64,000 nt of DNA from Oscillospiraceae bacterium (GTDB lineage Bacteria; Bacillota; Clostridia; Oscillospirales; CAG-272), in assembly GCA_015064445.1 (NCBI GenBank), contig SVSE01000001.1:344924-408923 (forward strand). The letters run 5' to 3'. The position numbers and the translations under genes are program-made. Positions 1-64,000 of the stretch are shown one piece after another. Every line of letters starts with the position of its first letter. Positions within the stretch are counted from its first letter, which is position 1. The notes beneath the pieces were generated by a model. The model was not told the origin of the DNA and did no database searches. It saw only the letters and a program-made list of their open reading frames with translations.

Positions 1-15
1 CATAAAATCTAAATC

Positions 16-40
16 AAAACGGCAGTTGCCTGCCGTTTTT
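16..40 (-). terminator. Rho-independent terminator downstream of the LCP gene
   Basis: CGGCAG-TTGC-CTGCCG stem-loop flanked by an A-run and a T-run, just past the stop at 45-47. Confidence 0.6.
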
Positions 41-44
41 AATA

Positions 45-1193
45 TTACTCTACTGGAGTGTAAAGAGCTGCTTGGAGCTGTGAAACTACCTCTGAATAAT
101 CAGTGTATGTAACGAATCTAACACCATGATACCATGTTTCCTGCTTAAGATCGCTACCGAGGTTGATTGTAACAACACCGTTTGAGCCATCCTTAGACTT
201 GATAGCAATTTGAAGAAGTGTTGAGAAATCATCTCCATTGGTTGAAGCAACAGCATTCTCTGTAAGCTCTGTTACGAGGTTATTAATACCAGAAACGCCC
301 TGGCTAAGAGCAATCTTTGTTACCTGTGCAAGAATGTTAAATACAGCGATTTCACGGTTATCACCAACGCCACGGATATAAGCGAGGGTTTGAACGCCAT
401 TGAGATTAACAGCTGCGCCCTTCTTTGTAATTTCAAGAACCTCTGCATTGAATCTTTCGTTGTAAGCCTGAATTGCGAGGTTAAGGTTAGCAACCTCTTC
501 ATCAGTCATAGCGATTTCGATGCCACCAACTGCGTCTACCATATCAGCAGCGCCACTCATCTTCAATTCAACAAATCCGTCGATGTCAACTCCGAAGTTT
601 TGAGCGATTGTTCTTGCGAGCAAGTTAGAGCCACCAAGCTTATAAGCATCCTTAAGAGGACCAACTACGTCTGCATAAGGGATCTGAACAAATGAGCTTG
701 CATCGATAAGAACATATGTAAGGTTTCCTGTATCCTTGTTTACAGATGCAATAATGATCATATCTGCATAAGGATTGTTAGGATCTTCGTTTTCGATACC
801 GAAAATAGCATAGTTAAGAACATTGTCTTGATCCTTAATGTTGTTTACTGTCGCACTATGATTGCTTGAAGCATCATAAGCAAACTTGTAATATCCAGAA
901 TACTCTGCTGCCTTTCCGTTATAGAATGGATTGCCCTCCTTGTAGGAATGAACAATTGAAGGAAGTGTATCCTTATAGCTTCCATTAGGTGCAACCTTAC
1001 CAAAAATGTTGTTGATAAGGAAGTTAATAGCTGTAAGAGCTAATGCAAGAAGTGCAAAAACAATAAGCACTGTAAGAATGATTCCCTTTATTGGTGAACG
1101 CTTTCTGTTCTGTGGAGCGTTTACAATGCTCGCACGGCTCGCCTCAGGAACATTTACAGAAGCATTTCTTCTTTCGATGATTTTTTTGCTCAC
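45..1193 (-). CDS. LytR/CpsA/Psr (LCP) family cell-envelope polymer transferase
   Basis: N-terminal TM anchor. LCP-like core (DMIIIASVNKDTGNLTYVLI, GGSNLLARTIAQNFGVDIDGFVELKMSG, VGGIEI). GTG start with AAGGAG RBS. Confidence 0.85.
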   Translation of the reverse strand: MSKKIIERRNASVNVPEASRASIVNAPQNRKRSPIKGIILTVLIVFALLALALTAINFLINNIFGKVAPNGSYKDTLPSIVHSYKEGNPFYNGKAAEYSGYYKFAYDASSNHSATVNNIKDQDNVLNYAIFGIENEDPNNPYADMIIIASVNKDTGNLTYVLIDASSFVQIPYADVVGPLKDAYKLGGSNLLARTIAQNFGVDIDGFVELKMSGAADMVDAVGGIEIAMTDEEVANLNLAIQAYNERFNAEVLEITKKGAAVNLNGVQTLAYIRGVGDNREIAVFNILAQVTKIALSQGVSGINNLVTELTENAVASTNGDDFSTLLQIAIKSKDGSNGVVTINLGSDLKQETWYHGVRFVTYTDYSEVVSQLQAALYTPVE

Positions 1194-1325
1194 TTTTAGA
1201 TTCTCCTTTACCGGTTGAGTAAAAATTTATATATTTATTATATATCAATTTCGGTGACTTGTCAACACCTTTTTAATAATATTTATGCGCTTTACAATAA
1301 AATAAAATGCTTTTGGCATACGCGA

Positions 1326-2318
1326 TTATATATTTTTGAACTCGCGAAGGAAGTAAATATTGGCTTTATTGACCTCAAACACTTTTTCGTTAAGGTATGA
1401 AAGACTATCGTCTGCATCATTAAAAATGAGCTTATAGGAGTAAAGCGCCTGGTGCTTATAGGAGTAATTTTTATCCCTTGAAATATTGCCATATTTTCCA
1501 TCGCCAAGAAGCGCGTGGCCTATTGATGCCATATGAGCTCTTATTTGATGAGTTCTTCCTGTTAAAAGCTCAACCTCGAGTAAGGAAATGTCCATTTTAG
1601 GATTATACTCAAGCACCTCGTATTTTGTTATGATTTCCTTGGCGCCATTTTTGTGCTCCTTCAAGACTCTTACCATATTGGTTTTTGCATCCTTTATGAG
1701 AAAATCCTTCAATATGTGGCTGTTTTTTTGTGGTTTTCCGTGAACTGCGCAAAGGTATTTTTTGGTAATACCTTTGTCTTTTATTCTCGCATTCATATCA
1801 CGAAGTGCCTGTGCATTTTTAGCGCCGATTACAATTCCACCGGTGTTTCTGTCAATTCTATTGCATAGCGCTGGCGCAAAGGAATTCTCTGCGTTTGGAT
1901 CATATTCGCCCTTTTGTGCAAGGTAAGCCTGCATATGATACACCAAGGTGTTTCTATCCTCGCACGCACCCTCGCCACTCGTCTTACCGTCTCCGTCGCC
2001 ACTATGAACCAACACTCCTGCCGGCTTGTCGCACAAAATAATGTTTTCGTCCTCATATAGAACATTTATTTTTGGCTTTATAGCAAAAAGCTCGTTGTCT
2101 GTGATTTTTTCAGAGAACAAATCCTCACTCAAAAACATTTGCACAGTATCGCCCTGTACAAGAATTTGCTTTTGCTCTGCTCTTTTTCGATTGACCTTTA
2201 TCTTTTTAAGGCGTATAGCCTTATACATTAGGGACACAGGAATTCCTGTTACGGTTTTTTGAATAAACTTATCAAGGCGCTGTCCTGCGTCATTTGCGTT
2301 TATTTTAAACTCTCTCAT
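1326..2318 (-). CDS. RluA-family 23S rRNA pseudouridine synthase (RluD-like, N-terminal S4 domain)
   Basis: S4-like N-terminus (RLDKFI...KAIRLKKIKVN), catalytic region NRIDRNTGG, C-terminal GRTHQIRAHMASIGHALLGDGKYG. Confidence 0.9.
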   Translation of the reverse strand: MREFKINANDAGQRLDKFIQKTVTGIPVSLMYKAIRLKKIKVNRKRAEQKQILVQGDTVQMFLSEDLFSEKITDNELFAIKPKINVLYEDENIILCDKPAGVLVHSGDGDGKTSGEGACEDRNTLVYHMQAYLAQKGEYDPNAENSFAPALCNRIDRNTGGIVIGAKNAQALRDMNARIKDKGITKKYLCAVHGKPQKNSHILKDFLIKDAKTNMVRVLKEHKNGAKEIITKYEVLEYNPKMDISLLEVELLTGRTHQIRAHMASIGHALLGDGKYGNISRDKNYSYKHQALYSYKLIFNDADDSLSYLNEKVFEVNKANIYFLREFKNI

Positions 2319-2413
2319 AAATTACAAAAAGCTCCATAATTTCTTTTTCACTTTTATTATATAAGTAAAACAGGATTTTTTCAAGTATTATTTAACTTTT
2401 TGTCGTTTTTCAA

Positions 2414-2442
2414 TTTACATACGAAAAAAAGTATGCTAAAAT
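2414..2442 (+). promoter_or_regulatory. sigma-A-type promoter for mtaB
   Basis: TTTACA (2414-2419), 17-nt spacer, TGcTAAAAT extended -10 (2437-2442), about 30 nt before the ATG. Confidence 0.4.
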
Positions 2443-2471
2443 AGATTTATCTTGTCACAAGGAGGTGCTTT

Positions 2472-3779
2472 ATGAACGAAGAAATCAAGGCGAGTATTCT
2501 TACTCTCGGATGTCGTGTAAATCAATATGAGAGCGATGCAATTATGCAAGAGCTTGCAAGATATGGCGTAAAAATATGCCAAAGCGATGAAATATGCGAC
2601 ATATATATCATAAACACCTGCACTGTAACAGCTGAAAGTGACAGGAAATCGAGGCAATTTATACGCAGATGCGCCTCAAAAAATCCCGATGCTGTAATCA
2701 TTGTAACCGGCTGTTATTCTCAAATCAATCCAAGCGAGGCATTGGCAATTGATGGTGTTGATTTTGTTTGTGGAAACAACGGAAAATCTATAATTGCAAA
2801 AAAGGCTCTTGACCTGCTCGACGGAAAGCGAGAAAAAGCACTCTTTATGCCCGATATTTATAACGCAAGCTTTGACAAAATGCAGGTAGGCGCTCCTCTT
2901 ACTAGGACAAGGGCATTTATCAAAATCCAAGACGGATGCGAGTCAAAATGCGCTTATTGCATTATCCCAAAGGCAAGAGGTAATATTCGCTCCGACAGTC
3001 GCGAAAACATTTTAAGCGAGGTTCGAGGTGCTGTGTCAGAGGGCTGTGTCGAGGTTGTTTTAACCGGAATCGAAACTGCGTCTTATGGAAGAGATTTCAA
3101 AAACGGCTATTCTCTGCTTGACCTGCTTTGCGAGGTTAATGAGATTGAGGGGCTCAAGCGAATCAGACTCGGATCGATTGATCCTGTTGAGGTGACAAAA
3201 AAATTTGTTGATACGGTATCATCTCTTGACAAGGTTATGCCTCACTTCCATCTTTCAATGCAAAGTGGATGCACCAAAACTCTAAATTCAATGCGTAGAA
3301 AATACAATATTGATATGGCAAGAGCAAACATTGAATATTTAAGAAGCAAAATTCCAAATGTTATGCTTAGTGCCGATGTCATCACAGGCTTCCCTGGCGA
3401 GAGCGACGAGGACTTTGAAAAGACAATTGAATTTTTCAAGGAAGAAAAGTTTATGCGTCTTCACATTTTCCCGTATTCAAGGCGAAAAGACACGGTTGCT
3501 TATGATATGCCAAATCAGGTTGAGGAATCCGTTAAAAAGGACAGACTTAAAAAGCTTTCGCTTCTTGCAAAGGACGTAAGACGCGAGTTGCTTTCCGAGT
3601 ATATAAAAGCCAATGAAAATGTTGATGTTCTCTTTGAAGCCTTTGATGGTGAATATGTCACAGGACACTCTCCAAGCTTTATTGAAATCAAAGCAAAGTA
3701 TAGCGAAAATCTAAGTGGAAAAATAGTTAATGTAAAGCTTATAAGCTCTGATGACGAAAGGATTTACGGAGAAATTTGA
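2472..3779 (+). CDS. mtaB: tRNA t6A37 methylthiotransferase MtaB (radical SAM)
   Basis: UPF0004 N-domain TLGCRVNQYES, radical-SAM CESKCAYCIIP cluster motif, length 435 aa, GGAGG RBS. Confidence 0.85.
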   Translation: MNEEIKASILTLGCRVNQYESDAIMQELARYGVKICQSDEICDIYIINTCTVTAESDRKSRQFIRRCASKNPDAVIIVTGCYSQINPSEALAIDGVDFVCGNNGKSIIAKKALDLLDGKREKALFMPDIYNASFDKMQVGAPLTRTRAFIKIQDGCESKCAYCIIPKARGNIRSDSRENILSEVRGAVSEGCVEVVLTGIETASYGRDFKNGYSLLDLLCEVNEIEGLKRIRLGSIDPVEVTKKFVDTVSSLDKVMPHFHLSMQSGCTKTLNSMRRKYNIDMARANIEYLRSKIPNVMLSADVITGFPGESDEDFEKTIEFFKEEKFMRLHIFPYSRRKDTVAYDMPNQVEESVKKDRLKKLSLLAKDVRRELLSEYIKANENVDVLFEAFDGEYVTGHSPSFIEIKAKYSENLSGKIVNVKLISSDDERIYGEI

Positions 3780-3806
3780 ATTTTAGAATTTAAAAATTCA
3801 TAAAAT

Positions 3807-3836
3807 AAAAAGGCTCTCGCTATGCGAGAGCCTTTT
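3807..3836. terminator. bidirectional terminator between convergent mtaB and tetR-like gene
   Basis: GGCTCTCGC-TAT-GCGAGAGCC hairpin with A-run and T-run. It overlaps the tetR-like stop codon. Confidence 0.6.
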
Positions 3837-4350
3837 CCTTTTTATAAAGCTTATTCGATGCCGAGAGAGATTCGCTTATTTGCCTTGTCAGCTCATCAGG
3901 AGATGCGGCATTATAGCTTGTCATCCAGCGCTTGATTGTGCAAACAAACCCATCGGCAAAAAATCCTATTTGAAAGCTTGTAAGCTCCGCCATTTCGAGT
4001 TCTTTTTTAAGAGCATTTTCCATCAAACAACAGCAGAAGCTATATAGGTGCTCTGAAAAGGAATTTTGCCCCTCCTCCTTTAACACCTTTTTATAATAGC
4101 CCTTATTTTCATAAAAATACCTTATGAGCGCATCAATCATTCTTTCCTCGCCCTTAGAAGCTATTTCAAATTCGGTATCAAAAATCCAGTTTACAAGATC
4201 CTCTTTATCCTTAAAATGATAGTAAAAGCTTTTTCGGCTCATCGAGCAAAGGTCGCAAATCTCCCCTATGCTAATTTTGCAAAGAGGTTGCTCCTTTAAT
4301 AGAGCCTTTAGGGACATAGCAAGTGTTCTTTTTGTATTGGTTGAATCCAT
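3820..4350 (-). CDS. TetR/AcrR family transcriptional regulator
   Basis: N-terminal HTH (ISIGEICDLCSMSRKSFYYHFKDKEDLV). Start moved to ATG 4350, which has a GGAGGAG RBS. The upstream 23 codons of the tracked ORF lie in the leader. Confidence 0.8.
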   Translation of the reverse strand: MDSTNTKRTLAMSLKALLKEQPLCKISIGEICDLCSMSRKSFYYHFKDKEDLVNWIFDTEFEIASKGEERMIDALIRYFYENKGYYKKVLKEEGQNSFSEHLYSFCCCLMENALKKELEMAELTSFQIGFFADGFVCTIKRWMTSYNAASPDELTRQISESLSASNKLYKKEKALA

Positions 4351-4499
4351 TTTCTCCTCCTTGGCAGAGGGAAACAAAAAAGCGAGCCCCATCTGCCTAA
4401 AACAGATAAGTCTCGTCATTTAATATGAGGCCAGACCGAAGTCGATTGTTGACCACATAGCATCGCCTATCGATGCAAACTACTCCCTTATATATTTTT

Positions 4500-4528
4500 A
4501 TTTTAGCATATTTCTATTACAAAGTCAA
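4500..4528 (-). promoter_or_regulatory. sigma-A-type promoter of the tetR-like gene (gives a ~140-nt leader)
   Basis: Minus strand TTGACT (4523-4528), 17-nt spacer, TAAAAT (4500-4505). Confidence 0.45.
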
Positions 4529-4551
4529 TATTTTTGCATTGATTTTTTAAA

Positions 4552-4582
4552 AATAAAATCCACTCGAAAGAGTGGATTTTTG
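4552..4582 (-). terminator. terminator of the nfeD-SPFH operon
   Basis: ATCCACTC-GAAA-GAGTGGAT hairpin plus T-run immediately after the stop at 4585-4587. Confidence 0.65.
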
Positions 4583-4584
4583 TT

Positions 4585-5547
4585 TTATTTCTTTGCACTC
4601 TCAGCAACTGCGTTAACAAGTCCTACAACGCCCTGAAGGTCGCTTGGAACGATTATCTTTGTTGCCTGACCATCTGAAGCCTTTTCAAACGCCTCAAGCT
4701 TTTTAAGAGTGAGGTACGCTTCCTCTGGCTTCGCCTCGTTTATTAAGCGAATTGACTCTGCCTGTGCTTGATTGATTTTAAGAATAGCCTCAGCCTCTGC
4801 CTCTGCCTTCTTAATTCTTGCTTCCTTTTCAGCCTCTGCAAAAAGAATTGCCGCCTGCTTTTCTGCCTCAGCCTCAAGCACCTTTGATTCCTTTTTACCT
4901 TGTGCTACAAGAATATTACTTGCCTTTTCTCCCTCTGCACGAAGAATAGCCTCTCTTCTTTCACGCTCAGCCTTCATTTGCTTTTCCATTGCGTCTTGAA
5001 TTTCGTGAGGCGGCTTAATGTTCTTGAGCTCTACTCTATTAATTTTAATTCCCCAAGGGTCTGTTGCTTCGTCAAGAATTGAGCGAATTTTTGCATTGAT
5101 TGTATCTCTTGATGTAAGAGTATGGTCAAGCTCCATTTCGCCTATGATATTACGAAGAGTTGTTGCAGTAAGATTTTCGATTGCTCTAATAGGATTTTCA
5201 ACACCATAAGCATAAAGCTTTGAATCTGTGATCTGGAAGAACACAACTGTGTCGATTTGCATTGTTACATTATCCTTTGTAATTACAGGCTGTGGGTCGA
5301 AGTCAGCAACCTGCTCCTTCATTGAAACCTTCTTTGAAATCTTATCAACAAGAGGCCAAAGGAAGTGAATTCCTGTATCCCATGTCTTGTTGTATGCGCC
5401 AAGACGCTCAACTACATAGGTTTGTGCTTGTGGCACGATTTTAATTCCTGCAATAACCGCTATTATTATAATAAGAGCAATTACAACAAGAGCGATTACA
5501 ATTCCTGTTCCAGCGCCTGCAAGCGCCATAAGTGCGAGTGATGTCAT
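4585..5547 (-). CDS. SPFH/Band 7 (stomatin/prohibitin-like) membrane protein
   Basis: N-terminal TM, SPFH core (YVVERLGAYNKTWDTGIHFLWP, TKDNVTMQIDTVVFFQI), long Ala/Glu-rich coiled-coil tail. Confidence 0.9.
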   Translation of the reverse strand: MTSLALMALAGAGTGIVIALVVIALIIIIAVIAGIKIVPQAQTYVVERLGAYNKTWDTGIHFLWPLVDKISKKVSMKEQVADFDPQPVITKDNVTMQIDTVVFFQITDSKLYAYGVENPIRAIENLTATTLRNIIGEMELDHTLTSRDTINAKIRSILDEATDPWGIKINRVELKNIKPPHEIQDAMEKQMKAERERREAILRAEGEKASNILVAQGKKESKVLEAEAEKQAAILFAEAEKEARIKKAEAEAEAILKINQAQAESIRLINEAKPEEAYLTLKKLEAFEKASDGQATKIIVPSDLQGVVGLVNAVAESAKK

Positions 5548-5990
5548 TTGTTTTCCTCCTTATTTATAGAAACTATTGCCTTATTTCCTGAAACCTGCTT
5601 GAAGATTACCACCTCTCCCTGCTCGATTACCGAGCCATCGTCTGAGCGCGCAGTCCAAACAAGACCATTTATTTTAACAGCACCAGTTTCCTTTATGTTA
5701 TCAATTGTTTCTGTTACAATTGCGGTTTTGCCTATGTTAAGCTCCAAGTTTGTCTTTGCATCCTTTGGCTTGCCTGTAATCCTTTTGACAAATGGCTTTG
5801 TTGCAAAAAGTGTGCCAATTGCAAGCACGACAAATATAACAATCTGCCATATCAAGCCCATTTCATCAAAAATTGCAACCACAACACCTGTTATAAGTGC
5901 TGATATTGAAAACCAAATTGATACAAATTGAGTTGTAGCAAGCTCAACAACAAGCAATAAAATCGCAAGTGCGAACCAAATCCACATCAT
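5544..5990 (-). CDS. NfeD family membrane protein
   Basis: Three N-terminal TM helices plus a C-terminal OB-like domain (GAVKINGLVWTARSDDG). 4-nt overlap with the SPFH gene, which is the classical NfeD-stomatin pairing. Confidence 0.85.
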   Translation of the reverse strand: MMWIWFALAILLLVVELATTQFVSIWFSISALITGVVVAIFDEMGLIWQIVIFVVLAIGTLFATKPFVKRITGKPKDAKTNLELNIGKTAIVTETIDNIKETGAVKINGLVWTARSDDGSVIEQGEVVIFKQVSGNKAIVSINKEENK

Positions 5991-6068
5991 ATAATTACCT
6001 CCTTATACTTATATCATATCACAAATAAAAACATGTGTAAATTGTTTTAAATAAATTTTTTTGCACAA

Positions 6069-7085
6069 TTATTGGATTTTGTCCAAATAAATACGAACAT
6101 TTTCGCAAAGAACGCGATCAAGCTTGTATTTTTCAAGGTCATATTCTCTTTTGCCAAGCGCTGTTTTCCTTACAAGGCTTATAAATTGCTCCTCATCATT
6201 TAAGGTATAGAGGCAATCCTTTGGCAAAAGATCCTTTTGTCCCTTTATGTTACTTGCTACGATAGGCATTTTTGCGCTCATCGCCTCCATTATATTAAAC
6301 GGCAAGCCCTCGATTGTAGAGGCTGAAACATATATATCTGCGTTTTCTAAATGTGATTTTACATTCTTTGTAAAGCCTGTTATTACAAGCCTGTCAGAAA
6401 TTCCATTTTTAGAGGCAAACGCTTCAAGATTTTTTCTTTCATCGCCATCACCAACCAAGGTAAGAATGGCATTGTCAAGCTTCAAGAGCGATTTCACGAG
6501 GAAAATTTGATTTTTTCTCTTGCTTATCTCGCCTACATATACAAGCCTTAATTTGCCGTCAAATTCGTGTCTTTCCGAATCCTCAGTGCGTGACAGGTCA
6601 ACTCCCATTCCGTTTATTAAAAACGGCTCATTTAAAGCAAGCTTATTATCTCTTGCAATTTTGAGGTCATCCTCGTTCATAACAGCGATATAATCGGTCT
6701 TTTTACGGACGATGCGCTCCGCCATAAGATAAAGCTTCCTTTTAATAAAGGACGAATGCTCGGAGAAAAGATAACCATGAACTGTATTTATAACAACAGG
6801 ACGATTTTTTAATCCCTTCAAGGCAAATCTTGTCCAAAAGGCGGCGAGAGTTGTATGCAAGAAAATTGCATCAAAGCCTTCTCTTTTTATAATCTTCTTT
6901 ATCAAAAAAGAAAGGCGCAGGTTCTTAAAGGAAAATGCCCTTTTCTTAAAGGGAATGTCAAAATCCGCCCCTTCACCTGACGCCATAACAGACACCTCAT
7001 GCCCTGCATCTCGAAAAGCTGAGATATAAGGGGGGTGAAAGTTCTTTATATGCACCATATTAGATGCTACTATCAATATTTTCAT
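6069..7085 (-). CDS. glycosyltransferase family 4 (GT-B fold)
   Basis: C-terminal GT1/GT4 signature (VSASTIEGLPFNIMEAMSAKMPIVASNIKG). Overlaps the upstream sugar transferase gene. Confidence 0.8.
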   Translation of the reverse strand: MKILIVASNMVHIKNFHPPYISAFRDAGHEVSVMASGEGADFDIPFKKRAFSFKNLRLSFLIKKIIKREGFDAIFLHTTLAAFWTRFALKGLKNRPVVINTVHGYLFSEHSSFIKRKLYLMAERIVRKKTDYIAVMNEDDLKIARDNKLALNEPFLINGMGVDLSRTEDSERHEFDGKLRLVYVGEISKRKNQIFLVKSLLKLDNAILTLVGDGDERKNLEAFASKNGISDRLVITGFTKNVKSHLENADIYVSASTIEGLPFNIMEAMSAKMPIVASNIKGQKDLLPKDCLYTLNDEEQFISLVRKTALGKREYDLEKYKLDRVLCENVRIYLDKIQ

Positions 7086-8479
7086 TTCTTTTTACGAAAT
7101 TTCTCATTTCTGTTAATTATTTTGAATGGAGTTGCAAAAATGATTTTTATATCATTGAAGAGTGTCCAGTTTTCGATATATTTGATATCAAGCTCTATTC
7201 TTCTCTCAATAGATGTATCTCCACGGAAGCCATAAATTTGAGCAAGTCCTGTAATGCCTGGCTTTACCTGATGCTTTACCATATAAAGAGGAATTGTTTT
7301 GCTATATTCCTCAACAAACTTAGGAAGCTCTGGTCTTGGACCTACAAGTGACATTGAGCCAAACAAAACATTGAAAAATTGAGGCAATTCATCAATACCT
7401 GTTCTTCTCAAAAATGTGCCAAATCTTGTCTTTCTGCTTTCGTCATACTCGTGTGCATCCCCAAACTTGTCGATAGGCTCATGTCCCTCGACCTTCATAG
7501 AACGGAACTTATAAATTGTAAATTCCTTATTATTTTTACCCACTCTTACCTGCTTGAATATAACAGGTCCCTTTGAGGAAAGGCGCACTCCAATTGCTGC
7601 AAAAAGCATAAGAGGCGAGGTGAGGATTATCAATATAATTGATCCGATAATATCAATCGCTCTTTTGAGAGCAGCATTTGCAATATTATCAAGAGGAATG
7701 GCTCTTGTATTGATAAGTGGAAGGTTTCCCACCATATCAACCTGACATTTTGATTTGAAGTATTTATAAACTACAGGAATAATTGATGCGCGAATACCAT
7801 TTTGGTCACAAATTGTGACTATTTTTTGTGTTTTAGTTTCTTCCTTTGGTTCAAGTGCGAGCACAACCTCTTGTGGACGATGCTCCTTGATAACGCGATC
7901 AAGATCTGCATAATCTCCGAGCTTTTTGAAGCGAGGCTTCTCTGCGTCAGAAACACAACCGATTATACGATATCCAAAATGAAGGTTGTCGTTTATTTGT
8001 CTTGCATATTCTACTGCACCATATCCATTACCAACAATAAGAACATACTTTGGATTTTTGTTCTTGATACGAATATAGTGAAGAATTTTTGTTGCAATAA
8101 TTTTCTTGACAGTGAGCACGGCCAAGGAGATTAAGCATATTGTTATTGTAAGAACAAAGTTACGGGAATCATTTTCATTATTTATGATAAGCGTTACGGC
8201 AACAACAGCAACGCCCATAATAACTGCCTGCGCAATTACAAGCTTGACGATTTGCGACATAAGCTTTTCCCAACGCTTTGCCGAATACAAATCGAATATA
8301 AAATATGTGCCGGTTGCAAAAATCACCAGGAGTGCACCTATCATTACAGATTGGGCATTTATGTTATAGCCAAGCCATCTATCAGCCACAAAAAATGATG
8401 CTGACATGACGCATGCGTTCAAAAAGAAATCAAGAAAAGCACCAAGGTATTTAATTGATGTCTTATTGTTCTGTACCAT
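7082..8479 (-). CDS. undecaprenyl-phosphate sugar phosphotransferase (WbaP/EpsL-type priming enzyme)
   Basis: 4-5 N-terminal TMs, central CoA-binding-like domain, C-terminal bacterial sugar transferase domain (KFRSM, LPQFFNVLFGSMSLVGPRP, KPGITGLAQI). Confidence 0.85.
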   Translation of the reverse strand: MVQNNKTSIKYLGAFLDFFLNACVMSASFFVADRWLGYNINAQSVMIGALLVIFATGTYFIFDLYSAKRWEKLMSQIVKLVIAQAVIMGVAVVAVTLIINNENDSRNFVLTITICLISLAVLTVKKIIATKILHYIRIKNKNPKYVLIVGNGYGAVEYARQINDNLHFGYRIIGCVSDAEKPRFKKLGDYADLDRVIKEHRPQEVVLALEPKEETKTQKIVTICDQNGIRASIIPVVYKYFKSKCQVDMVGNLPLINTRAIPLDNIANAALKRAIDIIGSIILIILTSPLMLFAAIGVRLSSKGPVIFKQVRVGKNNKEFTIYKFRSMKVEGHEPIDKFGDAHEYDESRKTRFGTFLRRTGIDELPQFFNVLFGSMSLVGPRPELPKFVEEYSKTIPLYMVKHQVKPGITGLAQIYGFRGDTSIERRIELDIKYIENWTLFNDIKIIFATPFKIINRNEKFRKKK

Positions 8480-8505
8480 AATTCCCTCTCTAAAAATTTA
8501 AGCGT

Positions 8506-9300
8506 TTATTGCTTGTTTTTTGAATACTCCTGATATTTATCGCAGATTTCCTTAGAGTCTCCTGCCTCAACGATTTTACCGTTTTCAATCCAAATAGCGC
8601 GTTGACAAAGCTTCTTTACCTGAGACATATTATGCGATACGATGATAAAGGTTACTCCTCGCTTTTGAAGCTCCTCTATTTTCTGCGAGCATTTTTGCCT
8701 AAAATTCTCATCTCCAACTGACAAAATCTCGTCAACCAAAAGAATATCAGGCTCGACATCTATTGCGATTGCAAAGCCCAAGCGTGCGACCATTCCCGAT
8801 GAAAAGTTTTTAAGGGGAACATCTACATAATTTTCAAGCTCAGCAAACTCAACTATGCTTGCAAACTTACTTTTTATTTCCTTTTGGGTATAGCCTATAA
8901 TAGCGCCATTCAAGAAAATATTCTCTCTTGCTGTCGCCTCATAGTCAAAGCCTGCGCCAAGGTTCAAAAGAGGGGCAACGCTACCATGCACCTTAACAGT
9001 ACCTGCAGTAGGCTTGATAATACCGGTTATTAACTTAAGTATTGTACTCTTACCTGCACCATTATGACCGATAATTCCAATGCTTTCGCCTTTTCTTACG
9101 GAGAATGTTATTTCCTCCAAAATTCTCTTCTTCATCTTTTTGATTTTTCCCTTAACAAGACGAATAAAGAATTCCTTCATATTATCAATTTTCTCGGTCT
9201 GCATATAGTATTCCATTGCGACCTTATTAAGCTCGATAATCGGCTCTTCGCTTGGTATGTTATCTTCAATGGGCAAGGAAGCTTCTTTAATTTCTTCCAT
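8506..9300 (-). CDS. polysaccharide/teichoic-acid export ABC transporter ATP-binding protein (Wzt/TagH-like)
   Basis: Walker A GHNGAGKST, signature FSSGM, Walker B ILLVDE. Adjacent to an ABC-2 permease. Confidence 0.85.
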   Translation of the reverse strand: MEEIKEASLPIEDNIPSEEPIIELNKVAMEYYMQTEKIDNMKEFFIRLVKGKIKKMKKRILEEITFSVRKGESIGIIGHNGAGKSTILKLITGIIKPTAGTVKVHGSVAPLLNLGAGFDYEATARENIFLNGAIIGYTQKEIKSKFASIVEFAELENYVDVPLKNFSSGMVARLGFAIAIDVEPDILLVDEILSVGDENFRQKCSQKIEELQKRGVTFIIVSHNMSQVKKLCQRAIWIENGKIVEAGDSKEICDKYQEYSKNKQ

Positions 9301-9311
9301 AAATACCTCTT

Positions 9312-10190
9312 TTAGATGCTAAATATGAAATTTTTCTTTGTCAATTCGAATATTGCTGTGCCGAGCAATGCAAATGCAATTCCCCAAAGGTAAAGTGTTC
9401 CAAGACCACTATAAACCGATGCCTCTGCTACTGTGCCGAGCTTTATTCGGTAAACTATGTCTCTAAAATACTCTACAAAGTGCGCCATAGGATTGAGCTT
9501 CATAACAACTCGAATTACGAGAACCTTCCAGCTCTCTCCAAGATTTTGAAGCTTATAGAAAATAGGTGTTAGGTACATCCAAAGTGTAAGGAATACATTG
9601 TAGAAGTGCATTACATCTCTAAAGAAGACATAAAGCGCTGACAAAATAAGGGACATACCATAATTAAACAAGAATAATGCAGGAAGCATTAGTATTGTCA
9701 TAAAAATTGCAGGGCCAAACACCGGCGTTTTGATGCTTACGAAAAGCATAACTGCAAGAAGCGCGATGAATGAAAACAAGAAGTTAACAATTGCGCTGAG
9801 ATTGCAGGACAACGGGAAAACATTGTAGGAAATTTTATTTTTCGTAAGTAGTCCGCGATTGTAAACAAGTATAGGAAGTGACTGTGTTGTGGCAGCACGC
9901 ATTGTGTTGAAGATTATGTTACCACACAAGAGGTACAAAAGATATGTGCTGTCGTCGTTATACTTGAATATGGTACCGAAAACAAGGTACATAACGAACA
10001 TATTCAAAAGTGGGTTAAGTATAGTCCACAAAACTCCGATTGCAGAGTTACGGTACTGTAGCTTTATACCACGCTTTACAAGCTGAACAACAATGTTTTT
10101 ATTTTTTATCAATTCTCTTTTTTGCTTTATATAGACCTCTTTTGCCTTAGCCTTAAAAGCAGAAAATTTTGGTGATTTAAATATATTCAT
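9312..10190 (-). CDS. ABC-2 type export permease (Wzm/TagG-like)
   Basis: Six predicted TMs. Position upstream of the Wzt-like ATPase in a glycan locus. Confidence 0.8.
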   Translation of the reverse strand: MNIFKSPKFSAFKAKAKEVYIKQKRELIKNKNIVVQLVKRGIKLQYRNSAIGVLWTILNPLLNMFVMYLVFGTIFKYNDDSTYLLYLLCGNIIFNTMRAATTQSLPILVYNRGLLTKNKISYNVFPLSCNLSAIVNFLFSFIALLAVMLFVSIKTPVFGPAIFMTILMLPALFLFNYGMSLILSALYVFFRDVMHFYNVFLTLWMYLTPIFYKLQNLGESWKVLVIRVVMKLNPMAHFVEYFRDIVYRIKLGTVAEASVYSGLGTLYLWGIAFALLGTAIFELTKKNFIFSI

Positions 10191-10258
10191 TGAACTTTCC
10201 TTGCTTCATTTTTTACCGAAATTGCCTATGTTATTTTAATATTATATCAAACTTTATA

Positions 10259-12112
10259 TTATTTGTCAAGTGCTGATGAGACATCAAGCTCATCAAGGCA
10301 CTTACAAATCTCAGAATACATATAAAGCGAGCCGACGCAAAGTAATGCTTTTTTCTGCTCGATTGATGCCTTGATAGCCTTTTTTAGTGCATCAGAAACA
10401 GATTCGCAAGGATATGCAGTGATACCATTCTCTGCGTATACACGAGCATACTCATCTGCGCCAAGCGCCCTTGGATTGTCTGGTCTTATGCAATAAACCT
10501 CGTTTGCAATAGAGCCTATTTGCTCTGCTATATATCTATAATCCTTATCAGCCATAACACCAGTTATGATATTGATTTTTTCGTTTTCAAAGTAGCCCTT
10601 AACGCTATCAACAGCGCTTTTTACGCCCTGTGGATTGTGTCCACCATCAGCGATAATCAAAGGATTTTTCGAAAGGATTTCAAATCTCGCATGCCATTCA
10701 ACAACGGAGAGTCCGTCGTATATTGCCTCGTTTGGTATATCTATACCAAGCGATTTAAGAATATCGATTGCCGAGAGGACATTTGATGCATTAAATGGCT
10801 GATATTTACCAAGAAGTGGAATATGCACATTCTTGTATTCACCATAATCAAAATTTGTGCCCTCTAAGGTAAGGTCTTTTATTTCTGTTTTCGAATGGTC
10901 AACACTAAAAAGCTCAGAGCCAAGCTCGAGTGCGCGAGCGCTTATGATATTCTCAGCCTCCTTGCTTTCCCCACACCAAAGGCAAGGAATGCCAGGCTTT
11001 ATAATTCCTGCCTTTTCAAAGGCAATCTTCTCTATTGTATCTCCCAAAATCGAGGTGTGATCAAAATCAATTCCTGTTATTACAGATAAAACAGGGGTAT
11101 CGATTATATTAGTCGAGTCAAGACGACCACCTAAGCCACACTCTAAAACAACATAATCACAGTTGCTTTGAGCGAAGTATTCGAGGGCAATAGCGGTTAT
11201 AAGCTCAAATTCAGTAGGCTTCTCTGCCATTTTATCAGCGATAGGCTTTACCTTTTCAGTAAGTGAGACAAGCTCGTCATTTGAAACCATTTCTCCGTTT
11301 ATCGCCATTCTCTCGTTGAAGGTCTTAACATACGGAGATGTAAATGTACCTACCTTATAGCCTGCCTTGCTTAGCACGCTCGAAAGCATTGCACAAAATG
11401 AGCCCTTGCCATTAGTGCCTGCAACATGAATAAATTTAAGGGATTTTTGAGGGCTTCCAAGCGCCTCGCAAAGCTCTTTTATTCTATCAAGACCTGGATT
11501 GCAGAAGGTCCAGTTGATTTTATGGATATATTCAAGCGCGTCATCATAGGTCATTTTGGGTGTTTCTTTTTCGCTGACATATCCGACAGCCTTAGCGAAG
11601 CTTTTCCTTTTAAGCAAGGCACAAAGAAGCAAAATTTCAACAGGGGCGATGAGCATATAAAGTGGAATTCTCAAAAGCACAAGCGCTCCGTAGAACTGAT
11701 AAAGTCCTATAGGCTTTACTATCATTGAGCCCACAATATGAGCAAGTGCGCCACTTACTACAATTTGAAGTGTTCCCTTTTTGCGAATTATAAGCTTTGA
11801 TGAGATTCCCGACAAAACTCCGACAAGCGTTGCGCCAAGAGTTACGATTAGATTTGGTGGGTATGCCTGACTTGAAAGCAAATAGCTGACAAGGTCCGAG
11901 CAAGCGCCAACCACTCCACCGACAATAGGACCATATAAAATTCCCGAAAGAATTATCGGCAGATTTTCGAAGGTGATTCTAAAAAGTCCACCATCAAAAT
12001 TTAAAGCAGTTTTACAAAAGATACCGATTACGACACTTATTGCTGTAAGCATCGCCGAAATTGTCAACGCACGAATGCTTCCAAAAAGCGCCATTTTTTT
12101 AGAATTTTGCAT
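10259..12112 (-). CDS. folC: fusion protein: ECF folate S-component (FolT-like) + folylpolyglutamate synthase (FolC)
   Basis: N-terminal ~185 aa multi-TM S-component-like segment (FRITFENLPIILSGILYGPIVGG). It continues without a stop into a Mur-ligase/FolC domain (HVAGTNGKGS, LECGLGGRLDSTN, DFDH). Start set to ATG 12112 with a GAGGAGG RBS. The upstream 46 tracked codons overlie the riboswitch. Confidence 0.8.
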   Translation of the reverse strand: MQNSKKMALFGSIRALTISAMLTAISVVIGIFCKTALNFDGGLFRITFENLPIILSGILYGPIVGGVVGACSDLVSYLLSSQAYPPNLIVTLGATLVGVLSGISSKLIIRKKGTLQIVVSGALAHIVGSMIVKPIGLYQFYGALVLLRIPLYMLIAPVEILLLCALLKRKSFAKAVGYVSEKETPKMTYDDALEYIHKINWTFCNPGLDRIKELCEALGSPQKSLKFIHVAGTNGKGSFCAMLSSVLSKAGYKVGTFTSPYVKTFNERMAINGEMVSNDELVSLTEKVKPIADKMAEKPTEFELITAIALEYFAQSNCDYVVLECGLGGRLDSTNIIDTPVLSVITGIDFDHTSILGDTIEKIAFEKAGIIKPGIPCLWCGESKEAENIISARALELGSELFSVDHSKTEIKDLTLEGTNFDYGEYKNVHIPLLGKYQPFNASNVLSAIDILKSLGIDIPNEAIYDGLSVVEWHARFEILSKNPLIIADGGHNPQGVKSAVDSVKGYFENEKINIITGVMADKDYRYIAEQIGSIANEVYCIRPDNPRALGADEYARVYAENGITAYPCESVSDALKKAIKASIEQKKALLCVGSLYMYSEICKCLDELDVSSALDK

Positions 12113-12164
12113 AAAAAAATACCTCCTCAATGAAATACAGATTTTCAGCAACCATCTTGGAGAT

Positions 12165-12262
12165 AAGTCCAGCGGGATGCAACGAGTGCACCGCAACCTA
12201 AGTTTTCGTTCGAAAGACAACTCCCCGTTCAATCGACACTTGACGCGCACTCATTTACTCTG
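12165..12262 (-). promoter_or_regulatory. THF (folT-motif) riboswitch
   Basis: Minus-strand RNA reads GAGUAAAUGAGUGCGCGUCAAGUGU...GAACGGGGAGUUGUC...GCGGUGCACUCGUUGCAUCCCGCUGG. This parallels the published THF aptamer core (GAUUCGCGUUAAGUGU...GGGAUGUCGUC...GCGGUGAAUCAUUGCAUCCGCUCC). Downstream UAUCUCCAA can pair with the UUGAGGAGG SD. Confidence 0.8.
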
Positions 12263-12284
12263 TAAAATCTTAAATTATGCCTAT

Positions 12285-12313
12285 ATAATATCACATACGA
12301 CACGCATTTGCAA
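12285..12313 (-). promoter_or_regulatory. promoter of the THF riboswitch-folT/folC unit
   Basis: Minus strand TTGCAA, 17-nt spacer, TGaTATTAT extended -10, about 20 nt upstream of the aptamer. Confidence 0.5.
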
Positions 12314-12352
12314 TAGTTTTTAAAAATTCACAAAATTTTCACATTTCTTATA

Positions 12353-12381
12353 TTGACAATTTTGAGCATCGGGTGTATAAT
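12353..12381 (+). promoter_or_regulatory. near-consensus sigma-A promoter
   Basis: TTGACA (12353-12358), 17-nt spacer, TGtTATAAT (12374-12381). Confidence 0.65.
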
Positions 12382-12393
12382 TTACTTGTAATT

Positions 12394-12408
12394 TGATAAT
12401 TATTCTCA
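12394..12408 (+). promoter_or_regulatory. Fur-family operator (7-1-7 box) overlapping the transcription start
   Basis: TGATAATtATTCTCA versus the B. subtilis Fur 7-1-7 consensus TGATAATnATTATCA (one mismatch). A second degenerate copy TGATAAT...AAAATCA lies at 12412-12432. Confidence 0.55.
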
Positions 12409-12457
12409 AATTGATAATGAAATTGAAAATCATTTGCATTTTAGAAACGAGGATTAA

Positions 12458-13309
12458 ATGACCTTTTCGGAAGCATTACATGTTCTCCTTCACGCATTTT
12501 TGGAGACACTTAAAAGCATTCCATTTCTCTTTATTGCATATTTGCTAATGGAATTTATCGAGCATAAGGCATCGGAGAAAATGGAGAGCTCTCTTAGAAA
12601 ATTGAATAAGGCTGGGCCTGCCATTGGCACTGCTCTTGGCTGTATCCCTCAATGTGGATTTTCAGGCACCGCCTCTAATCTTTACACAACAGGAATTATC
12701 ACAGAGGGTACTCTTATCGCAGTATTTCTTGCAACATCAGACGAGGCAATTCCACTTTTGATAAGCAATCCCGAGGCGCACGGTGCTATTTGGAAGCTTC
12801 TGCTCTGCAAGCTTGGAATAGGAATTGTTGCAGGCTTTGCAATTGACCTAATTTACAGGCTTATGAGGGTGAAAAAAGCGCCTATGGACCTTTGTGAAGA
12901 TTGTGGCTGTGATGAGGAAAAGAATATTTGGATTCCAACCATTAAGCACACGGTAAAAATAAGTATTTTTATTTTAATTGTCAACATTATTCTTGGCTTT
13001 GCAATAGCGCTTCTTGGACACGATAGATTAAATGCTATTCTTTTGAGTGGAAGCTTGGCACAGCCATTTGTAACAGCGCTTATAGGTCTTATTCCTAACT
13101 GTGCTGTATCTGTTGCACTAACAGAGCTTTATATTGGTGGATCGCTCTCGTTTGGCTCTGCTGTTGCAGGACTTTGCTCTGGTGCTGGAATCGGTCTTAC
13201 CGTACTCTTCAAGAGCAACAAAAATTGGAAAGAAAATTTACGCATAGTGGGCATTCTCTATTTGATTTCTTCAATATTTGGATTTGTGCTTATGCTATGT
13301 GGAGTGTGA
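12458..13309 (+). CDS. 10-TM putative metal permease (ArsP_2 / putative manganese transporter-like family)
   Basis: Family-typical GCIPQCGFSGTAS and LIPNCAVSVALTELY motifs and a Cys-rich loop CEDCGCDEE. Assignment by resemblance only. Confidence 0.5.
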   Translation: MTFSEALHVLLHAFLETLKSIPFLFIAYLLMEFIEHKASEKMESSLRKLNKAGPAIGTALGCIPQCGFSGTASNLYTTGIITEGTLIAVFLATSDEAIPLLISNPEAHGAIWKLLLCKLGIGIVAGFAIDLIYRLMRVKKAPMDLCEDCGCDEEKNIWIPTIKHTVKISIFILIVNIILGFAIALLGHDRLNAILLSGSLAQPFVTALIGLIPNCAVSVALTELYIGGSLSFGSAVAGLCSGAGIGLTVLFKSNKNWKENLRIVGILYLISSIFGFVLMLCGV

Positions 13310-13318
13310 GGTGTTTTT

Positions 13319-13960
13319 ATGATAAGTGTTAAAAATCTATCAAAGCATTTTAGAAATGAAACCGCCATTGACTACAAGGATATAATTTTTGAGGACGGCA
13401 AATCCTATATGCTTCTCGGTGCTTCGGGCTGTGGAAAATCTACGCTTCTTAATATGATTGCAGGTATTCTCTCCCCTGAAAGTGGCGAAATCGAGATTGA
13501 TGGTGTTGAAATGTCATCAAAATCTCAAAAGGAAAAGGACAAGTTTAGAATTGAAAAAATAGGATATATTTTCCAAGATTTTAAGCTTATTCCTGAAATG
13601 AGCGTTATAGACAACATAAACATTTTGAATCTTGAGGGTGTTGATACATCGGGGGCTGACGAGTTCCTCGAAAAGCTCGAAATTCTCGATAAAAAGAACA
13701 AAAAGGTTAAAAACCTTTCAGGTGGAGAAAGACAGCGTGTTGCCATTGTGCGCGCTATCGTAAAAAAGCCTGATATTATCTTGGCAGATGAGCCAACTGG
13801 CAACCTTAATTTTGCCATTGGCGAGCAAGTTATAAAGGAGCTTGTTGAAATTTCAAAGGGTAAAACTCTTATTGCTGTTACTCACGATGAGCGACTTGCA
13901 AAATACTTCGACTGTGTAATTGATATGAACGAGATGACAGGAGGTAGACGCGATGTTTAA
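13319..13960 (+). CDS. ABC transporter ATP-binding protein (MacB/LolD/FtsE-like)
   Basis: Walker [10 protein letters not shown], signature LSGGERQR, Walker B IILADEPT. Confidence 0.9.
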
Positions 13961-15128
13961 GTTTGCTCTTAAAAATATGGCGATTAAGAAAATTCAAATT
14001 ATTCTTGTCGTAATATCTGTTGTTATTTCAGCTGGCGTTGCCATTCTTGCGTTCAATGTTGCTTCGCAAATTGATGATGGAATCTCGTCAAATGCTGGTT
14101 ATTATTCTCTCATTATAGGTCCTGCTGGCTCGAATACTGACCTTGCAATGAACTCTATGTATTTCACTGGCAATCCAACTGAAACTATTCCCTATTCTTA
14201 TATTGACACACTTTACAAGGACACTAATGTTAAAAGAGTTATCCCTCTCGCAATCGGCGGTGGAACATACAAAAATCAGTATAAGGTTGTAGGAACATCA
14301 TCTGATCTTTTTGCGTCAAACGAATTTGCATCAGGCGATATATTTAACGACAATACCGACTGTCAGGTAGTTGTTGGCTATACCGTTGCTCAAAGAAACA
14401 ACCTAAAGGTTGGCGACAAAATAAAAATAGGTCACGGAACTGAGGACCACGGACACGACCTTGAGGTTGTTGGAATCCTCGAGCAAACCTATTCATCGTA
14501 CGACAACATAGTGTTCACACAAGTTAAAACTCTTTGGCATTTGCACGAGCATGAGGGCGAGGAGCATGAAAATCACAATGTTTATGCATTTTTGGTAAAC
14601 ACAAAGAATTTAACTGGCGCCTCTGTTCTTGTAAATAAGCTCAACAACACAGTTATCACAGATGAGCATGGCACAGAATATCCTATTCAAGCAATCGAGC
14701 CTATGAACATCGTACGTGGCGTGCTTGACGACCTTGGAGATACAAAATATATTACATTTGTTCTCTGCGGAATCATTCTTGCAATGAACATTTTGATAAT
14801 TTCAATTATCACTCTTCTCAATATGTACAACTCTAAAAAGGAAATTGCGCTTATGCGTCTTATCGGTATAAGCATGAAGAAGATTAACCTTCTCTACATA
14901 ATTCAAAACAGCATAATTGGCATTATTTCTACGATACTTGCATTTGGAGCTTCAAGGCTATGTCTGTTATTTATGAGCGATTATGTACAAGGAATGGGAG
15001 TTGTTCTCAACTATGGTAAGATTTACGGTCTTGAATTTGTGATTCTCTTGGGAGTATTTATAATAACTGTATTACCAACAATTATTTGCACATATTCTAT
15101 GGCAAGAAAGGATAGCTTAGAGCAATGA
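13953..15128 (+). CDS. FtsX/MacB-type ABC transporter permease
   Basis: N-terminal TM, large extracytoplasmic domain, C-terminal three-TM FtsX domain. Overlaps both neighbours. Confidence 0.8.
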   Translation: MFKFALKNMAIKKIQIILVVISVVISAGVAILAFNVASQIDDGISSNAGYYSLIIGPAGSNTDLAMNSMYFTGNPTETIPYSYIDTLYKDTNVKRVIPLAIGGGTYKNQYKVVGTSSDLFASNEFASGDIFNDNTDCQVVVGYTVAQRNNLKVGDKIKIGHGTEDHGHDLEVVGILEQTYSSYDNIVFTQVKTLWHLHEHEGEEHENHNVYAFLVNTKNLTGASVLVNKLNNTVITDEHGTEYPIQAIEPMNIVRGVLDDLGDTKYITFVLCGIILAMNILIISIITLLNMYNSKKEIALMRLIGISMKKINLLYIIQNSIIGIISTILAFGASRLCLLFMSDYVQGMGVVLNYGKIYGLEFVILLGVFIITVLPTIICTYSMARKDSLEQ

Positions 15129-16069
15129 AAAGAAACATTATTTTAAAGATAGTCGCGCTTATGCTTGCTTGTGTTTTTCTATTTGCCCTTGTGTCCTGTA
15201 ATGATACAAATTATGATAATCCAACTAAGATAAGCTTCAAGAGTGCTCTAAGCTATGAATATCTTAAAACTCTTGATGGAACGCCTATCACAATCAACGG
15301 ATATATGGCAACAAGCTCACCTGTTGATGGCTCATATATTTACCTTATGAACCTTCCATATCAAAGCTGTCCATTCTGTCTTCCTAACACAAATGAGCTT
15401 TCCAACACCATGGCAGTTTATCCACAGGATAAAAAGAAGTTTGATTATACAACTCAAGCCATTAAAATCACTGGAATTCTTGAGGTTTCAAGAAACAAGG
15501 ATACATTCTTCAAGGACGACTATGGATACGAGTTCAATTTCAAAATTGTTGATGCTTATTATGATATTCTTGATGAAAGCGAGCTTGGTGACAAGTCACT
15601 TTGGACAGAAATTGCAAGCAGTAATCTTATAACTGACATTTATGCAATGTACGATTACCTCTACTTCTCTACACATTGGTTTACCTACACAGCAAAATTT
15701 GAGAGTGGCGAGGATTATCTCTATCCAAGCGATGCAATCTACTTTATAACCGAAAGTGGCGCGCAATTCAATTACGGATATCAGGACGGATATTTTGACA
15801 CTTTAAGAAGCAATATTAAAAGCATCAGCGAAACTGAGCTCGAGGAGCTTCTCGAAATAATAGACAGAGCCGAGGCTCTATCAAAGCTTGCCGTTTCAGA
15901 GCTTCAAAGAGGTCTTAATAACACAAGCGTTTATAAGCCTGTTGTTAAATACTCTGAGCAATTCAAGGGCAACAGAACTCAATATGAGTATCTTTCAGAT
16001 GATTTGCAAGTGCAATATAACGAGCTTTTCGCCGACTTCTCCAACTGGATGTCAAGCTTTGAATATTAA
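15125..16069 (+). CDS. lipoprotein of unknown function (DUF3299-like N-terminal part)
   Basis: Signal peptide with lipobox LVSC. GYMATS...LMNLPYQSCPFCLP motif. ATGA overlap with the permease. Confidence 0.65.
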   Translation: MKRNIILKIVALMLACVFLFALVSCNDTNYDNPTKISFKSALSYEYLKTLDGTPITINGYMATSSPVDGSYIYLMNLPYQSCPFCLPNTNELSNTMAVYPQDKKKFDYTTQAIKITGILEVSRNKDTFFKDDYGYEFNFKIVDAYYDILDESELGDKSLWTEIASSNLITDIYAMYDYLYFSTHWFTYTAKFESGEDYLYPSDAIYFITESGAQFNYGYQDGYFDTLRSNIKSISETELEELLEIIDRAEALSKLAVSELQRGLNNTSVYKPVVKYSEQFKGNRTQYEYLSDDLQVQYNELFADFSNWMSSFEY

Positions 16070-16076
16070 AATCATT

Positions 16077-16105
16077 GGCAGGGATTAATTCCCTGCCTTC
16101 ATTTT
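16077..16105 (+). terminator. terminator of the Fur-box operon
   Basis: GGCAGGGA-TTAA-TTCCCTGCC hairpin followed by TTCATTTTT. Confidence 0.7.
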
Positions 16106-16126
16106 TGAATTTTTTCAAAATTCGCC

Positions 16127-16155
16127 TTGACAACTTTGATAACATATGTTAAAAT
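16127..16155 (+). promoter_or_regulatory. promoter of the thrS leader
   Basis: TTGACA (16127-16132), 17-nt spacer, TGtTAAAAT (16147-16155). Confidence 0.6.
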
Positions 16156-16159
16156 GTAG

Positions 16160-16378
16160 TCGTTAAAAGCATTGACGGAAAGAGTAACGAGATTTTTGCT
16201 TTTCAGAGAGGATGGCATATGGTGAAAGCTATCTATTGCGACACTCGTGAAGACCACTCCCGAGCTGTAAAGGGGTAACAACCTTTATCGTATATTCTGC
16301 GTTAAGGATTTGAGTTAAACACAAGGTGGAACCGTGCAATTGCACCCTTGATGCCGTTTTGGCGTCAAGGGTTTTTAT
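16160..16378 (+). promoter_or_regulatory. T-box leader, threonine specifier (ACC)
   Basis: Stem I elements (AGAGAG, GGUGAAAG). ACC followed by A at 16253-16256. T-box core AAGGUGGAACCGUGC at 16323-16337. Terminator CCCTTGATGCC/GGCGTCAAGGG plus T-run at 16345-16376. Confidence 0.8.
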
Positions 16379-16406
16379 TTTTGATTTTTTACAAGGGGGA
16401 TATAAT

Positions 16407-18206
16407 ATGAAAATTGTTTTGAATGACGGAACAGTAAGAGAATGCGAAAGCAAGGCTGAAGAGCTTCAGGTTATCCGTCACAGTGCAGCCCACATTATGG
16501 CTCAGGCTATTAAGCGTCTTTTCCCACAGGCGATCTTTGCTTATGGTCCTGCAACTGAAAAGGGCTTCTATTATGATGTTGACTTGGGCGACACAAAGCT
16601 TACCGATGCTGACCTTGCCAACATTGAAAAGGAAATGAAGAAAATCACAAAGGAAAATCTTCCTATAAAGGCATTTACTCTTCCCCGTGCCGAGGCTATT
16701 GCCTTGATGCAGGAGCGTGGAGAGATATACAAGGTTGAGCACATTGATGACTTGCCAGAGGATGCTGTTATAAGCTTCTATCAGCAGGGCGATTATATTG
16801 ATATGTGTGTTGGCCCTCATCTCTGCTATACAAAGGCTCTTAAGGCATTCAAGGTTATGAAGCTTTCTGGTGCTTATTGGAAGAATGACAAGAACAACAA
16901 GATGCTTACTCGTGTAAATGGTACTGCATTTGCAAATCAAGAGGAGCTTGAAAATCATCTCAAGATGCTTGAGGAGGCTGAAAAGCGCGACCACAACAAG
17001 ATTGGACGCGACCTTGAATACTTCACAACCGTTGATTCTATCGGTCAAGGCTTGCCTATTCTCTTGCCAAAGGGCTCAAGAGTTATTCAGCTTCTCCAAA
17101 GATGGGTTGAGGACACCGAGCAAAAGCGTGGCTATCTTCTCACAAAGACTCCACTTATGGCAAAGCGCGACCTTTATAAGATTTCAGGACACTGGGACCA
17201 CTACCTTGACGGTATGTTTGTTATGGGGGATCCTGATGATTACACAAAAGAGTGCTTTGCACTCCGTCCTATGACCTGCCCGTTCCAGTATCAGGTATTT
17301 CTTAACAAAAAGCGCTCATATAGAGACCTTCCTATGCGTCTTGGCGAAACATCTACTCTCTTCCGTAACGAGGACAGCGGAGAGATGCACGGACTTATTC
17401 GTGTAAGACAGTTTACAATTTCCGAGGGACACCTTGTTCTCCGTCCTGATCAGCTCGCAGACGAATTCAAGGGCTGTCTTGACCTTGCAAAGTATTGCCT
17501 TGAAACCGTTGGCCTTTGGGAGGACTGCACATTCCGCTTCTCACAGTGGGATCCTAACCGTAAGGACAAATATGAGGGAACTGCCGAGCAATGGGATGAG
17601 GCACAAAGAATTATGGGCGAAATCCTTGATGATATCGGTCTTGAATATGAGATTGGTATTGACGAGGCTGCATTCTATGGTCCTAAGCTTGACATTCAGT
17701 GCAAAAATGTATTTGGTAAAGAGGACACTATCGTTACAATTCAAATTGATATGCTTTTGGCAAAGAAATTTGGTATGGAATATGTAGATTCCAACAACGA
17801 AATGGTAACTCCTTATATCATTCACAGAACCTCACTTGGCTGTTACGAAAGAACACTTGCTCTTATTCTTGAAAAGTATGCAGGCGCGCTTCCATTCTGG
17901 CTCGCTCCTACACAGGCTGTTATCGTTCCTATAAATTCCGACTGCGAGGCTTATGCAAACGGAGTTAAGGAAAAGCTTGATGAGCTTGGCATCAGAGTTG
18001 AAATCGACCTTCGTAACGAAACTATGGGTAAGAAAATCCGTGAGGCTCAGCTCCAAAAGGTTCCTTATGTTATCATCGTTGGCAACAATGAGGTTGAGAG
18101 TGGAACTGTATCTCTCCGTGCCCGTGGCGGTGTTGATCTCGGCTCTATGAGCGTTGATGAAATGGCAAACAAATTCGTTTACGAGGTTGCTACAAAAAAG
18201 AGATAA
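16407..18206 (+). CDS. thrS: threonine--tRNA ligase
   Basis: Editing-domain HSAAH, class II core (RPMTCPFQ, FRNE, GLIRVRQF), anticodon-binding C-terminus. Start set to ATG 16407 after the T-box terminator. Confidence 0.9.
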   Translation: MKIVLNDGTVRECESKAEELQVIRHSAAHIMAQAIKRLFPQAIFAYGPATEKGFYYDVDLGDTKLTDADLANIEKEMKKITKENLPIKAFTLPRAEAIALMQERGEIYKVEHIDDLPEDAVISFYQQGDYIDMCVGPHLCYTKALKAFKVMKLSGAYWKNDKNNKMLTRVNGTAFANQEELENHLKMLEEAEKRDHNKIGRDLEYFTTVDSIGQGLPILLPKGSRVIQLLQRWVEDTEQKRGYLLTKTPLMAKRDLYKISGHWDHYLDGMFVMGDPDDYTKECFALRPMTCPFQYQVFLNKKRSYRDLPMRLGETSTLFRNEDSGEMHGLIRVRQFTISEGHLVLRPDQLADEFKGCLDLAKYCLETVGLWEDCTFRFSQWDPNRKDKYEGTAEQWDEAQRIMGEILDDIGLEYEIGIDEAAFYGPKLDIQCKNVFGKEDTIVTIQIDMLLAKKFGMEYVDSNNEMVTPYIIHRTSLGCYERTLALILEKYAGALPFWLAPTQAVIVPINSDCEAYANGVKEKLDELGIRVEIDLRNETMGKKIREAQLQKVPYVIIVGNNEVESGTVSLRARGGVDLGSMSVDEMANKFVYEVATKKR

Positions 18207-18214
18207 ATAAAAAC

Positions 18215-18246
18215 AAAAAATCTTGCCTTTCGGCAAGATTTTTCTT
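18215..18246. terminator. bidirectional terminator between convergent thrS and lysA
   Basis: TCTTGCC-TTTC-GGCAAGA hairpin with A-run and T-run. Confidence 0.7.
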
Positions 18247-18326
18247 TTATATAAAGGATTTTTCGTTTGTTTTGAATTTTTGAATTTAAAAATTCTAAAT
18301 ATTTTGAATTATTAAAATCAAGAATT

Positions 18327-19622
18327 TTATAAATCATTCCTTGTGAGGTCTGCGAAGGTCTCTCTTTTTATGATTTCAAAGTCCTCTCCATCCTTAATTC
18401 CAACGACTGCTGGGCGAGGAATTCTGTTATAATTGCTTGCCATTGAGTAGTTATAAGCGCCTGTTACAAGCACTGCCAAAACATCGCCTCTTTGTGGCCT
18501 TGGAAGGTCAACATTTTCTTGCAAGAGGTCACCACTTTCACAGCATCTTCCTGCAACTGTGCATCTAAAATCAGCCTTATCATTCATTCTTGAAGCCAAG
18601 CAAACGGTATAATCCGCCTGATAAAGAGCGTATCTTGGGTTATCTGGCATACCACCGTCAACGCTTACATAGCTCTTAAAGCCAGGAATTTCCTTTGTGC
18701 CTCCAACGGTGTAAAGAGTAAGAGCCGAGTCAGCGACAATGCTTCTGCCAGGCTCCATTACAATTGTAGGCTTTTTGATACCCGAGGACTTAACCTCATC
18801 ATCAATAAATCTCGAAATAAGTCTTATAAACTCCTCATAATCAAGCTCTGGCTGTGCGTCAATATATCTAACGCCAAAGCCACCACCAAGATTGAGAATG
18901 CTTGCCTCGTAGCCAAGCTCCTTTTTAAGATGAGAGATATACTCTATCATTATCTTGCCCGCATCGCAGAAGGGCTTGATATCAAAAATTTGTGAGCCGA
19001 TATGGCAATGGAAGCCCTCAAGTGAGATGTTTTTCTTTGTAAGGGTATATTTTACAGCCTCGTCAGCTTGTCCTGTTTCGATTGCAATACCAAACTTGCT
19101 GTCAACCTGACCTGTCATAATTGACGCGTGTGTATGAGGGTCAATTCCAGGAGTTAAACGCAAAATAACCTTTTGCACAATTCCCTTTTCGCATGCAACT
19201 CTATCAATTGCATCAAGCTCTGTCATATTATCAACGACAAAATAGCCAACACCATTGTCGATTCCGTAATTTATATCGAAATCGGTCTTGTTGTTTCCGT
19301 GGAAAAACGATTTTGAAACATCAAAGCCAGCCTCAAGTGCTGTATAAAGCTCGCCTGAGGAAACGATGTCGATGCCGACATTTTCTTCCCTTGCTATACG
19401 GTAAATATACTTACAAGAAAAGGATTTGCTGGCAAATGCAGGGAAAGAGCCCTCGCCAAAATGCTTTGCCATAGCTTCCTTATAAATACGAAGGTTTCTT
19501 CTAATTCTTTGCTCGTCCATTACCATAAGCGGCGTTCCATACTTTTTAGCAAGGCTAACTGTGTCAGCGCCTGCAATACAAAGATGTCCCATGGCATTTA
19601 TGCTTAAATTTTCGTGTAACAT
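18327..19622 (-). CDS. lysA: diaminopimelate decarboxylase
   Basis: PLP-dependent Orn/DAP/Arg decarboxylase fold (FASKSF, HCHIGSQ, LNLGGGFG, EPGRSIV, CESGD). Confidence 0.9.
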   Translation of the reverse strand: MLHENLSINAMGHLCIAGADTVSLAKKYGTPLMVMDEQRIRRNLRIYKEAMAKHFGEGSFPAFASKSFSCKYIYRIAREENVGIDIVSSGELYTALEAGFDVSKSFFHGNNKTDFDINYGIDNGVGYFVVDNMTELDAIDRVACEKGIVQKVILRLTPGIDPHTHASIMTGQVDSKFGIAIETGQADEAVKYTLTKKNISLEGFHCHIGSQIFDIKPFCDAGKIMIEYISHLKKELGYEASILNLGGGFGVRYIDAQPELDYEEFIRLISRFIDDEVKSSGIKKPTIVMEPGRSIVADSALTLYTVGGTKEIPGFKSYVSVDGGMPDNPRYALYQADYTVCLASRMNDKADFRCTVAGRCCESGDLLQENVDLPRPQRGDVLAVLVTGAYNYSMASNYNRIPRPAVVGIKDGEDFEIIKRETFADLTRNDL

Positions 19623-19625
19623 TTT

Positions 19626-20366
19626 TTAGTCCTTTAATAATTCCTTCATTGTGTAGAGGCCTGCACCCTTTCCACACATAAATTGCGCTGATTTAAGTGC
19701 GCCCTGTGCGAAAAGCGATCTATCATAAGCCTCGTGCTTGAGAGTGATTTGCTCTGCGCTTGTGCCGATTCTAACCTCGTGAATACCAACAATGTTGCCG
19801 ATTCTTATTGAGTTTATGCCAACCTCGTTCTTATCGCGCTTACAGAGCCCGTTTCTGCCTTGATTTGCATATGCGTCAGGTCTTGCCTCCTTTACTGCAT
19901 CAAAAAGCATTTTTGCAGTGCCAGAGGGCGCGTCAAGCTTACGATTGTGGTGTGTTTCAATAATTTCAACATCTGCATCAGGAAAAACGCTTACAACCCT
20001 CTTAACAGCGTCGCAAAGAGTTGCAATTCCAAGCGACATATTGCCTGTATAGAAGATAGCTACCTTTTCAGATGCATTCTTGATGATTTCCTTTTCCTCA
20101 TCGGTTTGTCCTGTTGTTGCAATAACGGCTGGAGTACCTGTTTTCACAGCATATTCAGTGATTTCAGAGGTAAGGCCGTGGAATGAAAAGTCGATTATCA
20201 CATCTGCGCTTTCCTTAACATCGGCAATCCTTGTATATTCATTTGAGGCTCTATCGTCTTGATATTTTATATCAACGAGGGCAACACATTCGCCACCGTG
20301 CTGATTAACAGCATCGATAACATACCCGCCCATAACGCCAAGAGCGCCTACTATTATAGCTTTCAT
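19626..20366 (-). CDS. dapB: 4-hydroxy-tetrahydrodipicolinate reductase
   Basis: N-terminal GALGVMGG Rossmann motif, ETHHNRKLDAPSGTA signature. Confidence 0.9.
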   Translation of the reverse strand: MKAIIVGALGVMGGYVIDAVNQHGGECVALVDIKYQDDRASNEYTRIADVKESADVIIDFSFHGLTSEITEYAVKTGTPAVIATTGQTDEEKEIIKNASEKVAIFYTGNMSLGIATLCDAVKRVVSVFPDADVEIIETHHNRKLDAPSGTAKMLFDAVKEARPDAYANQGRNGLCKRDKNEVGINSIRIGNIVGIHEVRIGTSAEQITLKHEAYDRSLFAQGALKSAQFMCGKGAGLYTMKELLKD

Positions 20367-20367
20367 A

Positions 20368-21255
20368 TTATAAAATTCCTTGTTCCTTCATTTTTTCGAT
20401 AAGAACCTTCTCGTGCTCCTCCTCCATAGGATAAAGAGGTGAACGAAGAACATTTTCTGTATAGCCCATATGAGCCATTGCACACTTTGCAGGGATCGGG
20501 TTAACCTCGCTGAAGAGTGCGTTTATAAGTGGAAGGAGCTTAAGCTGAAGCTCACAGCTTCCCTTTATATCTCCCTTGAAGAATCTATCGCAGATTTCAA
20601 CGGTTGCCTTTGGCATAGGATTTGAGAGAACTGAAATTACTCCCTTTCCACCGAGGGCAAGGATTGGAACGATTTGGTCGTCGTTTCCGCTATAAATATC
20701 GAGCTTATCGCCAACGAGTGCTATTGTTTCTGCAATTTTGCTGATATTTCCGTTTGCTTCCTTGATTGCAACGATATTTGGGTGCTCTGCCAAGGCTACA
20801 TATGTAGCAGGCTCAATGTTAACGCCTGTTCTTGATGGAACATTGTAAACGATAACAGGCTTTGTTGATGCATCAGCGATTGCTGTGTACATTTTGATAA
20901 GTCCCTTTTGAGTTGCCTTGTTGTAATAAGGAGTAACTATAAGAACTGCGTCTGCACCAACCTCACAAGCATGCTTTGTAAGCCAAATTGCGTAGTCGGT
21001 ATCGTTACTACCTGTACCAGCGATAACAGGAACTCTGCCGTTTGTCTGCTTAACAACAAATTCGATAGCATCCTTGTGCTCATCATCTGTCAAGGTTGAG
21101 GCTTCACCTGTTGTGCCACAAACTACAAGGGCGTTTATTCCCTCGGAAATTTGGAATTCAACAAGCTCGGCAAACTTTTTATAATCAATTTTTCCGTTTT
21201 TGTCAAATGGTGTGATAAGGGCTGTTGCAACGCCTTCAAAAATTGTTTTCTTCAT
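20368..21255 (-). CDS. dapA: 4-hydroxy-tetrahydrodipicolinate synthase
   Basis: GVATALITPF, CGTTGE, YNVPSRTG, AIKEA (Schiff-base Lys). Start set to ATG 21255 with an AAGGAG RBS. The upstream tracked codons overlie the L-box. Confidence 0.9.
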   Translation of the reverse strand: MKKTIFEGVATALITPFDKNGKIDYKKFAELVEFQISEGINALVVCGTTGEASTLTDDEHKDAIEFVVKQTNGRVPVIAGTGSNDTDYAIWLTKHACEVGADAVLIVTPYYNKATQKGLIKMYTAIADASTKPVIVYNVPSRTGVNIEPATYVALAEHPNIVAIKEANGNISKIAETIALVGDKLDIYSGNDDQIVPILALGGKGVISVLSNPMPKATVEICDRFFKGDIKGSCELQLKLLPLINALFSEVNPIPAKCAMAHMGYTENVLRSPLYPMEEEHEKVLIEKMKEQGIL

Positions 21256-21289
21256 AATATTCAATCTCCTTTGAGAAAATTTTACATAA

Positions 21290-21512
21290 AAAAGCTCCGA
21301 AAATTCGGAGCGCATAAACAAAATATTGGCTAAAAATATAATTTTATAACCAACACATAGCACTCCGTAAAAACGACAGTCGGTCAAATCTTATTTGACA
21401 AACCAAGAAAAGCTCGCGAGACTCTCTTTCGGCATCCTGCCCTTTCACAAATCCAACCCTTTCGCCCGAGGTTAACGGATTTTGCTACTAATGCGCAGAT
21501 GCGCCTCTATGA
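21290..21512 (-). promoter_or_regulatory. lysine riboswitch (L-box) with terminator
   Basis: Minus-strand AUAGAGGCGCAUCUGCGCAUUAGUAGC...GGGUUGGAUUUGUGAAAGGGCAGGAUGCCGAAAG...GACUGUCG. Then GCUCCGAA-AA-UUCGGAGC plus a U-run (21294-21311). Confidence 0.8.
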
Positions 21513-21522
21513 TGTTGTAAAT

Positions 21523-21551
21523 ATACTAACACACGAAAATGCGCTTGTCAA
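21523..21551 (-). promoter_or_regulatory. promoter of the L-box-dapA operon
   Basis: Minus strand TTGACA, 17-nt spacer, TAGTAT. Confidence 0.5.
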
Positions 21552-21593
21552 GAGGATTTTGCGAAAATTCGCATATTTTTAAATAATATAAAG

Positions 21594-21621
21594 AAAAACC
21601 GACACGGTTGTGTCGGTTTTT
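21594..21621 (-). terminator. terminator downstream of the collagen-like lipoprotein pair
   Basis: CCGACAC-GGTT-GTGTCGG hairpin with flanking A-run and T-run. Confidence 0.65.
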
Positions 21622-21627
21622 GTTTTG

Positions 21628-23133
21628 TCAGTCGGAAATATATCTACCTACAAGAATTTCAAAGAAGCAATCAATATTTGTTGGATTATCAAGGACAATT
21701 TGTATCTTTACTATTTCCTTATTGTTTTCTCCAAAATCCACTACAATTGCACTCTGCTCGGTATCGTTAGAGCCTATTTTACCATTTGAAATAAGAACCT
21801 TTTCTTCAACGTCTTTATAAACTGCATAGATCTTATACGCGCTTTGGTTTCCTTCTTCATTTGCACCACAAGCGGAAAAAGCAAGTATATCAGCATCAAT
21901 GCATTGAACAGCACTAAAATCAAGCTCTATTACAAGTGGCGCACCTACCCTTGCGTTGACTCCCGTGTGTCTCCAGTCTTCGTCAGTTAGGCGTTCTTGC
22001 CATTTATCAAGCTCAGGATGTCCTCCTGCCTCAGAGGTGGCTGTTATTGTGGCAAGATTGGTAAGATTTGTTACCAAATATTCAATTTCCACCTTATCGC
22101 AACCACTTCTCAAGCATTGTCTTCTTTTAAGAAATGTAGTTGTTATCCAACCGTCGCTCTCTTCTGCGTCAGATGTCCATTTATGACCAAGCGCATCCTC
22201 TATTACAGTTTCTTTTGTCTCTTGACAAACAGGGCATCTAGATATCAATATTGACGCTTCCTCACAGGTAGCCTCATCTTGGGTTACGGATTCATTTTCA
22301 AAGCCCTGAGAATGCGTACAAATTTTGTCTATGCTTGCTTTCAAGGTTATATCCTCGGTTACAACACAACCGATAAATGACCATTTTTCATTGCCAACGT
22401 ACCAGCCCTCGGTCTCATACGTATAGCGCTCGTCATTTAAATAATCAGCTATGTTTGGTTCTTTCACCTTGCCTCCCCAAGCAACCTTTTGGTCGGGAAT
22501 ATTTATATCAACGCCAAAAGCCTCAAATTTTACGGTATATTCAGTTGTGAAAAGAAGATTTACAGCTACATCTGCAATAAACTCCTCTTCTGTTGCAGTA
22601 TATGAGGGATATTTCCTCTTAAAATTCTCGTAAACTATTGTCCAAGCATCCTTTTCACGAGCATTTTCTATTGTTTCAATTGTTCCGTCCGTATAAGATA
22701 TTTTAAGATCATAACCAACGAACTCTATTTTATCAATGCTATTGCCAGCATCTCCCTGAGAGCCCTTTTGTCCTTTATCTCCCTTATCGCCAGTCTCACC
22801 CTTTGGTCCAGCTTCGCCTCTGACCATACCAAGATTTCTCGTTGTATTATCGCTCATTATAAGTATGAGGCTTCCTAAATCATCAAGCTCGGCGCTTTCT
22901 ATGCTTGCTGTTGATTCAGTTTTCACCTCAAGCTCTTGAGTGGTACCATCAGAAAACTTGATTTTATAATTCTCGACGCCATTTTCGGCATCATATTTCT
23001 TTTCGATAAGAGCGACCTCATTTTCAAAGCTTTCGAAGGCGTTCTTGACATCCTCTACATCATCGCAAGAGATAAAAAGAAACAAAATAACACTCAAAAT
23101 GCAAGCAAGGCATATTAAAGTTATTTTTTTCAT
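21628..23133 (-). CDS. lipoprotein with (G-X-Y)8 collagen-like segment, Listeria-Bacteroides-type repeat, Cys-rich linker and beta-sandwich-like C-terminus
   Basis: Lipobox FISC. GEAGPKGETGDKGDKGQKGSQGDAG. YTVKFEA...GWYVGNEKWSFIGCVVTEDITLKA repeat. Start set to ATG 23133 (MKKITLICLAC). Confidence 0.7.
   Translation of the reverse strand: MKKITLICLACILSVILFLFISCDDVEDVKNAFESFENEVALIEKKYDAENGVENYKIKFSDGTTQELEVKTESTASIESAELDDLGSLILIMSDNTTRNLGMVRGEAGPKGETGDKGDKGQKGSQGDAGNSIDKIEFVGYDLKISYTDGTIETIENAREKDAWTIVYENFKRKYPSYTATEEEFIADVAVNLLFTTEYTVKFEAFGVDINIPDQKVAWGGKVKEPNIADYLNDERYTYETEGWYVGNEKWSFIGCVVTEDITLKASIDKICTHSQGFENESVTQDEATCEEASILISRCPVCQETKETVIEDALGHKWTSDAEESDGWITTTFLKRRQCLRSGCDKVEIEYLVTNLTNLATITATSEAGGHPELDKWQERLTDEDWRHTGVNARVGAPLVIELDFSAVQCIDADILAFSACGANEEGNQSAYKIYAVYKDVEEKVLISNGKIGSNDTEQSAIVVDFGENNKEIVKIQIVLDNPTNIDCFFEILVGRYISD
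22741..22818 (-). repeat. collagen-like G-X-Y triplet run (8 triplets)
   Basis: Direct reading of the ORF: GEA GPK GET GDK GDK GQK GSQ GDA. Confidence 0.8.
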
Positions 23134-23143
23134 AAATTTTACC

Positions 23144-25288
23144 TTATTCTTCCCAGTATTGATTCCAAAGATCATTCCAAGAGTTTATTTTTATTAAAGC
23201 ATCCTGTCGGCCTTCCATAAATGCCTGTTGGAACGTATTGCTACCACTAGAATACGAGCCCGTTCTTACATTTGACAGGAAACCTGACCAACCACTTGTA
23301 AGATATCCAACATCACAAAGAATATTGGGGAAAACATAATCCTCGAGCATTTCGACATTTTCCTCTGCGACATCAGAGGTCATTGTTTCCTTTATAGAGG
23401 ATTTAAATGGCTCAATAACATATTCATTTCCAGTTTTAAATAGCATTTCAACAAAGAACTCCGACATTTCTCTGTCCTTTGTCGACTTTGGAATACAAAC
23501 AAATGTTGCCTGTGCATTTGTGCTTATTGTGTAATATGGTGTTTCGGAATCATATTTTGGGAATGGCACAATTCCCATATCGAATGTGAGTGAGGTATAA
23601 TCCTTAGAGAAAAGCTCAGACACGGACTGCTCTTGGAAAAGCACTCTTCCTTGAACAAATGCGTTATAAGCATTTTCGGATTGGCTCCAGTTAGTGTGTG
23701 CCCAAGTTGTGCCAGCGTTTACCTCCAAAATTCTTGAAATCACGACATTAACCTTGTTCATATCAAGATTTAAGGCTATTGCGTATTCCTTTGTGTCAGG
23801 ATCAACATATGCCTCTTGAATTCCTGCGTAATGATAAAATCTTGAAACATCCTTGGTTGAGAAGCCATAAATATCCTCATCGCCCTGTGTTCCTGTTGTT
23901 CCGGTTGTATCTGCCAAATCTGTATGAACGGATTTTGCAAGATTTAAAAATTGATCATATGTCCATGTTCCATTTTTAACCATTTCATAAATGCTTATTT
24001 CATCATTTATTGTAGCAAGAAGATCCTTATTATAATACAAAATAAACGAAACGAGCTCATCGCCGAATGTGGCATCTCCACCAACAAACAAGGTTCTGTC
24101 GGAAATTGTAAATGCTTCAACTGAGGCTTGGTTATAATAGGATTCCGTAAAATCGATATACTCGCTTCCCGCCATATCGTAAACATTAGGAACAATGCCT
24201 TGAATCTCATGCGCTCTTGGAATTGCTATTTCATAGTTTATCCCATCAGTATACTCAGCTGTTACAAGATCGGAGCTAATAAACTGCGAATTAGATGCAG
24301 ATATCCAGTTTACGGTTACACCAAAATTTTCAAGAAAAAGCGCCTGACGGTCAGCATATGCGCTATTTACTACACTTCCAAATGTAGATGGAGAAAGCTC
24401 CATTTGAGAGAAAACTCCGTAGCTGGTACCGTTATTATATCTTGTAACGAGCACATTTAGCTCCTCGCCTTCCCATGTATCAACGCTTTCAATAGGCTCT
24501 TCTCCCTCAATCCATTTTGCCTCGAGGGTCATATTCTCGGTAACAGAGTATCCAACAAAGGACCATCTTTCCTTACCTACATACCAGCCATCAAAAGTAT
24601 AGCCTGCCTTTTTTGGCTTTTTAGGCATGGCAATCTTCTCGCCTCTTTCAATATACTGCGTTGAAACAGCCGAGCCACCCTTGCTATCGAAGGTTATTTC
24701 ATAAATTTCAACCTCAAGTGCGTTTGAAACAATTTGAGCCATCCACTCAAGCTGTGAATATTCATAATCAGGGTATGTTATACACCAAAGATAATATAGA
24801 GTGTCCCAATTATCTGCCTTTTGCTCGTTTATAGGTCCAAGATTTTTCGAGGTATTGTTTGTGTAATAAACGACAAGTTCTCCCTCATCAATCTCTATTT
24901 TATCAATGCCTATTCCGTCATTTCCCTTATCGCCCTTGTCTCCCTTGGCGCCCTTGTTTCCTTTTTCGCCCTGCTCGCCAAGGACACAGCCGAGATTTTG
25001 AGTAGAATTATCACTCATTATGAGAATGAGGTTTCCAGCATCATCAAGCTCCGCCTTAGAGATTGTTATCTCGGGGGAGTTGTTTTCAATTTTTATTTCG
25101 GTGCTTGTTCCATCGGAAAAGGTTATCTTATAAGTTTCTATTCCTTCCTTATTAGATACCTTTTCTATGTTGTCTATTTGCGAGGTGAACGACTCAAGCT
25201 TCTCGGAGGCATCATCACATCCAACAAGAGAAATCGGTGCAAGCGCAAGCAAAAGACACATAAGCACAAGAAAAATTCGTTTTGCCAT
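23144..25288 (-). CDS. lipoprotein with the same N-terminal module, a (G-X-Y)7 segment and repeat, fused to a family-1 extracellular solute-binding domain
   Basis: Lipobox LVGC. GEQGEKGNKGAKGDKGDKGNDG. YEITFDSKGG...GYTFDGWYVGKERWSFVGYSVTENMTLEAKW. C-terminal ~440 aa with SBP-like character (assignment by resemblance). Confidence 0.7.
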   Translation of the reverse strand: MAKRIFLVLMCLLLALAPISLVGCDDASEKLESFTSQIDNIEKVSNKEGIETYKITFSDGTSTEIKIENNSPEITISKAELDDAGNLILIMSDNSTQNLGCVLGEQGEKGNKGAKGDKGDKGNDGIGIDKIEIDEGELVVYYTNNTSKNLGPINEQKADNWDTLYYLWCITYPDYEYSQLEWMAQIVSNALEVEIYEITFDSKGGSAVSTQYIERGEKIAMPKKPKKAGYTFDGWYVGKERWSFVGYSVTENMTLEAKWIEGEEPIESVDTWEGEELNVLVTRYNNGTSYGVFSQMELSPSTFGSVVNSAYADRQALFLENFGVTVNWISASNSQFISSDLVTAEYTDGINYEIAIPRAHEIQGIVPNVYDMAGSEYIDFTESYYNQASVEAFTISDRTLFVGGDATFGDELVSFILYYNKDLLATINDEISIYEMVKNGTWTYDQFLNLAKSVHTDLADTTGTTGTQGDEDIYGFSTKDVSRFYHYAGIQEAYVDPDTKEYAIALNLDMNKVNVVISRILEVNAGTTWAHTNWSQSENAYNAFVQGRVLFQEQSVSELFSKDYTSLTFDMGIVPFPKYDSETPYYTISTNAQATFVCIPKSTKDREMSEFFVEMLFKTGNEYVIEPFKSSIKETMTSDVAEENVEMLEDYVFPNILCDVGYLTSGWSGFLSNVRTGSYSSGSNTFQQAFMEGRQDALIKINSWNDLWNQYWEE
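24914..24979 (-). repeat. collagen-like G-X-Y triplet run (7 triplets)
   Basis: Direct reading of the ORF: GEQ GEK GNK GAK GDK GDK GND. Confidence 0.8.
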
Positions 25289-25416
25289 TGTTTTTCTCCT
25301 TATAATTATTTATCATAATTTTATCACAAAATTTAACAAGCTTCAAAAACTGGGATAAAACAAATATTAGTAGGGATTAAATGCTACTTGAAAATCCCAT
25401 CTTACCTGTTATAGAT

Positions 25417-25445
25417 ATTGTAGCACCTAATAAGCGATTTTTCAA
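25417..25445 (-). promoter_or_regulatory. promoter of the lipoprotein pair
   Basis: Minus strand TTGAAA, 17-nt spacer, TGcTACAAT. Leaves a ~120-nt leader. Confidence 0.45.
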
Positions 25446-25465
25446 GCAATAAAAGCTTACATTTT

Positions 25466-25482
25466 GTAAACTTTAAGTTTAC
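25466..25482. promoter_or_regulatory. perfect 8-1-8 palindrome, candidate operator/activator site
   Basis: GTAAACTT-T-AAGTTTAC located ~20 bp upstream of the -35. Flanked by direct TTACATTTT copies. Confidence 0.3.
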
Positions 25483-25490
25483 ATTTTATA

Positions 25491-25517
25491 AAAAAAGACG
25501 GCATATGCCGTCTTTTT
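25491..25517 (-). terminator. terminator of the pyr operon
   Basis: AGACGGCAT/ATGCCGTCT hairpin flanked by A6 and T5, 3 nt after the pyrI stop. Confidence 0.75.
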
Positions 25518-25519
25518 GA

Positions 25520-25936
25520 TTATTTTGCCTTGGTTTCACAATAGATGCATCTGTAAACGCGGTTTTCCTTATCGGTTAGCTTGAAGATGTGCGAAAGCTC
25601 CTGCTCTGTTGACGTGATGCAACGAGGATTTTTGCACTTTACGATATCGACAATCTCGCAAGGAAGCTCTGGATGATACTTCTTTACAATCTTACCGTTT
25701 TCAATAAGGTTTACTGTAAGGTCAGAGTCGATATAGCCAAGCACGCTTAGGTCAACATTTTTTGCTGTATCAACCTTTATAATATCCTTGCGTCCCATAT
25801 TCTTGCTATATGCATTCTTTATAATTGCGATATTCGAATCAAGCTTATCGAGACCGAGGAAGTGGTAAATATCCATGCCCTGTCCTGCCTTAATATGGTC
25901 GATTACGATGCCATTCTTTATTTCATCAACTGTCAT
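25520..25936 (-). CDS. pyrI: aspartate carbamoyltransferase regulatory subunit
   Basis: Allosteric domain ([10 protein letters not shown]) and Zn domain with CxxxxC...CxxC (CKNPRCIT...YRCIYCE). Confidence 0.9.
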
Positions 25937-26850
25937 CTTGCCACCTCCAAGAGATATTTGATAAGTGCCATTCTGATATACTTTCCGTTGAGAACCTGTC
26001 TAAAATAGCAAGCGCGTGGATCCTTGTCGATTGCCACGGAGATCTCGTTTACACGAGGAAGTGGATGAAGAATTGCAAGGTCGCTCTTTGCGCTATCAAG
26101 CTTCTCTGGTGTGAGAATGTAGCTATCCTTGAGTCTTATATAATCCTGCTCGTTAAAGAATCTTTCTCTTTGAACACGAGTCATATAAAGAATATCAAGC
26201 TCTGGCATTGCACCATCAAGGCTTGCAGTTTCAACATACTCAATTCCGTTCTTTTCAAGAACATCCTGCTTAATGTAGTCAGGAATTTTAAGCTCATCAG
26301 GCGAGATAAGCACAAATTTGATGTTTTTATATCTTGCCATAGCACTAATGAGAGAGTGTACGGTTCTGCCGAATTTAAGGTCTCCACAAAGTCCTACGGT
26401 AAGGTTATCAAGTCTTCCCTTTTCACGCTTGATTGTGAGAAGGTCGGTAAGTGTTTGAGTTGGGTGATTATGTCCACCGTCGCCTGCGTTGATAACAGGG
26501 ATTGTGGAGTTGAGAGATGCAACCATAGGTGCGCCCTCTTTAAAATGACGCATTACCATAATGTCGGCAAAGCACGAGATTACCTTGGCGGTATCAGCAA
26601 CGCTCTCACCCTTTGCAGCGGAGCTACTTTGAGCCTCGGAAAATCCGATTACATTTCCACCGAGCTCCATCATTGCAGACTCGAATGAAAGGCGAGTTCT
26701 TGTTGATGGCTCGTAGAAAAGCGTTGCAAGCTTCTTACCGTGGCAAACCTCTGCATATTTTGCAGGATTTGCGATTATGTCCTCTGCAGTTGCGATAAGC
26801 GCGTCAATTTCCTCGTTTGTGAGGTCCTCTATTCCTATAAGATGTTTCAT
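25933..26850 (-). CDS. pyrB: aspartate carbamoyltransferase catalytic subunit
   Basis: STRTR, HPTQ, HPLPRV signatures. Confidence 0.95.
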
Positions 26851-26885
26851 TTAGGTTTTCCTTTCGTAATTATTTGCGATTGGAT

Positions 26886-27542
26886 TTATGCCTTTGCACC
26901 GTAAACCTCAAGATACTTCTTGATACGGTCTACATTTTCCTTGTTTGCCTCATCCTCTTCGAGGTACTCGATGATATCGTAAACATCAACAACTGAGTAT
27001 ACCGGGAAGCCGAATTCTTCCTCGATTTCAACCATAGCGCCCTTGTCGCCCTGTCCCTTTTCCTTACGGTCAACCATTACGAAGGTAGCAACAACCTTAA
27101 TGCCCTCTACGCCCTTCATAATTTCCATAGTTTCACGGATTGCTGTACCAGCTGTGATAACATCCTCTACGATTACGATTTCGTCGCCTGCCTTTGGCTT
27201 ATAGCCTACGAAAACTCCGCCCTCTCCGTGGTCCTTAACTTCCTTTCTGTTGAAGAAGAATGGAAGATTGAGTCCCTCGTTTGCCAAAGCGATTGAAGCA
27301 GAAACTGCGATTGAAATTCCCTTGTAAGCAGGGCCATAAAGAACGGTTTCCTTATTGCCTACCTTGTCAAGATATGCTCTTGCATAGAATTGACCGAGCT
27401 TTGCGATGTTTTCGCCTGTCTTGATTTCGCCTGCGTTAATGAAGTAAGGAATCTTTCTTCCACTTTTTGCAGTAAAATCTCCAAATTTGAGAACGCCTGC
27501 GTTCTGCAAAAATTGTATAAATTCTCTCTTGTAGCTTTCCAT
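26886..27542 (-). CDS. pyrE: orotate phosphoribosyltransferase
   Basis: PRPP-binding VIVEDVITAGTA. Start set to ATG 27542 with an AAGGAGA RBS. Confidence 0.9.
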   Translation of the reverse strand: MESYKREFIQFLQNAGVLKFGDFTAKSGRKIPYFINAGEIKTGENIAKLGQFYARAYLDKVGNKETVLYGPAYKGISIAVSASIALANEGLNLPFFFNRKEVKDHGEGGVFVGYKPKAGDEIVIVEDVITAGTAIRETMEIMKGVEGIKVVATFVMVDRKEKGQGDKGAMVEIEEEFGFPVYSVVDVYDIIEYLEEDEANKENVDRIKKYLEVYGAKA

Positions 27543-27689
27543 TTTAGTTCTCCTTATGCCAAGCGAGTCCGAAACGAACCTGTTTTGGAACGGCAGGCTC
27601 CTTGGTATTTTTATCATAGTGTAATAAACATAATTCGTTTTAAGCACGAGTTTTCAGGCTCGTTCCAAAATGTTCACATCTAAAGATTA

Positions 27690-27776
27690 GCTATTTAAAG
27701 ATGAATTTGGGCGCCGAGGCGACAGCCTTACGTGGTGTAAGGCAACAACGAGAAGCCTGAAAGCGCTTTAAATAGC
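27690..27776 (-). other. 87-nt rod-like RNA hairpin inside the pyrF-pyrE intergenic region
   Basis: 11-bp closing helix GCTATTTAAAG/CTTTAAATAGC, inner GCG/CGC and AGGC/GCCT pairs, apical GCCTTAC-loop-GTAAGGC. Confidence 0.4.
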
Positions 27777-27812
27777 AGAATTTAGACTGGTTCATTTTGG
27801 TCTTGTTTGGCA

Positions 27813-28511
27813 TTAGTCAACGAATTCGCGTACGCATCTTCTATATGCTTCAACTGGGTCTGGAGCTGCTGTGATTGGTCTGCCGACTACTATGTAATCG
27901 CTACCGATTTTCTTAGCCTGCTCTGGTGTCATAACTCTTACCTGGTCGCCCTTATCGCCATCAGCGAAGCGAACGCCTGGGGTTACTGTTATAAAGTCGC
28001 TACCACATGTTGCGTGAACCTTTTCAGCCTCGAGTGGCGAGCATACGATACCTGCAAGACCTGCCTTTTTAGCGTTCATTGCATAGTGCATAACTACCTT
28101 ATCCATAGGCTCATTTATAAGAAGGTCGTCTCTCATTCTCTCCTCGCTTGTTGAGGTGAGCTGAGTTACAGCGATAAGAAGTGGTCTTGAGCCATCCTCT
28201 CTTGTAAGTCCCTCAAGAGCTGCCTCCATCATTGCGATTGTTCCTGATGCATGAACATTAGTCATATCTACATCAAGGCGAGAAAGCACTGCCATTGCCT
28301 TTTTAACAGTATTTGGAATATCGTGAAGCTTGAGGTCGAGGAATATCTTGTGTCCTCTTCTCTTGATTTCTCTTACGATTTCTGGTCCTTCAGCATTAAA
28401 AAGCTCCATACCGATTTTTACAAAGGGCTTCTCATCCTGAAACTTTGAAAGGAAGTCAAATACCTGCTCCTTGCTTGCAAAATCACAAGCGATAATTACA
28501 TCTTTTCCCAT
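27813..28511 (-). CDS. pyrF: orotidine 5'-phosphate decarboxylase
   Basis: [12 protein letters not shown] motif. Length 232 aa. Confidence 0.9.
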
Positions 28512-29422
28512 TAGTGTGCTCCTCCTATTATATCCTTCAAATCTTTTATTCCGTATTTTTCCATTGCTCTTGGAAGATCCTCAATTATCTTCTTACAAGC
28601 ATATGGGTCTACGAGGTTTGCAGCGCCTACCTCAACTGCACTCGCACCAGCGAGCATCATTTCGATAACATCCTCGGCACAGCTTACACCGCCACCACCC
28701 ACGATTGGAATCTTTACAGCGTCATAAACCTGATAAATCATTCTTACAGCAACAGGCTTAATCGCTGGGCCTGAAAAACCGCCCATTTTGTTTGCGATAA
28801 CTGGCTTCTTGCGTCTTAGGTCTATCTTCATACCGAGAAGTGTGTTTATAAGGCTTATTCCGTCTGCGCCTGCTTCCTCACAAGCCTTTGCGATTGCTAC
28901 GATATCAGTAACATTTGGTGAAAGCTTAATGATAACTGGCTTTGTTGTAACAGCCTTAACTGCTCTTGTTACATTACCAGCAAGCTCAGGAGAAACTCCA
29001 AAGCTCATTCCACCACCGTGAACATTAGGACAGCTGATGTTGATCTCAAACCAGCCGACAATGTCCTCCTTATCAAGCTTTTTGCAAGCCTCCACATAAT
29101 CCTCAATTGAAAATCCACTTACATTTGCCATAACAGGCTTATGGAAGCATTTTCTGAGCTTTGGAAGCTCCTCGCTAATAACCTTATCAACGCCAGGATT
29201 TTGAAGTCCTACTGCGTTTATCATTCCTCTTTCGCACTCTGCAATTCTTGGTGTTGGATTGCCGAAGCGAGGTTCCTTGGTTGTTCCCTTAAACGAGAAG
29301 GTTCCAAGGCAATTTATATCGTATATTTCTGCAAATTCATAGCCGAAGCCGAAGGTTCCACTTGCTGGAATTATAGGATTATCGAGCTCGATTCCACAGA
29401 GATTAGTTTTCAAGCTTACCAT
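28511..29422 (-). CDS. pyrD: dihydroorotate dehydrogenase 1B, catalytic subunit
   Basis: [23 protein letters not shown] motifs. Coupled to pyrK. Confidence 0.9.
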
Positions 29423-30144
29423 ATAATCTCCTCCTTTTCAAGCACGGGTCCGTCCTTGCAGATACGCTTATTTCCATATTTTGTTTTACAGCTACAGCCC
29501 ATACAAGCCCCAAATCCACAGCCCATACGCTCCTCAAAGCTGAACTGTCCACTTGTTGTGCTTTTATTATATACAGCCTTGAGCATAGGCTCAGGACCAC
29601 AGGTGTAGAAGTATGTATAATCAACCATATCAAAGGCATCAGTTACAAAGCCCTTTACACCGTAGCTTCCGTCTGCTGTTGCAACAATAACGGTAGCGCC
29701 AAGAGCCTTGAATTTATCCTCGTAAAATACCTCCTCTGCTGAGTTAAAGCCGAGGATTACGCTTGGCTTTTTACCCTGTGCTACAAGCTCACGACAAAGC
29801 TTATACATAGGTGGCACGCCTGCGCCTCCACCTACAAGAAGTGGCTTATCTCCACTCTTTTCGGTATTATAGCCATTGCCAAGACCTGTAAGGGTTAAAA
29901 GCTGTGTGCCCTTTCCCATTTCAGCCATAGCCTCTGTACCTGCGCCTACAACCTTATAGATGATTGTAAGCCTATCGCCCTCCACATCGCAAACGGATAT
30001 AGGACGGCGAAGGTAGAAGCCATCAAGCTTTATATTTACGAACTGACCACATTTGATATCGGTGGTATCGCCAAGAAGCACCATTTCATAGGTGTTCTTA
30101 GCGATTTTCTTGTTTGTTTCGATTGTGAAAATTAAATCCTTCAT
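29416..30144 (-). CDS. pyrK: dihydroorotate dehydrogenase electron-transfer subunit
   Basis: FAD/NAD-binding domain plus C-terminal 2Fe-2S motif CGFGACMGCSC...ICKDGPV. Confidence 0.9.
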   Translation of the reverse strand: MKDLIFTIETNKKIAKNTYEMVLLGDTTDIKCGQFVNIKLDGFYLRRPISVCDVEGDRLTIIYKVVGAGTEAMAEMGKGTQLLTLTGLGNGYNTEKSGDKPLLVGGGAGVPPMYKLCRELVAQGKKPSVILGFNSAEEVFYEDKFKALGATVIVATADGSYGVKGFVTDAFDMVDYTYFYTCGPEPMLKAVYNKSTTSGQFSFEERMGCGFGACMGCSCKTKYGNKRICKDGPVLEKEEIIW

Positions 30145-30155
30145 TATTTCCTCAA

Positions 30156-33100
30156 TTAGGCGTCGATTGTTGAAATAGTAAGTGTGATTTCCTCAAGAAC
30201 ATCGAGAAGAATTCTTACTGTGTCAAGTGATGTAAAGAGAGATATATTGTTCTCTATTGCGAGGTGACGAATTTCGTATCCGTCCTTTTGAGTTGTACCT
30301 GCGTGTGAGCTTGCATCGCTTGTGTTAATTACATATGCGATATGTCCCTGACGCATTGTTTCAGGGATATCGGTTGAGCCATCGCCTATCTTCTTCTTTA
30401 CTCTTGTTCTAATTCCGTGCTCCTTCAAGAATCTTGCAGTTCCCTCGGTCGCCTCGATATTGAAGCCAAGGTTATAGAAGCGTCTTACAAGCTCGAGAGC
30501 CTCTTCCTTATCGTCGTCTGCAATTGTTGCAAGAACAGTACCATAGTTTTGAAGCTGCATTCCAGACGCCTGAAGAGCCTTATAGAAAGCTCTATTAAGA
30601 GTATCGTCATAGCCGATAGCCTCGCCTGTTGACTTCATTTCAGGGCTAAGGTACGCGTCTATACCGCTAATCTTCTTGTATGAGAATACAGGAACCTTGC
30701 AGTACCATCTCTTCTTTTCCTGTGGATAGAGGTCGAAAATTCCAAGCTCCTTAAGGGATTTGCCAAGGATTACCTCAGTTGCGATATCTGCAAGTGAGTA
30801 GCCTGTTGACTTAGAAAGGAATGGAACTGTTCTTGATGAACGAGGGTTAACCTCGATGATATATACATCGTCGTTTTGGTCTACGATAAACTGAATGTTG
30901 AAAAGACCTATAATGCCGATGCCAAGACCAAGCTTCTTTGAATAGGTAAGGATTTTGCCCTTAACCTTATCTGAAATTGAGAATGATGGGTATACGCTGA
31001 TTGAGTCACCACTGTGTACGCCTGTACGCTCTACAAGCTCCATAATACCAGCAACGAATACATCGCGTCCGTCACAAATTGCGTCAACCTCAACCTCTTT
31101 ACCCTTGATATAGTGGTCAACAAGAACTGGCTTATCAACATCAATTTCAACGGCTGTTTTGAGGTATTGACGAAGCTGTTTTTCGTTAGATACGAGCTGC
31201 ATTGCGCGTCCACCAAGAACGAATGAAGGACGAACAAGCACAGGATATCCAACCTCTTTTGCAACTCTTACACCATCCTCGATATTGGTAACAGCCTGTC
31301 CTTTTGGTTGTGGAATATCAAGCTCCTCAAGGATTTTTTCGAAGGAATCACGGTTTTCTGCTCTATCAATAGCGTCGCAATCAGTACCGATAAGCTTAAC
31401 TCCACGTGCTGCGAGAGGTGCTGCGAGGTTAATTGCAGTTTGTCCACCGAGAGATGCGATTACTCCGTCAGGCTTTTCAAAGTCGATAACCTCCATTACA
31501 TCCTCAACTGTAAGTGGCTCAAAGTAGAGCTTATCAGAGGTTGTATAGTCGGTTGAAACTGTTTCAGGGTTATTATTAATGATAATTGCCTCGTAGCCAG
31601 ACTCCTTAATGGTCTTTACTGCGTGAACTGTTGAATAGTCGAATTCAACGCCCTGACCGATACGGATAGGTCCAGCACCAAGAACGATTATTTTCTTTCT
31701 ATCTGTATGGATTGACTTATTCTCGCCCTCGTGTGAGGAATAGAAGTAAGGAATGTAAGCGCCAACATGAGCTGTGTCAACCATTTTGAACACAGGAACA
31801 ATTCCGTTCTCGTGACGAAGGTTATAAACCTCAAGCTCGCTTGTATTCCAAAGCTTTGCGATGAACTTGTCTGCAAAGCCCATCTTCTTTGCCTCTGTAA
31901 GAGTCTTTGTATCTTTTACATTAGCAGAAAGCTTCTTTTCCATATTAACGATTTTCTCAACGGATTCGAGGAAGTATGAGGTTATCATAGTTACCTCGTG
32001 AAGCTTCTCTACTGATACGCCAAGACGAAGAAGCTGTGCAATACCAAAGATGTTATCATCGTGGAATTCTGCGATATAGTCAAGGATCTGAGCCTCGCTC
32101 CAGTCATCGAATTTAGCCATATGAAGGTGGCAAACACCGATTTCGAGTGAGCGAGCTGATTTGAGAAGACATTCCTCGAGGTTAGAGCCGATGCCCATAC
32201 ACTCGCCTGTTGCCTTCATCTGTGTTCCAAGCTTATTTGGAACTGTTGTAAACTTATCGAATGGGAAGCGTGGGAACTTAGCTACTACATAGTCAAGCTT
32301 TGGCTCAAAGGACGCCTTTGTTCCTGCAACCTCAATTTCATCAAGAGTCATGCCTACTGCAATTTTTGCTGTTACTCTTGCGATAGGATATCCACTTGCC
32401 TTTGATGCAAGCGCTGATGAACGGCTAACACGAGGGTTAACCTCGATAAGATAATATTCACTTGTTGCTGGGTTGAGTGCGAACTGTACATTACAGCCAC
32501 CTTCAATTTTAAGTGCCTTGATAAGCTTAATAGCGCTATCGTTGAGCATCTTAAGGTCGTGATCGTTAAGAGTCATAATAGGAGCTACAACGATTGAGTC
32601 GCCTGTATGAACACCAACTGGGTCGATGTTTTCCATACCACAAATTGTGATTGCGTTATCTGCGCCATCACGCATAACCTCAAATTCGATTTCCTTAAAG
32701 CCTCTTACGCTCTTTTCAACGAGAACCTGATGAACAGGAGATGCGTCAAGCGCGCCCTGTGCAAGCTCTACATACTCTTCCATATTGTATGCAAATCCTC
32801 CGCCTGTTCCACCGAGAGTGAATGCAGGACGAAGAACTACTGGGAAGCCGATTTTTTCAATCGCGCTCATAGCCTCTTCCATATTGTTAGCGATCTCGGA
32901 AGGAATTACAGGCTCTCCGATTGACTCGCAAAGCTCCTTGAAGAGCTCTCTGTCCTCAGCTCTTTCAATACTGCGTCCGCTTGTACCGAGAAGCTCTACT
33001 CCGCTTTCCTTAAGAACGCCCTTCTTCTCAAGAAGCATAGCCATATTAAGACCTGTCTGTCCACCGATACCTGGTACGATTGCATCAGGACGCTCATGTC

Positions 33101-33335
33101 TGATGATCTTTGCTACATATTCAAGTGTAAGTGGCTCCATATAAACCTTATCAGCGATAACTGTATCGGTCATAATTGTAGCTGGGTTGGAGTTAACAAG
33201 GATAACCTCATAGCCCTCTTCTTTAAGTGCAAGACAAGCCTGTGTGCCTGCATAGTCAAATTCTGCTGCTTGTCCTATTACAATAGGGCCTGAGCCGATA
33301 ATCATTACTCTTTTTATGTCTTTTCTCTTTGCCAT
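30156..33335 (-). CDS. carB: carbamoyl-phosphate synthase large subunit
   Basis: Duplicated ATP-grasp halves (IGSGPIVIGQAAEFDYAGTQA and LGAGPIRIGQGVEFDYSTVHA), MGS-like C-terminus, 1059 aa. Confidence 0.95.
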   Translation of the reverse strand: MAKRKDIKRVMIIGSGPIVIGQAAEFDYAGTQACLALKEEGYEVILVNSNPATIMTDTVIADKVYMEPLTLEYVAKIIRHERPDAIVPGIGGQTGLNMAMLLEKKGVLKESGVELLGTSGRSIERAEDRELFKELCESIGEPVIPSEIANNMEEAMSAIEKIGFPVVLRPAFTLGGTGGGFAYNMEEYVELAQGALDASPVHQVLVEKSVRGFKEIEFEVMRDGADNAITICGMENIDPVGVHTGDSIVVAPIMTLNDHDLKMLNDSAIKLIKALKIEGGCNVQFALNPATSEYYLIEVNPRVSRSSALASKASGYPIARVTAKIAVGMTLDEIEVAGTKASFEPKLDYVVAKFPRFPFDKFTTVPNKLGTQMKATGECMGIGSNLEECLLKSARSLEIGVCHLHMAKFDDWSEAQILDYIAEFHDDNIFGIAQLLRLGVSVEKLHEVTMITSYFLESVEKIVNMEKKLSANVKDTKTLTEAKKMGFADKFIAKLWNTSELEVYNLRHENGIVPVFKMVDTAHVGAYIPYFYSSHEGENKSIHTDRKKIIVLGAGPIRIGQGVEFDYSTVHAVKTIKESGYEAIIINNNPETVSTDYTTSDKLYFEPLTVEDVMEVIDFEKPDGVIASLGGQTAINLAAPLAARGVKLIGTDCDAIDRAENRDSFEKILEELDIPQPKGQAVTNIEDGVRVAKEVGYPVLVRPSFVLGGRAMQLVSNEKQLRQYLKTAVEIDVDKPVLVDHYIKGKEVEVDAICDGRDVFVAGIMELVERTGVHSGDSISVYPSFSISDKVKGKILTYSKKLGLGIGIIGLFNIQFIVDQNDDVYIIEVNPRSSRTVPFLSKSTGYSLADIATEVILGKSLKELGIFDLYPQEKKRWYCKVPVFSYKKISGIDAYLSPEMKSTGEAIGYDDTLNRAFYKALQASGMQLQNYGTVLATIADDDKEEALELVRRFYNLGFNIEATEGTARFLKEHGIRTRVKKKIGDGSTDIPETMRQGHIAYVINTSDASSHAGTTQKDGYEIRHLAIENNISLFTSLDTVRILLDVLEEITLTISTIDA

Positions 33336-33349
33336 CTTTGTTCTCTCCT

Positions 33350-34525
33350 TTATCTTACTATTATTTTATTATCAATGTAAATTAATTTTCCGTCACACAC
33401 GGTTGCAAGGCATTTTCCAAAAACCATTTCGCCTGCGTATGGTGTGGAGCGTCCCATTGTCTTAAAGGACGACGGATCTATTGCATACTGCTCATCAAGC
33501 GAGTATACTGTATAACCATTTGGCTCTATACCGAGTCTTGCGTAAGGGTTAACAGACATAAGCTCAATTAGCTTTTCAAGTGAGATTATACCCTCCTTAA
33601 CGAGCCTTGTGTAAAGAACTGGGAATGCACATTCAAGTCCCACAATTCCGTTAAGACTCTTTAAGCCCTTGCTCTTTTCCTCAGCAGAGTGAGGCGCGTG
33701 ATCAGTTGCGATCATATCAATCGTTCCATCACAAAGTCCCTCAATGAGCGCAAGCCTGTCCTCCTCCTCGCGAAGAGGTGGATTCATTCTAAAGCCTCCC
33801 TCATCCCTTATAACTTTTTGGGAGAGTGTGAGGTAGTGAGGTGCAGTTTCGCAGGTGATATTTACACCACTCTTCTTTGCCTCTCGTATAAGCGCCACGC
33901 TTTCCTTTGTTGATATATGGCAAACATGATATTTACACTTTATATCATCGACAAGCCTTATATCTCTTTCGATTTGCTTCCATTCAGCCTCGGGCGAGTC
34001 CTTGATTTGTGTTCCGTCCTCGCAATGTGCGCTGATGAGCTTATCAAGAGCCTTAGCCCTTTGCATTGCCTCCTTCATAAGTGAGGAGTTATCAACGCCT
34101 CGTCCATCATCGGAATAGCCACAAACAAATGGCGCCATCGCTTCAAGGTCTGAGAGCTCCTTGCCATTCTGTCCTGTGGTAATGCTACCAAATGGTAAAA
34201 TTCTGATTTCTGAATCTCTCTTTATAATGTCAAGCTGTACATTGAGATTTTCAAGATTATCAGGGACTGGATTTAGATTAGGCATTGTGCACACGGTTGT
34301 GTAGCCTGCGTGCTTTGACGCCTCGCTTCCTGTCTTTATGGTTTCCTTATAAGAAAAACCCGGTTCACGAAAATGCACATGCAAATCAGCGAAACCGGGA
34401 ATTATCAAATATTTAGATGAGTCGATAAAAAGACTGTCAAAAGAAGTGGTATGAGCCTTGAGCTCTCCACCCTGTACGAGCTTTCCTTTATTAAAAAAAG
34501 TAGCACCGGAAAACACAGCGTTCAT
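33350..34525 (-). CDS. pyrC: dihydroorotase
   Basis: Metal ligands DLHVHFREPG and ATDHAPH. Confidence 0.9.
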   Translation of the reverse strand: MNAVFSGATFFNKGKLVQGGELKAHTTSFDSLFIDSSKYLIIPGFADLHVHFREPGFSYKETIKTGSEASKHAGYTTVCTMPNLNPVPDNLENLNVQLDIIKRDSEIRILPFGSITTGQNGKELSDLEAMAPFVCGYSDDGRGVDNSSLMKEAMQRAKALDKLISAHCEDGTQIKDSPEAEWKQIERDIRLVDDIKCKYHVCHISTKESVALIREAKKSGVNITCETAPHYLTLSQKVIRDEGGFRMNPPLREEEDRLALIEGLCDGTIDMIATDHAPHSAEEKSKGLKSLNGIVGLECAFPVLYTRLVKEGIISLEKLIELMSVNPYARLGIEPNGYTVYSLDEQYAIDPSSFKTMGRSTPYAGEMVFGKCLATVCDGKLIYIDNKIIVR

Positions 34526-34686
34526 TATCGAATCCTCCTTTGCTACAATTTTTTCTTGAATATAGTATCACAACTATTTTAAATTGTCAATACCTAAATT
34601 GAAATTTTTTTAGTTTTTTATTAAGCTGATTTATACTGTATTATATTTTATCATATAATCTTAATATTGTCAATAATTAAAATTAA

Positions 34687-34716
34687 TAAAAGGCGACTTT
34701 TTTGGTCGCCTTTTTT
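34687..34716 (-). terminator. terminator downstream of the ClC gene
   Basis: GGCGAC-loop-GTCGCC hairpin with flanking A-run and T-run. Confidence 0.6.
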
Positions 34717-34741
34717 GCGAATATTTCCAAGGGAATTAGAT

Positions 34742-36337
34742 TTAGATTACATCCGCCTCGGTAGAATTGATTTTTTGCTCTCCTACTATTGCCAAAAGCT
34801 CCTCCGTTGTCGACTCCTCGTCATAGGTTGAATAGCGGACATGGAGAGTATCTCCCTCCCTTATTGCCTTTCCACCGTGCTCGTCAAGCTCTGCGCTTTT
34901 AGTTTCATCGTGCTTTAAGGATAACACGAAAAGGTTATTTGGCCAAAAGATATCTCTTATTTGCTTACCTATTGCGAACGCTCCTCTTTGGACGACAACA
35001 AAGGTATCGATTACCTTTGGAGTTTTACCCTCGTTTTGCTCCTCTGCTCTCGTATCAAGCACGCTATCGTTAATAGACTTCACTCCGAAGATTTCAGTTA
35101 TAATAAACGCAAGCGCCGAAGCGACGATAACGTAAAGAATGTTCTCGTAGCACGAAAGTGCCTCAACGGCAAAGAAAATTGCTGTAAGCGGTGTTTTCAT
35201 CATACTTGAAATACACGCGGTAATTCCCAAAATAAGTATTATTTCGTAATACTCCTGATTAAATCCAAAAAGTGCCTGTGCGCCCTTTCCCAAAAGAGAC
35301 GACAAAAGTGTGCCGAGTGCCAAAATCGGGAGAAAAATTCCGCCGGTTATACTGCTTGAATTTGCGCAAAGAGTCAGCACGGAACGAAACAGCAAAATCA
35401 AAACAAGCATATATACCGCAATGCTTCCCTCAAACAGCTCCATTATCAGCTCGTGTCCCGTTGATATAAAGGAAAACGAAATGAGTCCAAGGATCAGCGT
35501 AACGGTGAAAATCGCGAATATCTTATACTGATGTGGGATTTTCTTTAGCTTTTTGTTCAAAAATCCGTTTATGATACGATAAAGCCTTAAAAACAAAACC
35601 GCAAAAATACCGATTACAATTCCCAAAGCTATCGGTATCCATATATCCTTCATTGACAAGGATACAAGGCTCATATTTGGAAACAGGGTGATTCTCAAAT
35701 TAAATATAGGTGCAAGAATTTCGGTCGTAATTCTCGAAAACATAACCGACACGCAGGAAACGATTATTATCATAGGAGAAATGCGCTGATGCGCCTCCTC
35801 GATTGCAAACATAATTCCCGAAATCGGTGCACCCGTTGCACACGAAAAGCCCGCGCAAGCACCGCCCGTCATTGAATATCTGTCCCAAGCCTTATGCTTT
35901 TTTGCAAAGGAAAAAACCGTTCCGCGACCTATTGCGGTACCCATTTGAACCGACGGTCCCTCGTTACCGAGGGGAACTCCAATTAAAAAGGTCGTCATTG
36001 AAAGGAAAAAGGTTCCTATAAGATTACGAAGCCACTTGAAGGTGATTATTCCTCTCAAAATACCGATAGAGGTAGGAATTCCTCCGCCTCGCAAATTTGG
36101 AATTTTTTTATAAATAAAAGCATAAAGAAATGCGATTCCAAGCAGTGCTACGAGCAGAACAGGTACAAGATACAGATGCTCTCTTAAAAAATCATAGCCC
36201 TTTTCGGAAAATTCGATTATATGCGCTGCACACAGCTTATAGAGAGTTACTATTACCGCTGTGAATATTCCCGTAATAGAACCAAACACAAATGCAGGAC
36301 ATATTAAATTTATAAAGTAATTTTTAAACCTTTTCAT
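34742..36337 (-). CDS. ClC-family chloride channel / H+-Cl- antiporter with C-terminal TrkA-C (RCK_C) domain
   Basis: Selectivity motifs GGGIPTS, GNEGPSVQMG, GGIFLPIL. C-terminal soluble domain (GKQIRDI...GDTLHVRY). Confidence 0.85.
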   Translation of the reverse strand: MKRFKNYFINLICPAFVFGSITGIFTAVIVTLYKLCAAHIIEFSEKGYDFLREHLYLVPVLLVALLGIAFLYAFIYKKIPNLRGGGIPTSIGILRGIITFKWLRNLIGTFFLSMTTFLIGVPLGNEGPSVQMGTAIGRGTVFSFAKKHKAWDRYSMTGGACAGFSCATGAPISGIMFAIEEAHQRISPMIIIVSCVSVMFSRITTEILAPIFNLRITLFPNMSLVSLSMKDIWIPIALGIVIGIFAVLFLRLYRIINGFLNKKLKKIPHQYKIFAIFTVTLILGLISFSFISTGHELIMELFEGSIAVYMLVLILLFRSVLTLCANSSSITGGIFLPILALGTLLSSLLGKGAQALFGFNQEYYEIILILGITACISSMMKTPLTAIFFAVEALSCYENILYVIVASALAFIITEIFGVKSINDSVLDTRAEEQNEGKTPKVIDTFVVVQRGAFAIGKQIRDIFWPNNLFVLSLKHDETKSAELDEHGGKAIREGDTLHVRYSTYDEESTTEELLAIVGEQKINSTEADVI

Positions 36338-36413
36338 TTCTCATCCTACTTTTATGAATTTATATGTTATATTATAGCACAATATAACAAGAAAATCAAT
36401 ACTTATTTAAAGC

Positions 36414-36441
36414 AAAAGTCCGACACAGGGTCGGACTTTTT
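36414..36441 (-). terminator. terminator of purC
   Basis: GTCCGAC-ACAGG-GTCGGAC hairpin with A-run and T-run. Confidence 0.7.
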
Positions 36442-36446
36442 GTATT

Positions 36447-37145
36447 TTATCTATTAAGAATAAGCTTTGTAAGCTCAACAGGATCTACAATCTTGCCATC
36501 CTTATAAACACGCATATTTCCAGATGCGATTTCATCGATAAGAATTACCTCGCCATTGTTGTAGCCAAACTCAAACTTGATGTCCCAAAGGTCAAGACCG
36601 ATTGTCTTAAGGTCGTCTGCTACTATCTTTGTGATAGCGAGAGTCTGAGCCTTCATGCTCTCAAACATTTCGGCAGTCATAACCTTAAGAGCTACAAGTC
36701 CCTCGCCTGTTACAAGTGGATCTCCCTTTGCGTCATTCTTAAATGTGCACTCAACATAGCCACCCTCAAGAGGTGTACCATCCTTAATGTACTCGCCATA
36801 TCTACGGATAAAGCTACCTGTTGCAACAAGACGACAAATAACCTCAAGACCGTTTCCACCGAGGTCCTTACCAAAGCACTCTGCAGGAAGAACTTCCATC
36901 ATAGCGTTATCAACATCAGCACTTACATAATGTGTCTTGATGCCTGCCTTTTTAAGCAAATCAAAATAGTAAACAGATGTTCTAAGATTAGCCTTACCAA
37001 TGCCCTCAATTGTAAGTCCAACAGAGTTTTCACCTGGATCAAAAACTCCGTCCTTACCTGTGCAATCATCCTTGAACTTGAGCATTACATTGCCATTTTC
37101 AAGCTGGTAAACATCCTTGGTTTTTCCTACATAAGTCAATTTCAT
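36447..37145 (-). CDS. purC: phosphoribosylaminoimidazole-succinocarboxamide (SAICAR) synthase
   Basis: [32 protein letters not shown] motifs. Stand-alone, not in a pur operon. Confidence 0.9.
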
Positions 37146-37278
37146 AAAAAATACCTCGTTTTTTAAACAAATTTATTAACAAAAATATAATATCACATTT
37201 ATTTGCAAAATTCAATATTTTTCTTTCATAAAAATTAAAAAAATTTATCGAATTTCAAGACCTATTTTTGTGCAATTT

Positions 37279-38550
37279 TTAATCGATAAAAAAGGCTTTT
37301 ATTTCCTTTATCTCATACGGCTTATCAAATTCGGTTATTTCAAGCTCAAATTTTGAAGCGCGCACGGCAGGAATTCTACAAAGCTTTCTATGACCTATTG
37401 TGCGTCCCTCGAAAACAAGCACCTTTTTGTGCTTATAGTAAGGCAAATACGCATAAATTTTAAAAGCACTGACAGCCTGTCCGTTTGTCAAATCCTCTTT
37501 TATAGACAAGCAATTTACGAGTCTTTCCTCTTTTGGAATGCTCCAATCAACGTCATTTATCTCATTATGAGTAATGGTATAGACGTCATTGTTCTTTTGA
37601 GGAGCGCTATAATTTCTTTCAGAGGAATAAAGCTCTCTTATTCTCTGCCCAAGCTCCAAAAGTCTATCAGAGTCAGCCTTGCACAAAAGTCCGTGATTGT
37701 CAGGTCCTACGTTTATCAAAAAGTTAGAGCCGTTACCAACCGATGCCTCGTACATTCCAAAAAGCTCATCAACGGTTTTGATGGTTTCGGCATTGTTGTC
37801 GTAGAACCAAGTGTCTCTTATTTTGCAATCACACTCCGACGGCAAAAACATTGCTTGACTAAGCGTTTGCTCTTCCTTTGAAAGCTCGGAAAAATCGGTT
37901 TTTGATACAACTAACGGATTATTAAGAGATGCATATCCGTCCTCGTTACCTATCCAACGCACACCCGGCGACCATTCGGGATCGCAAAACGTCAAAATTT
38001 CCGGTTGCATTTCGGCAATTGCGTTAATTATTCTTGCATGGTCATATTCGTGCCCCTCAGAGCCGCATCCGTCAAACCATAAATAGTCGATTTTTCCGTA
38101 TTCCGTAAGAAGCTCTCCTATTTGATTTATAAAATAATCGTCATATTCTCTTGCCGAGCTAAAAGGAATTGCGTGAGAGCCCCACTGTGCCGGCGAATAG
38201 TAAAGTCCTACCTTCAAGCCATATTCACGGCAGGCATTCACAAACTCGCGTACAACGTCGCCCTTTCCATCCTTCCAAGGTGTATTAGCTACACTATATT
38301 TAGAATATTGTGATGGCCATACGGCAAATCCGTCGTGGTGCTTACAGGTTAATATTGCATAGGTTGCGCCTGCTTCCTTTGCAATTTTTATCCACTGCTT
38401 GCAATCGAGTGAGTCGGGATTGAAGCCCTCGGCAGGCATTTCAATTCCGTCCCAATCCTTATGTCCGGGATAAAATGAGCGTATTCCAAAATGGAAAAAT
38501 ACACCAAATTCCCAATCAAGATAGTCTATTTGTCTTTTATATTCGTTCAT
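37279..38550 (-). CDS. alpha-L-fucosidase (GH29)
   Basis: FGVFFHFG, TCKHHDGFAVWPS, DYLWFDG motifs. No signal peptide seen. Confidence 0.85.
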   Translation of the reverse strand: MNEYKRQIDYLDWEFGVFFHFGIRSFYPGHKDWDGIEMPAEGFNPDSLDCKQWIKIAKEAGATYAILTCKHHDGFAVWPSQYSKYSVANTPWKDGKGDVVREFVNACREYGLKVGLYYSPAQWGSHAIPFSSAREYDDYFINQIGELLTEYGKIDYLWFDGCGSEGHEYDHARIINAIAEMQPEILTFCDPEWSPGVRWIGNEDGYASLNNPLVVSKTDFSELSKEEQTLSQAMFLPSECDCKIRDTWFYDNNAETIKTVDELFGMYEASVGNGSNFLINVGPDNHGLLCKADSDRLLELGQRIRELYSSERNYSAPQKNNDVYTITHNEINDVDWSIPKEERLVNCLSIKEDLTNGQAVSAFKIYAYLPYYKHKKVLVFEGRTIGHRKLCRIPAVRASKFELEITEFDKPYEIKEIKAFFID

Positions 38551-38552
38551 AA

Positions 38553-39377
38553 TTACATCGTTTTTTGATATTCATTAATGTTTTGGTTTGTGTTATAGTT
38601 TGGCATATCAGGAGTAATTCCTGCAAGCCCTTGAACTATATGATACGCTTCTCTGTGCAATTTATCAACAGCCTCGGCTGTTGATAGTGATTTGTCTGGG
38701 AAAATAGGCTCTCCAATAGTGAGGCGCGCAAGAGGCGCCTTGCCAAAAAGCCTTTGAAAGCGATTGCGTGGTTTAAAGGAATACGCCAAAGGAATAATTG
38801 GCTTGTCGTATCTTACGGCAAGCTTAAAAACAGCGTTTTTAAATGGTCTTATATCTGGATAATAGAACCACATTGATCCCTCTGGAAAGAAGTGAATCCA
38901 CTTATCCTCCTCGGCTGTTTCTCTTAACTCCTTATTAAACTTTACCATTGCTCTTACATTGTCAGTTGGAATAGGCATTCCACCAACAAATCGAATAAGT
39001 GGTCCGTTTGGTCCTTCAAAGTTTGTTTTCCAAGCAGGAAAATAAGGAAGCCTTGGACGAAGCGCCTTCATAACTCCTATGTAATCCCACATAAAAACAT
39101 GGTTACAAATAGTTATTGCTCCATTTTTGAAGTCTTTTTTATGCTTTCTTAGGTTTTTTCTGCCTTTAATTCGAAGTCCGTGAGTTATACGCAAAAGTGG
39201 GAAAATTATCAGTGTCAGTGCGACCTGAAGCACTGCTCTTTTTATTTTGAGCCAAAGTCCTCTTTCGCGATATTGATAATTCTCGTCAAAGTGTGTATCT
39301 CTTAGGTGCTTGACAGTAATCATATGCTCATCGCTACGGGCAGGATATTCATATGCTAAATTGTGTCTATAATACAT
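38553..39377 (-). CDS. lysophospholipid (1-acyl-glycerol-3-phosphate-type) acyltransferase family protein
   Basis: NHVFMWD (HX4D) and FPEGS motifs, one TM. Confidence 0.8.
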   Translation of the reverse strand: MYYRHNLAYEYPARSDEHMITVKHLRDTHFDENYQYRERGLWLKIKRAVLQVALTLIIFPLLRITHGLRIKGRKNLRKHKKDFKNGAITICNHVFMWDYIGVMKALRPRLPYFPAWKTNFEGPNGPLIRFVGGMPIPTDNVRAMVKFNKELRETAEEDKWIHFFPEGSMWFYYPDIRPFKNAVFKLAVRYDKPIIPLAYSFKPRNRFQRLFGKAPLARLTIGEPIFPDKSLSTAEAVDKLHREAYHIVQGLAGITPDMPNYNTNQNINEYQKTM

Positions 39378-39383
39378 AAAACC

Positions 39384-40184
39384 TCATTTAGTTTTTAATA
39401 TTTTTAGAATTTCCTCAGCGCTATCCATTACGTAATCAGGCTTTTCGTTTGATGCATCGAGAATTTCCTTTGTGGTTTCTCCACTCATTACCAAAATGGT
39501 AGTAACGCCTGCATTAATTCCACTTTTTATATCAGTATAAATTCTATCGCCTATAACAGCTGTTTCTTTCTTTGTATACCCTGCTTTATCCATAGCAAGA
39601 ATAGGCATAAGTGGCTCTGGCTTGCCGATAAAAATCGGTCTGCGTCCCGAAACATTGTAAAGCATGTCGCATACACTGCCACAGTCAGGCACGCTTCCAA
39701 ATTCGGTTGGACAAACATAATCAGGATTAGTAGCGATATATGGAATGTTTGGTCTTGTAAGGAGTAATTTAGACACATCATGAAGCTTTTTAAAGGTAAG
39801 CTCGGTGTCGAAGCCCATTACAATAAGGTCAGTTTCGTCGAGATTTTCAGTTGTTTTGAAGCCATTAGATGCAAGCTCTTCTTTGAGTGATTCTGTTCCA
39901 CAAACATAGAGCGTTGTGTTATTATGATGCTTTTTAAGATAGTAGGCAGTTGCCTGTGAGGATGTAATAAAATCATCATAATTTGATTTTATACCAAGCT
40001 TGTCAAGCTTTTTAATGTAATCAGCAACGCTTTTTGAAGAGTTGTTGGTCATAAACATATACTTGCCACCATTCTCCCTAATCGTCGCTAAAAGCTCCTT
40101 TGTGAAGTCGTAAAGCCTATCGCCCAAATATAGAGTTCCATCCATATCGAACAAAAATAGTCTTATTTCCTTTATTTTATTCAT
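39384..40184 (-). CDS. HAD-IIA family sugar-phosphatase (NagD-like)
   Basis: FLFDMDGTLY, MTNNSSKS, GDRIYTDI motifs. Confidence 0.8.
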   Translation of the reverse strand: MNKIKEIRLFLFDMDGTLYLGDRLYDFTKELLATIRENGGKYMFMTNNSSKSVADYIKKLDKLGIKSNYDDFITSSQATAYYLKKHHNNTTLYVCGTESLKEELASNGFKTTENLDETDLIVMGFDTELTFKKLHDVSKLLLTRPNIPYIATNPDYVCPTEFGSVPDCGSVCDMLYNVSGRRPIFIGKPEPLMPILAMDKAGYTKKETAVIGDRIYTDIKSGINAGVTTILVMSGETTKEILDASNEKPDYVMDSAEEILKILKTK

Positions 40185-40242
40185 AATATCACCACCTTTT
40201 CTATTTTACCATAATATAGACATTCTTTCAATATAAAAAGAA

Positions 40243-40268
40243 AAAAAGACCTCATTTGAGGTCTTTTT
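40243..40268. repeat. 26-bp perfect palindrome (12-TT-12), terminator-like; copy 1
   Basis: AAAAAGACCTCA-TT-TGAGGTCTTTTT. Overlaps the stop of ORF 40252-40773. Confidence 0.7.
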
Positions 40269-40773
40269 GGATTGAGATTATTTTTTGAAGCTTGTTTATC
40301 AAGCCTTTATATGCATAGATTTCCACCTCGAAATCATCTCCAACAATCACGACACGTGGAGGCACAATATATTTTCTTCGTGCATATTCCATCTCAAATT
40401 TAATTCCCAAATAACGAAACTCTGTAATGTCAGAATAATTTACGCTTCCGTTTGTCCTAACACGACGCATTTCCTTGCGTTTTTCATTTGCAAGAAAGTT
40501 AATCTGAGAGTTGAAAAAATATAATTTATCCTCCCCTATGATATATGATATTTTTCGACAAGCTATCAATAAAGCAACAGGCAACGCCATCCAAACAACA
40601 ATAAGAAGTCCGATAATTACACCTCGCCCTTCTCTTGGTGGAACACTTGCAGAGGTAACTATGGCTAAAATTAAAAATGGTATCGAAAAAATCGCTGAAA
40701 TGCTAAAAGAGGGAGAACGATGCTTTTCTCCATGAACGTTTTTAGGGTTTAAATTTTTATCAACTACAAGCAT
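40252..40773 (-). CDS. hypothetical 2-TM membrane protein
   Basis: ATG with GGTGGTG RBS, two hydrophobic helices, own promoter. No recognisable domain. Confidence 0.5.
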   Translation of the reverse strand: MLVVDKNLNPKNVHGEKHRSPSFSISAIFSIPFLILAIVTSASVPPREGRGVIIGLLIVVWMALPVALLIACRKISYIIGEDKLYFFNSQINFLANEKRKEMRRVRTNGSVNYSDITEFRYLGIKFEMEYARRKYIVPPRVVIVGDDFEVEIYAYKGLINKLQKIISIQKDLK

Positions 40774-40794
40774 GTTTTCACCACCTTTATATAT

Positions 40795-40823
40795 ATTCTA
40801 TCACAAAGCAATCGTTTTTTCAA
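40795..40823 (-). promoter_or_regulatory. promoter of ORF 40252-40773
   Basis: Minus strand TTGAAA, 17-nt spacer, TGaTAGAAT. Confidence 0.45.
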
Positions 40824-40914
40824 CGCGTTTTTCAAGGTTGATATTTTGTGATGGCACCGAAGATGGAACCATATCTTTGAAAAAGATTTGTTCTCGCCTT
40901 TGGTGGTCCAAGAA

Positions 40915-40940
40915 AAAAAGACCTCAAATGAGGTCTTTTT
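40915..40940. repeat. 26-bp perfect palindrome (12-AA-12), terminator-like; copy 2, at the GC-content jump
   Basis: AAAAAGACCTCA-AA-TGAGGTCTTTTT, 73 nt downstream of the last cargo gene. Confidence 0.7.
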
Positions 40941-41013
40941 TCTTGCGAAAGACCGCGCAAACGGTGCGTAAACGAGTTAAGAAAAGTGATGTGATGCGTA
41001 AAATGTCGCCACT

Positions 41014-42495
41014 TTACACGTATCCTACCTTCGATACGCCGATTACGCCTCTGCGCAGAAATGTTATCTCGATCTGCTCCGGTGTGAATTGCTCTGGAGT
41101 GAATTGCGCGAATTCAAACTGCTCGGGCTGGAATTCCTTATATTCGAATTTCTCGTATTCGAAAATCTCAACGCCGATTTCCTTCAGCACCTCATCTGGC
41201 AGCGTGTAGTCCTGTTCTACCAAACCGAACATCGTGAAGCCAGAGTCAACGCAAAATGCAATGACAACCTGCTTACCAACGCTGTATGCGACGCTGCCAA
41301 CAACGGATCCTACCAGACTGCCTACCAAATATCCGAATACGGGTATTTCGATAAACGCCTGCGATATACCGCCGCCTATCAATGCGCACGCTGCAACGAA
41401 AGCGTCTCTTGTAAGTTCGTCCGCAAATTCGCGTCCTGTCTTTTTGCCTCGCGCTATCTGTATAGCGTTGCAAATGGCATTAACCGCGACAACTGCGATT
41501 GCTGCAACCACGTGCGGATTGAAGTCCTTCGCTGCTTCTCCGAGCAATCCTGATTTACAAAATCCCACTGCTGCTGCCGATATTGAGCCGACAAGGAATC
41601 CCTTTGCTGCGCCTGAAACGGCCGCTACGCCGGTTGCCTTAACCTGCTCGATATCCAATTCGCCTGTCTCGATTAAGTATTGTATCGTTTTTATAATTTC
41701 TGGTGTCGCTTTTAATACCGCCGATATAACCGCTGCGGTCATACCCGCCTTCATTGATTTATTGAAAACGTCTTTGAGCTTCACCCACTGTTCTGTGGTC
41801 AATCCCCATTTTTCTGGATTGAACTTTCCATCACGCAATTCGACCGCCATCTCTTTTGAGCCGGCACGGTTCATCTCCTGCGATCGTACACCGTCAGCCG
41901 TCTCTATGCGCTCTGTGCCGTGGTCGAGCATTCGCTGGTCGCGAGCAACGAGTTCCGGTCTTGCCTCGGCATTACCTGCCATTCGCTGAAACGCAAATTT
42001 GCGAGCTTCCTCTAATTGTCCTTCGGGAATAAGTGCGCCCATATCTCCGTACACAGGATCGTGTTCGCTGACCTGTCCAGAACGAATCAACTCCGCTGCA
42101 GTCGTCGAGCCGCTGCGCGCTGCTTCTCCGAAAGTGATATCCTGATACTTTGCGCTTAATTCTGCGGTGGCACCGTATTTTACTTGCCACATTTCGCCTG
42201 TCGATTCGCGGACAACGTCTGGTGTGCCAAAGCCCGTAGAACGTGGCACAACAAAATCGGGTGTCAGCCCTTTGACCGCTGCGTCTATGTTTGCAGTGTC
42301 AGCGTGCCAGAACTCCATCACGTCGCCACTCAAAAAATCAATGCCTTTGGCGCTGCCTTCGAACGCTTCCAAATGCTCGATGGCCTGTTCTATCTGTTCG
42401 CTGATACCGTCAACCCATATTCCAGTCAGTTCCGCTACTGCTGCTCCAGGTGCGTGATGCAAGTAGAATTCATATCCTTCTCTTACACCTGCCAT
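41014..42495 (-). CDS. hypothetical membrane protein: ~270-aa soluble N-domain, glycine-zipper TM region, C-terminal F-x-PEQ repeats (cargo gene 12)
   Basis: GGGGAG RBS. Gly/Ala-zipper helices (GVAAVSGAAKGFLVGSISAAAVGF, GYLVGSLVGSVVGSVAYSVG). PDVV...WQVKYG stretch. 3-nt gap to the upstream gene. Confidence 0.6.
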   Translation of the reverse strand: MAGVREGYEFYLHHAPGAAVAELTGIWVDGISEQIEQAIEHLEAFEGSAKGIDFLSGDVMEFWHADTANIDAAVKGLTPDFVVPRSTGFGTPDVVRESTGEMWQVKYGATAELSAKYQDITFGEAARSGSTTAAELIRSGQVSEHDPVYGDMGALIPEGQLEEARKFAFQRMAGNAEARPELVARDQRMLDHGTERIETADGVRSQEMNRAGSKEMAVELRDGKFNPEKWGLTTEQWVKLKDVFNKSMKAGMTAAVISAVLKATPEIIKTIQYLIETGELDIEQVKATGVAAVSGAAKGFLVGSISAAAVGFCKSGLLGEAAKDFNPHVVAAIAVVAVNAICNAIQIARGKKTGREFADELTRDAFVAACALIGGGISQAFIEIPVFGYLVGSLVGSVVGSVAYSVGKQVVIAFCVDSGFTMFGLVEQDYTLPDEVLKEIGVEIFEYEKFEYKEFQPEQFEFAQFTPEQFTPEQIEITFLRRGVIGVSKVGYV

Positions 42496-42498
42496 ATT

Positions 42499-43050
42499 TT
42501 ACTCCCCAAGGAACGCCGTCAGCCCGTCCATGTACATTATTGTTGCCAGCAAAGTATATTGCTGCTTTTCCGCGTCTTTGCTGCGGAATATATCACCGAC
42601 GCGATTATACATTCCAACGAAGAAATTCTTTTCATTCGGGCTGTATTGCATATCGAATTTTTTCTCAAAGTGCTTTGAGTATTGTTCGCAGAGTTCTTGG
42701 AATCGAGCCATATTATCTTTGTTAAGCGACGCTGCGTCTACGTACATAAACGCCTGCGTACCAAGCCAGCCGTAATGCATGCCTGCCTCGCAGAAGGTAT
42801 CTGCAACATTTTCACGCATCGTTTTTGCAGTGCGGCTGTTGCCGATGAAAAGAACGTACTGCGCAGACGACAGTTTCGGTCTGTTGTTTGCGTATTCTTT
42901 TTCACTCCAAATATTCGCATCCAGCTCGCCATCTTTGGTGCCTGTCTGCGCGCCATCTGTATCATCATTGCCACTAATCATTTGCAAAAGATAATTTGCC
43001 GTCGCTTCTGTGGCTTTATCGTAAACTATAATAAGTTTTTTCTTCACCAT
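42499..43050 (-). CDS. hypothetical cytoplasmic alpha/beta protein, possibly divergent TIR/DUF1863-like (cargo gene 11)
   Basis: GGGAGGG RBS. LIIVYD...IWSEKEY...YVLFIGNSRTAKTMRENV pattern. No P-loop. Confidence 0.55.
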   Translation of the reverse strand: MVKKKLIIVYDKATEATANYLLQMISGNDDTDGAQTGTKDGELDANIWSEKEYANNRPKLSSAQYVLFIGNSRTAKTMRENVADTFCEAGMHYGWLGTQAFMYVDAASLNKDNMARFQELCEQYSKHFEKKFDMQYSPNEKNFFVGMYNRVGDIFRSKDAEKQQYTLLATIMYMDGLTAFLGE

Positions 43051-43065
43051 ATCGGTTGCCCTCCC

Positions 43066-44079
43066 TTAAAGCACTGTCGCGAGTGCTTTTGCTACCTCGC
43101 TCCTGATATTGTCGTTTTTGTATGCGTACCAAATCAGATGGTCAAGTTCGTGATTATTCAACACGCCGACCTTGTCACGAAGTGCGCTGAATATTGTATA
43201 AAATTCTATGTAGCTGAGTTCTTCAAAGTTTTTCCCAAACCACAATTTTTTGTCGATTTTGTAATATGCGAGATAATACGGCATAATTGCGCGCACCACG
43301 GAATCGTTGATTGTATATGCGCAGCCGCCGTACAGCCACTCATTTAAGTAGCGGCACATTTTGCTTGCCAAGCTCTTATCTCTGCGGCTGTTATTATCAA
43401 CCAAATGCTGCAACAGAGCATCGACAAGGTATTCGTCTCCTGCCGCTATTCTTTCGAGAAATTTATTGGCGGGATCCGCGCAATATTCCGCGAGAAGTGT
43501 CATCGTTTCTTTCGATGTTCTTGTAGAGTTTTCCGTTGCGATTCGGTTTATAATATCGTAATACGCTTTTGCGGAGTAATCACCAGCATTGAAGTATTGC
43601 TCCATGATGGCTTTACCTTTTGACTGATACGCTGGGTCTACAGCTATGCACGCTTCTACGATATCCGAATTGTGCTTGTTGAGACAAACCATCAAGAAAT
43701 TGTCGGTTTCTAAATCAACGAGGTTGTGCGGTACTGTTAACAGCAGCTCCTCATCGAAAGATTTCGGCACTGTTCTGTGCTGCATGCGGTTCGCTGCGGC
43801 GGTTTGCTTGTTTGTTACAACAGTGATGCCGCGCTTCGTAAATTCAACCCACCTTTCCTGCAGGTTAATTGCGCTGACTACATATCCTGCGTCGAGCCAT
43901 CCTTTTTGAAACGATGTAACGTGAATCGTCGTGCAGTTCGCCCATGCGGGTCTATCAACGTATGCCGAATTAGGAAGCGTTATAATATTATTCAGATCAT
44001 CGAATGTAAAATGCACTGTATCTGTACCATGCTCCTGCAGCCATGCTGTTAGAGCGGCGTATTTACTAATTCGTGCCAT
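43066..44079 (-). CDS. hypothetical protein with DUF7662-like N-terminal module and helical C-terminal domain (cargo gene 10)
   Basis: KYAALTAWLQ...VHFTFDDLNNII.LPNSA...RPAWAN...WLDAGYVV...VEFTK. C-terminus contains SLASKMCRYL...YTINDSVV. AGGAGG RBS. Confidence 0.55.
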   Translation of the reverse strand: MARISKYAALTAWLQEHGTDTVHFTFDDLNNIITLPNSAYVDRPAWANCTTIHVTSFQKGWLDAGYVVSAINLQERWVEFTKRGITVVTNKQTAAANRMQHRTVPKSFDEELLLTVPHNLVDLETDNFLMVCLNKHNSDIVEACIAVDPAYQSKGKAIMEQYFNAGDYSAKAYYDIINRIATENSTRTSKETMTLLAEYCADPANKFLERIAAGDEYLVDALLQHLVDNNSRRDKSLASKMCRYLNEWLYGGCAYTINDSVVRAIMPYYLAYYKIDKKLWFGKNFEELSYIEFYTIFSALRDKVGVLNNHELDHLIWYAYKNDNIRSEVAKALATVL

Positions 44080-44287
44080 GCTTTGCCTCCTTTATTTTAC
44101 GGCGTACTTCCTGATAACGCGCCTTTGTCGCTTCGTATTTTGCTTGCGCTTCAGCGAGCTTTTCTTCTCGTGTTTTACGCGGTTTTACTTTTTGTTTTTT
44201 CGGTCTGTTAAAGAGCCAAACGAAAAGAGCAGCCAGACACACGGTGTCTGCTAATTCCTTTATACAATCGCAGTCGTGCTTTTTCAT
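44066..44287 (-). CDS. small membrane-anchored basic coiled-coil protein (cargo gene 9)
   Basis: GAGGAG RBS. Hydrophobic VCLAALFVWLF followed by a Lys/Arg/Glu-rich helix. 14-nt overlap with the next gene. Confidence 0.5.
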   Translation of the reverse strand: MKKHDCDCIKELADTVCLAALFVWLFNRPKKQKVKPRKTREEKLAEAQAKYEATKARYQEVRRKIKEAKHGTN

Positions 44288-44394
44288 CTCTGCTGCTCCT
44301 CTTATTATAACATATTTTTGCGATAATTTCTATCCGTATATGGCACTTCGTGGGGTTATTTTCGTGTTTTCGCTATTTTTATGCAAAGCAATCG

Positions 44395-44910
44395 TCACAG
44401 AAACGCTTTTTCAAGGTCTATATCCAAACCGAACTCTACCAAATCCGCATCACGAACAAGTAATTCACTCTTTATGATATCGGCAATTTCATAATAGGCA
44501 AGCTTACGGCCGTTTTGAAAATCGTCTTTGCTTTCATTAGCGTCGTCGATTGATTCAAACGCGCGCTCAAGCACCCTCGCTATTATGTACTTATAAGCGT
44601 CAATCGACATAGTATCATACTTTTTAAATTCTACCGTAGGACGCTCTGGCGTAGCCCATTCTGCCCACGCGTAATACGTCGACCACTCATCTGACACATT
44701 ATCCTCGTGCCACTCTTTTTCAAAATCAGCGCTTTTATTTGCGGGAATCAACCACCCCATCAAATCTTCGCCTTCATATTCGTCGTTTTCAAAATCGCGG
44801 CCATCGCCAGCGTCAAGATAATAAACGCAGCCTTGCTGCTGGGCAGTCTCTTGTACGATTTCAAAGTATTTGATAAATTTTTCGCTTTCATTAGTTTTTA
44901 ATCCCAGCAT
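44395..44910 (-). CDS. hypothetical acidic cytoplasmic protein (cargo gene 8)
   Basis: ATG with RBS. Asp/Glu-rich. No recognisable motif. Confidence 0.5.
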   Translation of the reverse strand: MLGLKTNESEKFIKYFEIVQETAQQQGCVYYLDAGDGRDFENDEYEGEDLMGWLIPANKSADFEKEWHEDNVSDEWSTYYAWAEWATPERPTVEFKKYDTMSIDAYKYIIARVLERAFESIDDANESKDDFQNGRKLAYYEIADIIKSELLVRDADLVEFGLDIDLEKAFL

Positions 44911-44966
44911 ACCATCACCGCCTTATCTTATTGAATAGTCCTTTTTTATCACCTTGCATTTTGTAT

Positions 44967-45170
44967 TTATTTTTTGAATATGTCCCAAATGCTGAACGAC
45001 GTTTTATTGTAAACCTTGTTATACGCCGCTTTCTTCGGGCTTTTTATCCATCCAACGCCTTTTTTACCGTATCCAGGTATCAGCGCCTTCTTAATGCTGC
45101 GTTTCGCCCGTCCAGTTGTCCTTGCGCGCAAAGAGCGTTTCAGCGAGGGCGTTCTCAATCCAAATTTCAT
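44967..45170 (-). CDS. small highly basic protein (cargo gene 7)
   Basis: GGTGG RBS. 67 aa, dominated by Lys/Arg (GLRTPSLKRSLRARTTGRAKRSIKKAL). Confidence 0.5.
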   Translation of the reverse strand: MKFGLRTPSLKRSLRARTTGRAKRSIKKALIPGYGKKGVGWIKSPKKAAYNKVYNKTSFSIWDIFKK

Positions 45171-45184
45171 TACTTACCACCTTT

Positions 45185-45331
45185 TTATCCGCTGCACTGA
45201 CCGAGCAGCGTGAGAAGTGCGATTATTATTATAACCACCCAAAATCCGCCGGAACAGCCCATTCCGCCGCCTCCGCTTCCTCCGCCACCGCTGGTGCTTT
45301 TGAAAGCGTGAAAATCATTTAAGTCTGGCAT
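45185..45331 (-). CDS. unlisted 48-aa Gly-rich single-TM miniprotein (cargo gene 6)
   Basis: My own translation is MPDLNDFHAFKSTSGGGGSGGGGMGCSGGFWVVIIIIALLTLLGQCSG. AAGGAG RBS 8 nt upstream. It fills the gap between its neighbours exactly. Confidence 0.45.
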   Translation of the reverse strand: MPDLNDFHAFKSTSGGGGSGGGGMGCSGGFWVVIIIIALLTLLGQCSG

Positions 45332-45343
45332 GGTCTTTGCTCC

Positions 45344-45658
45344 TTATATGAAACTGACGCCCATGCTTGCCAAGCTGATGACGGTGCCGATCAACGAAAC
45401 GACGAGGTAAAGCACCTTGCCGCCACGCGCTCCAAACCAAATGCCGAATCCTGATGCCACCAACATAATTGCGCCTGTGATAAAGTACGGTGATGTCAGG
45501 TATTCTTCCACCATATACTTTACGCACTCCCAGAGCCACGGGAAGAACGCTACCAGTGTCTGCCAGATGACTTCCCACATTGCTCCGAGTGCGCTCCAGC
45601 CGCACACTGCAAGCACCAGCGCAGAAATTGCGCCGAGTTTAACTAATGTTTTTGTCAA
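45344..45658 (-). CDS. small 3-TM membrane protein (cargo gene 5)
   Basis: TTG start preceded by AGGAGG at 6-nt spacing. Three hydrophobic helices. Confidence 0.55.
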   Translation of the reverse strand: MTKTLVKLGAISALVLAVCGWSALGAMWEVIWQTLVAFFPWLWECVKYMVEEYLTSPYFITGAIMLVASGFGIWFGARGGKVLYLVVSLIGTVISLASMGVSFI

Positions 45659-45671
45659 TTAAATCCTCCTG

Positions 45672-46361
45672 TTATTTTTTATCGTATGTTATAGTAATCT
45701 TTTTGCATTGAATTTTTATGTAGCCAATATCGAAAATCAGCTGCGTTGCATCGTGACGTGCTGGATAGCAATTAAAATCCTCAATCCACGTACACTCTGG
45801 ATCTATCGACCGCGCTGTGAATTCTATCACGTCTTCGAATACGAAAGTCGCAAAGATACCATCATACTCTAACCGCAGCGTAGCCGTTTCCTTATCCTGT
45901 GTAACCGCTATAAATTTACTGTCGTGGAATTGAAAATCTGACGAATCATCCCATCCTGTAATGTACGTACAGGATTTTTCATAATTGCTCGAACAGCAGT
46001 TGTCAAATTTGTACGCGTAATAGTCATACAAATCTTGCGCCTGCTTATACTCCTCATCGGTCGGCTTCTCATCCGTATCCATAGCGGCTTTATATGCCTC
46101 CAAGCACGGTTTAAGGTAGCGATTCAACACTGTATAAAGCTGCTCATGGTGCTGATACTCCCACGCCATCATATGCAAAATGCGTCCGTACCACAGCTGG
46201 CGCTTTTCTTTTGCGTTCTCCGCGTGGTAGTATGCAAACCAGAGATGATAATATCCTTTTTTATCATCCCTTGACCAATATCCTGTGCCTTTAGGGCACC
46301 ACAGACAAAACCGCGCTGTGTTGTAGCTATCAATAATGTCTTGCCATGATACGTCTGTCAT
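45672..46361 (-). CDS. hypothetical protein, DUF4085-like C-terminal half (cargo gene 4)
   Basis: Start set to ATG 46361 (AGGAGA RBS). C-terminal FHDSKFIAV...LRLEY...FVFEDVIEF...TWIEDFNCY...IKIQCKKITI pattern. Confidence 0.5.
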   Translation of the reverse strand: MTDVSWQDIIDSYNTARFCLWCPKGTGYWSRDDKKGYYHLWFAYYHAENAKEKRQLWYGRILHMMAWEYQHHEQLYTVLNRYLKPCLEAYKAAMDTDEKPTDEEYKQAQDLYDYYAYKFDNCCSSNYEKSCTYITGWDDSSDFQFHDSKFIAVTQDKETATLRLEYDGIFATFVFEDVIEFTARSIDPECTWIEDFNCYPARHDATQLIFDIGYIKIQCKKITITYDKK

Positions 46362-46378
46362 TGTTTTTCTCCTGTTTA

Positions 46379-47014
46379 TTAGCTCAACGCCTTCTTTGCC
46401 CACTCGATATCAACCACAAAGTCTGCGTCGCCTACTGCATCAATATTTGCTGCAAATTTCTGACGAATTTTGTCGTAAAGGTCGTTAGGAACGCCGCAGC
46501 TCAACGGCTCATCTGTCATAAATTGCAACGACATCTCTCCGTCCTGATCAATCATTACGTACACCGCTGTAATTTCTTTATCTGGGAACTGCTTTGCTGC
46601 ATTTGCCAGATACATCAATTTAATAATTTCGATTACGCGATCGTCCAGCTCGTTGTTAAATATAATGGCTTTTTCGCGCAGAGCGTTTTGGTCGCATACT
46701 ACACGCTTCTTATAATCATCCATCTTTACGGGCAGCTTTTCTTCCATTGCAATCAGTTCTTCTATCGTGGATTCAACCGCCTCGGGACGCACGAAATATA
46801 CCATCGCCTTATTCGTCATATCGTGATACAGAATATCGTATGAAAGATTGCTCTGGTGTCCGCATTTTTCACAATGGAAGCGGAACAATGTACCGTCAAG
46901 CAGCTGCTGCTTTGCGTCGGGATCTATATCACCGTTTAAGCTATCCCAAATTGTAATCTCGCATTCCTGCCCGCATTCAGGGCATTTGATTTTTTCAATA
47001 TGTTCCTTTGACAT
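46379..47014 (-). CDS. CpXC-domain protein (cargo gene 3)
   Basis: Two CPxC-type knuckles (KCPECGQ, HCEKCGH) at the N-terminus. AAGGAGA RBS. Confidence 0.6.
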   Translation of the reverse strand: MSKEHIEKIKCPECGQECEITIWDSLNGDIDPDAKQQLLDGTLFRFHCEKCGHQSNLSYDILYHDMTNKAMVYFVRPEAVESTIEELIAMEEKLPVKMDDYKKRVVCDQNALREKAIIFNNELDDRVIEIIKLMYLANAAKQFPDKEITAVYVMIDQDGEMSLQFMTDEPLSCGVPNDLYDKIRQKFAANIDAVGDADFVVDIEWAKKALS

Positions 47015-47026
47015 TTCTTTTCTCCT

Positions 47027-47848
47027 TTACAATGTAATGCTGCCTGCTTCTTTACCGTCGATGGCAAAGTTGAACAACGTACCCTTGCACACAGCTGCAA
47101 AGTAACCGGTCTTTGCGTACTCCGCTGCATAGTTCTTTTCGATAATTTCCAGTGTCTCGCGCAGCTGAAGCATTGCTGCGAATTCGTGCTTGCAGTTGTA
47201 GCTGCAGAAGCAACCGCAAATTAGCTTGCTTATCATACCACCTGCGTATTCGAATTCTACCTCGTATGCTTCGGTGCCTTCTACGATCGCATATCCCTTT
47301 GTACCATCAATACAGATATAGCGCACGCGATTTTCTATGTAGTATTCGTGTCCGCGCTCTGCGATTTCGCTGCTTATCTTCATGTCCTTGAGATTGTCAA
47401 GTGCGAATGCGCCTTCGTCGCTGGTGCCGCTTACATACTCCTCATCCTCTGCGTCCGGTGCCTTAAACCATGTGCGCGCCTTGCACTGCGGCAACGCCTC
47501 ACGGTCGAATGTTACGAAATGTGATCCTGCTAAATGGAACGTACCGTGTACGTCGGTGTCCACCAGAGCGATGACGCGCTGATACTTTGACAGCTTAATC
47601 TTAAAATTGTATGCCACATCTACAACGCGGCCGCGCAAGCCTTCCAGCTTACCGTCAACATAAACGAGGTCTCCACGACGCAAATCGAACTTATCGTTGT
47701 AATAAGCTAACGTCATGTTGCGCGTCGGGAAATGAATTTGCACCACAGACTTTTTCGCTTCGTTGCTGCGCGGTGCCGTAATGACGGGCGCAGATTCAAT
47801 TGTGTCTTCTTCAGATATTGCAGCTGTAAAGCCTATCTTGTACTTCAT
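47027..47848 (-). CDS. SWIM zinc-finger protein (cargo gene 2)
   Basis: C-x-C-x(n)-C-x-H signature in LICGCFCSYNCKHEFAAML preceded by GYAIVEGTEAYEVEF. N-terminal beta-rich domain. Confidence 0.6.
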   Translation of the reverse strand: MKYKIGFTAAISEEDTIESAPVITAPRSNEAKKSVVQIHFPTRNMTLAYYNDKFDLRRGDLVYVDGKLEGLRGRVVDVAYNFKIKLSKYQRVIALVDTDVHGTFHLAGSHFVTFDREALPQCKARTWFKAPDAEDEEYVSGTSDEGAFALDNLKDMKISSEIAERGHEYYIENRVRYICIDGTKGYAIVEGTEAYEVEFEYAGGMISKLICGCFCSYNCKHEFAAMLQLRETLEIIEKNYAAEYAKTGYFAAVCKGTLFNFAIDGKEAGSITL

Positions 47849-48975
47849 TATTCCTCACCTTCAATTCTTGATTTCATTTTTTGTACGATATCGAATATCT
47901 CGCGGTCAAGCACGAACGGCTCGCTGAATGCGTTAAGCACGATGCCTGCCACGTTCTTCTCGTTATTTATTGCCAGCGACAATGCTTCAAGGAAATGCTT
48001 TTCCACTTTCGAGAAGCCCTGTCCGTATTCTCCCATCTCCTCAGCACTTGAGAATATCGGGAAGTAGAAATTATCACCATTCTGCAGGATATCCGGTACC
48101 ATACGAATACTTTCTTCGCTGGTGATCGTCTTTCCGACCATTGCAGACGGATCGTCGCCTGCTTCTTCAAGCATTTTCTGCAGGGCTTCCATATCCATAT
48201 CGCCCATAATCGCGTTACAAGGAATCCATACCCAGCTATCGCGCAGTAATTCCAGTACCTCGAAGAAGTTCGGCTCGTTACGCTCTGCATTGAACGCGCT
48301 GACTGCCGCTTTGAGCATTGTGCCGTCAGCCAAGTCTTCTGCGGTGAGTTTCTTGCTCGGTGTCATATCGGAATAACAGATAACGTGTTTGTCCTCAGTC
48401 TCCTGTACGAAGAAGGCAATCTTTTCGCCTGCGTGATATCCGAAGTTCTGGTTCGGCTCGTTCAGAAGCGTCGCCATTATAAAGTGATCGCCCAGACCGA
48501 TTATCCTCGCCCAGCATCTTTCCGGCTGCAAGCCTTCACGTGTCAGGAATACCGCCACGTCATCGGGATAATGCAGATGTCTGCTCTCATCGAGGAAGCG
48601 CATTTCGCGGGATTTTTCTACCTCCTCGTCAGCGTCGTATCCCTTCAGCATTTCAATCTTTTTGGCATATCTTTCTTTGAAATCATCTGCATCCTTGAAG
48701 TAGGCGAATTGTTCATCCTCGATTGCGTCCGCGCGGATAAAGAAACGTGTGTCATCCGACGGAGCAAAGAAACGATATCCGTCATCGCTTTTTTCGCCTG
48801 CTGCCAAGACCTCTAATGTCAGTCCCGCTTGGGTATCTATATAACCGTACACCAGCATGCAGTTGGCTTTGTCGATATTAGGATATTCCTTCATGCATTC
48901 CTTAAATCTTTTATTCAGCGGGAACGCGCAAAAATTGTGATATAAAGCTCTGAAACCAGTCTCTTTTAACGTCAT
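47848..48975 (-). CDS. two-domain protein: DUF2314-like middle region + SseB-like C-terminal domain (cargo gene 1)
   Basis: Start set to ATG 48975 (GGAGG RBS). ERCWARIIGLGDHFIMATLLNEPNQNFGYHAGEKIAFF. VWIPCN...GDNFYFPIFSSAEEM...GIVLNAFSEPFVLD. The tracked N-terminal 139 codons overlap the recombinase and the terminator. Confidence 0.6.
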   Translation of the reverse strand: MTLKETGFRALYHNFCAFPLNKRFKECMKEYPNIDKANCMLVYGYIDTQAGLTLEVLAAGEKSDDGYRFFAPSDDTRFFIRADAIEDEQFAYFKDADDFKERYAKKIEMLKGYDADEEVEKSREMRFLDESRHLHYPDDVAVFLTREGLQPERCWARIIGLGDHFIMATLLNEPNQNFGYHAGEKIAFFVQETEDKHVICYSDMTPSKKLTAEDLADGTMLKAAVSAFNAERNEPNFFEVLELLRDSWVWIPCNAIMGDMDMEALQKMLEEAGDDPSAMVGKTITSEESIRMVPDILQNGDNFYFPIFSSAEEMGEYGQGFSKVEKHFLEALSLAINNEKNVAGIVLNAFSEPFVLDREIFDIVQKMKSRIEGEE

Positions 48976-49006
48976 TATATAGCTACCTCCAGTAATGATT
49001 TTTAGT

Positions 49007-49050
49007 GCGATTATATTATAACACAAAAAATCGCATTTGTATATACCTTT
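49007..49050 (-). promoter_or_regulatory. promoter of the cargo operon
   Basis: Minus strand TGtTATAAT extended -10 (49015-49023), embraced by the inverted repeat GCGATT/AATCGC. The -35 is weak (ATACAA). Confidence 0.4.
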
Positions 49051-49104
49051 TGCACAGTTTTCAACCCGCTTTTGAAAAGGTGAACGATTTTGTCCTTCTT
49101 TAAC

Positions 49105-49143
49105 GCAAAAAATGCCCTCGACACCGTTTCTGATGCCGAGGGC
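49105..49143 (-). terminator. terminator after the recombinase genes
   Basis: GCCCTCG-16 nt-CGAGGGC hairpin followed by T6 on the minus strand. Confidence 0.6.
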
Positions 49144-49148
49144 TACTC

Positions 49149-50774
49149 TTATTCTTCGTATTTCTGTTCGATGCTCGCGCCGCATTTGAAGGTTATCTCC
49201 ATATAGTCGTCGTACATCGTGATGTGATCGACAAGCGCTTTTATGATGACCGCGTCGAGCGATACCATCGTTTGTGCGTTCTTTGTGTGTTCTGCGAAGG
49301 TGTTCAGCCATGCGCGTATCTCTGCGTAGCGGTTGTCTGTCGCTCGCAATTCCGCCTGCTGCTTTTCGAGCAATTGCATGTGATTCTTGCATCCTTGCAT
49401 CCTTGATTTATACTCGTCTTCGCTTATCTCCATGCGCTGCTTCGCCTTATGCAGTTCCAGCACCGCCTGCTGCAGTTCGATTATTTCCGACTCGATGCGC
49501 TCCAGCGCCGCTGCGTTCTCTGGCTGCAACGCCAGCTCTGCGCCTTCGCTTATTGCGTCTATGATTTCGTCCGCGTCCTCCGCCATTGCGCGTATCGCTG
49601 CGAGGTAGGTGCGCTCTATGACATCCTCATTTATGTGGTGCGAGTCGCATTCGCTCCTGCCGTTTACGATTCTGTTGCTGCATCCGAAGGCGGGTACCAC
49701 CTTGCCGCTGCCGACTCTGCGCGTATGACGTCTGAGCTTTGCTCCGCATTTTCCGCATATCAGCATACCGCTGAAGGTGTACTTGCTGGTGAATTTGCTG
49801 CTGCCGACCGCGTCGTTCTTTGCTTCCTTACGGCGTTCAAGTTCCGCCTTTGCCAGTTCGAACAGGTCTTTCTCGATGATTGCAGGGTGTGTGCCTTCTG
49901 CATAGAACATCGGCATCTGTCCTTCGTTCTTTACTCTGTGCTTCGAGAGGACGTCCGGCTTGAAGGTTTTTCCGAGTATCGCGTCGCCCGTGTATTTTTC
50001 GTTTGTCAGGATACTCTCGATTACGCTGTGCTGCCACCTCTGCCTGCCGAGCTTCGTCGGCACGCCGTCCGCCTCCAGACCTCTGCATATGCGGGTTATC
50101 GATATGCCCGATACGAATTCGCGGTATATGCGCCTCACAATTTGCGCCTCCGCCTCATTGATTTCGTAGATTATATGACCGTCTTCGCCTTTGCCAACCC
50201 GCGTATATCCGAGCATCAGACCAGTGTTTATAACCACCTCGCCGTTTTTCCGCTTCTTGGCATACGCCCATTTTATATTACTGGACATTGTACGTGATTC
50301 CTGCTCCGCCATCGCTGCCAGAATGGTGATTAGTACCTCGCCGCCAGGGGTGAGCGTGTCGATGTTTTCGCTCTCGAAGTATATGCCGATGCCGAGTTCC
50401 TTCAGTTCGCGTATGTACGTGAGCGCGTCGACCGTGTTTCTGGCAAATCGGCTGATGGATTTTACGAGGATTTTCTTTATTTTGCCTGCGCGGCAGTCCG
50501 CGATCATACGCATGAAGTCCGGTCGCTTTTCTGCTCGCGTTCCTGTGATACCAGGGTCTGCGTATATGCCGACGAAGTTCCATTCGCTCTTGGATTGTAT
50601 CAGTGCCGTGTAATGTGCCACCTGTCTTTCGAAGGAGTCTTCCTGTTCTTCGCGCTCCGTCGATACGCGGGCGTATGCTGCCACGGGTGTTTTTTCTATG
50701 ATTTCTTCTGCGTTTATATTGAGCAGCATTGCTCTCGGTATCTCGCGCACGACGCGCCTTGTTGCTGTTGCCAT
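49149..50774 (-). CDS. large serine recombinase (second of tandem pair)
   Basis: Resolvase catalytic domain (AAYARVSTEREEQEDSFERQ), recombinase domain, Cys-rich zinc ribbon (CGKCGAKL...CSNR), C-terminal coiled coil. Confidence 0.9.
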   Translation of the reverse strand: MATATRRVVREIPRAMLLNINAEEIIEKTPVAAYARVSTEREEQEDSFERQVAHYTALIQSKSEWNFVGIYADPGITGTRAEKRPDFMRMIADCRAGKIKKILVKSISRFARNTVDALTYIRELKELGIGIYFESENIDTLTPGGEVLITILAAMAEQESRTMSSNIKWAYAKKRKNGEVVINTGLMLGYTRVGKGEDGHIIYEINEAEAQIVRRIYREFVSGISITRICRGLEADGVPTKLGRQRWQHSVIESILTNEKYTGDAILGKTFKPDVLSKHRVKNEGQMPMFYAEGTHPAIIEKDLFELAKAELERRKEAKNDAVGSSKFTSKYTFSGMLICGKCGAKLRRHTRRVGSGKVVPAFGCSNRIVNGRSECDSHHINEDVIERTYLAAIRAMAEDADEIIDAISEGAELALQPENAAALERIESEIIELQQAVLELHKAKQRMEISEDEYKSRMQGCKNHMQLLEKQQAELRATDNRYAEIRAWLNTFAEHTKNAQTMVSLDAVIIKALVDHITMYDDYMEITFKCGASIEQKYEE

Positions 50775-50775
50775 C

Positions 50776-52236
50776 TTATGCCTCCTTCTTATTCCAGCCG
50801 ACCTTGTTTCCAGGTTGACCGTTACTGTATTTTCTGCTGATTTCCACCCCGTTGTAGAAGGTGAAGGTTATCACGCCTTTGTGGATTTTTATGCGTGTTA
50901 TGAATTTCTCGACCTTTTCGTCGCTGTATTCCGTTATGAGTGTGAAGTCGCTTTCGCGTACTACCTTTGTCCGCTGTTCTGCGTACCGCGCGTTCAGTCC
51001 CGCTATCTGCGCTTTGATGCGCTTTTGCTCCTCGCGGAAGGCGCTCTCTGGTATGAGCCGCTGCATACGCAGTTCGGAGAGTTCGCGTTCCTCGCGCTTG
51101 AGTCGCTCTATCGCCCGCTGCAGTATGATTGCCGACTCGCCCTGCGGCCGCTTTGTTACGAATTCGTTGTATGCCTCGACGAATTTTTCCTTCAGCACGC
51201 TGTCTTTTATCGAGGTGCAGTCGCAGCGCTTGACGCCGTACCGCAGCTTCGCGCCGCATACCCAGATGTCCGATGCCCACTTTTTGCCGCTGTTATTGAC
51301 TTTATGCTGGAAGTGTGTCCCGCACTGCCCGCACTCGATGAGCGAAGTTAGCGCGTATATCGGTCTCGGCACTCCGACCGTTTTCTTGTTTGTCCGCTGG
51401 ACTCTGACCTCCTGCGCTTTGTACCATAGTTCTTTGCTGACGATGCCTTCGTGCGTGTCTTCCATGTAATACCGCTTGCCGTATGTGCCGTCCATATTAT
51501 TGTGCTTGATGCCTAAGTGGTATACCGATTTGCCCATCATCGCGTCGCCCATGTATTTTTCGTTTGTCAGGATTGCGAGTATCACCTGATGCTGCCATAT
51601 GTTACCGCCCGATGCCCGATATCCTTCGTCATTCAGCGTGTCCGCTATTGCGCAGCAGCCCGCGCCGCCTACGTACATCTCGTATATGCGCCGTATTACC
51701 GCTGCCTCCTCCGGTACTATCTCCAGCGTATTGTCCTTCGTCATGCGGTATCCGTATATCTTGCTGCCGATGCTGATCCAGCCGTTTTCGTATCGGTGCC
51801 GTATCGACCAGCGCATTCTATCCGAGTCGACCTGCAGGTCGTTTTCTGCGACCGTCGCTGCGATCGTGAGGAATATCTCGCTTGTCGGCTGGAAGGTGCT
51901 GATGTTTTCGTTCTCGAATATGACCTCGATGCCGATATCGCGTAACTCTCGCACCGCCTCCAGCAGCTGCACTGTGTTGCGGGCGAAGCGGGATACGCTT
52001 TTGACGTATATCACATCGAATTTATGCTGCCTCGCGTCTTCCATCATTACGAGGAATTGCGGGCGTTTGTGTATGCTGCTGCCGCTGATGCCTCTGTCCG
52101 CGTATATGCCTGTGAGTTCGATATTCGGGTCACCTTCGAAGCGATCCTGCCAGTACTGCTCTTGGAACTCGTAGCTGTGCAGCTGCGCCGAGCTTGCCGT
52201 AGATACTCTGATGTATGCCACTGCGCGTTTTTTCAT
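50776..52236 (-). CDS. large serine recombinase (first of tandem pair)
   Basis: AVAYIRVSTASSAQLHSYEFQ catalytic motif, recombinase domain, zinc ribbon (CGQCGTHF...VCGAKLRYGVKRC). Start set to ATG 52236 (AAAGGAGAAAA RBS). Confidence 0.9.
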   Translation of the reverse strand: MKKRAVAYIRVSTASSAQLHSYEFQEQYWQDRFEGDPNIELTGIYADRGISGSSIHKRPQFLVMMEDARQHKFDVIYVKSVSRFARNTVQLLEAVRELRDIGIEVIFENENISTFQPTSEIFLTIAATVAENDLQVDSDRMRWSIRHRYENGWISIGSKIYGYRMTKDNTLEIVPEEAAVIRRIYEMYVGGAGCCAIADTLNDEGYRASGGNIWQHQVILAILTNEKYMGDAMMGKSVYHLGIKHNNMDGTYGKRYYMEDTHEGIVSKELWYKAQEVRVQRTNKKTVGVPRPIYALTSLIECGQCGTHFQHKVNNSGKKWASDIWVCGAKLRYGVKRCDCTSIKDSVLKEKFVEAYNEFVTKRPQGESAIILQRAIERLKREERELSELRMQRLIPESAFREEQKRIKAQIAGLNARYAEQRTKVVRESDFTLITEYSDEKVEKFITRIKIHKGVITFTFYNGVEISRKYSNGQPGNKVGWNKKEA

Positions 52237-52366
52237 TGCTTTTTCTCCTTTCATAGTTCTGGGTTTGAACCTGCGTAAAATTTTTGTCCCCGCCTTTTTA
52301 AGGCAGGGACAAAGATACCAGAATAATTGCAGAAAGTCCAGCCCAAAACCGAAGAAACACAAAGAA

Positions 52367-52507
52367 TTAGCAATTATTTTTTCGCAATTTTTCCTCTGTT
52401 TTCATAGCGATTTGCTCGCGTTCTGCAGTTGTGATAAGACCCTTTACCCACATGGACTGGATAATGGCCTGTGCGAATGCAATGCGTGCTTCTTTTTGTT
52501 TCTTCAT
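52367..52507 (-). CDS. unlisted 46-aa helical protein upstream of the recombinases
   Basis: My own translation is MKKQKEARIAFAQAIIQSMWVKGLITTAEREQIAMKTEEKLRKNNC. AAGGAGG RBS. Confidence 0.4.
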   Translation of the reverse strand: MKKQKEARIAFAQAIIQSMWVKGLITTAEREQIAMKTEEKLRKNNC

Positions 52508-52517
52508 GGGTGCCTCC

Positions 52518-52685
52518 TTATGCCACGGGCAATACTAAAAGCTGCCCTTCGGTGAGGTACGCCGTCTGAAGTTTATTGAGACGCACGATTTCTGTATAGC
52601 GAGAGACACGCCCGAGGTACTTTTTAGCGATACCCCAGAGCGTGTCTCCCTCTGACACCTTATAAATTTTCTTAATGGCTATCAT
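52518..52685 (-). CDS. unlisted 55-aa stand-alone LysM-domain protein
   Basis: My own translation is MIAIKKIYKVSEGDTLWGIAKKYLGRVSRYTEIVRLNKLQTAYLTEGQLLVLPVA. This fits the LysM consensus (Y.V..GDTLW.IA..Y...N.L....L..GQ.L.LP). Confidence 0.7.
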   Translation of the reverse strand: MIAIKKIYKVSEGDTLWGIAKKYLGRVSRYTEIVRLNKLQTAYLTEGQLLVLPVA

Positions 52686-52986
52686 CTGTTTTCACCTCGG
52701 TCTTACTCTTACCGACAAGCTGCTTGACTGCCTGATTGGTACCTGTCGCGGAAAGACCGCTGGCTGCGCCGAGAATGATTGCAACAAGAACGTTCTGTGT
52801 CTCCATGACGCCAGGCACGATGTAGAATGCGATCGCGCCGCAGATTGCGCCGAGCGCGCAGGATACAAGCGGAATAAAGCGCTTGAATTTTTCGTCGCCA
52901 CCGACTGCGGTCTTGACGATATCGATGATTGTGTAAACGATTGCCGCGATTGCGGGGATTGTTGCAAATTCAGTAAAAAATTCCAT
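52672..52986 (-). CDS. putative phage holin (3 TM)
   Basis: Three hydrophobic helices and a charged C-terminus. Position after the tail fibre genes. Confidence 0.55.
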   Translation of the reverse strand: MEFFTEFATIPAIAAIVYTIIDIVKTAVGGDEKFKRFIPLVSCALGAICGAIAFYIVPGVMETQNVLVAIILGAASGLSATGTNQAVKQLVGKSKTEVKTDDSH

Positions 52987-53001
52987 AGTTTTTTCCTCCT
53001 G

Positions 53002-53259
53002 TTATTTATGCGCCTGTTTGTTCAGGTGCATTTCGATTTGTTTGATTGCGATGGTGACGGGACCGTCGCAGCCTTGCTCCTGCAAGCCCTTGAGGCATGC
53101 AAGAACGCCCTGTGTGAGTAGCGTCTGTTCCTCTTTGATTGCCTTGATGTCCTTGTCCTGCTTCTCCTGCTTGAGATACCATCTGTAAATGGCGAAAACA
53201 AGACCGAAAATCACGCCCAAAGCGGTGATGACGCCTGCTACCGTGCTGATAATCTCCAT
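53002..53259 (-). CDS. small N-terminally anchored membrane protein (holin/antiholin-like or unknown)
   Basis: Single TM (VAGVITALGVIFGLVFAIY) plus a charged helical tail. Confidence 0.4.
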   Translation of the reverse strand: MEIISTVAGVITALGVIFGLVFAIYRWYLKQEKQDKDIKAIKEEQTLLTQGVLACLKGLQEQGCDGPVTIAIKQIEMHLNKQAHK

Positions 53260-53272
53260 GGCCTACCTCCTT

Positions 53273-53668
53273 TTAGTCTTCAAAATCGATGAACGCCTCC
53301 AGCGCGATCATCTCGTCCGGTGTCGGCAAATCCTCGGAAGTGCGGAAGTCCGCCTCCGAGAGAGTAATACGCTCAATGCCGTCCACCTCGGTGTCGCGCA
53401 GTGTTGCGATTTCCTTTTCGAATGCCTGCTTTGATGCGTAGTCCTTCAAGCGAAGTCTGCCGTCATCAAGAAAAATAGGCGCGCCATTTTCGTCATGCTC
53501 TGCATAATTCGATACCGCTTTCTTCTCCTCGGCGTAGTAGAAGTCAAATTCCTGTTCTACTGCCTTACGGAGTTTCACGAGTTCTCGCATTTTCTTATAG
53601 CTTGCAAAGCGTTTCTCCGAGAGTCTTTTCAGTGGCTCTCTGGCCGCTAAAATGTCATTAAGTTTCAT
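53273..53668 (-). CDS. hypothetical phage protein downstream of the tail fibre
   Basis: 11-nt overlap with the tail fibre gene. Acidic, no recognisable motif. Confidence 0.45.
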   Translation of the reverse strand: MKLNDILAAREPLKRLSEKRFASYKKMRELVKLRKAVEQEFDFYYAEEKKAVSNYAEHDENGAPIFLDDGRLRLKDYASKQAFEKEIATLRDTEVDGIERITLSEADFRTSEDLPTPDEMIALEAFIDFED

Positions 53669-56075
53669 TGCGTTGTTCCTCCAATGTATTTAACTTTTCT
53701 TCAAGCTCTGAAATGCGAGCTTTCAGTATCTGTATTTGGTGAATGTTCATGGCGACAAACTCACCGTAGCGAAGACCGCAGCCGATGGTTTTATCGTCAT
53801 TTTCCCACTCGCAGTATCCTGCGAAGTCCTTTGTCGTAATGCCTGCCGCGATTACCGCATCCTTGACGTCCTGCGCCACAAGGCCGATGTGCGTTCTGTC
53901 GCTGGTATTGTCAATGAATTTGAATGTCACGGGAACGAGACTGTCGAAAATCGTATCATACACTCCGCCAAGAGGCAGAATGTTCTTTTTCTCGTTCCTG
54001 TCCGACGTATTGACGACGCCCGCCTGTCCGTAAATATTCCGCCACTTATACGCTGCCGATCCTAAATCGTAGCCGTTATTCGACCACGGCACAATATGTC
54101 CGTAGCTCGTAATCGTGGTTGACGCGCTGGTACCCGATACCGTGAAGTAATAGGTGTGCTGCGCCTTATTGGAACTGGAATAGTTGAACGTCGCGTAGTC
54201 AATACCCCAGAACGCGTTTGTGTCGACGGATGTGCTGCTCGCGCCTTTTGCGACGGTCGCATTCCACGTCGTATCGCCACCCCAGATACACGCATAGTGT
54301 ACGGTGAATGTCTTGGCTGCCGTCAGCGCGGTCTGTACGCCGCTGGAGTTATAAATTTTCAGGTAAATGATTTGTCCACTCCACGACAGTTCCGCGTAGT
54401 ACTGCGTCGAGCCGCCCGAATATCCGAAATAAAATCCGGTCGTGCTGCTGATACTGGAGTCTGCTCTTATCGACTGCACGCGGATAACGCCGCAGGATAT
54501 GAGGTTGCTGGATAGCGACTGCATGAAGCAACCGCTGTTTGTCAGCACGGTTGTTGCTGTGAACGTCGTGCCGCTGGTCGTACCGAAGGACAGCGTCGTA
54601 AACGATTGCGACGAGTCTTCGGAATTATATACCGTACCGAGAATGAAGTTGTCCGAGTACATCTGGCTGGACGTCAAGCTCATGCCGCCGATTTTACCGC
54701 TTGTCGCGTACAGGTATCCTGCGCTTGTAACGTAGAATGTGCCTGCGCCAAGACCGATGCCGTCGGTGCCGAGGTAAACGCCTGATGTACTGTTGTTATA
54801 CGCCGTTTTGGTCTTATATAGCTTGGTTGTGCTTATGGTGAAGCCGCCGATCGTACCAGCTGGTGCTTGCAGCGTTCCTGAAAAATATGCCGAGGTGTCA
54901 TCCACGCGGAATTTCGGCAAATATATGTACCACGAGCCGTTATTCAAGTTCGGATTCATATAATAGGTCTTATCGTCGTTGAAATAGATGCTACCCTTAA
55001 TAACCAGATTTGTCATAGTTCCGGATGTGGCATTTATTTCGCCTGTGATATCCGCGTTATTTGCAAACAGCGCGCCTGCTTTCGAAACGCTAAACTGCAG
55101 CGTGGACGTTGAATTTGCGATCGTATATGCGCGCAGCCAATAACTGCCCGTATTCGTTGCCGAATCAATATAGAACGAAGCCGTCGTCGATGCGCTGGAA
55201 AGGTTATTTGCGGAGAGCGTCCACGCGCCTATCGTACCGCTTTTCGCCGTTATCGCGCCCGCGCTGGTTACGTAGAATGTTCCCGCGCCAAGACCGATAC
55301 CGTCCGTGCCAAGATACACACCTGCGGTGCTGCTGCTGTACGTGGTTTTCGTCTTATACAGCTTTGTAGTTGCAATGGTGAAACCGCCTATCGTGCCAGA
55401 CGGCGCACTCAATTTGCCTGTGAACACCGCACCTGATGCTTCATCAATGCGCAGTCCTGGCAGGTAAATGTAATAGGAATTGTCGTTGTAATTCGGGTCA
55501 ATAAAATATCCACCGCTGTCGTCGCCTCCGAAATACAACCTGCCCGTGATACGCATCTCGGAGAGTGTACCCGAAGTTGCGTCTATATGACCTGCAAGCG
55601 TCATTCCGCCTGAATCCACCGTCAGCACCGCTGTGCCGTTTGAATATATGGTGAAATCGCTGTCGGTAAGTTCCCAGCCGAAAGTGCTGCTATCGCCGTG
55701 GCTCTTATCTGCTTTGGTCGCAACGGATGCGCTTATCTGCGTGGCCGTCTGCTGCAAGGTAGATACCGTACTTGTCAGTGTGGTGACATCGGACGTTGTT
55801 TCATTCACCGTCTGCGTGAGTACCGATACTGTGCTTGTCAACCCGTCGAGGTTGCTTTGCATCGTATTGGATTTCGTGGTTAACGTGGATATATTGCTTC
55901 GCAGCGTATCCGTACCATTCTGTTCCTTCCACGCCGATCCGCTGTACACAAAAGTCCGCGGGGGTGAATAACTTGTATTCACCCACAGCTGTCCCTTGTA
56001 TGGCGATGCAGGTGCGGTTGTCCCCGTTACCACGTCATTGAGCGTATGAATTGTATATTGTGCCTGCGCCCGCAT
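53658..56075 (-). CDS. tail fibre protein with C-terminal intramolecular-chaperone (peptidase S74) domain
   Basis: C-terminus SDRNEKKNI...THIGLVAQDV...GLRYGEFVAMNIHQIQ plus coiled coil. Internal ~180-aa tandem duplication. AGGAGG RBS. Confidence 0.8.
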   Translation of the reverse strand: MRAQAQYTIHTLNDVVTGTTAPASPYKGQLWVNTSYSPPRTFVYSGSAWKEQNGTDTLRSNISTLTTKSNTMQSNLDGLTSTVSVLTQTVNETTSDVTTLTSTVSTLQQTATQISASVATKADKSHGDSSTFGWELTDSDFTIYSNGTAVLTVDSGGMTLAGHIDATSGTLSEMRITGRLYFGGDDSGGYFIDPNYNDNSYYIYLPGLRIDEASGAVFTGKLSAPSGTIGGFTIATTKLYKTKTTYSSSTAGVYLGTDGIGLGAGTFYVTSAGAITAKSGTIGAWTLSANNLSSASTTASFYIDSATNTGSYWLRAYTIANSTSTLQFSVSKAGALFANNADITGEINATSGTMTNLVIKGSIYFNDDKTYYMNPNLNNGSWYIYLPKFRVDDTSAYFSGTLQAPAGTIGGFTISTTKLYKTKTAYNNSTSGVYLGTDGIGLGAGTFYVTSAGYLYATSGKIGGMSLTSSQMYSDNFILGTVYNSEDSSQSFTTLSFGTTSGTTFTATTVLTNSGCFMQSLSSNLISCGVIRVQSIRADSSISSTTGFYFGYSGGSTQYYAELSWSGQIIYLKIYNSSGVQTALTAAKTFTVHYACIWGGDTTWNATVAKGASSTSVDTNAFWGIDYATFNYSSSNKAQHTYYFTVSGTSASTTITSYGHIVPWSNNGYDLGSAAYKWRNIYGQAGVVNTSDRNEKKNILPLGGVYDTIFDSLVPVTFKFIDNTSDRTHIGLVAQDVKDAVIAAGITTKDFAGYCEWENDDKTIGCGLRYGEFVAMNIHQIQILKARISELEEKLNTLEEQRNET

Positions 56076-56090
56076 CGGTCACACCTCCTT

Positions 56091-57170
56091 TTAGATTGTG
56101 ACTTCCACCATGAATGTTGCCTTCGTGGTAACATCGGTATTGGAAACCGAAAGCGTCTTTCCGGTCTTCTTTCCGCTGGTACCCCAAGAGGTATCGATTG
56201 CGCCGTCCTTGTTATATTTCGTCCAAGAATAAGTGCCGGTGCCTGCCGCGTCAATCTCGACGCCTGCCTGATACACCACCGCCTTGAGCGTCGTGCTGCC
56301 TTGACCATTCTTGAAAACGTCGCCGCCTGTGGAAGTAATAACCACCTGAATGGGATCCGCGTTATCGATGAAGGTCGCCACGTCAGTGAACGTGCTGTTG
56401 TAAGTGTTCGACGCGCTGTCCGAGTCGGTCGCAATGCATTTGAACACTGCGTAACTCTCAACCGCTGCCGCGTACACCGTAATGGTTGCGGAAGTCGTGC
56501 CTGTGTATTTGCCTGTGGTGTCGCTCAGCTTTCTCCAGCCCACACCGAAGGAAGCGTCGTATCCAGTCGAGGTCGTGCTTGTTACCGCCGAGTCCATAAT
56601 CGCCCACTTATACGAAACGTTGGTTGTATCCACAACGGATCCACGCCAGAGTTCCGCCTTCGCTGTAAGCGTTGCCACCTCGCTGTTCTTAAACACGTTG
56701 CCGCTGGGTGTCGTTACGATAAGGTCAACGATACCGCCGCCGTTTACAACGCGGCTGAACGAAATGCTGAGAGGGTGTTTAATGGAAAGTCCGGTCGATG
56801 CGTCCTTGTAGGTAATCTCGCAGCGGAAGTCCACGCCAGGAAGTCCCGCCATGACATTCGACTTGACCGTAAGAATATGGCTCTTCGCGCCGCTGAGTGC
56901 GAAGTTGCCTGCGGTGGTAATTGCCGTAGTCGAGGTGCCCTGATACCACTTTACCGACGTTACCGATGCCGAGGTAATCTGGTCGGTTGTCGTGCCGATA
57001 ACGTAAAGACTGGGCGTGAGAACAAGGTTTGTGCTTGCCCAGTTCGGCGTGTAGGTGTTGTTATCAGGGTTAAACATCTGGGTTTTCGCCAGATTCGAGC
57101 CAATATACCCCGTGAGGGTTAAGGCGTCATTGTAGTCAATGATTGTAAATTGACCTTGTGCTTTGCTCAT
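56091..57170 (-). CDS. phage tail/baseplate protein built of Ig-like repeats
   Basis: Start set to ATG 57170 (AAGGAGAAAA RBS). Three repeats of the G..FKN....T.L.A......G pattern. N-terminal QGQFTIIDYND resembles the fibre N-terminus. Confidence 0.6.
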   Translation of the reverse strand: MSKAQGQFTIIDYNDALTLTGYIGSNLAKTQMFNPDNNTYTPNWASTNLVLTPSLYVIGTTTDQITSASVTSVKWYQGTSTTAITTAGNFALSGAKSHILTVKSNVMAGLPGVDFRCEITYKDASTGLSIKHPLSISFSRVVNGGGIVDLIVTTPSGNVFKNSEVATLTAKAELWRGSVVDTTNVSYKWAIMDSAVTSTTSTGYDASFGVGWRKLSDTTGKYTGTTSATITVYAAAVESYAVFKCIATDSDSASNTYNSTFTDVATFIDNADPIQVVITSTGGDVFKNGQGSTTLKAVVYQAGVEIDAAGTGTYSWTKYNKDGAIDTSWGTSGKKTGKTLSVSNTDVTTKATFMVEVTI

Positions 57171-57192
57171 TTTGTTTTCTCCTTGTTTTTTA

Positions 57193-59013
57193 TTAACCCA
57201 GCAAGCTGAGTCGAGTTGTTGTATCAATCAGGTCGCAGAAAAAGGTAGCGCGCACCTTCACATCGTCGCTTGTTACCTCGATGGATTTTGTGCCGCCGTA
57301 GTGGCTGTCATTCCACTCTTTGTCCGCTTCCGCGTCATCCGACACGCGCGTCCAGATGAATTGATTGTCATCCAGCGTATCCGTTATATTCTCGTCCCAC
57401 GAGAAAACGGTTGCGGTCAGCGTCGTATTGATATTGCCGTTTTTGAAAATATTGCCGTTGGAAGACGAGATGATCAGGCGGTACATCTTCTGCTCGTTGA
57501 TTTCGTCTATGCGGGAATTGGTTTCCTCCACCGATTCCGTTGACGCATACGCCCGCAGTACCACCTCGCCCGTCTCCAAATTCCAGTATGACGAGCCGTC
57601 CTGCGACGAGAGAATTCCCGCCTTTATGATATTCGCCACCAGCGTGCCTGACGTAATGAAGTCCGCGACTATCTGACCGTCTGCCGTTATGGCTGTTTCG
57701 TAAGGTCCGTTATACCCGTGTGAAGAAAATCCCAGCCCGCCGACATTCCAGCGCCACACGTTCACCGCGTCATTTATCGACGGTGCGTCCATGACGAGTA
57801 GTTCATACGGCTGGCCACCTTCATCGCCTTTTAATACGACGTAGCCACCGAGCTGTCCGGTTATCTTTTGCGTTGCATTGCTGATTGCCGACGCCATAAG
57901 CGACGGGAGTCTGTCCGCTTTTTCTGTCACCGCGTCTATGCTCGACTGCGTGCTGGTTACTGTATCCACCAGCGTGCTGCGTGCCGCACCAAGTGTTATG
58001 GATATATATTTTTCCGCAAGTGTGTCGTATACCGTCTGGATGACTTTCGCAGTCGCGCTCACGCCCAGTGATGTATAGCGTATCGTCACTCTATCGCAGA
58101 GTGAAACGCGCTCCAGCACCGCTGCGTATTCGGGCTGCTTCCAAAGCGGCTCAAATGACACCTTGAGTTCGGGTGTCTCCACGCCGAGCGGGTTGTTTTG
58201 CAGATACGTTTCCGCCTTTGCCCGCAGCTTTTCTTCGGTAATGGTTTCCTCCATATCGAAGGAGTCCGTGAAGTCCTTTATCAGAGTTTTCCGCTGTGTC
58301 AGTGCCGTCGTTATAGGTAGCACCTGCTCCGGCAGCGTTACTACCGTCTCGCTGTCCTCGGTCTTTATCACCGCGTATGGAAGCAGTTCCGTATACACGT
58401 CTGTGATATCCGAATCCTGCTCCAGCGATTTGAGGTTTTTGCCGTATTCGATTACGACGCCGCTGCTTTTGCCTCGCCCTTGATGATGTATGACCTCGTA
58501 GTTGTCCCACTCAAATTCGCCACCCCAGAGACTAACCAGCGAGCCTTCCTCGCCGCCCAGCACTTTTCGCAAGCTCTTGGGCTTGGATATAACGAACGGT
58601 TTCGCCTCGGTATAATCGGTTCGGAAGGTGAAGCGGTGCTGCGTGAGCGCCGCGCTAAACGCATGCTCGATTGCCAGCTGCGGTGTGATCGGCGCTGACT
58701 CCCACGCGGGTGTTGCTATGGTTGTCAAGTCGTAGGATATATGCTGTGCATATATTTTCACGATACCGTTTAAGGGTTTCGTCATGCGGTATATGCGGAA
58801 CATCTGATTTTTCGACGTATCATTCGCCTTCGCTTTTATGAGTCGTTCCTTCGCTATCTCCGAGTAGAATCGACCTGTAATCGGATACGTCAATTCCAGC
58901 TCGTATTCACCGTTGCGCTCCTCCGAAACAGAACAGGATATTGTGTCCGAAAGTGCGCAAATACCGTAGGTGGAAAAGTCAGTTGCGTCTGCTCTGAAAA
59001 GAATAGGTATCAT
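57193..59013 (-). CDS. tail-associated protein Tal (prophage tail endopeptidase-family N-domain) with C-terminal Ig-like module
   Basis: MIPILF...DFSTYGICALSD...EERNGEYELELTYP typical N-terminus. ATGA overlap with Dit fixes the start at 59013. Confidence 0.8.
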   Translation of the reverse strand: MIPILFRADATDFSTYGICALSDTISCSVSEERNGEYELELTYPITGRFYSEIAKERLIKAKANDTSKNQMFRIYRMTKPLNGIVKIYAQHISYDLTTIATPAWESAPITPQLAIEHAFSAALTQHRFTFRTDYTEAKPFVISKPKSLRKVLGGEEGSLVSLWGGEFEWDNYEVIHHQGRGKSSGVVIEYGKNLKSLEQDSDITDVYTELLPYAVIKTEDSETVVTLPEQVLPITTALTQRKTLIKDFTDSFDMEETITEEKLRAKAETYLQNNPLGVETPELKVSFEPLWKQPEYAAVLERVSLCDRVTIRYTSLGVSATAKVIQTVYDTLAEKYISITLGAARSTLVDTVTSTQSSIDAVTEKADRLPSLMASAISNATQKITGQLGGYVVLKGDEGGQPYELLVMDAPSINDAVNVWRWNVGGLGFSSHGYNGPYETAITADGQIVADFITSGTLVANIIKAGILSSQDGSSYWNLETGEVVLRAYASTESVEETNSRIDEINEQKMYRLIISSSNGNIFKNGNINTTLTATVFSWDENITDTLDDNQFIWTRVSDDAEADKEWNDSHYGGTKSIEVTSDDVKVRATFFCDLIDTTTRLSLLG

Positions 59014-59741
59014 AGACTCACCCACCTTGGTATCACTTGCACTTCGGTTATCCCGCCGTCAAAGGATATCGTGTTCGCACCAGGGTGCAGGCACGGAAAT
59101 CCCTCACCGCTAACCGTATCATTTTTTGGCTCGGTGCCGTGATAGAAATTCATAAGTTCCGAGTCGCATTCCGTGTATCCGTTCAGCGTAGAAAAGTGCC
59201 ACTGTTCCGTCGCGTTTTTACTCTGGATTGTCAGTGTTCCGCTGCCTCTGCCCACGACTTTTATGTACGGTTTCGCTGTGAAGTTATACGGATTATTGAG
59301 GACAAATCCCGACGTGCTTGAACTCACCTGTGCCTGTCCTGCATTCAAAAAACGCATCGGATGACAAGTAAAGTTTACGGTAAACACGCCTATTTTATTG
59401 AGTTCGTCCTCAATATCCAGTTTGTTATTAAAAATCGCTCTGCGGGTAAATGCCGTATCATAACTGTCGCTGAGCGTATGGTATCTGTCCGGCTCTGCGT
59501 AGAGCCAACCCTTGATGGCGGTTATCTTTGCTGCCAGTTCCGCAATGCTTTTTGCGGGTACGAAACAGGTATAGGAAACCGTCGTATTCGGGTACCGTTT
59601 ATTTGGTGATATCAGTTCGCCGTCGCGCCCCGGTATGCTGAAGAAACTTATGTCGTATTTCGGTGCGGAAAAGATGTCTTTCGCACTGATTCTCACGCCC
59701 ATATCGGAGGAGCGTATTCCGTTGTATTCAAAATAATTCAC
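59010..59741 (-). CDS. distal tail protein Dit (siphovirus tail family)
   Basis: MNYFEYNGIRSSDMGV...SIPGRDGEL typical N-terminus. GTG start overlapping the TMP stop. Confidence 0.8.
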   Translation of the reverse strand: MNYFEYNGIRSSDMGVRISAKDIFSAPKYDISFFSIPGRDGELISPNKRYPNTTVSYTCFVPAKSIAELAAKITAIKGWLYAEPDRYHTLSDSYDTAFTRRAIFNNKLDIEDELNKIGVFTVNFTCHPMRFLNAGQAQVSSSTSGFVLNNPYNFTAKPYIKVVGRGSGTLTIQSKNATEQWHFSTLNGYTECDSELMNFYHGTEPKNDTVSGEGFPCLHPGANTISFDGGITEVQVIPRWVSL

Positions 59742-62700
59742 GCAAACACCACTCCTTTCCGCTTCGCAAATGCACCTGCGGTCGCCATTATTTCATTTGT
59801 CAGTTCGCTGATATCCTCACTTGAGTAATTGTTGAAGTTTGCAATGCTAAGCTGGAGAATAAATCCGCCTGCTGCATGCGGTGCCGTACTGCCGTCCATG
59901 CCTCCGTGAACGCCGACGTCGATGTCCTCGGGAAGTGCCGTTGACAAGTCTGCCGACAGGTCATTGAAGACCGCGTTCAGATCCTTCGACATATCCGTTG
60001 CTGCGCTGATCGCCTCGCCTGCGGTTTCGTCGATACCGCCCGCCAGACCTTCCATCATCATGTCACCAATCCACGCCATTTTTCGTGACGGAGAATGGAT
60101 TCCGAAGAAGTCGCAAATGCCGTCCCACAAATCGCTCGCCCAGCCAGAGACTTTATCCCAAATCCAAGTGGCAAGGGATTGAATGCCTTCCCAGAGTCCC
60201 TTTACTAGATTCTTTCCGACCTCCGCCATGCTGCCGACCAGTGAGCCGAATGCATTTACGATACCTGCAATAATCTGCGGTACCGCCTTCACGATTTCCA
60301 CGATTATCGTCGGCAAGTTCTGTATGATAGAGACGAACAGCTTGATGCCTGCCTCTATCAGCTGCGGGATTGCTCCGATGAGCGCCGTTATAATGCCACC
60401 GATGATTTCCGGTATCGCACCGACAATGCCTGTTATGATTTTCGGCAGGTTGTCAATGAGCGAAAGGAACAGTTGCACGCCCGCTTGAATGATTTGCGGA
60501 ATTGCGCCAAGGATTGCGTCGATGAGCGAGGTTATAATCTGCGGTACCGCGTTGAGTATCGCTGTAATGATTTCCGGTAGTGCGCCGATCAGCGACGTTA
60601 TGAGCGTTATGCCGCAATCGATTATCAGCGGTATCGCCGCCAGTAGCGTTGATATAATGCTGTCGATAATTGTCGGTATGCACGCCACTATCGTCTGTAT
60701 GATTTCTGGCAGCGCTCCGATGAGCGATGTTATCAGCTGGATACCTGCATTTATAATCTGCGGTATTGCGCCGAGGATTGCTTCGAGTAGCGACGATATA
60801 ATCTGCGGTATTGCAGGAAGTATCGTCTCGATGATTGTCGGAAGCGCGCCCACCAGCGATGTTAACAGGTGCAGTCCTGCGTCGATGATAAGCGGAATTG
60901 CGTCCAGTACCGATGTGAGTATGCCTTCGATAATGACGGGAATTGCCGCCACGATTGTCTCGATTATCTCCGGCAGTGCACCGATAAGCGCCGTTATCAG
61001 CTGTATGCCTGCTTCCACGATAAGCGGCAGCGCGTCTGTTACTGCTGTGAGTATTCCGTCAATGATTTGCGGTATCGCTTCCACAATATTCTTTATGATC
61101 TGTGGCAGTGCGCCAATTAAAGACGTGAGCAGTTGCATGCCCGCGTTGATGATTTTCGGTACCGCCTTCAGCACCGCGTTCACGATGCCTGTTATGATTT
61201 GCGGCAACGCTTTTACGATCGCATTTACCACCTTCGGTACCGCGTCAACGATACCCGAAAGTAGCGAGATGCAGGTGTCGATTATCTGCGGGATTGCGCC
61301 CGTAATGAAATTGAGAATGCCGTCAATTATCGCAGGCAACGCCGCAAGTAAGACAGGTATTGCGTCGAGCAGTCCCTGCGCAAGTCCTGACATCAGTTGC
61401 AGTGCTGCATCTAAAATAAGCGGCAAATTGTCAACTAATGTTTGCACTACCTGCGCTATTACCGCTGCTATCGTCGGTATGAGCGTCGGCATCGCGCCTG
61501 CAATTCCTTGCACAAGTGTGAGTACCATCTGTATCGCTGCTTCCATCAGTAGCGGTAGCTGGTCGATGATTCCGTTTACCAGTCCCATCACCAGCTGCAG
61601 CGCGCCTTCGGCTATCTGCGGTAGTGCCGCTATCAGTCCGTTCAAGATTGAGAATACAATCTGCGTTGCCGAACTTACAATGAGCGGAAGGTTGTCCACA
61701 ATGGCTTTGCCAAGCGAGCCAACGATTTCTCCGATGATTTCGAGCAGTTCCGGTACGTATTGCATTACCGTATTTAGTACCTTCGGAAGTATGCCGCCGA
61801 TAACGTCGGACATTTTGCCGATGTCGCCGTTTGCGTCGAGGATACCGTTAGTAAATTCACCAAGCAATCCGACGCCGTCTGTCGCAAGTGAGGTCAGCAC
61901 AGGCAAAAGCACCGTACCGAGTGCGTTCTTTGCGGCCGTTGTACCGACCGTTAAGTATTGCAGCTGGTCGTCTAAAGCACCATATGCCGCGAGCATATCG
62001 TCGCCTACAACGTATCCTGCTTCCTGCGCCTGCTCACCAAGTTCCTGCATTCGCTCCGCACCTGCTTCGATAAGCGGGTTAAGTTCCTGCGCTGATTTGC
62101 CGAGGATCTGCATTGCAATTGCATCGCGCTCGGTCTCGTTTTCCATCTTGCCGAGTGCGTCAATGATTTCCCAGTAAACCGTATCGCTGTCGCGCATGTT
62201 TCCTTCGGCATCATAGACCGCGACGCCGAGTTTGGCATACGCCTTCGACATCTCGTTCATGCTCGGTGCTACCGGCTCTGATGCTGCTGCGACGTCCGCC
62301 TGCGCTGCTGCCAGATTATTCTGTGCCTGCTGCAGTGCGATTGCCGCTTTCTGTACCGCTGCCGATGCTGTGCCGCTGTTTTCGAGTGCGCTGTTGTATG
62401 AGTCCTGCGCCGATGTCAGCTTGCTTTGGGATTTTTCAAGAGCGATTGCCGCCTTTTGCGCCTGTTCGGAGTCCGCGCCGTATTTTTCTACCGCTGCGTT
62501 ATACGAAACTTGCGCTGTCTCAACGCCATACATCGCGTCTTCCACAGCAGAGTACGCCTTTTTGACCGCGTCTCCGCTTTTGGCAACTGCTTCGTCGTAG
62601 GCGATTTGCGCTTTTTCCAGATTGAGAGAAGCGCTCTCCGCCTTTGCCTCTGCCTTTGCCAGCTTTTCCATATCCACTGCCGCTTCGCCACTGACGTTTG

Positions 62701-63436
62701 CGACCGTTGACATGGATTTTATGTTTTTCGCCATTGATTTGGTCAGTGTCTCTGTCGAAACATCGACCAGTTCGGCGGCGTACATATACTCCTGCAACTT
62801 ATCTGTTGCGATACCTGTTACCGTCGATTCGGTAAGTACGGTATCCGCATATGCCGCGCCTTCTTTTGTCATATCGACCAGCGCTTTGCCTGCGGCTATC
62901 GCTGCTGCCGATACTGCTGCAAATGCGGCTGCCATGGTCGCTGCAGCTGCCTTGCACACATTTCCAAGACCTTCGAATTTGCTTCCTGCGTCGTCCGCTT
63001 CTTTGCCAGCGTCTTTGACCTCGCCGCCCATATCGTCGGCTTCTTTGCCGGCTTTGTCCATGCCATCGCTGGCATTATCAAGGGCTGCGTTATTGTCCCG
63101 AAGTTCACGCTCCATGCCATTGAGCGCCGCTTCGGCATTATTGAGCTGTATCTGCCATGCCTGCGTGCGCTTATCATTCTCACCGAATGACTCCGCTGCG
63201 TTCTTTAAGGCACTGCGCAGCACCTCAATTTTCGATTTCTGCGCCTCGATTTGCTTACCGAGTACTTCATTTCGGGCGGTGAGAGCTTCAACAGAAGTGT
63301 CATTCCTGTCGAACTGCGACTCTACCAGCTTCATCTCCGAGCCAAGAACTTTGAAGGATTGGTTGATTTCGGCTAAGGACTTTTTGAACTCTTTTTCGCC
63401 CTCCAGCCCAATTTTCAGACCGAAATTATCTGCCAC
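59738..63436 (-). CDS. tail tape measure protein
   Basis: 1232 aa. N-terminal coiled coils, long hydrophobic periodic repeat region, GIHSPS motif near the C-terminus. GTG start after AGGAGGTGG. Confidence 0.9.
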   Translation of the reverse strand: MADNFGLKIGLEGEKEFKKSLAEINQSFKVLGSEMKLVESQFDRNDTSVEALTARNEVLGKQIEAQKSKIEVLRSALKNAAESFGENDKRTQAWQIQLNNAEAALNGMERELRDNNAALDNASDGMDKAGKEADDMGGEVKDAGKEADDAGSKFEGLGNVCKAAAATMAAAFAAVSAAAIAAGKALVDMTKEGAAYADTVLTESTVTGIATDKLQEYMYAAELVDVSTETLTKSMAKNIKSMSTVANVSGEAAVDMEKLAKAEAKAESASLNLEKAQIAYDEAVAKSGDAVKKAYSAVEDAMYGVETAQVSYNAAVEKYGADSEQAQKAAIALEKSQSKLTSAQDSYNSALENSGTASAAVQKAAIALQQAQNNLAAAQADVAAASEPVAPSMNEMSKAYAKLGVAVYDAEGNMRDSDTVYWEIIDALGKMENETERDAIAMQILGKSAQELNPLIEAGAERMQELGEQAQEAGYVVGDDMLAAYGALDDQLQYLTVGTTAAKNALGTVLLPVLTSLATDGVGLLGEFTNGILDANGDIGKMSDVIGGILPKVLNTVMQYVPELLEIIGEIVGSLGKAIVDNLPLIVSSATQIVFSILNGLIAALPQIAEGALQLVMGLVNGIIDQLPLLMEAAIQMVLTLVQGIAGAMPTLIPTIAAVIAQVVQTLVDNLPLILDAALQLMSGLAQGLLDAIPVLLAALPAIIDGILNFITGAIPQIIDTCISLLSGIVDAVPKVVNAIVKALPQIITGIVNAVLKAVPKIINAGMQLLTSLIGALPQIIKNIVEAIPQIIDGILTAVTDALPLIVEAGIQLITALIGALPEIIETIVAAIPVIIEGILTSVLDAIPLIIDAGLHLLTSLVGALPTIIETILPAIPQIISSLLEAILGAIPQIINAGIQLITSLIGALPEIIQTIVACIPTIIDSIISTLLAAIPLIIDCGITLITSLIGALPEIITAILNAVPQIITSLIDAILGAIPQIIQAGVQLFLSLIDNLPKIITGIVGAIPEIIGGIITALIGAIPQLIEAGIKLFVSIIQNLPTIIVEIVKAVPQIIAGIVNAFGSLVGSMAEVGKNLVKGLWEGIQSLATWIWDKVSGWASDLWDGICDFFGIHSPSRKMAWIGDMMMEGLAGGIDETAGEAISAATDMSKDLNAVFNDLSADLSTALPEDIDVGVHGGMDGSTAPHAAGGFILQLSIANFNNYSSEDISELTNEIMATAGAFAKRKGVVFA
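60400..61760 (-). repeat. ~40-aa periodic repeats within the tape measure (about ten units, approximate bounds)
   Basis: Recurrent LITSLIGALPEII.TIV.AIP.II..IL....AIP.II.AG.Q units read from the ORF. Confidence 0.7.
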
Positions 63437-63451
63437 GTCTCACCACCTCCT

Positions 63452-63996
63452 TTATATTCCGTCAGGGATAATATCGTCGATAGTTACCTCGCGCTTCGGT
63501 TTTGCCGTTCCGTTATACTGTTTATGGCATTCCCAGAGGTCGAGTAGCAGCCCGAATGGCATTTGCCACACCTCATCCTGCGTCAGATGCAGATGTGCTA
63601 TGCCGAAATACAGAAGTCGAGTAAATAACTCCTCGTCACTTACCCGACTACCGCGTTTTTTGGGTCTGCTTCGCTCTCGATGTTGCGCTTGGTGCCTTTG
63701 TAAAGGGCTTCCGTAATAGCATCCTTGTATCCTGCGAGGTCGGCGGGAAGTGTCAAAAGTTCCACCACGTCCTCGGTCAGTAATTCTTTCGGCATGCTCT
63801 TGTTCTTTAAGTTATAAATGAGAATTGACTGATTTGCGAGCAAGGTAATGAGCCAGACAATCTCACCGAGTGCCAACTCAAAATTCTCGCTTTTCATCAG
63901 CTTATCTCCAAGGTTTTCAAGCCCGCCGTAGCGGCCTGCGATTTCCTTTGTCGCCTTCGTGGTAAGGAGAAGCGTATACTCCTCGTCACCGATCAT
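63452..63996 (-). CDS. tail assembly chaperone G (63640-63996) and its -1 frameshift extension GT (to 63452)
   Basis: The G frame ends DPKNAVVG*. I translated the -1 frame by hand from the slip site. It is open for 67 codons and stops 15 nt before the TMP GTG. Confidence 0.75.
63655..63661 (-). promoter_or_regulatory. -1 programmed frameshift slippery heptamer A_AAA_AAC
   Basis: The zero frame reads CCA AAA AAC, 5 codons before the G stop. Confidence 0.7.
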
Positions 63997-64000
63997 AATA

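Follow-up and report, generated by a model that had tools for sequence, protein, structure and literature searches.

The locus lies in a window of 64,000 nt from an Oscillospiraceae bacterium (GCA_015064445.1 SVSE01000001.1:344924-408923), the whole stretch of DNA that was analysed. Translation of the sequence yields four minus-strand open reading frames encoding proteins of 73, 337, 183 and 493 aa, referred to here as genes 1–4. The features of the locus, all on the minus strand and numbered from the first nucleotide of the window, are the following:

44304–44332 (−), promoter-like site TAGAAA-17-(TG)TATAAT upstream of gene 1, assigned by consensus match only
43051–44965 (−), 1.9-kb cargo block comprising a 171-aa acidic open reading frame, gene 1 and gene 2, missing from the related prophage L024
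44066–44287 (−), gene 1, 73 aa, orphan small protein (open reading frame and junction)
43066–44079 (−), gene 2, 337 aa, independent DUF7662 protein (Pfam and family contexts)
43843–44061 (−), DUF7662 domain of gene 2, residues 7–79 (Pfam PF24698)
42499–43050 (−), gene 3, 183 aa, small partner of a gene pair (open reading frame and upstream homologues)
41014–42495 (−), gene 4, 493 aa, large component of the pair and predicted membrane effector (open reading frame and homologues)
40943–41013 (−), last 71 nt of the prophage, following gene 4 (comparison of copies and of L024)
40916–40941 (−), host-derived hairpin and T-run AAAAAGACCTCATTTGAGGTCTTTTTTT, outside the element (fold)

The reading frames of genes 1 and 2 share 14 nt (44066–44079), 15 nt lie between genes 2 and 3, and 3 nt between genes 3 and 4. 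Ribosome-binding sequences can be read at each junction, with GGAGG preceding the gene 2 ATG, GGGAGG upstream of gene 3 and GGGAG upstream of gene 4. On its upstream side gene 1 faces a gap of 107 nt, where the promoter-like site agrees with the consensus at 10/12 positions and carries a TG extension before the −10 element. The −10 element ends only ~4 nt before the AGGAG of gene 1; a transcript from this site would therefore begin in or after the Shine–Dalgarno sequence. The arrangement of the four frames, their spacings and the upstream TGnTATAAT are all present as the original prediction described them.

The original prediction also placed the genes at the edge of a prophage, and the comparison of copies bears this out: genes 1–4 occupy the very edge of a serine-recombinase prophage, gene 4 is its terminal gene and the element ends at ~40943, ~70 nt past the gene 4 stop codon. 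Positions 40943–41013 are identical among prophage copies at three different host sites, with divergence beginning after ...TTTCGCAA, and positions 40943–40998 show 93% identity to L024, the closest related prophage. A single promoter may serve genes 1–4 at this extreme end of the prophage. The hairpin AAAAAGACCTCATTTGAGGTCTTTTTTT just beyond it (MFE −31.9 kcal/mol, z = −4.1) is likely to serve as terminator of the gene 1–4 transcript at the present integration site.

Comparison of the window with L024 by blastn gives 81–82% for the flanks and 71% for the aligned gene 3/4 pair, and finds no counterpart in L024 for positions 43051–44965, where ~108 nt stand instead. This block is an insertion relative to L024. 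In a further locus, L008, the slot of the cargo block is occupied by an LHH toxin gene and a SUKH immunity gene.

A conserved, horizontally mobile two-gene cassette is made up of genes 3 and 4. Of the 80 species genomes compared, 78 have a homologue of gene 3 immediately upstream of that of gene 4, most commonly at a distance of 3 nt, and the pair is intact in 7/8 viral contigs, in phage PV036420 and on plasmid pCY186. Gene 3 and gene 4 have diverged in step (Mantel r = 0.71, 0/2000 permutations as high). Among 185,579 species genomes at least 156 carry the pair, which is present across several bacterial phyla, including Bacteroidota and Spirochaetes, and in one archaeal MAG. For genes 3 and 4, the co-occurrence and synteny in other genomes that the original prediction set as a test are found, often among defence genes. 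The larger proposal of a four-gene unit stands in this half only: across the 80 loci gene 1 is absent, and gene 2 homologues are absent beside the pair except for one distant DUF7662 paralogue in L024. The viral, phage and plasmid loci and six metagenomic contexts likewise have neither gene 1 nor gene 2 beside the pair.

Gene 1 has one hydrophobic segment (residues 8–26) and a basic tail (pI 9.8), in agreement with the hydrophobic helix and basic region predicted for it. No homologue of gene 1 was found in the 80 pair loci or in the gene 2 contexts, and its sole family match, to PHROG 2429, is weak (E = 1.7e-4). Like the 171-aa open reading frame, gene 1 is an orphan, and the two came in together with the 1.9-kb block.

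The DUF7662-type N-terminus proposed for gene 2 is recovered by Pfam (E = 9e-9; 35.4 bits, gathering cut-off 26), and the domain is also found in 24 of 33 members of the gene 2 family. Gene 2 fuses it to a helical C-domain of ~240 aa (~residues 100–337), which also exists alone; the family counts 56 members, including such stand-alone C-domain forms of ~243 aa. One C-domain-only relative weakly matches EcoEI_R_C (E = 1e-5). A resemblance of the C-domain to OGG-fold proteins had been suggested, and neither profile search supports it: among 33 members Pfam returned no OGG/HhH-GPD match, and the search of gene 2 against PDB profiles gave nothing better than E = 0.1 and no glycosylase. Relatives of gene 2 occur without the pair, adjoining Gabija-like, Macro, TerB, DUF2971 or Nmad3 genes. 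Gene 2 is a separate cargo module of a single gene, probably likewise conflict-related.

Gene 3 consists of an alpha/beta domain (residues 1–125) joined by a short linker to a C-terminal helix (residues 153–181) that is conserved, and shares 34–46% identity with the upstream partners in distant loci. At 50% identity its family falls into 656 clusters, nearly all of 170–280 aa. The AF2 model, built on 7 sequences, is of moderate confidence (pLDDT 75). The suggestion that gene 3 is related to the TIR domains of ThsB found no support in profiles, structure or conservation: (i) Pfam TIR families gave no match at E ≤ 1, (ii) the ThsB models of PADLOC matched neither gene 3 nor its counterparts in distant loci nor 125 relatives, (iii) Foldseek of the model against the PDB gave no matching fold, with a best E of 0.014 and TIR absent from the best 50, and (iv) E80, the proposed catalytic glutamate, is Glu in 12/125 relatives, Ser being commonest. 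Gene 3 is unlikely to be an enzyme, as its family conserves few polar residues and keeps the C-terminal helix.

These results bear on the possibility that all four genes constitute one defence system, in which a DUF7662 sensor, gene 3 as a TIR-like signal generator and gene 4 as effector would act together. Such a system would account for the tight packing on one strand, behind a single promoter-like site and with no internal terminator, and for a four-gene array that is identical in every sampled copy of the window's prophage; a DUF7662 gene neighbours the pair in L024, too. The L024 gene, however, lies on the opposite, downstream side of the pair and shares with gene 2 the DUF7662 domain alone, fused there to an unrelated C-domain. 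With genes 1 and 2 missing from the other pair loci, their block inserted relative to L024, the gene 2 family existing without the pair and gene 3 failing the TIR tests, we give a single four-gene system very little credence.

Gene 4 has more than 728 full-length homologues, and searches of Pfam, NCBIfam and PHROG assigned it to no family. Its parts, all on the minus strand, are the following:

41776–42495 (−), soluble N-domain, residues 1–240 (AF2 and conservation)
41242–41775 (−), membrane region, residues 241–418 (hydropathy and AF2)
41296–41334 (−), glycine zipper G388-x3-G392-x3-G396-x3-G400 (PVFGYLVGSLVGSVVGS) (homologue alignment)
41017–41241 (−), acidic/aromatic C-terminal tail, residues 419–493 (conservation)

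A soluble N-domain followed by glycine-zipper membrane helices is what the original prediction described, and both are recovered (helices at ~250–416, GxxxGxxxGxxxG at 388–400). The N-terminus is of cytoplasmic type, and residues ~30–240 are modelled by AF2 with pLDDT >90. The N-domain has neither a structural nor a sequence match in the PDB. Its conserved polar residues among 65 non-redundant homologues are D58, E61, H64, T67, N69, R85, S86, D93, K106, S114, Q118, Y149, R154, Q160, R179 and S205. The membrane region contains 5–6 long helices with abundant Gly, Ala and Ser, with strong Kyte–Doolittle hydropathy at 329–347 and 366–416 and weaker hydropathy at 250–318; AF2 models residues 240–418 as helices with pLDDT ~60–74. 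Each of G388, G392, G396 and G400 is present in at least 90% of the 65 homologues. The tail (pI 4.2) follows the pattern FGLV.Q.Y.LP ... F..F repeats ... LRRGVI..GY and has pLDDT <50 in the monomer model, yet it is highly conserved. From composition and the glycine-zipper motif alone, we infer that gene 4 may form a pore; it is a plausible effector of the pair, acting via the membrane. A holin or lysis protein was considered and rejected, as gene 4 measures 493 aa and most of its occurrences are in restriction–modification (RM) islands and not in phages; LydA and PBS1 holins resemble it only locally and non-significantly (E = 0.6–1.3).

The polar residues of the N-domain would equally suit an enzyme, for example a degenerate, membrane-anchored PD-(D/E)xK nuclease, in which case defence would be catalytic and would involve no pore. 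D93, K106 and E61 are invariant and stand with H64, T67, N69, Q118, Y149 and R154 on an alpha-beta-beta-beta-like core, and gene 4 of the window reads PD-x10-QVK. The acidic (D/E) position of such a motif, however, is not conserved, being Q in the window and G in the consensus, and Pfam, PADLOC and the PDB gave no nuclease match for the N-domain; we regard defence through such catalysis as very unlikely. No known effector domain (SIR2, Macro, SLOG, nuclease or ATPase) was detected in the four proteins, as originally stated, and no signal-producing enzyme (TIR or cyclase) and no SIR2, Macro, SLOG or SAVED domain was found in genes 1–4 or in conserved neighbours.

A PADLOC search links gene 4 to a catalogued candidate. 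PDC-M09 is a PADLOC phage defence candidate (CAS_00055, FAM_02775>>FAM_02807; Payne et al., bioRxiv 10.1101/2024.01.29.577857). Gene 4 matches PDC-M09B with E = 7.7e-10 over residues 243–406, and its relatives P0039, P0102 and P0112 match with E = 6e-14 to 8e-11, P0039 (E = 6e-14) over residues 34–418. These matches are remote, at 35–49 bits, and leave the conserved C-terminal tail outside the alignment. PDC-M09 and the pair agree further in being two-gene systems of A then B on one strand, with equal order and size class (the PDC-M09B profile has 480–486 positions, gene 4 has 493 aa), and PDC-M09 was discovered by its embedding in or adjoining RM-type loci, surroundings that the pair likewise has in L001. 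PDC-M09A, in contrast, matched neither gene 3 of the window (E ≤ 1) nor three distant partners (E ≤ 0.1) nor 125 representatives of the gene 3 family (E ≤ 0.01); by the PADLOC models the window locus therefore has one of the two PDC-M09 components. Gene 4 is remotely homologous to PDC-M09B, and the pair would best be read as a diverged form of a kind of candidate that PADLOC already lists. The original prediction expected a novel system to give no PADLOC match and named the module a candidate undescribed one. Given the PDC-M09B match of gene 4, 'undescribed' is slightly overstated.

The pair is frequently placed among anti-phage defence genes, a qualitative observation. Its neighbours include HsdR and GmrSD, McrBC, KwaAB and AbiU2, Mrr and NADAR, type III RM, BrxL, WYL and Eco47II genes, a phage methyltransferase and restriction endonuclease, and integrases; a Kiwa system lies directly beside it in L005–L007. 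In mitis-group streptococci the pair lies between core genes (Tex, SprT, PspC, ABC transporter), outside any island.

Some of these contexts would also suit a toxin–antitoxin or addiction module that stabilises elements or serves competition between them, and not phage defence as such. In some loci the pair sits at the edges of prophages or integrative elements and on plasmids, in L008 it adjoins polymorphic toxin and immunity genes, and its organisation, a small upstream partner translationally coupled to a larger, potentially toxic membrane protein, is compatible with such a module. The frequent location within chromosomal RM, McrBC, GmrSD and Kiwa genes points away from it, however, and classical toxin–antitoxin toxins do not typically reach 493 aa or carry so large a conserved soluble domain. 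We consider an addiction role unlikely as an alternative to defence, and one role does not preclude the other.

A non-lethal envelope function, for example superinfection exclusion through a block on the entry of phage DNA, or a membrane-stress or transport role unrelated to conflict, appears to us distinctly unlikely. Gene 4 is a predicted membrane protein and a terminal 'moron' gene, a frequent position of exclusion genes, and the streptococcal pair adjoins genes for a PspC-domain protein and an ABC transporter. The distribution of the pair, however, is sporadic and crosses phyla, which argues against a housekeeping role; many copies lie outside prophages in RM islands, and the pair bears no likeness to known Sie, Ltp or transporter proteins.

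Three known systems resemble the pair in organisation. Thoeris combines a ThsB TIR protein with a ThsA effector, and type II has a TM-Macro ThsA. The pair likewise places a small alpha/beta protein beside a membrane-associated one in defence contexts, but gene 3 has no TIR, DUF1863 or ThsB signal and no conserved catalytic Glu, and gene 4 lacks SIR2, Macro and SLOG domains. Kiwa is also a two-gene, membrane-associated system (the membrane protein KwaA with KwaB), but the KwaA and KwaB models are unmatched and the domain organisation is unlike that of the pair. RexAB of phage lambda is a prophage abortive-infection system in which RexA is a cytosolic sensor and RexB a membrane channel thought to collapse the membrane potential. 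Like the pair, it is prophage-borne and joins a soluble or peripheral partner to a polytopic membrane protein in two genes. No similarity in sequence or structure was detected between RexAB and the pair, and the sizes are the other way round, the membrane protein being the larger member of the pair, with a 240-aa soluble domain; the analogy is one of logic only.

The reading that we favour, with slightly better than even confidence, is that the four genes are a mosaic of independent cargo modules in which genes 3 and 4 are a candidate for membrane-acting defence or abortive infection. Gene 4 would reside in the cytoplasmic membrane via its 4–6 Gly/Ala-rich helices with the fourfold glycine zipper, and infection would be sensed by its N-domain, a putative new fold with a conserved polar pocket, and/or by gene 3. 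Translational coupling would provide gene 3 at a fixed ratio to gene 4, and gene 3 would bind gene 4 via its conserved C-terminal helix and hold it closed. Upon the trigger, gene 4 would oligomerise or open and the membrane potential would dissipate, so that phage replication stops and the cell is sacrificed. Most gene 3 relatives would have a membrane anchor of their own as well: a hydrophobic segment is present in 63/75 relatives. Gene 3 of the window has none, and its mode of association may therefore differ.

Four minus-strand open reading frames, transcribed in the order gene 1 to gene 4, lie at the edge of the prophage between a promoter-like site and a hairpin:

44332-44304, minus strand: promoter-like site TAGAAA-17-TATAAT with TG extension, upstream of gene 1
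44066-44287, minus strand: gene 1, 73 aa
43066-44079, minus strand: gene 2, 337 aa
42499-43050, minus strand: gene 3, 183 aa
41014-42495, minus strand: gene 4, 493 aa
40941-40916: strong hairpin with T-run, 3′ of gene 4

Positions and lengths of all four frames agree with the original prediction, and direct reading of the sequence confirmed the proposed junctions (14-nt overlap, 15-nt gap and 3-nt gap). A Shine-Dalgarno sequence precedes every gene (AGGAG, GGAGG, GGGAGG and GGGAG for genes 1–4, respectively), and no terminator-like site separates them. The proposed TGnTATAAT −10 element upstream of gene 1 is present (44312-44304), but is doubtful as a promoter for gene 1 translation because it stops only ~4 nt short of the gene 1 AGGAG. 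A transcript from this element would begin within or after the Shine-Dalgarno sequence; therefore, either translation of gene 1 from such a transcript may be inefficient or the promoter may be spurious.

The four genes had been taken as a single defence or abortive-infection module. Comparison with other genomes bears this out only in part: the real entity is the pair of gene 3 and gene 4, and genes 1 and 2 are cargo independent of it. For gene 4 we found more than 728 full-length homologues of ~500 aa, none of them named or annotated. The gene immediately upstream encodes, in six metagenomic contexts, a protein of 182–265 aa that is 34–46% identical to gene 3. We scanned one genome per GTDB species, found a gene 4 relative in 156 species and retained 80 loci. 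A gene 3 homologue stands directly upstream on the same strand in 78 of these 80 loci, one of the two exceptions being cut by a contig end, so that the expected co-occurrence across genomes holds; the two genes are most often 3 nt apart, the spacing also seen in the window. Intact pairs occur likewise on seven of eight IMG/VR contigs, in phage NatCom_9287 and on the Butyrivibrio plasmid pCY186. Pairwise divergence of the two proteins is correlated (Mantel r = 0.71, reached by none of 2000 permutations; 54 non-redundant loci). An exhaustive profile search delineated a gene 3 family of 656 clusters (50% identity), with few exceptions stand-alone proteins of 170–280 aa. Relatives of the pair occur in Clostridia, many streptococci (mitis, pneumoniae, suis, cristatus), Coriobacteriia, Bacteroidota, Treponema, Fusobacterium and one archaeal MAG, a sporadic distribution of the kind expected of horizontal transfer.

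Across the same 80 species genomes we found no gene 1 homologue, and only one contains a gene 2 homologue. This genome is a Christensenella MAG with the closest related prophage (locus L024), in which the homologue lies downstream of the pair and has only the 84-aa DUF7662 domain in common with gene 2 (51% identity), the C-domain being unrelated. We used L024 as reference for blastn of the window: the flanks are 81–82% identical and the gene 3/4 pair 71%, but window positions 43051-44965, comprising a 171-aa acidic open reading frame, gene 1 and gene 2, have no counterpart and are replaced by ~108 nt. L008, another close relative with a 75% identical gene 4, carries other genes in this place upstream of the pair: one of 443 aa, one for an LHH toxin and one for a SUKH immunity protein. 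The gene 2 family itself (56 matches) consists of solitary members in diverse cargo regions, mostly close to serine recombinases, with neighbours such as a Gabija-like OLD/UvrD with Macro and TerB, DUF2971, or DUF4357 with Nmad3. In the contexts examined, the gene 3/4 pair never adjoins a member of this family, gene 1 was not found upstream of its members, and no gene 2 relatives were found on viral contigs.

The slot directly upstream of the pair is a hot spot of cargo exchange among related prophages (L008 2715-5656; window 43051-44965); in L024 it is empty (7338-7445), and a DUF7662 gene with a different C-domain follows the pair (9513-10481). Cargo at the prophage end is built of interchangeable cassettes, the same slot holding a DUF7662 gene, an LHH-SUKH toxin-immunity pair or nothing in three prophages, and for this reason tight operon packing alone is poor evidence of a single system. 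The 171-aa frame within the 1.9-kb inserted block (44395-44910, minus strand) is very acidic (pI 4.2, 41 D+E against 18 K+R), a composition that recalls immunity proteins or DNA-mimic proteins; it matches no family and has no homologue in any fetched locus.

At most a few genes from the pair we observed, as a qualitative list, HsdR with GmrSD, McrBC, KwaAB with AbiU2, Mrr with NADAR, type III RM, BrxL, WYL, Eco47II, a phage methyltransferase with a restriction endonuclease, and integrases with a primase. In mitis-group streptococci, by contrast, the pair is located between core genes, namely Tex-SprT-PspC on the upstream side and an ABC/FtsX transporter on the other. The streptococcal pair occupies one conserved chromosomal site (L042 6845-7147 and 9994-12799, and ~16 other Streptococcus loci). 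A third conserved gene beside the pair was sought and not found, the only recurrent neighbours being these streptococcal core genes. In one lineage an ADP-ribosylglycohydrolase gene follows the pair by 24 nt within an HsdR-GmrSD island (L001 9537-10658; L002, L003) and may be a lineage-specific third component.

Searches of the four proteins against Pfam, NCBIfam, PHROGs and PADLOC returned only DUF7662 (gene 2) and PDC-M09B (gene 4), in line with the proposed absence of a known effector domain. Profile-sequence searches of PDB with the gene 2 family, DUF7662, the gene 3 family and the gene 4 N-domain yielded nothing better than E ~0.1.

Gene 3 had been likened to TIR domains. Neither the gene 3 of the window nor any of 125 relatives matches TIR, ThsB or PDC-M09A profiles, and the proposed catalytic glutamate, E80, is present in only 12 of the 125. 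The AF2 model (7 sequences; pLDDT 75) shows three beta-alpha units, a beta-meander and a long C-terminal helix; Foldseek against PDB gave only generic Rossmann-like matches (best E = 0.014), with no TIR domain in the top 50. We therefore reject the TIR hypothesis on profiles, structure comparison and E80 conservation. Conserved features of the family are DD29-30, DG40-41, W48, Y53 and a C-terminal QY...Y...L..F helix. A hydrophobic segment, mostly around residues 140–190, is found in 63 of 75 relatives and is absent from the gene 3 of the window.

Gene 4 belongs to no family in Pfam, NCBIfam or PHROGs. It matches PDC-M09B of PADLOC with E = 7.7e-10, and its relatives do so with values down to 6e-14 over almost the whole length. 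In the AF2 model (43 sequences; pLDDT 73.6), the N-domain (residues ~30–240) reaches pLDDT >90 and the long helices (240–418) ~60–74, and the tail is without model. Among 65 non-redundant homologues, conservation extends to (i) polar residues of the N-domain (E61, H64, T67, N69, D93, K106, S114, Q118, Y149, R154 and others), (ii) GxxxGxxxGxxxG at 388–400 and (iii) an acidic, aromatic tail. Neither PDB nor BFVD gave a Foldseek match at E ≤ 0.001; the top matches are generic helical membrane proteins with TM-scores of ~0.1. Synteny of the pair is strong, and the folds of gene 3 and gene 4 are both new.

An LXG/T7SS polymorphic toxin came into consideration for gene 4 because L55-x-G57 is invariant at the turn of a helix hairpin and LHH/SUKH genes adjoin the pair in L008. 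We rejected it because gene 4 has no LXG Pfam match, is conserved over its full length and not with a variable C-terminus, and is present with its partner in Bacteroidota, Spirochaetes and an archaeon, groups that are not known to have T7SS.

The pair is a divergent variant of a two-gene candidate catalogued by computation. The PDC set comprises 145 single-gene and multi-gene candidates that entered PADLOC after prediction by 'guilt-by-embedding', among them PDC-M09, a cassette FAM_02775>>FAM_02807 with 380 instances (bioRxiv 10.1101/2024.01.29.577857); other authors call PDC systems unpublished and unverified (PMC11811056; PMC12409345). The literature searched on PDC-M09, DUF7662 and glycine-zipper defence effectors contains no description of the pair and no mention of PDC-M09 or DUF7662. 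The pair is one of many catalogued candidates, with function predicted only. Most plausibly, it is a membrane-acting defence or abortive-infection module, whose mechanism we infer. We tentatively consider it possible that the pair is a new, mechanistically distinct anti-phage system and that, separately, DUF7662 is a portable N-terminal sensor/adaptor module. Gene 4 would then be the membrane effector, combining a new cytoplasmic sensor or enzyme fold with an invariant glycine-zipper pore gated by the dedicated small partner; the pair would have spread horizontally via gut and oral Firmicutes (including the S. mitis/pneumoniae group), Coriobacteriia, Bacteroidota, phages and plasmids, and the DUF7662 module would define a family of single-gene conflict proteins. 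The pair resides in prophages, plasmids and defence islands of bacteria from the human gut and mouth. Should it work in defence, it would contribute a two-component immunity mechanism acting at the membrane and made of two folds without solved relatives, and would provide the first functional handle on PDC-M09.

In gene 2, the predicted DUF7662 module was recovered at residues 7–79. The suggested OGG fold found no support, the C-domain being unmatched by profiles and PDB. P0170, a C-domain-only relative, weakly matches Pfam EcoEI_R_C (E = 1e-5) in the region homologous to the gene 2 C-domain. EcoEI_R_C is the C-terminal domain of the type I restriction R subunit, and the match may point to a connection with type I RM, e.g. 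an anti-restriction or accessory role; with no match in the other 32 of 33 family members, it serves only as a lead.

GC content is 38–40% in the host portion of the window and rises to 44–53% from ~41 kb onwards, and Pfam matches place the phage genes beyond:

49149-52362: two tandem large serine recombinases
53.6-63.4 kb: siphovirus-type tail genes

On the gene 4 side of the recombinases lie ~8 kb of cargo that include a CpXC protein. The exact gene 3 protein of the window recurs on contigs with the same cargo array and at least three different host flanks, and alignment of these flanks places the element end at ~40943, 70 nt past the stop codon of gene 4, which makes gene 4 the last gene of a mobile prophage and the hairpin 3′ of it host DNA. 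The remaining cargo (46379-47014 and 45344-48290), ~82% conserved with L024, consists of the CpXC zinc-ribbon protein and unannotated frames of 104, 243, 273 and 107 aa.

Where the prophage end (window 40916-41013; L116, L118 and L119 around 8020-8300) joins the at least three host flanks, each flank opens with its own terminator-like hairpin exactly at the junction (...TTTCGCAA, then hairpin), and integration of the element with its two serine recombinases seems to occur at multiple sites next to intrinsic terminators. The hairpins at 40916-40941 and 40243-40268 are near-identical, AAAAAGACCTCA(TT/AA)TGAGGTCTTTTT, with one loop the reverse complement of the other, and flank an unannotated 173-aa frame (40252-40773) with two N-terminal hydrophobic stretches.

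Follow-up and report, generated by a model that had tools for sequence, protein, structure and literature searches.

The array consists of 12 open reading frames (ORFs), all co-directional on the minus strand, at positions 41014-48975 of the window, the whole 64,000-nucleotide stretch of DNA that was analysed. All 12 ORFs named in a preliminary description of this DNA were recovered, and all carry a Shine-Dalgarno sequence. Packing is tight. From c01 to c12 the junctions measure -1, +12, +17, +13, +12, +14, +56, +107, -14, +15 and +3 nt, where the +17 value assumes that c04 starts at the ATG at 46361. The only larger gaps lie at 44911-44966 and 44288-44394, exactly as first described. The features are as follows.

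49149-52362, minus strand: twin large serine recombinases, the conserved flank of the cargo slot
49104-49143, minus strand: intrinsic terminator 3' of the recombinase gene, with a 12-bp stem (8 GC pairs) at 49143-49114
49015-49043, minus strand: promoter-like site P1, TATACA-17-TG-TATAAT (consensus scan, 10 of 12 matches plus extended -10)
47848-48975, minus strand: c01, SseB family (Pfam PF07179, E = 1.9e-9), 375 aa, acidic
47027-47848, minus strand: c02, 273 aa, with a small barrel-like domain at the N-terminus and a SWIM-type zinc finger at the C-terminus
46379-47014, minus strand: c03, CpXC zinc-ribbon protein (Pfam PF14353, E = 2e-37), 211 aa
45672-46361, minus strand: c04, 229 aa (243 aa from an upstream GTG)
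45344-45658, minus strand: c05, membrane protein, 104 aa, about three hydrophobic helices by hydropathy
45185-45331, minus strand: c06, 48 aa, a Gly-rich N-terminus and one hydrophobic helix
44967-45170, minus strand: c07, 67 aa, very basic (pI 11.5)
44395-44910, minus strand: c08, 171 aa, very acidic (pI 4.2)
44304-44332, minus strand: promoter-like site P2, TAGAAA-17-TG-TATAAT, within the 107-nt gap ahead of c09
44066-44287, minus strand: c09, 73 aa, one hydrophobic helix and a basic coiled-coil tail, overlapping c10 by 14 nt
43066-44079, minus strand: c10, 337 aa, an N-terminal DUF7662 (Pfam PF24698, E = 9e-9) and a C-terminal domain
42499-43050, minus strand: c11, 183 aa, a predicted alpha/beta domain and a C-terminal helix
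41014-42495, minus strand: c12, 493 aa
40943-41013, minus strand: terminal 71 nt of the element, a recombination-site arm whose end is identical at five different insertion sites
40913-40942, no strand assigned: hairpin of a bidirectional host terminator, directly next to the element end but outside the element, which would terminate array transcripts

The recombinases are encoded by ORFs at 49149-50774 (541 aa) and 50776-52362 (528 aa). Tape measure, Dit, tail, holin and LysM genes were also found in the window, bearing out the earlier identification of twin serine recombinases in a prophage. The carrier of the array is a temperate siphovirus-type prophage of a gut Clostridia-type bacterium. 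At about 41000, GC content goes up from about 0.35-0.40 to about 0.45-0.50. The end of the element is at 40943. The element's last 34 nt, CTCGTTTACGCACCGTTTGCGCGGTCTTTCGCAA, lie 3' of c12 at five insertion sites with differing host flanks (the window, L030, L031, L034 and L013), and the array block thus travels with the element to at least five sites. At three of these host sites (the window, L030 and L034) the recombinases, the array and the 34-nt end form one contiguous stretch with 100% identity, and at a fourth (L031) they are contiguous in a diverged form. The palindromic terminator at 40915-40940 had been taken as the end of the array. This hairpin is host DNA, because the same element end is followed by different hairpins at the four other insertion sites.

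The strong terminator described between the recombinases and the array was found 3' of the recombinase stop, where the stem is followed by ATTTTTTG. The extended -10 promoter ahead of the array was matched as P1, a consensus prediction, and a GGAGG ribosome-binding site lies 3' of it at about 48985. In addition to this promoter, a second extended -10 match, P2, precedes c09; both sites share TGTTATAAT. Promoters and terminators are consensus matches, and the number of sites in the promoter scan did not exceed that in shuffled sequence (24 versus 19 ± 4.6).

Compared with diverged copies, c01, c02, c03, c05, c07 and c12 have dN/dS values of 0.02-0.14 and are therefore real genes; the array genes are under purifying selection. 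Values are 0.03 for c01 and c07, 0.04 for c05 (90% identical to its L013 copy) and 0.09 for c12. The weakest gene call is c06, on which gene callers are split (48 aa, 29 aa or no call); its L013 copy differs by an in-frame 24-nt indel. Hydropathy gives three small membrane proteins (c05, c06 and c09) instead of the five counted earlier, with c07 a very basic soluble peptide, and hydrophobic helices are also present in the large c12.

The proteins were searched against Pfam (E <= 0.1), NCBIfam (E <= 0.01) and PADLOC models. Among the domain types proposed earlier, SseB (c01), CpXC (c03) and DUF7662 (c10) are confirmed by Pfam profile and SWIM by motif, while DUF2314 (Imm34), DUF4085 and SWIM were not detected by Pfam at this threshold. 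The preliminary description stands for the 12 genes, the terminator, the promoter and the recombinases, and is corrected on the end terminator, the membrane protein count and some of the domains.

In c01, the SseB N-terminal domain occupies residues 221-359, and residues 1-220 have no family assignment. Homologues of c01 number at least 921, at 58-63% identity. Its relatives on ICEs and conjugative elements adjoin BREX and Type I RM genes; they lie beside BREX-WYL in one context and directly upstream of HsdM-HsdS-HsdR in another. The SWIM motif of c02, CxCx5CxH, is invariant in 10 homologues, and the protein matches PADLOC PDC-S62 (1e-5) and the DpdE N-terminal model (4e-3). Without the rest of the array, the c02 gene is present in 11 phage contigs of IMG/VR and also in L002 and L010. 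Since it is so regular in this phage lineage, c02 could serve the phage itself. In several uncharacterised phage protein families (phrog_10934, 3374, 29766 and 4721; E = 1e-27 to 1e-31), the N-terminal domain is the counterpart of c07. The C-terminal domain of c10 (about residues 105-337) is found elsewhere as a stand-alone protein of about 240 aa, and the c10 family (357 representatives) has relatives in other mobile elements as well. No family match was obtained for c04 or c08 in Pfam, NCBIfam, PADLOC or phrog profiles.

The last two genes form a conserved pair, intact in seven independent contexts. In these contexts, the gene directly preceding the c12 homologue is homologous to c11 (E = 1e-13 to 1e-100), with gaps of 3-22 nt between the two. 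In six of the seven, the pair lies beside defence genes (restriction, BREX-type, Kiwa, McrBC, GmrSD). Examples include HsdR/GmrSD, Kiwa/AbiU2, McrBC and HsdRMS/ThsB_TIR/GmrSD/WYL/AAA_21, and on the phage NatCom_9287 methyltransferases and a restriction enzyme adjoin the pair. c12 has at least 728 homologues. In its AF2 model (pLDDT 79), residues 1-240 form a confident soluble domain, residues 240-418 form five long Gly/Ala-rich helices, two or three of them hydrophobic, and a disordered tail of acidic/aromatic repeats is present. The c11 model has a pLDDT of 75. No structural match was found for c11 in PDB or for c12 in PDB or BFVD. Members of the c01 family and of the c12 family are found repeatedly in defence islands.

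Related phages keep the flanks but vary in slot content. In twelve loci the recombinase pair recB-recA is retained at 57-69% identity, in several of them together with genes for lysis and tail, but what follows downstream is unrelated; across relatives, conservation of the flanking genes (recombinase, lysis, tail) is 57-85%. Cargo size in related twin-recombinase phages ranges from 2 to 10 kb. All twelve genes are missing from L003, L006, L008, L009, L011, L012 and L016, and none is conserved across the twin-recombinase relatives. These comparisons support the earlier reading of the array as moron cargo at the recombinase-proximal prophage end, in a slot that is hypervariable.

The array is a mosaic in which each cassette can be exchanged independently (c01; c02; c03-c07; c08; c09-c10; c11-c12), not one co-evolved operon. 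In L013, c01-c03, c05-c07 and c11-c12 are kept at 82%, 81% and 71.5% nucleotide identity, a Sel1-repeat protein stands in place of c04, c08 and c09 are missing, a DUF7662 gene has moved to the end, and the array lies behind a truncated recombinase. In L031, c03-c12 are 100% identical to the window, c01 is 78% and the recombinases are 85% identical (backbone summarised as 78-85%). A breakpoint lies inside recA in L032. The slot of the sister phage L044 holds a WHH/colicin-DNase toxin and a SUKH-1 immunity gene, so that it can host interbacterial-conflict modules.

We consider it probable that these observations have a joint explanation, in which the region between the recombinases and 40943 is a moron cargo arm with a cassette mosaic that mainly protects the lysogen. 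The best reading of the array is a lysogen-expressed conflict cargo with at least one candidate membrane-acting anti-phage system. Transcription in the lysogen would start from P1 and P2, two sigma-70-type extended -10 promoters. Because of the terminator at 49143-49114, it would be independent of the recombinases, and transcripts would stop at whichever host terminator adjoins the landing site. The main job of the array would be protection against other phages and mobile elements. c11 may be the cytosolic alpha/beta member, with a sensing or restraining role, and c12 a membrane-inserting effector with glycine-zipper-like helices. As a pair they may work like lambda RexA/RexB, as a two-component module for exclusion or abortive infection; this mechanism is an analogy, since structural relatives of c11 and c12 were not found. 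c01 could act as a single-gene factor of the defence-island type, and an envelope block to superinfection may come from the small membrane proteins c05, c06 and c09. A defence function of the array is suggested by genomic association only, through c11-c12 and c01 homologues in defence islands and the PDC-M09B match of c12.

Genes that overcome host immunity on entry, by anti-restriction or anti-defence, are an unlikely alternative content. The 58-63% identity of c01 across phages, ICEs and conjugative elements is typical of mobile-element anti-defence genes, the extreme acidity of c08 resembles that of DNA-mimic inhibitors, and the proteins are mostly small and without enzymatic domains. However, the array sits at the end of the prophage, past the late and lysis genes, has a terminator ahead of it and carries housekeeping-type promoters, a setting typical of lysogenic-conversion genes and not of early anti-defence genes. 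In addition, c01 relatives are co-oriented within BREX and Type I RM clusters, c11-c12 relatives reside in chromosomal defence islands, and c12, a large membrane protein, is unlike known inhibitors.

One reading offered in the preliminary description is orphan immunity genes, a polyimmunity locus against polymorphic toxins of competitors (e.g., T7SS/LXG). Many small acidic cytoplasmic proteins (c01, c03, c04 and c08) with no toxin gene, the cassette-like swap at c04 and the toxin-immunity pair in L044 fit this idea. DUF7662 also occurs as 6-10 tandem copies within single proteins, and immunity domains such as SUKH are known in tandem copies (Zhang et al. 2012, PMC3482391). The reading nevertheless fails the profile test: no array protein matches an Imm, SUKH or other immunity family in Pfam, NCBIfam or PADLOC, and for 10 of the 12 proteins the negative result, which includes SuFu, holds at E <= 0.1 in Pfam and E <= 0.01 in NCBIfam. 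SseB, SWIM and CpXC are not named as immunity families by Zhang et al. 2012, and homologues of c01 and c11-c12 adjoin restriction, BREX and Kiwa genes, not toxin loci. We regard it as improbable. With at least three genes in defence-island families, the locus looks like a fairly ordinary phage "defence cargo" slot. Of the earlier interpretation, the hypervariable moron cargo and, by association, the anti-phage alternative are retained.

Phage life-cycle genes (recombination directionality factor, lysogeny control, replication or lysis accessory) are a still more doubtful identity. Such roles would suit c02, which in many relatives recurs next to genes for the recombinase and for lysis with a changing gene order, as well as the zinc-binding SWIM and CpXC modules, which could bind DNA or protein, and c10-like genes that adjoin a terminase gene (L085) or a serine recombinase gene (L084). 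On the other hand, the seven loci without any of the twelve genes speak against this, profile searches including Pfam and NCBIfam found no HTH, replication or known RDF families in the array, and c01 and c11-c12 also occur in non-phage chromosomal and conjugative contexts. That a separate island or remnant of another element abuts a prophage ending just past the recombinase gene is hardly credible: attachment sites of serine integrases are often immediately adjacent to the integrase gene, array GC (0.42-0.50) is somewhat below that of the phage body (0.49-0.55) and the L013 recombinase is truncated, but the contiguity at four host sites already contradicts it, and the L044 IMG/VR contig stops about 60 nt past its c12 homologue.

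The lysogen-protecting cargo reading can be compared with several known systems. Polyimmunity loci (Zhang et al. 2012, PMC3482391) likewise pack genes for small, unrelated and mostly acidic proteins tightly together and show replacement of cassettes, and the sister array in L044 holds a genuine WHH toxin and SUKH immunity pair; the window array differs in lacking immunity-family matches and in having homologues whose neighbours are anti-phage genes, not toxins. PDC-M09 is a PADLOC phage defence candidate, one of the PDCs defined by a guilt-by-embedding criterion, and as a candidate provides no mechanism (Payne et al. 2024, bioRxiv 10.1101/2024.01.29.577857). It is also a two-gene cassette. c12 matches PDC-M09B (E = 8e-10), as do its homologues (1e-4 to 6e-14 across five family members), and homologous c11-c12 pairs have Type I RM and GmrSD genes as neighbours, in line with guilt-by-embedding. 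In contrast, the match covers mainly the helical membrane region (c12 residues 243-406), and c11 does not match PDC-M09A at E <= 1.

Lambda RexA/RexB is a prophage-encoded two-component exclusion system. By analogy, c11-c12 is prophage-borne, presumably lysogen-expressed, and would combine a cytosolic protein with a multi-helix membrane protein. Neither sequence nor profile similarity to this system was found (no array protein has a RexA or RexB Pfam hit at E <= 0.1), RexB has no counterpart of the large soluble N-domain of c12 (240 residues), and in c11-c12 the partner gene comes first, followed by the membrane protein gene. Prophage moron and defence hotspots are known from P2/P4, from Firmicute prophages with virulence or exclusion genes between the lysis genes and attR, and from prophage-mediated defence in mycobacteriophages. 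Compared with these, the window array is unusually long (12 genes, 8 kb), lies distal to twin serine recombinases, consists almost entirely of uncharacterised families and uses a host terminator at each insertion site instead of its own transcript-ending terminator. It shares with them a hypervariable slot between conserved phage modules and the attachment site, its own promoter and a terminator, content from the defence-island gene pool, and cassettes swapped by recombination between related phages.

The array at 41014-48975 is best supported as a composite conflict cargo, predicted to be expressed in the lysogen, that sits in a hypervariable prophage slot. Judging from the gene neighbourhoods of their relatives, at least c11-c12 and c01 would have been drawn from the anti-phage defence-island gene pool. 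The slot is the cargo region between the twin large serine recombinase genes (here called recA and recB) and the physical end of the element at 40943. The array genes are numbered from c01 to c12, which lies at the element end.

50776-52362, minus strand, large serine recombinase, upstream of the array
49149-50774, minus strand, large serine recombinase, upstream of the array
49143-49114, minus strand, terminator (12-bp stem, 8 GC pairs) immediately 3' of the recombinase stop codon
49043-49015, minus strand, promoter match TATACA-17-TG-TATAAT from a consensus scan, after the terminator
47848-48975, minus strand, c01, 375 aa
47027-47848, minus strand, c02, 273 aa
46379-47014, minus strand, c03, 211 aa
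45672-46361, minus strand, c04, 229 aa (243 aa with an upstream GTG start)
45344-45658, minus strand, c05, 104 aa
45185-45331, minus strand, c06, 48 aa
44967-45170, minus strand, c07, 67 aa
44395-44910, minus strand, c08, 171 aa
44332-44304, minus strand, second promoter match with the same extended -10, TGTTATAAT, as the first, in the 107-nt gap before c09
44066-44287, minus strand, c09, 73 aa
43066-44079, minus strand, c10, 337 aa
42499-43050, minus strand, c11, 183 aa
41014-42495, minus strand, c12, 493 aa

The recomputed junctions from c01 to c12 are, in order, -1, +12, +17, +13, +12, +14, +56, +107, -14, +15, and +3 nt, in agreement with the twelve tightly packed co-directional ORFs and two larger gaps of the preliminary description. 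A Shine-Dalgarno sequence lies 5-10 nt 5' of all 12 ORFs, and a GGAGG site precedes the ATG of c01. Since dN/dS is 0.02-0.14 for c01, c02, c03, c05, c07, and c12 against the diverged copies in the related contigs L013 and L031, these six genes are genuinely protein-coding. The weakest gene call is c06, on which gene callers disagree. Both promoter matches are good ones, to the consensus only, and promoter sites are overall no more numerous than in shuffled sequence. From about 41000 the GC content is 0.42-0.55, up from 0.35-0.40 in the host.

Beyond the recombinases, the same strand carries a 46-aa ORF, a 55-aa LysM ORF, a holin, a tail fibre, tail proteins, Dit, and a 1232-aa tape measure protein. 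Because recombinases, lysis genes, and tail genes lie upstream, the array lies at the end of a prophage of siphovirus type, which continues past the edge of the window at 64000. Within 52367-53259, just the 55-aa LysM-only ORF and the 46-aa ORF lie between the holin (52672-52986) and the recombinases, and this stretch of the prophage shows no catalytic domain of an endolysin.

The same array was found in other contigs with differing downstream flanks by exact look-up of c12. In alignment, homology always ends after ...CTCGTTTACGCACCGTTTGCGCGGTCTTTCGCAA, which corresponds to window position 40943, and this identical element end lies 3' of c12 at five insertion sites. The host DNA past the end is different at each site and forms its own distinct terminator hairpin with a T-run within 0-4 nt. 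The element end and host hairpin lie at the following positions.

Window, 40913-40976
L030, 11520-11600
L031, 11520-11600
L034, 6842-6920
L013, 16309-16390

Since homology includes the array and stops at 40943, the array lies inside the mobile element. The palindromic terminator at 40915-40940, previously taken as the end of the array, thus belongs to host DNA beyond the element. The array itself lacks a terminator, and its transcription would be stopped by whichever host terminator adjoins the insertion. The element has moved recently, because three of the sites carry copies with 100% identity over 6.9-11.6 kb. These identical copies and the different hairpins at the five sites suggest that the serine recombinase pair targets multiple sites, with a preference for the base of a terminator hairpin, and is not tied to one fixed attB. 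The exact element-end motif was absent from the metagenome and viral collections searched, and no empty-site contig was found. Contigs that looked free of the prophage proved only to end where the assembly had broken within the k-mer overlap. Breaks in metagenome contigs fall precisely on the element end (ends of L032 and L033; starts of L021, L022, and L026; window 40943 and 41083), and these contigs overlap host-side contigs by 141 nt, the assembly k-mer; such breaks fit an element present at several sites in the same samples. On the host side, a low-GC gene at 40252-40773 encodes a membrane-like protein of 173 aa and has its own promoter match. It is bracketed by perfectly complementary 27-nt inverted hairpin copies (40242-40268 and 40915-40941) and may be a small cassette, or the terminators may simply be duplicated.

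Relatives of recA were scanned in one genome per species. They occur at 17 loci, 12 of which keep the recB-recA pair at 57-69% protein identity, and IMG/VR added 11 further loci. Lysis and tail genes are kept at 44-85% in several of the recB-recA relatives. The genes 3' of recA are unrelated among these elements. In L002 and L010 the cargo spans about 2 kb, comprising a 200-aa ORF together with c02 and small ORFs, and is followed by host genes, e.g., PfkB and an AMP-binding enzyme. The cargo is an AAA_25 ATPase and a third recombinase in L003 and L011, and an HTH/M78 peptidase in L009. The IMG/VR sister phage L044 carries a 9.5-kb, 11-gene array with c02 and, at the extreme end, a c11-c12-like pair. 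Also in L044 (11580-13012 and 13580-16633) are a 355-aa protein with a C-terminal WHH/colicin-DNase domain, directly followed by a SUKH-1 (SMI1_KNR4) immunity protein, as well as a MacB-like protein, a 330-aa ORF, and an ABC ATPase. Together these genes form a toxin-immunity module carried by a phage, possibly with a system for export.

Exchange of cassettes can be seen directly in relatives of the array. L013 keeps c01-c03 (82% nucleotide identity), c05-c07 (81%), and c11-c12 (71.5%), lacks c08-c09, has a Sel1-repeat protein in place of c04, and carries, after c12, a DUF7662 gene whose C-terminal domain is a different one. In L031 (1-11564 against window 52498-40932), c03-c12 are 100% identical, c02 is 94%, c01 is 78%, and the recombinases are 85% identical; this step indicates a recent recombination breakpoint between c02 and c03. 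Another breakpoint lies inside recA in L032 (position 1926, window 50570), joining the array to a different backbone with an amidase endolysin, a GerE-like gene, and a single recombinase. Unlike the stretch at 52367-53259, this backbone encodes an Amidase_2/Glucosaminidase protein of 432 aa. No near match in cultured phages came from a megablast of 40900-53000 against 50,697 phage records. The proposal of a hypervariable slot between conserved flanks is borne out: recombinases, lysis genes, and tail genes are kept while the cargo is unrelated, and sharp mosaic breakpoints occur in L031 and L032. Nor is the region a set of core early genes in the related phages compared, the pattern that the preliminary description had named as counting against it.

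Ten of the 12 proteins were scanned with Pfam (E <= 0.1) and NCBIfam (E <= 0.01); c06 and c09 were compared with PADLOC only. SseB (PF07179) covers residues 221-359 of c01 (E = 1.9e-9; 38.2 bits against a gathering cut-off of 21). CpXC (PF14353) covers residues 9-132 of c03 (E = 2e-37; 128 bits against 25.4), with CPEC and CEKC motifs visible, and DUF7662 (PF24698) covers residues 7-79 of c10 (E = 9e-9; 35.4 bits against 26). These three domains had been named from the sequence alone and stand. The SWIM finger of c02 is a putative one, recognised by motif: its CxCx5CxH is invariant in 10 homologues, down to 40% identity, with no Pfam SWIM match at E <= 0.1. DUF2314 (Imm34) and DUF4085 found no Pfam match at E <= 0.1 in the 10 proteins and are dropped. 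NCBIfam returned nothing beyond the Pfam results. PADLOC matches the C-terminus of c02 to the N-terminal region of PDC-S62 and DpdE, and PHROGs recognise c07 alone, as the N-terminal domain of several phage families annotated without function. Hydropathy marks c05, with about three helices, and c06 and c09, with one each, as small membrane proteins, and it gives 2-3 hydrophobic helices for c12. Strongly basic (pI 11.5) and without a hydrophobic helix, c07 is probably not a membrane protein; the small membrane proteins number three (c05, c06, and c09) instead of the five first counted. Strongly acidic proteins are c01, c03, and c08. A sequence search of solved structures with c01, c03, c04, c08, c10, and c12 gave nothing meaningful, and scans of IMG/VR recovered no close relative of c01, c03, c10, or c12. 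The literature found on 'CpXC' concerned only CPxC zinc-hook motifs, which are irrelevant to c03. For c03, c04, c05-c07, c08, and c09, the indications of function are those already given.

The c01 family has at least 921 members with 58-63% identity over the full length, named 'SseB family protein' at NCBI, and its members occur without c02 or c03 in other mobile elements. One follows BREX (PglZ, BrxL), an AAA ATPase, and a WYL protein on a Tn916-like ICE. Another, on a conjugative element, follows a WYL and a TPR protein and lies 6 nt 5' of HsdM-HsdS-HsdR; a third, on a serine-recombinase element, adjoins RlaP. These surroundings, too, are of the defence-island type. In many relatives of this phage c02 occurs alone, either beyond the recombinases or between these and the lysis genes. 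Since most twin-recombinase elements lack c02, it is accessory and patchily distributed; its candidacy as an essential recombination directionality factor was rejected on the same distribution.

The c10 protein has two domains, of which the C-terminal one (about residues 105-337) is usually a separate protein of about 240 aa elsewhere. DUF7662 is also paired with other C-terminal domains or repeated in 6-10 tandem copies in single proteins; P0299 (10 copies, E = 3e-117), P0332, P0383, and P0352 are such tandem proteins among c10 relatives. The neighbours of 26 metagenomic c10 relatives have no coherent theme and include unknown large proteins, a terminase with a C5-methylase, and a serine recombinase. 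An embedding of c10-like genes in Type I RM operons was rejected, because the large neighbours had no Pfam or PADLOC match or were terminase, C5-methylase, or recombinase.

The c12 family comprises at least 728 full-length proteins of about 500 aa, all from Clostridia and all unannotated. In every context examined, the c12 homologue is preceded, at a distance of 3-22 nt, by a homologue of c11 (E = 1e-13 to 1e-100). The pair closes the cargo arrays of L013 and L044, and pairs of this type adjoin known defence systems in L036, L040-43, L055, L062, and L063-66. In L036, HsdR, DUF3644, and GmrSD precede the pair, and an ADP-ribosylglycohydrolase and a serine recombinase follow it. The pair comes after HEPN_AbiU2 and KwaB-KwaA (Kiwa) in L040-43, after two DNA methyltransferases and a restriction endonuclease in phage NatCom_9287, and after McrBC and RlaP genes on the mobilisable element of L062. 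In L063-66 it is placed between HsdR-M-S, 8xMP/ThsB_TIR, and GmrSD on one side and WYL, an AAA_21 ATPase, and Fic on the other. No known defence system is adjacent to the window's own copy.

An array of orphan immunity genes (polyimmunity), as originally suggested, retains a minority of the probability, for some cassettes. The non-homologous WHH and SUKH pair in the same slot of L044 and the tandem DUF7662 proteins speak for it. In Pfam the window shows no toxin domain, as first noted. However, the profile search proposed for this idea found no immunity family (Imm1-74, SUKH, SuFu) in the 10 proteins scanned, and the neighbourhoods of c01 and c11-c12 homologues, with restriction, BREX, and Kiwa genes, contradict it. 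A counter-defence role may apply to c01 or c08. Action of the array genes in the phage life cycle is unlikely given their patchy distribution, and the shared end of the element contradicts the view of the array as a separate island.

Variable defence or moron slots beside integrases are already well known, and the array reveals no new kind of biology; its content is almost all uncharacterised families. One of the main ways in which gut bacteria acquire and trade genes for phage defence and interbacterial conflict is through the accessory slots of temperate phages. The locus is a precisely bounded, long, and recently mobile example, with 100% identical copies at several insertion sites. It nominates for defence screens the c11-c12 and SseB-like c01 families, which are abundant in gut Clostridia and recurrently lie beside restriction, BREX, and Kiwa genes.

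AlphaFold (pLDDT 79) models residues 1-240 of c12 confidently as a soluble domain, residues 240-418 as five long Gly/Ala-rich helices, and the tail of acidic/aromatic repeats as disordered. The helices include a GxxxG-type run at 388-400, whose glycines G388, G392, G396, and G400 do not vary within the family. At the C-terminus (about 445-493; 41014-41160), the short repeats FEYEKFEYKEFQPEQFEFAQFTPEQFTPEQ are followed by a basic beta-hairpin motif, FLRRGVIGVS, which is nearly invariant in the family, although the repeats are predicted to be disordered. The c11 model (pLDDT 75) shows an alpha/beta domain and a long C-terminal helix and rests on a shallow alignment, since the word-indexed homologue search gave 8 proteins only. 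Longer c11 homologues carry an additional hydrophobic segment. Foldseek of both models against PDB and BFVD gave nothing significant (best E 0.28, 0.014, and 0.22; TM <= 0.33); weak resemblances to the AhlB pore-forming toxin, a LydA-like holin, and a glycine-zipper protein are given no weight.

A bolder version of the defence-cargo reading is possible, if on balance doubtful. Here c11-c12 would be an uncharacterised two-gene anti-phage system of gut Clostridia, spread over temperate phages, ICEs, and chromosomal defence islands, in which a small alpha/beta partner controls a large membrane-inserting effector, of a fold without a solved relative, that kills or depolarises the infected cell. 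If c01 is a further defence factor, encoded by a single gene, the array would amount to a multi-system immune cassette carried by the phage and composed almost wholly of unknown families.

Among known systems, PADLOC's PDC-M09, a phage defence candidate with A and B components, is matched by c12 through its B component (PDC-M09B; E = 7.7e-10, residues 243-406) and by the L036 c12 homologue (6e-14, model positions 46-394 of 480). Neither c11 nor its L036 homologue has any PADLOC match at E <= 1, PDC-M09A included, and this leaves c11-c12 as a distant variant of PDC-M09 at most; the L040 c11 homologue has only a weak PtuA match (E = 0.011). The 145 'phage defence candidates' of PADLOC are defined by guilt by association (Payne et al. 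2024, 10.1101/2024.01.29.577857). The homologous c11-c12 pairs are likewise embedded among defence genes, and PDC-M09 is itself a candidate only. Searches of Pfam and PHROG gave no RexA/RexB homology, and the likeness to lambda RexAB is one of functional analogy: c11-c12 would act, as RexA/RexB do, as a two-component, membrane-acting exclusion or abortive-infection module.
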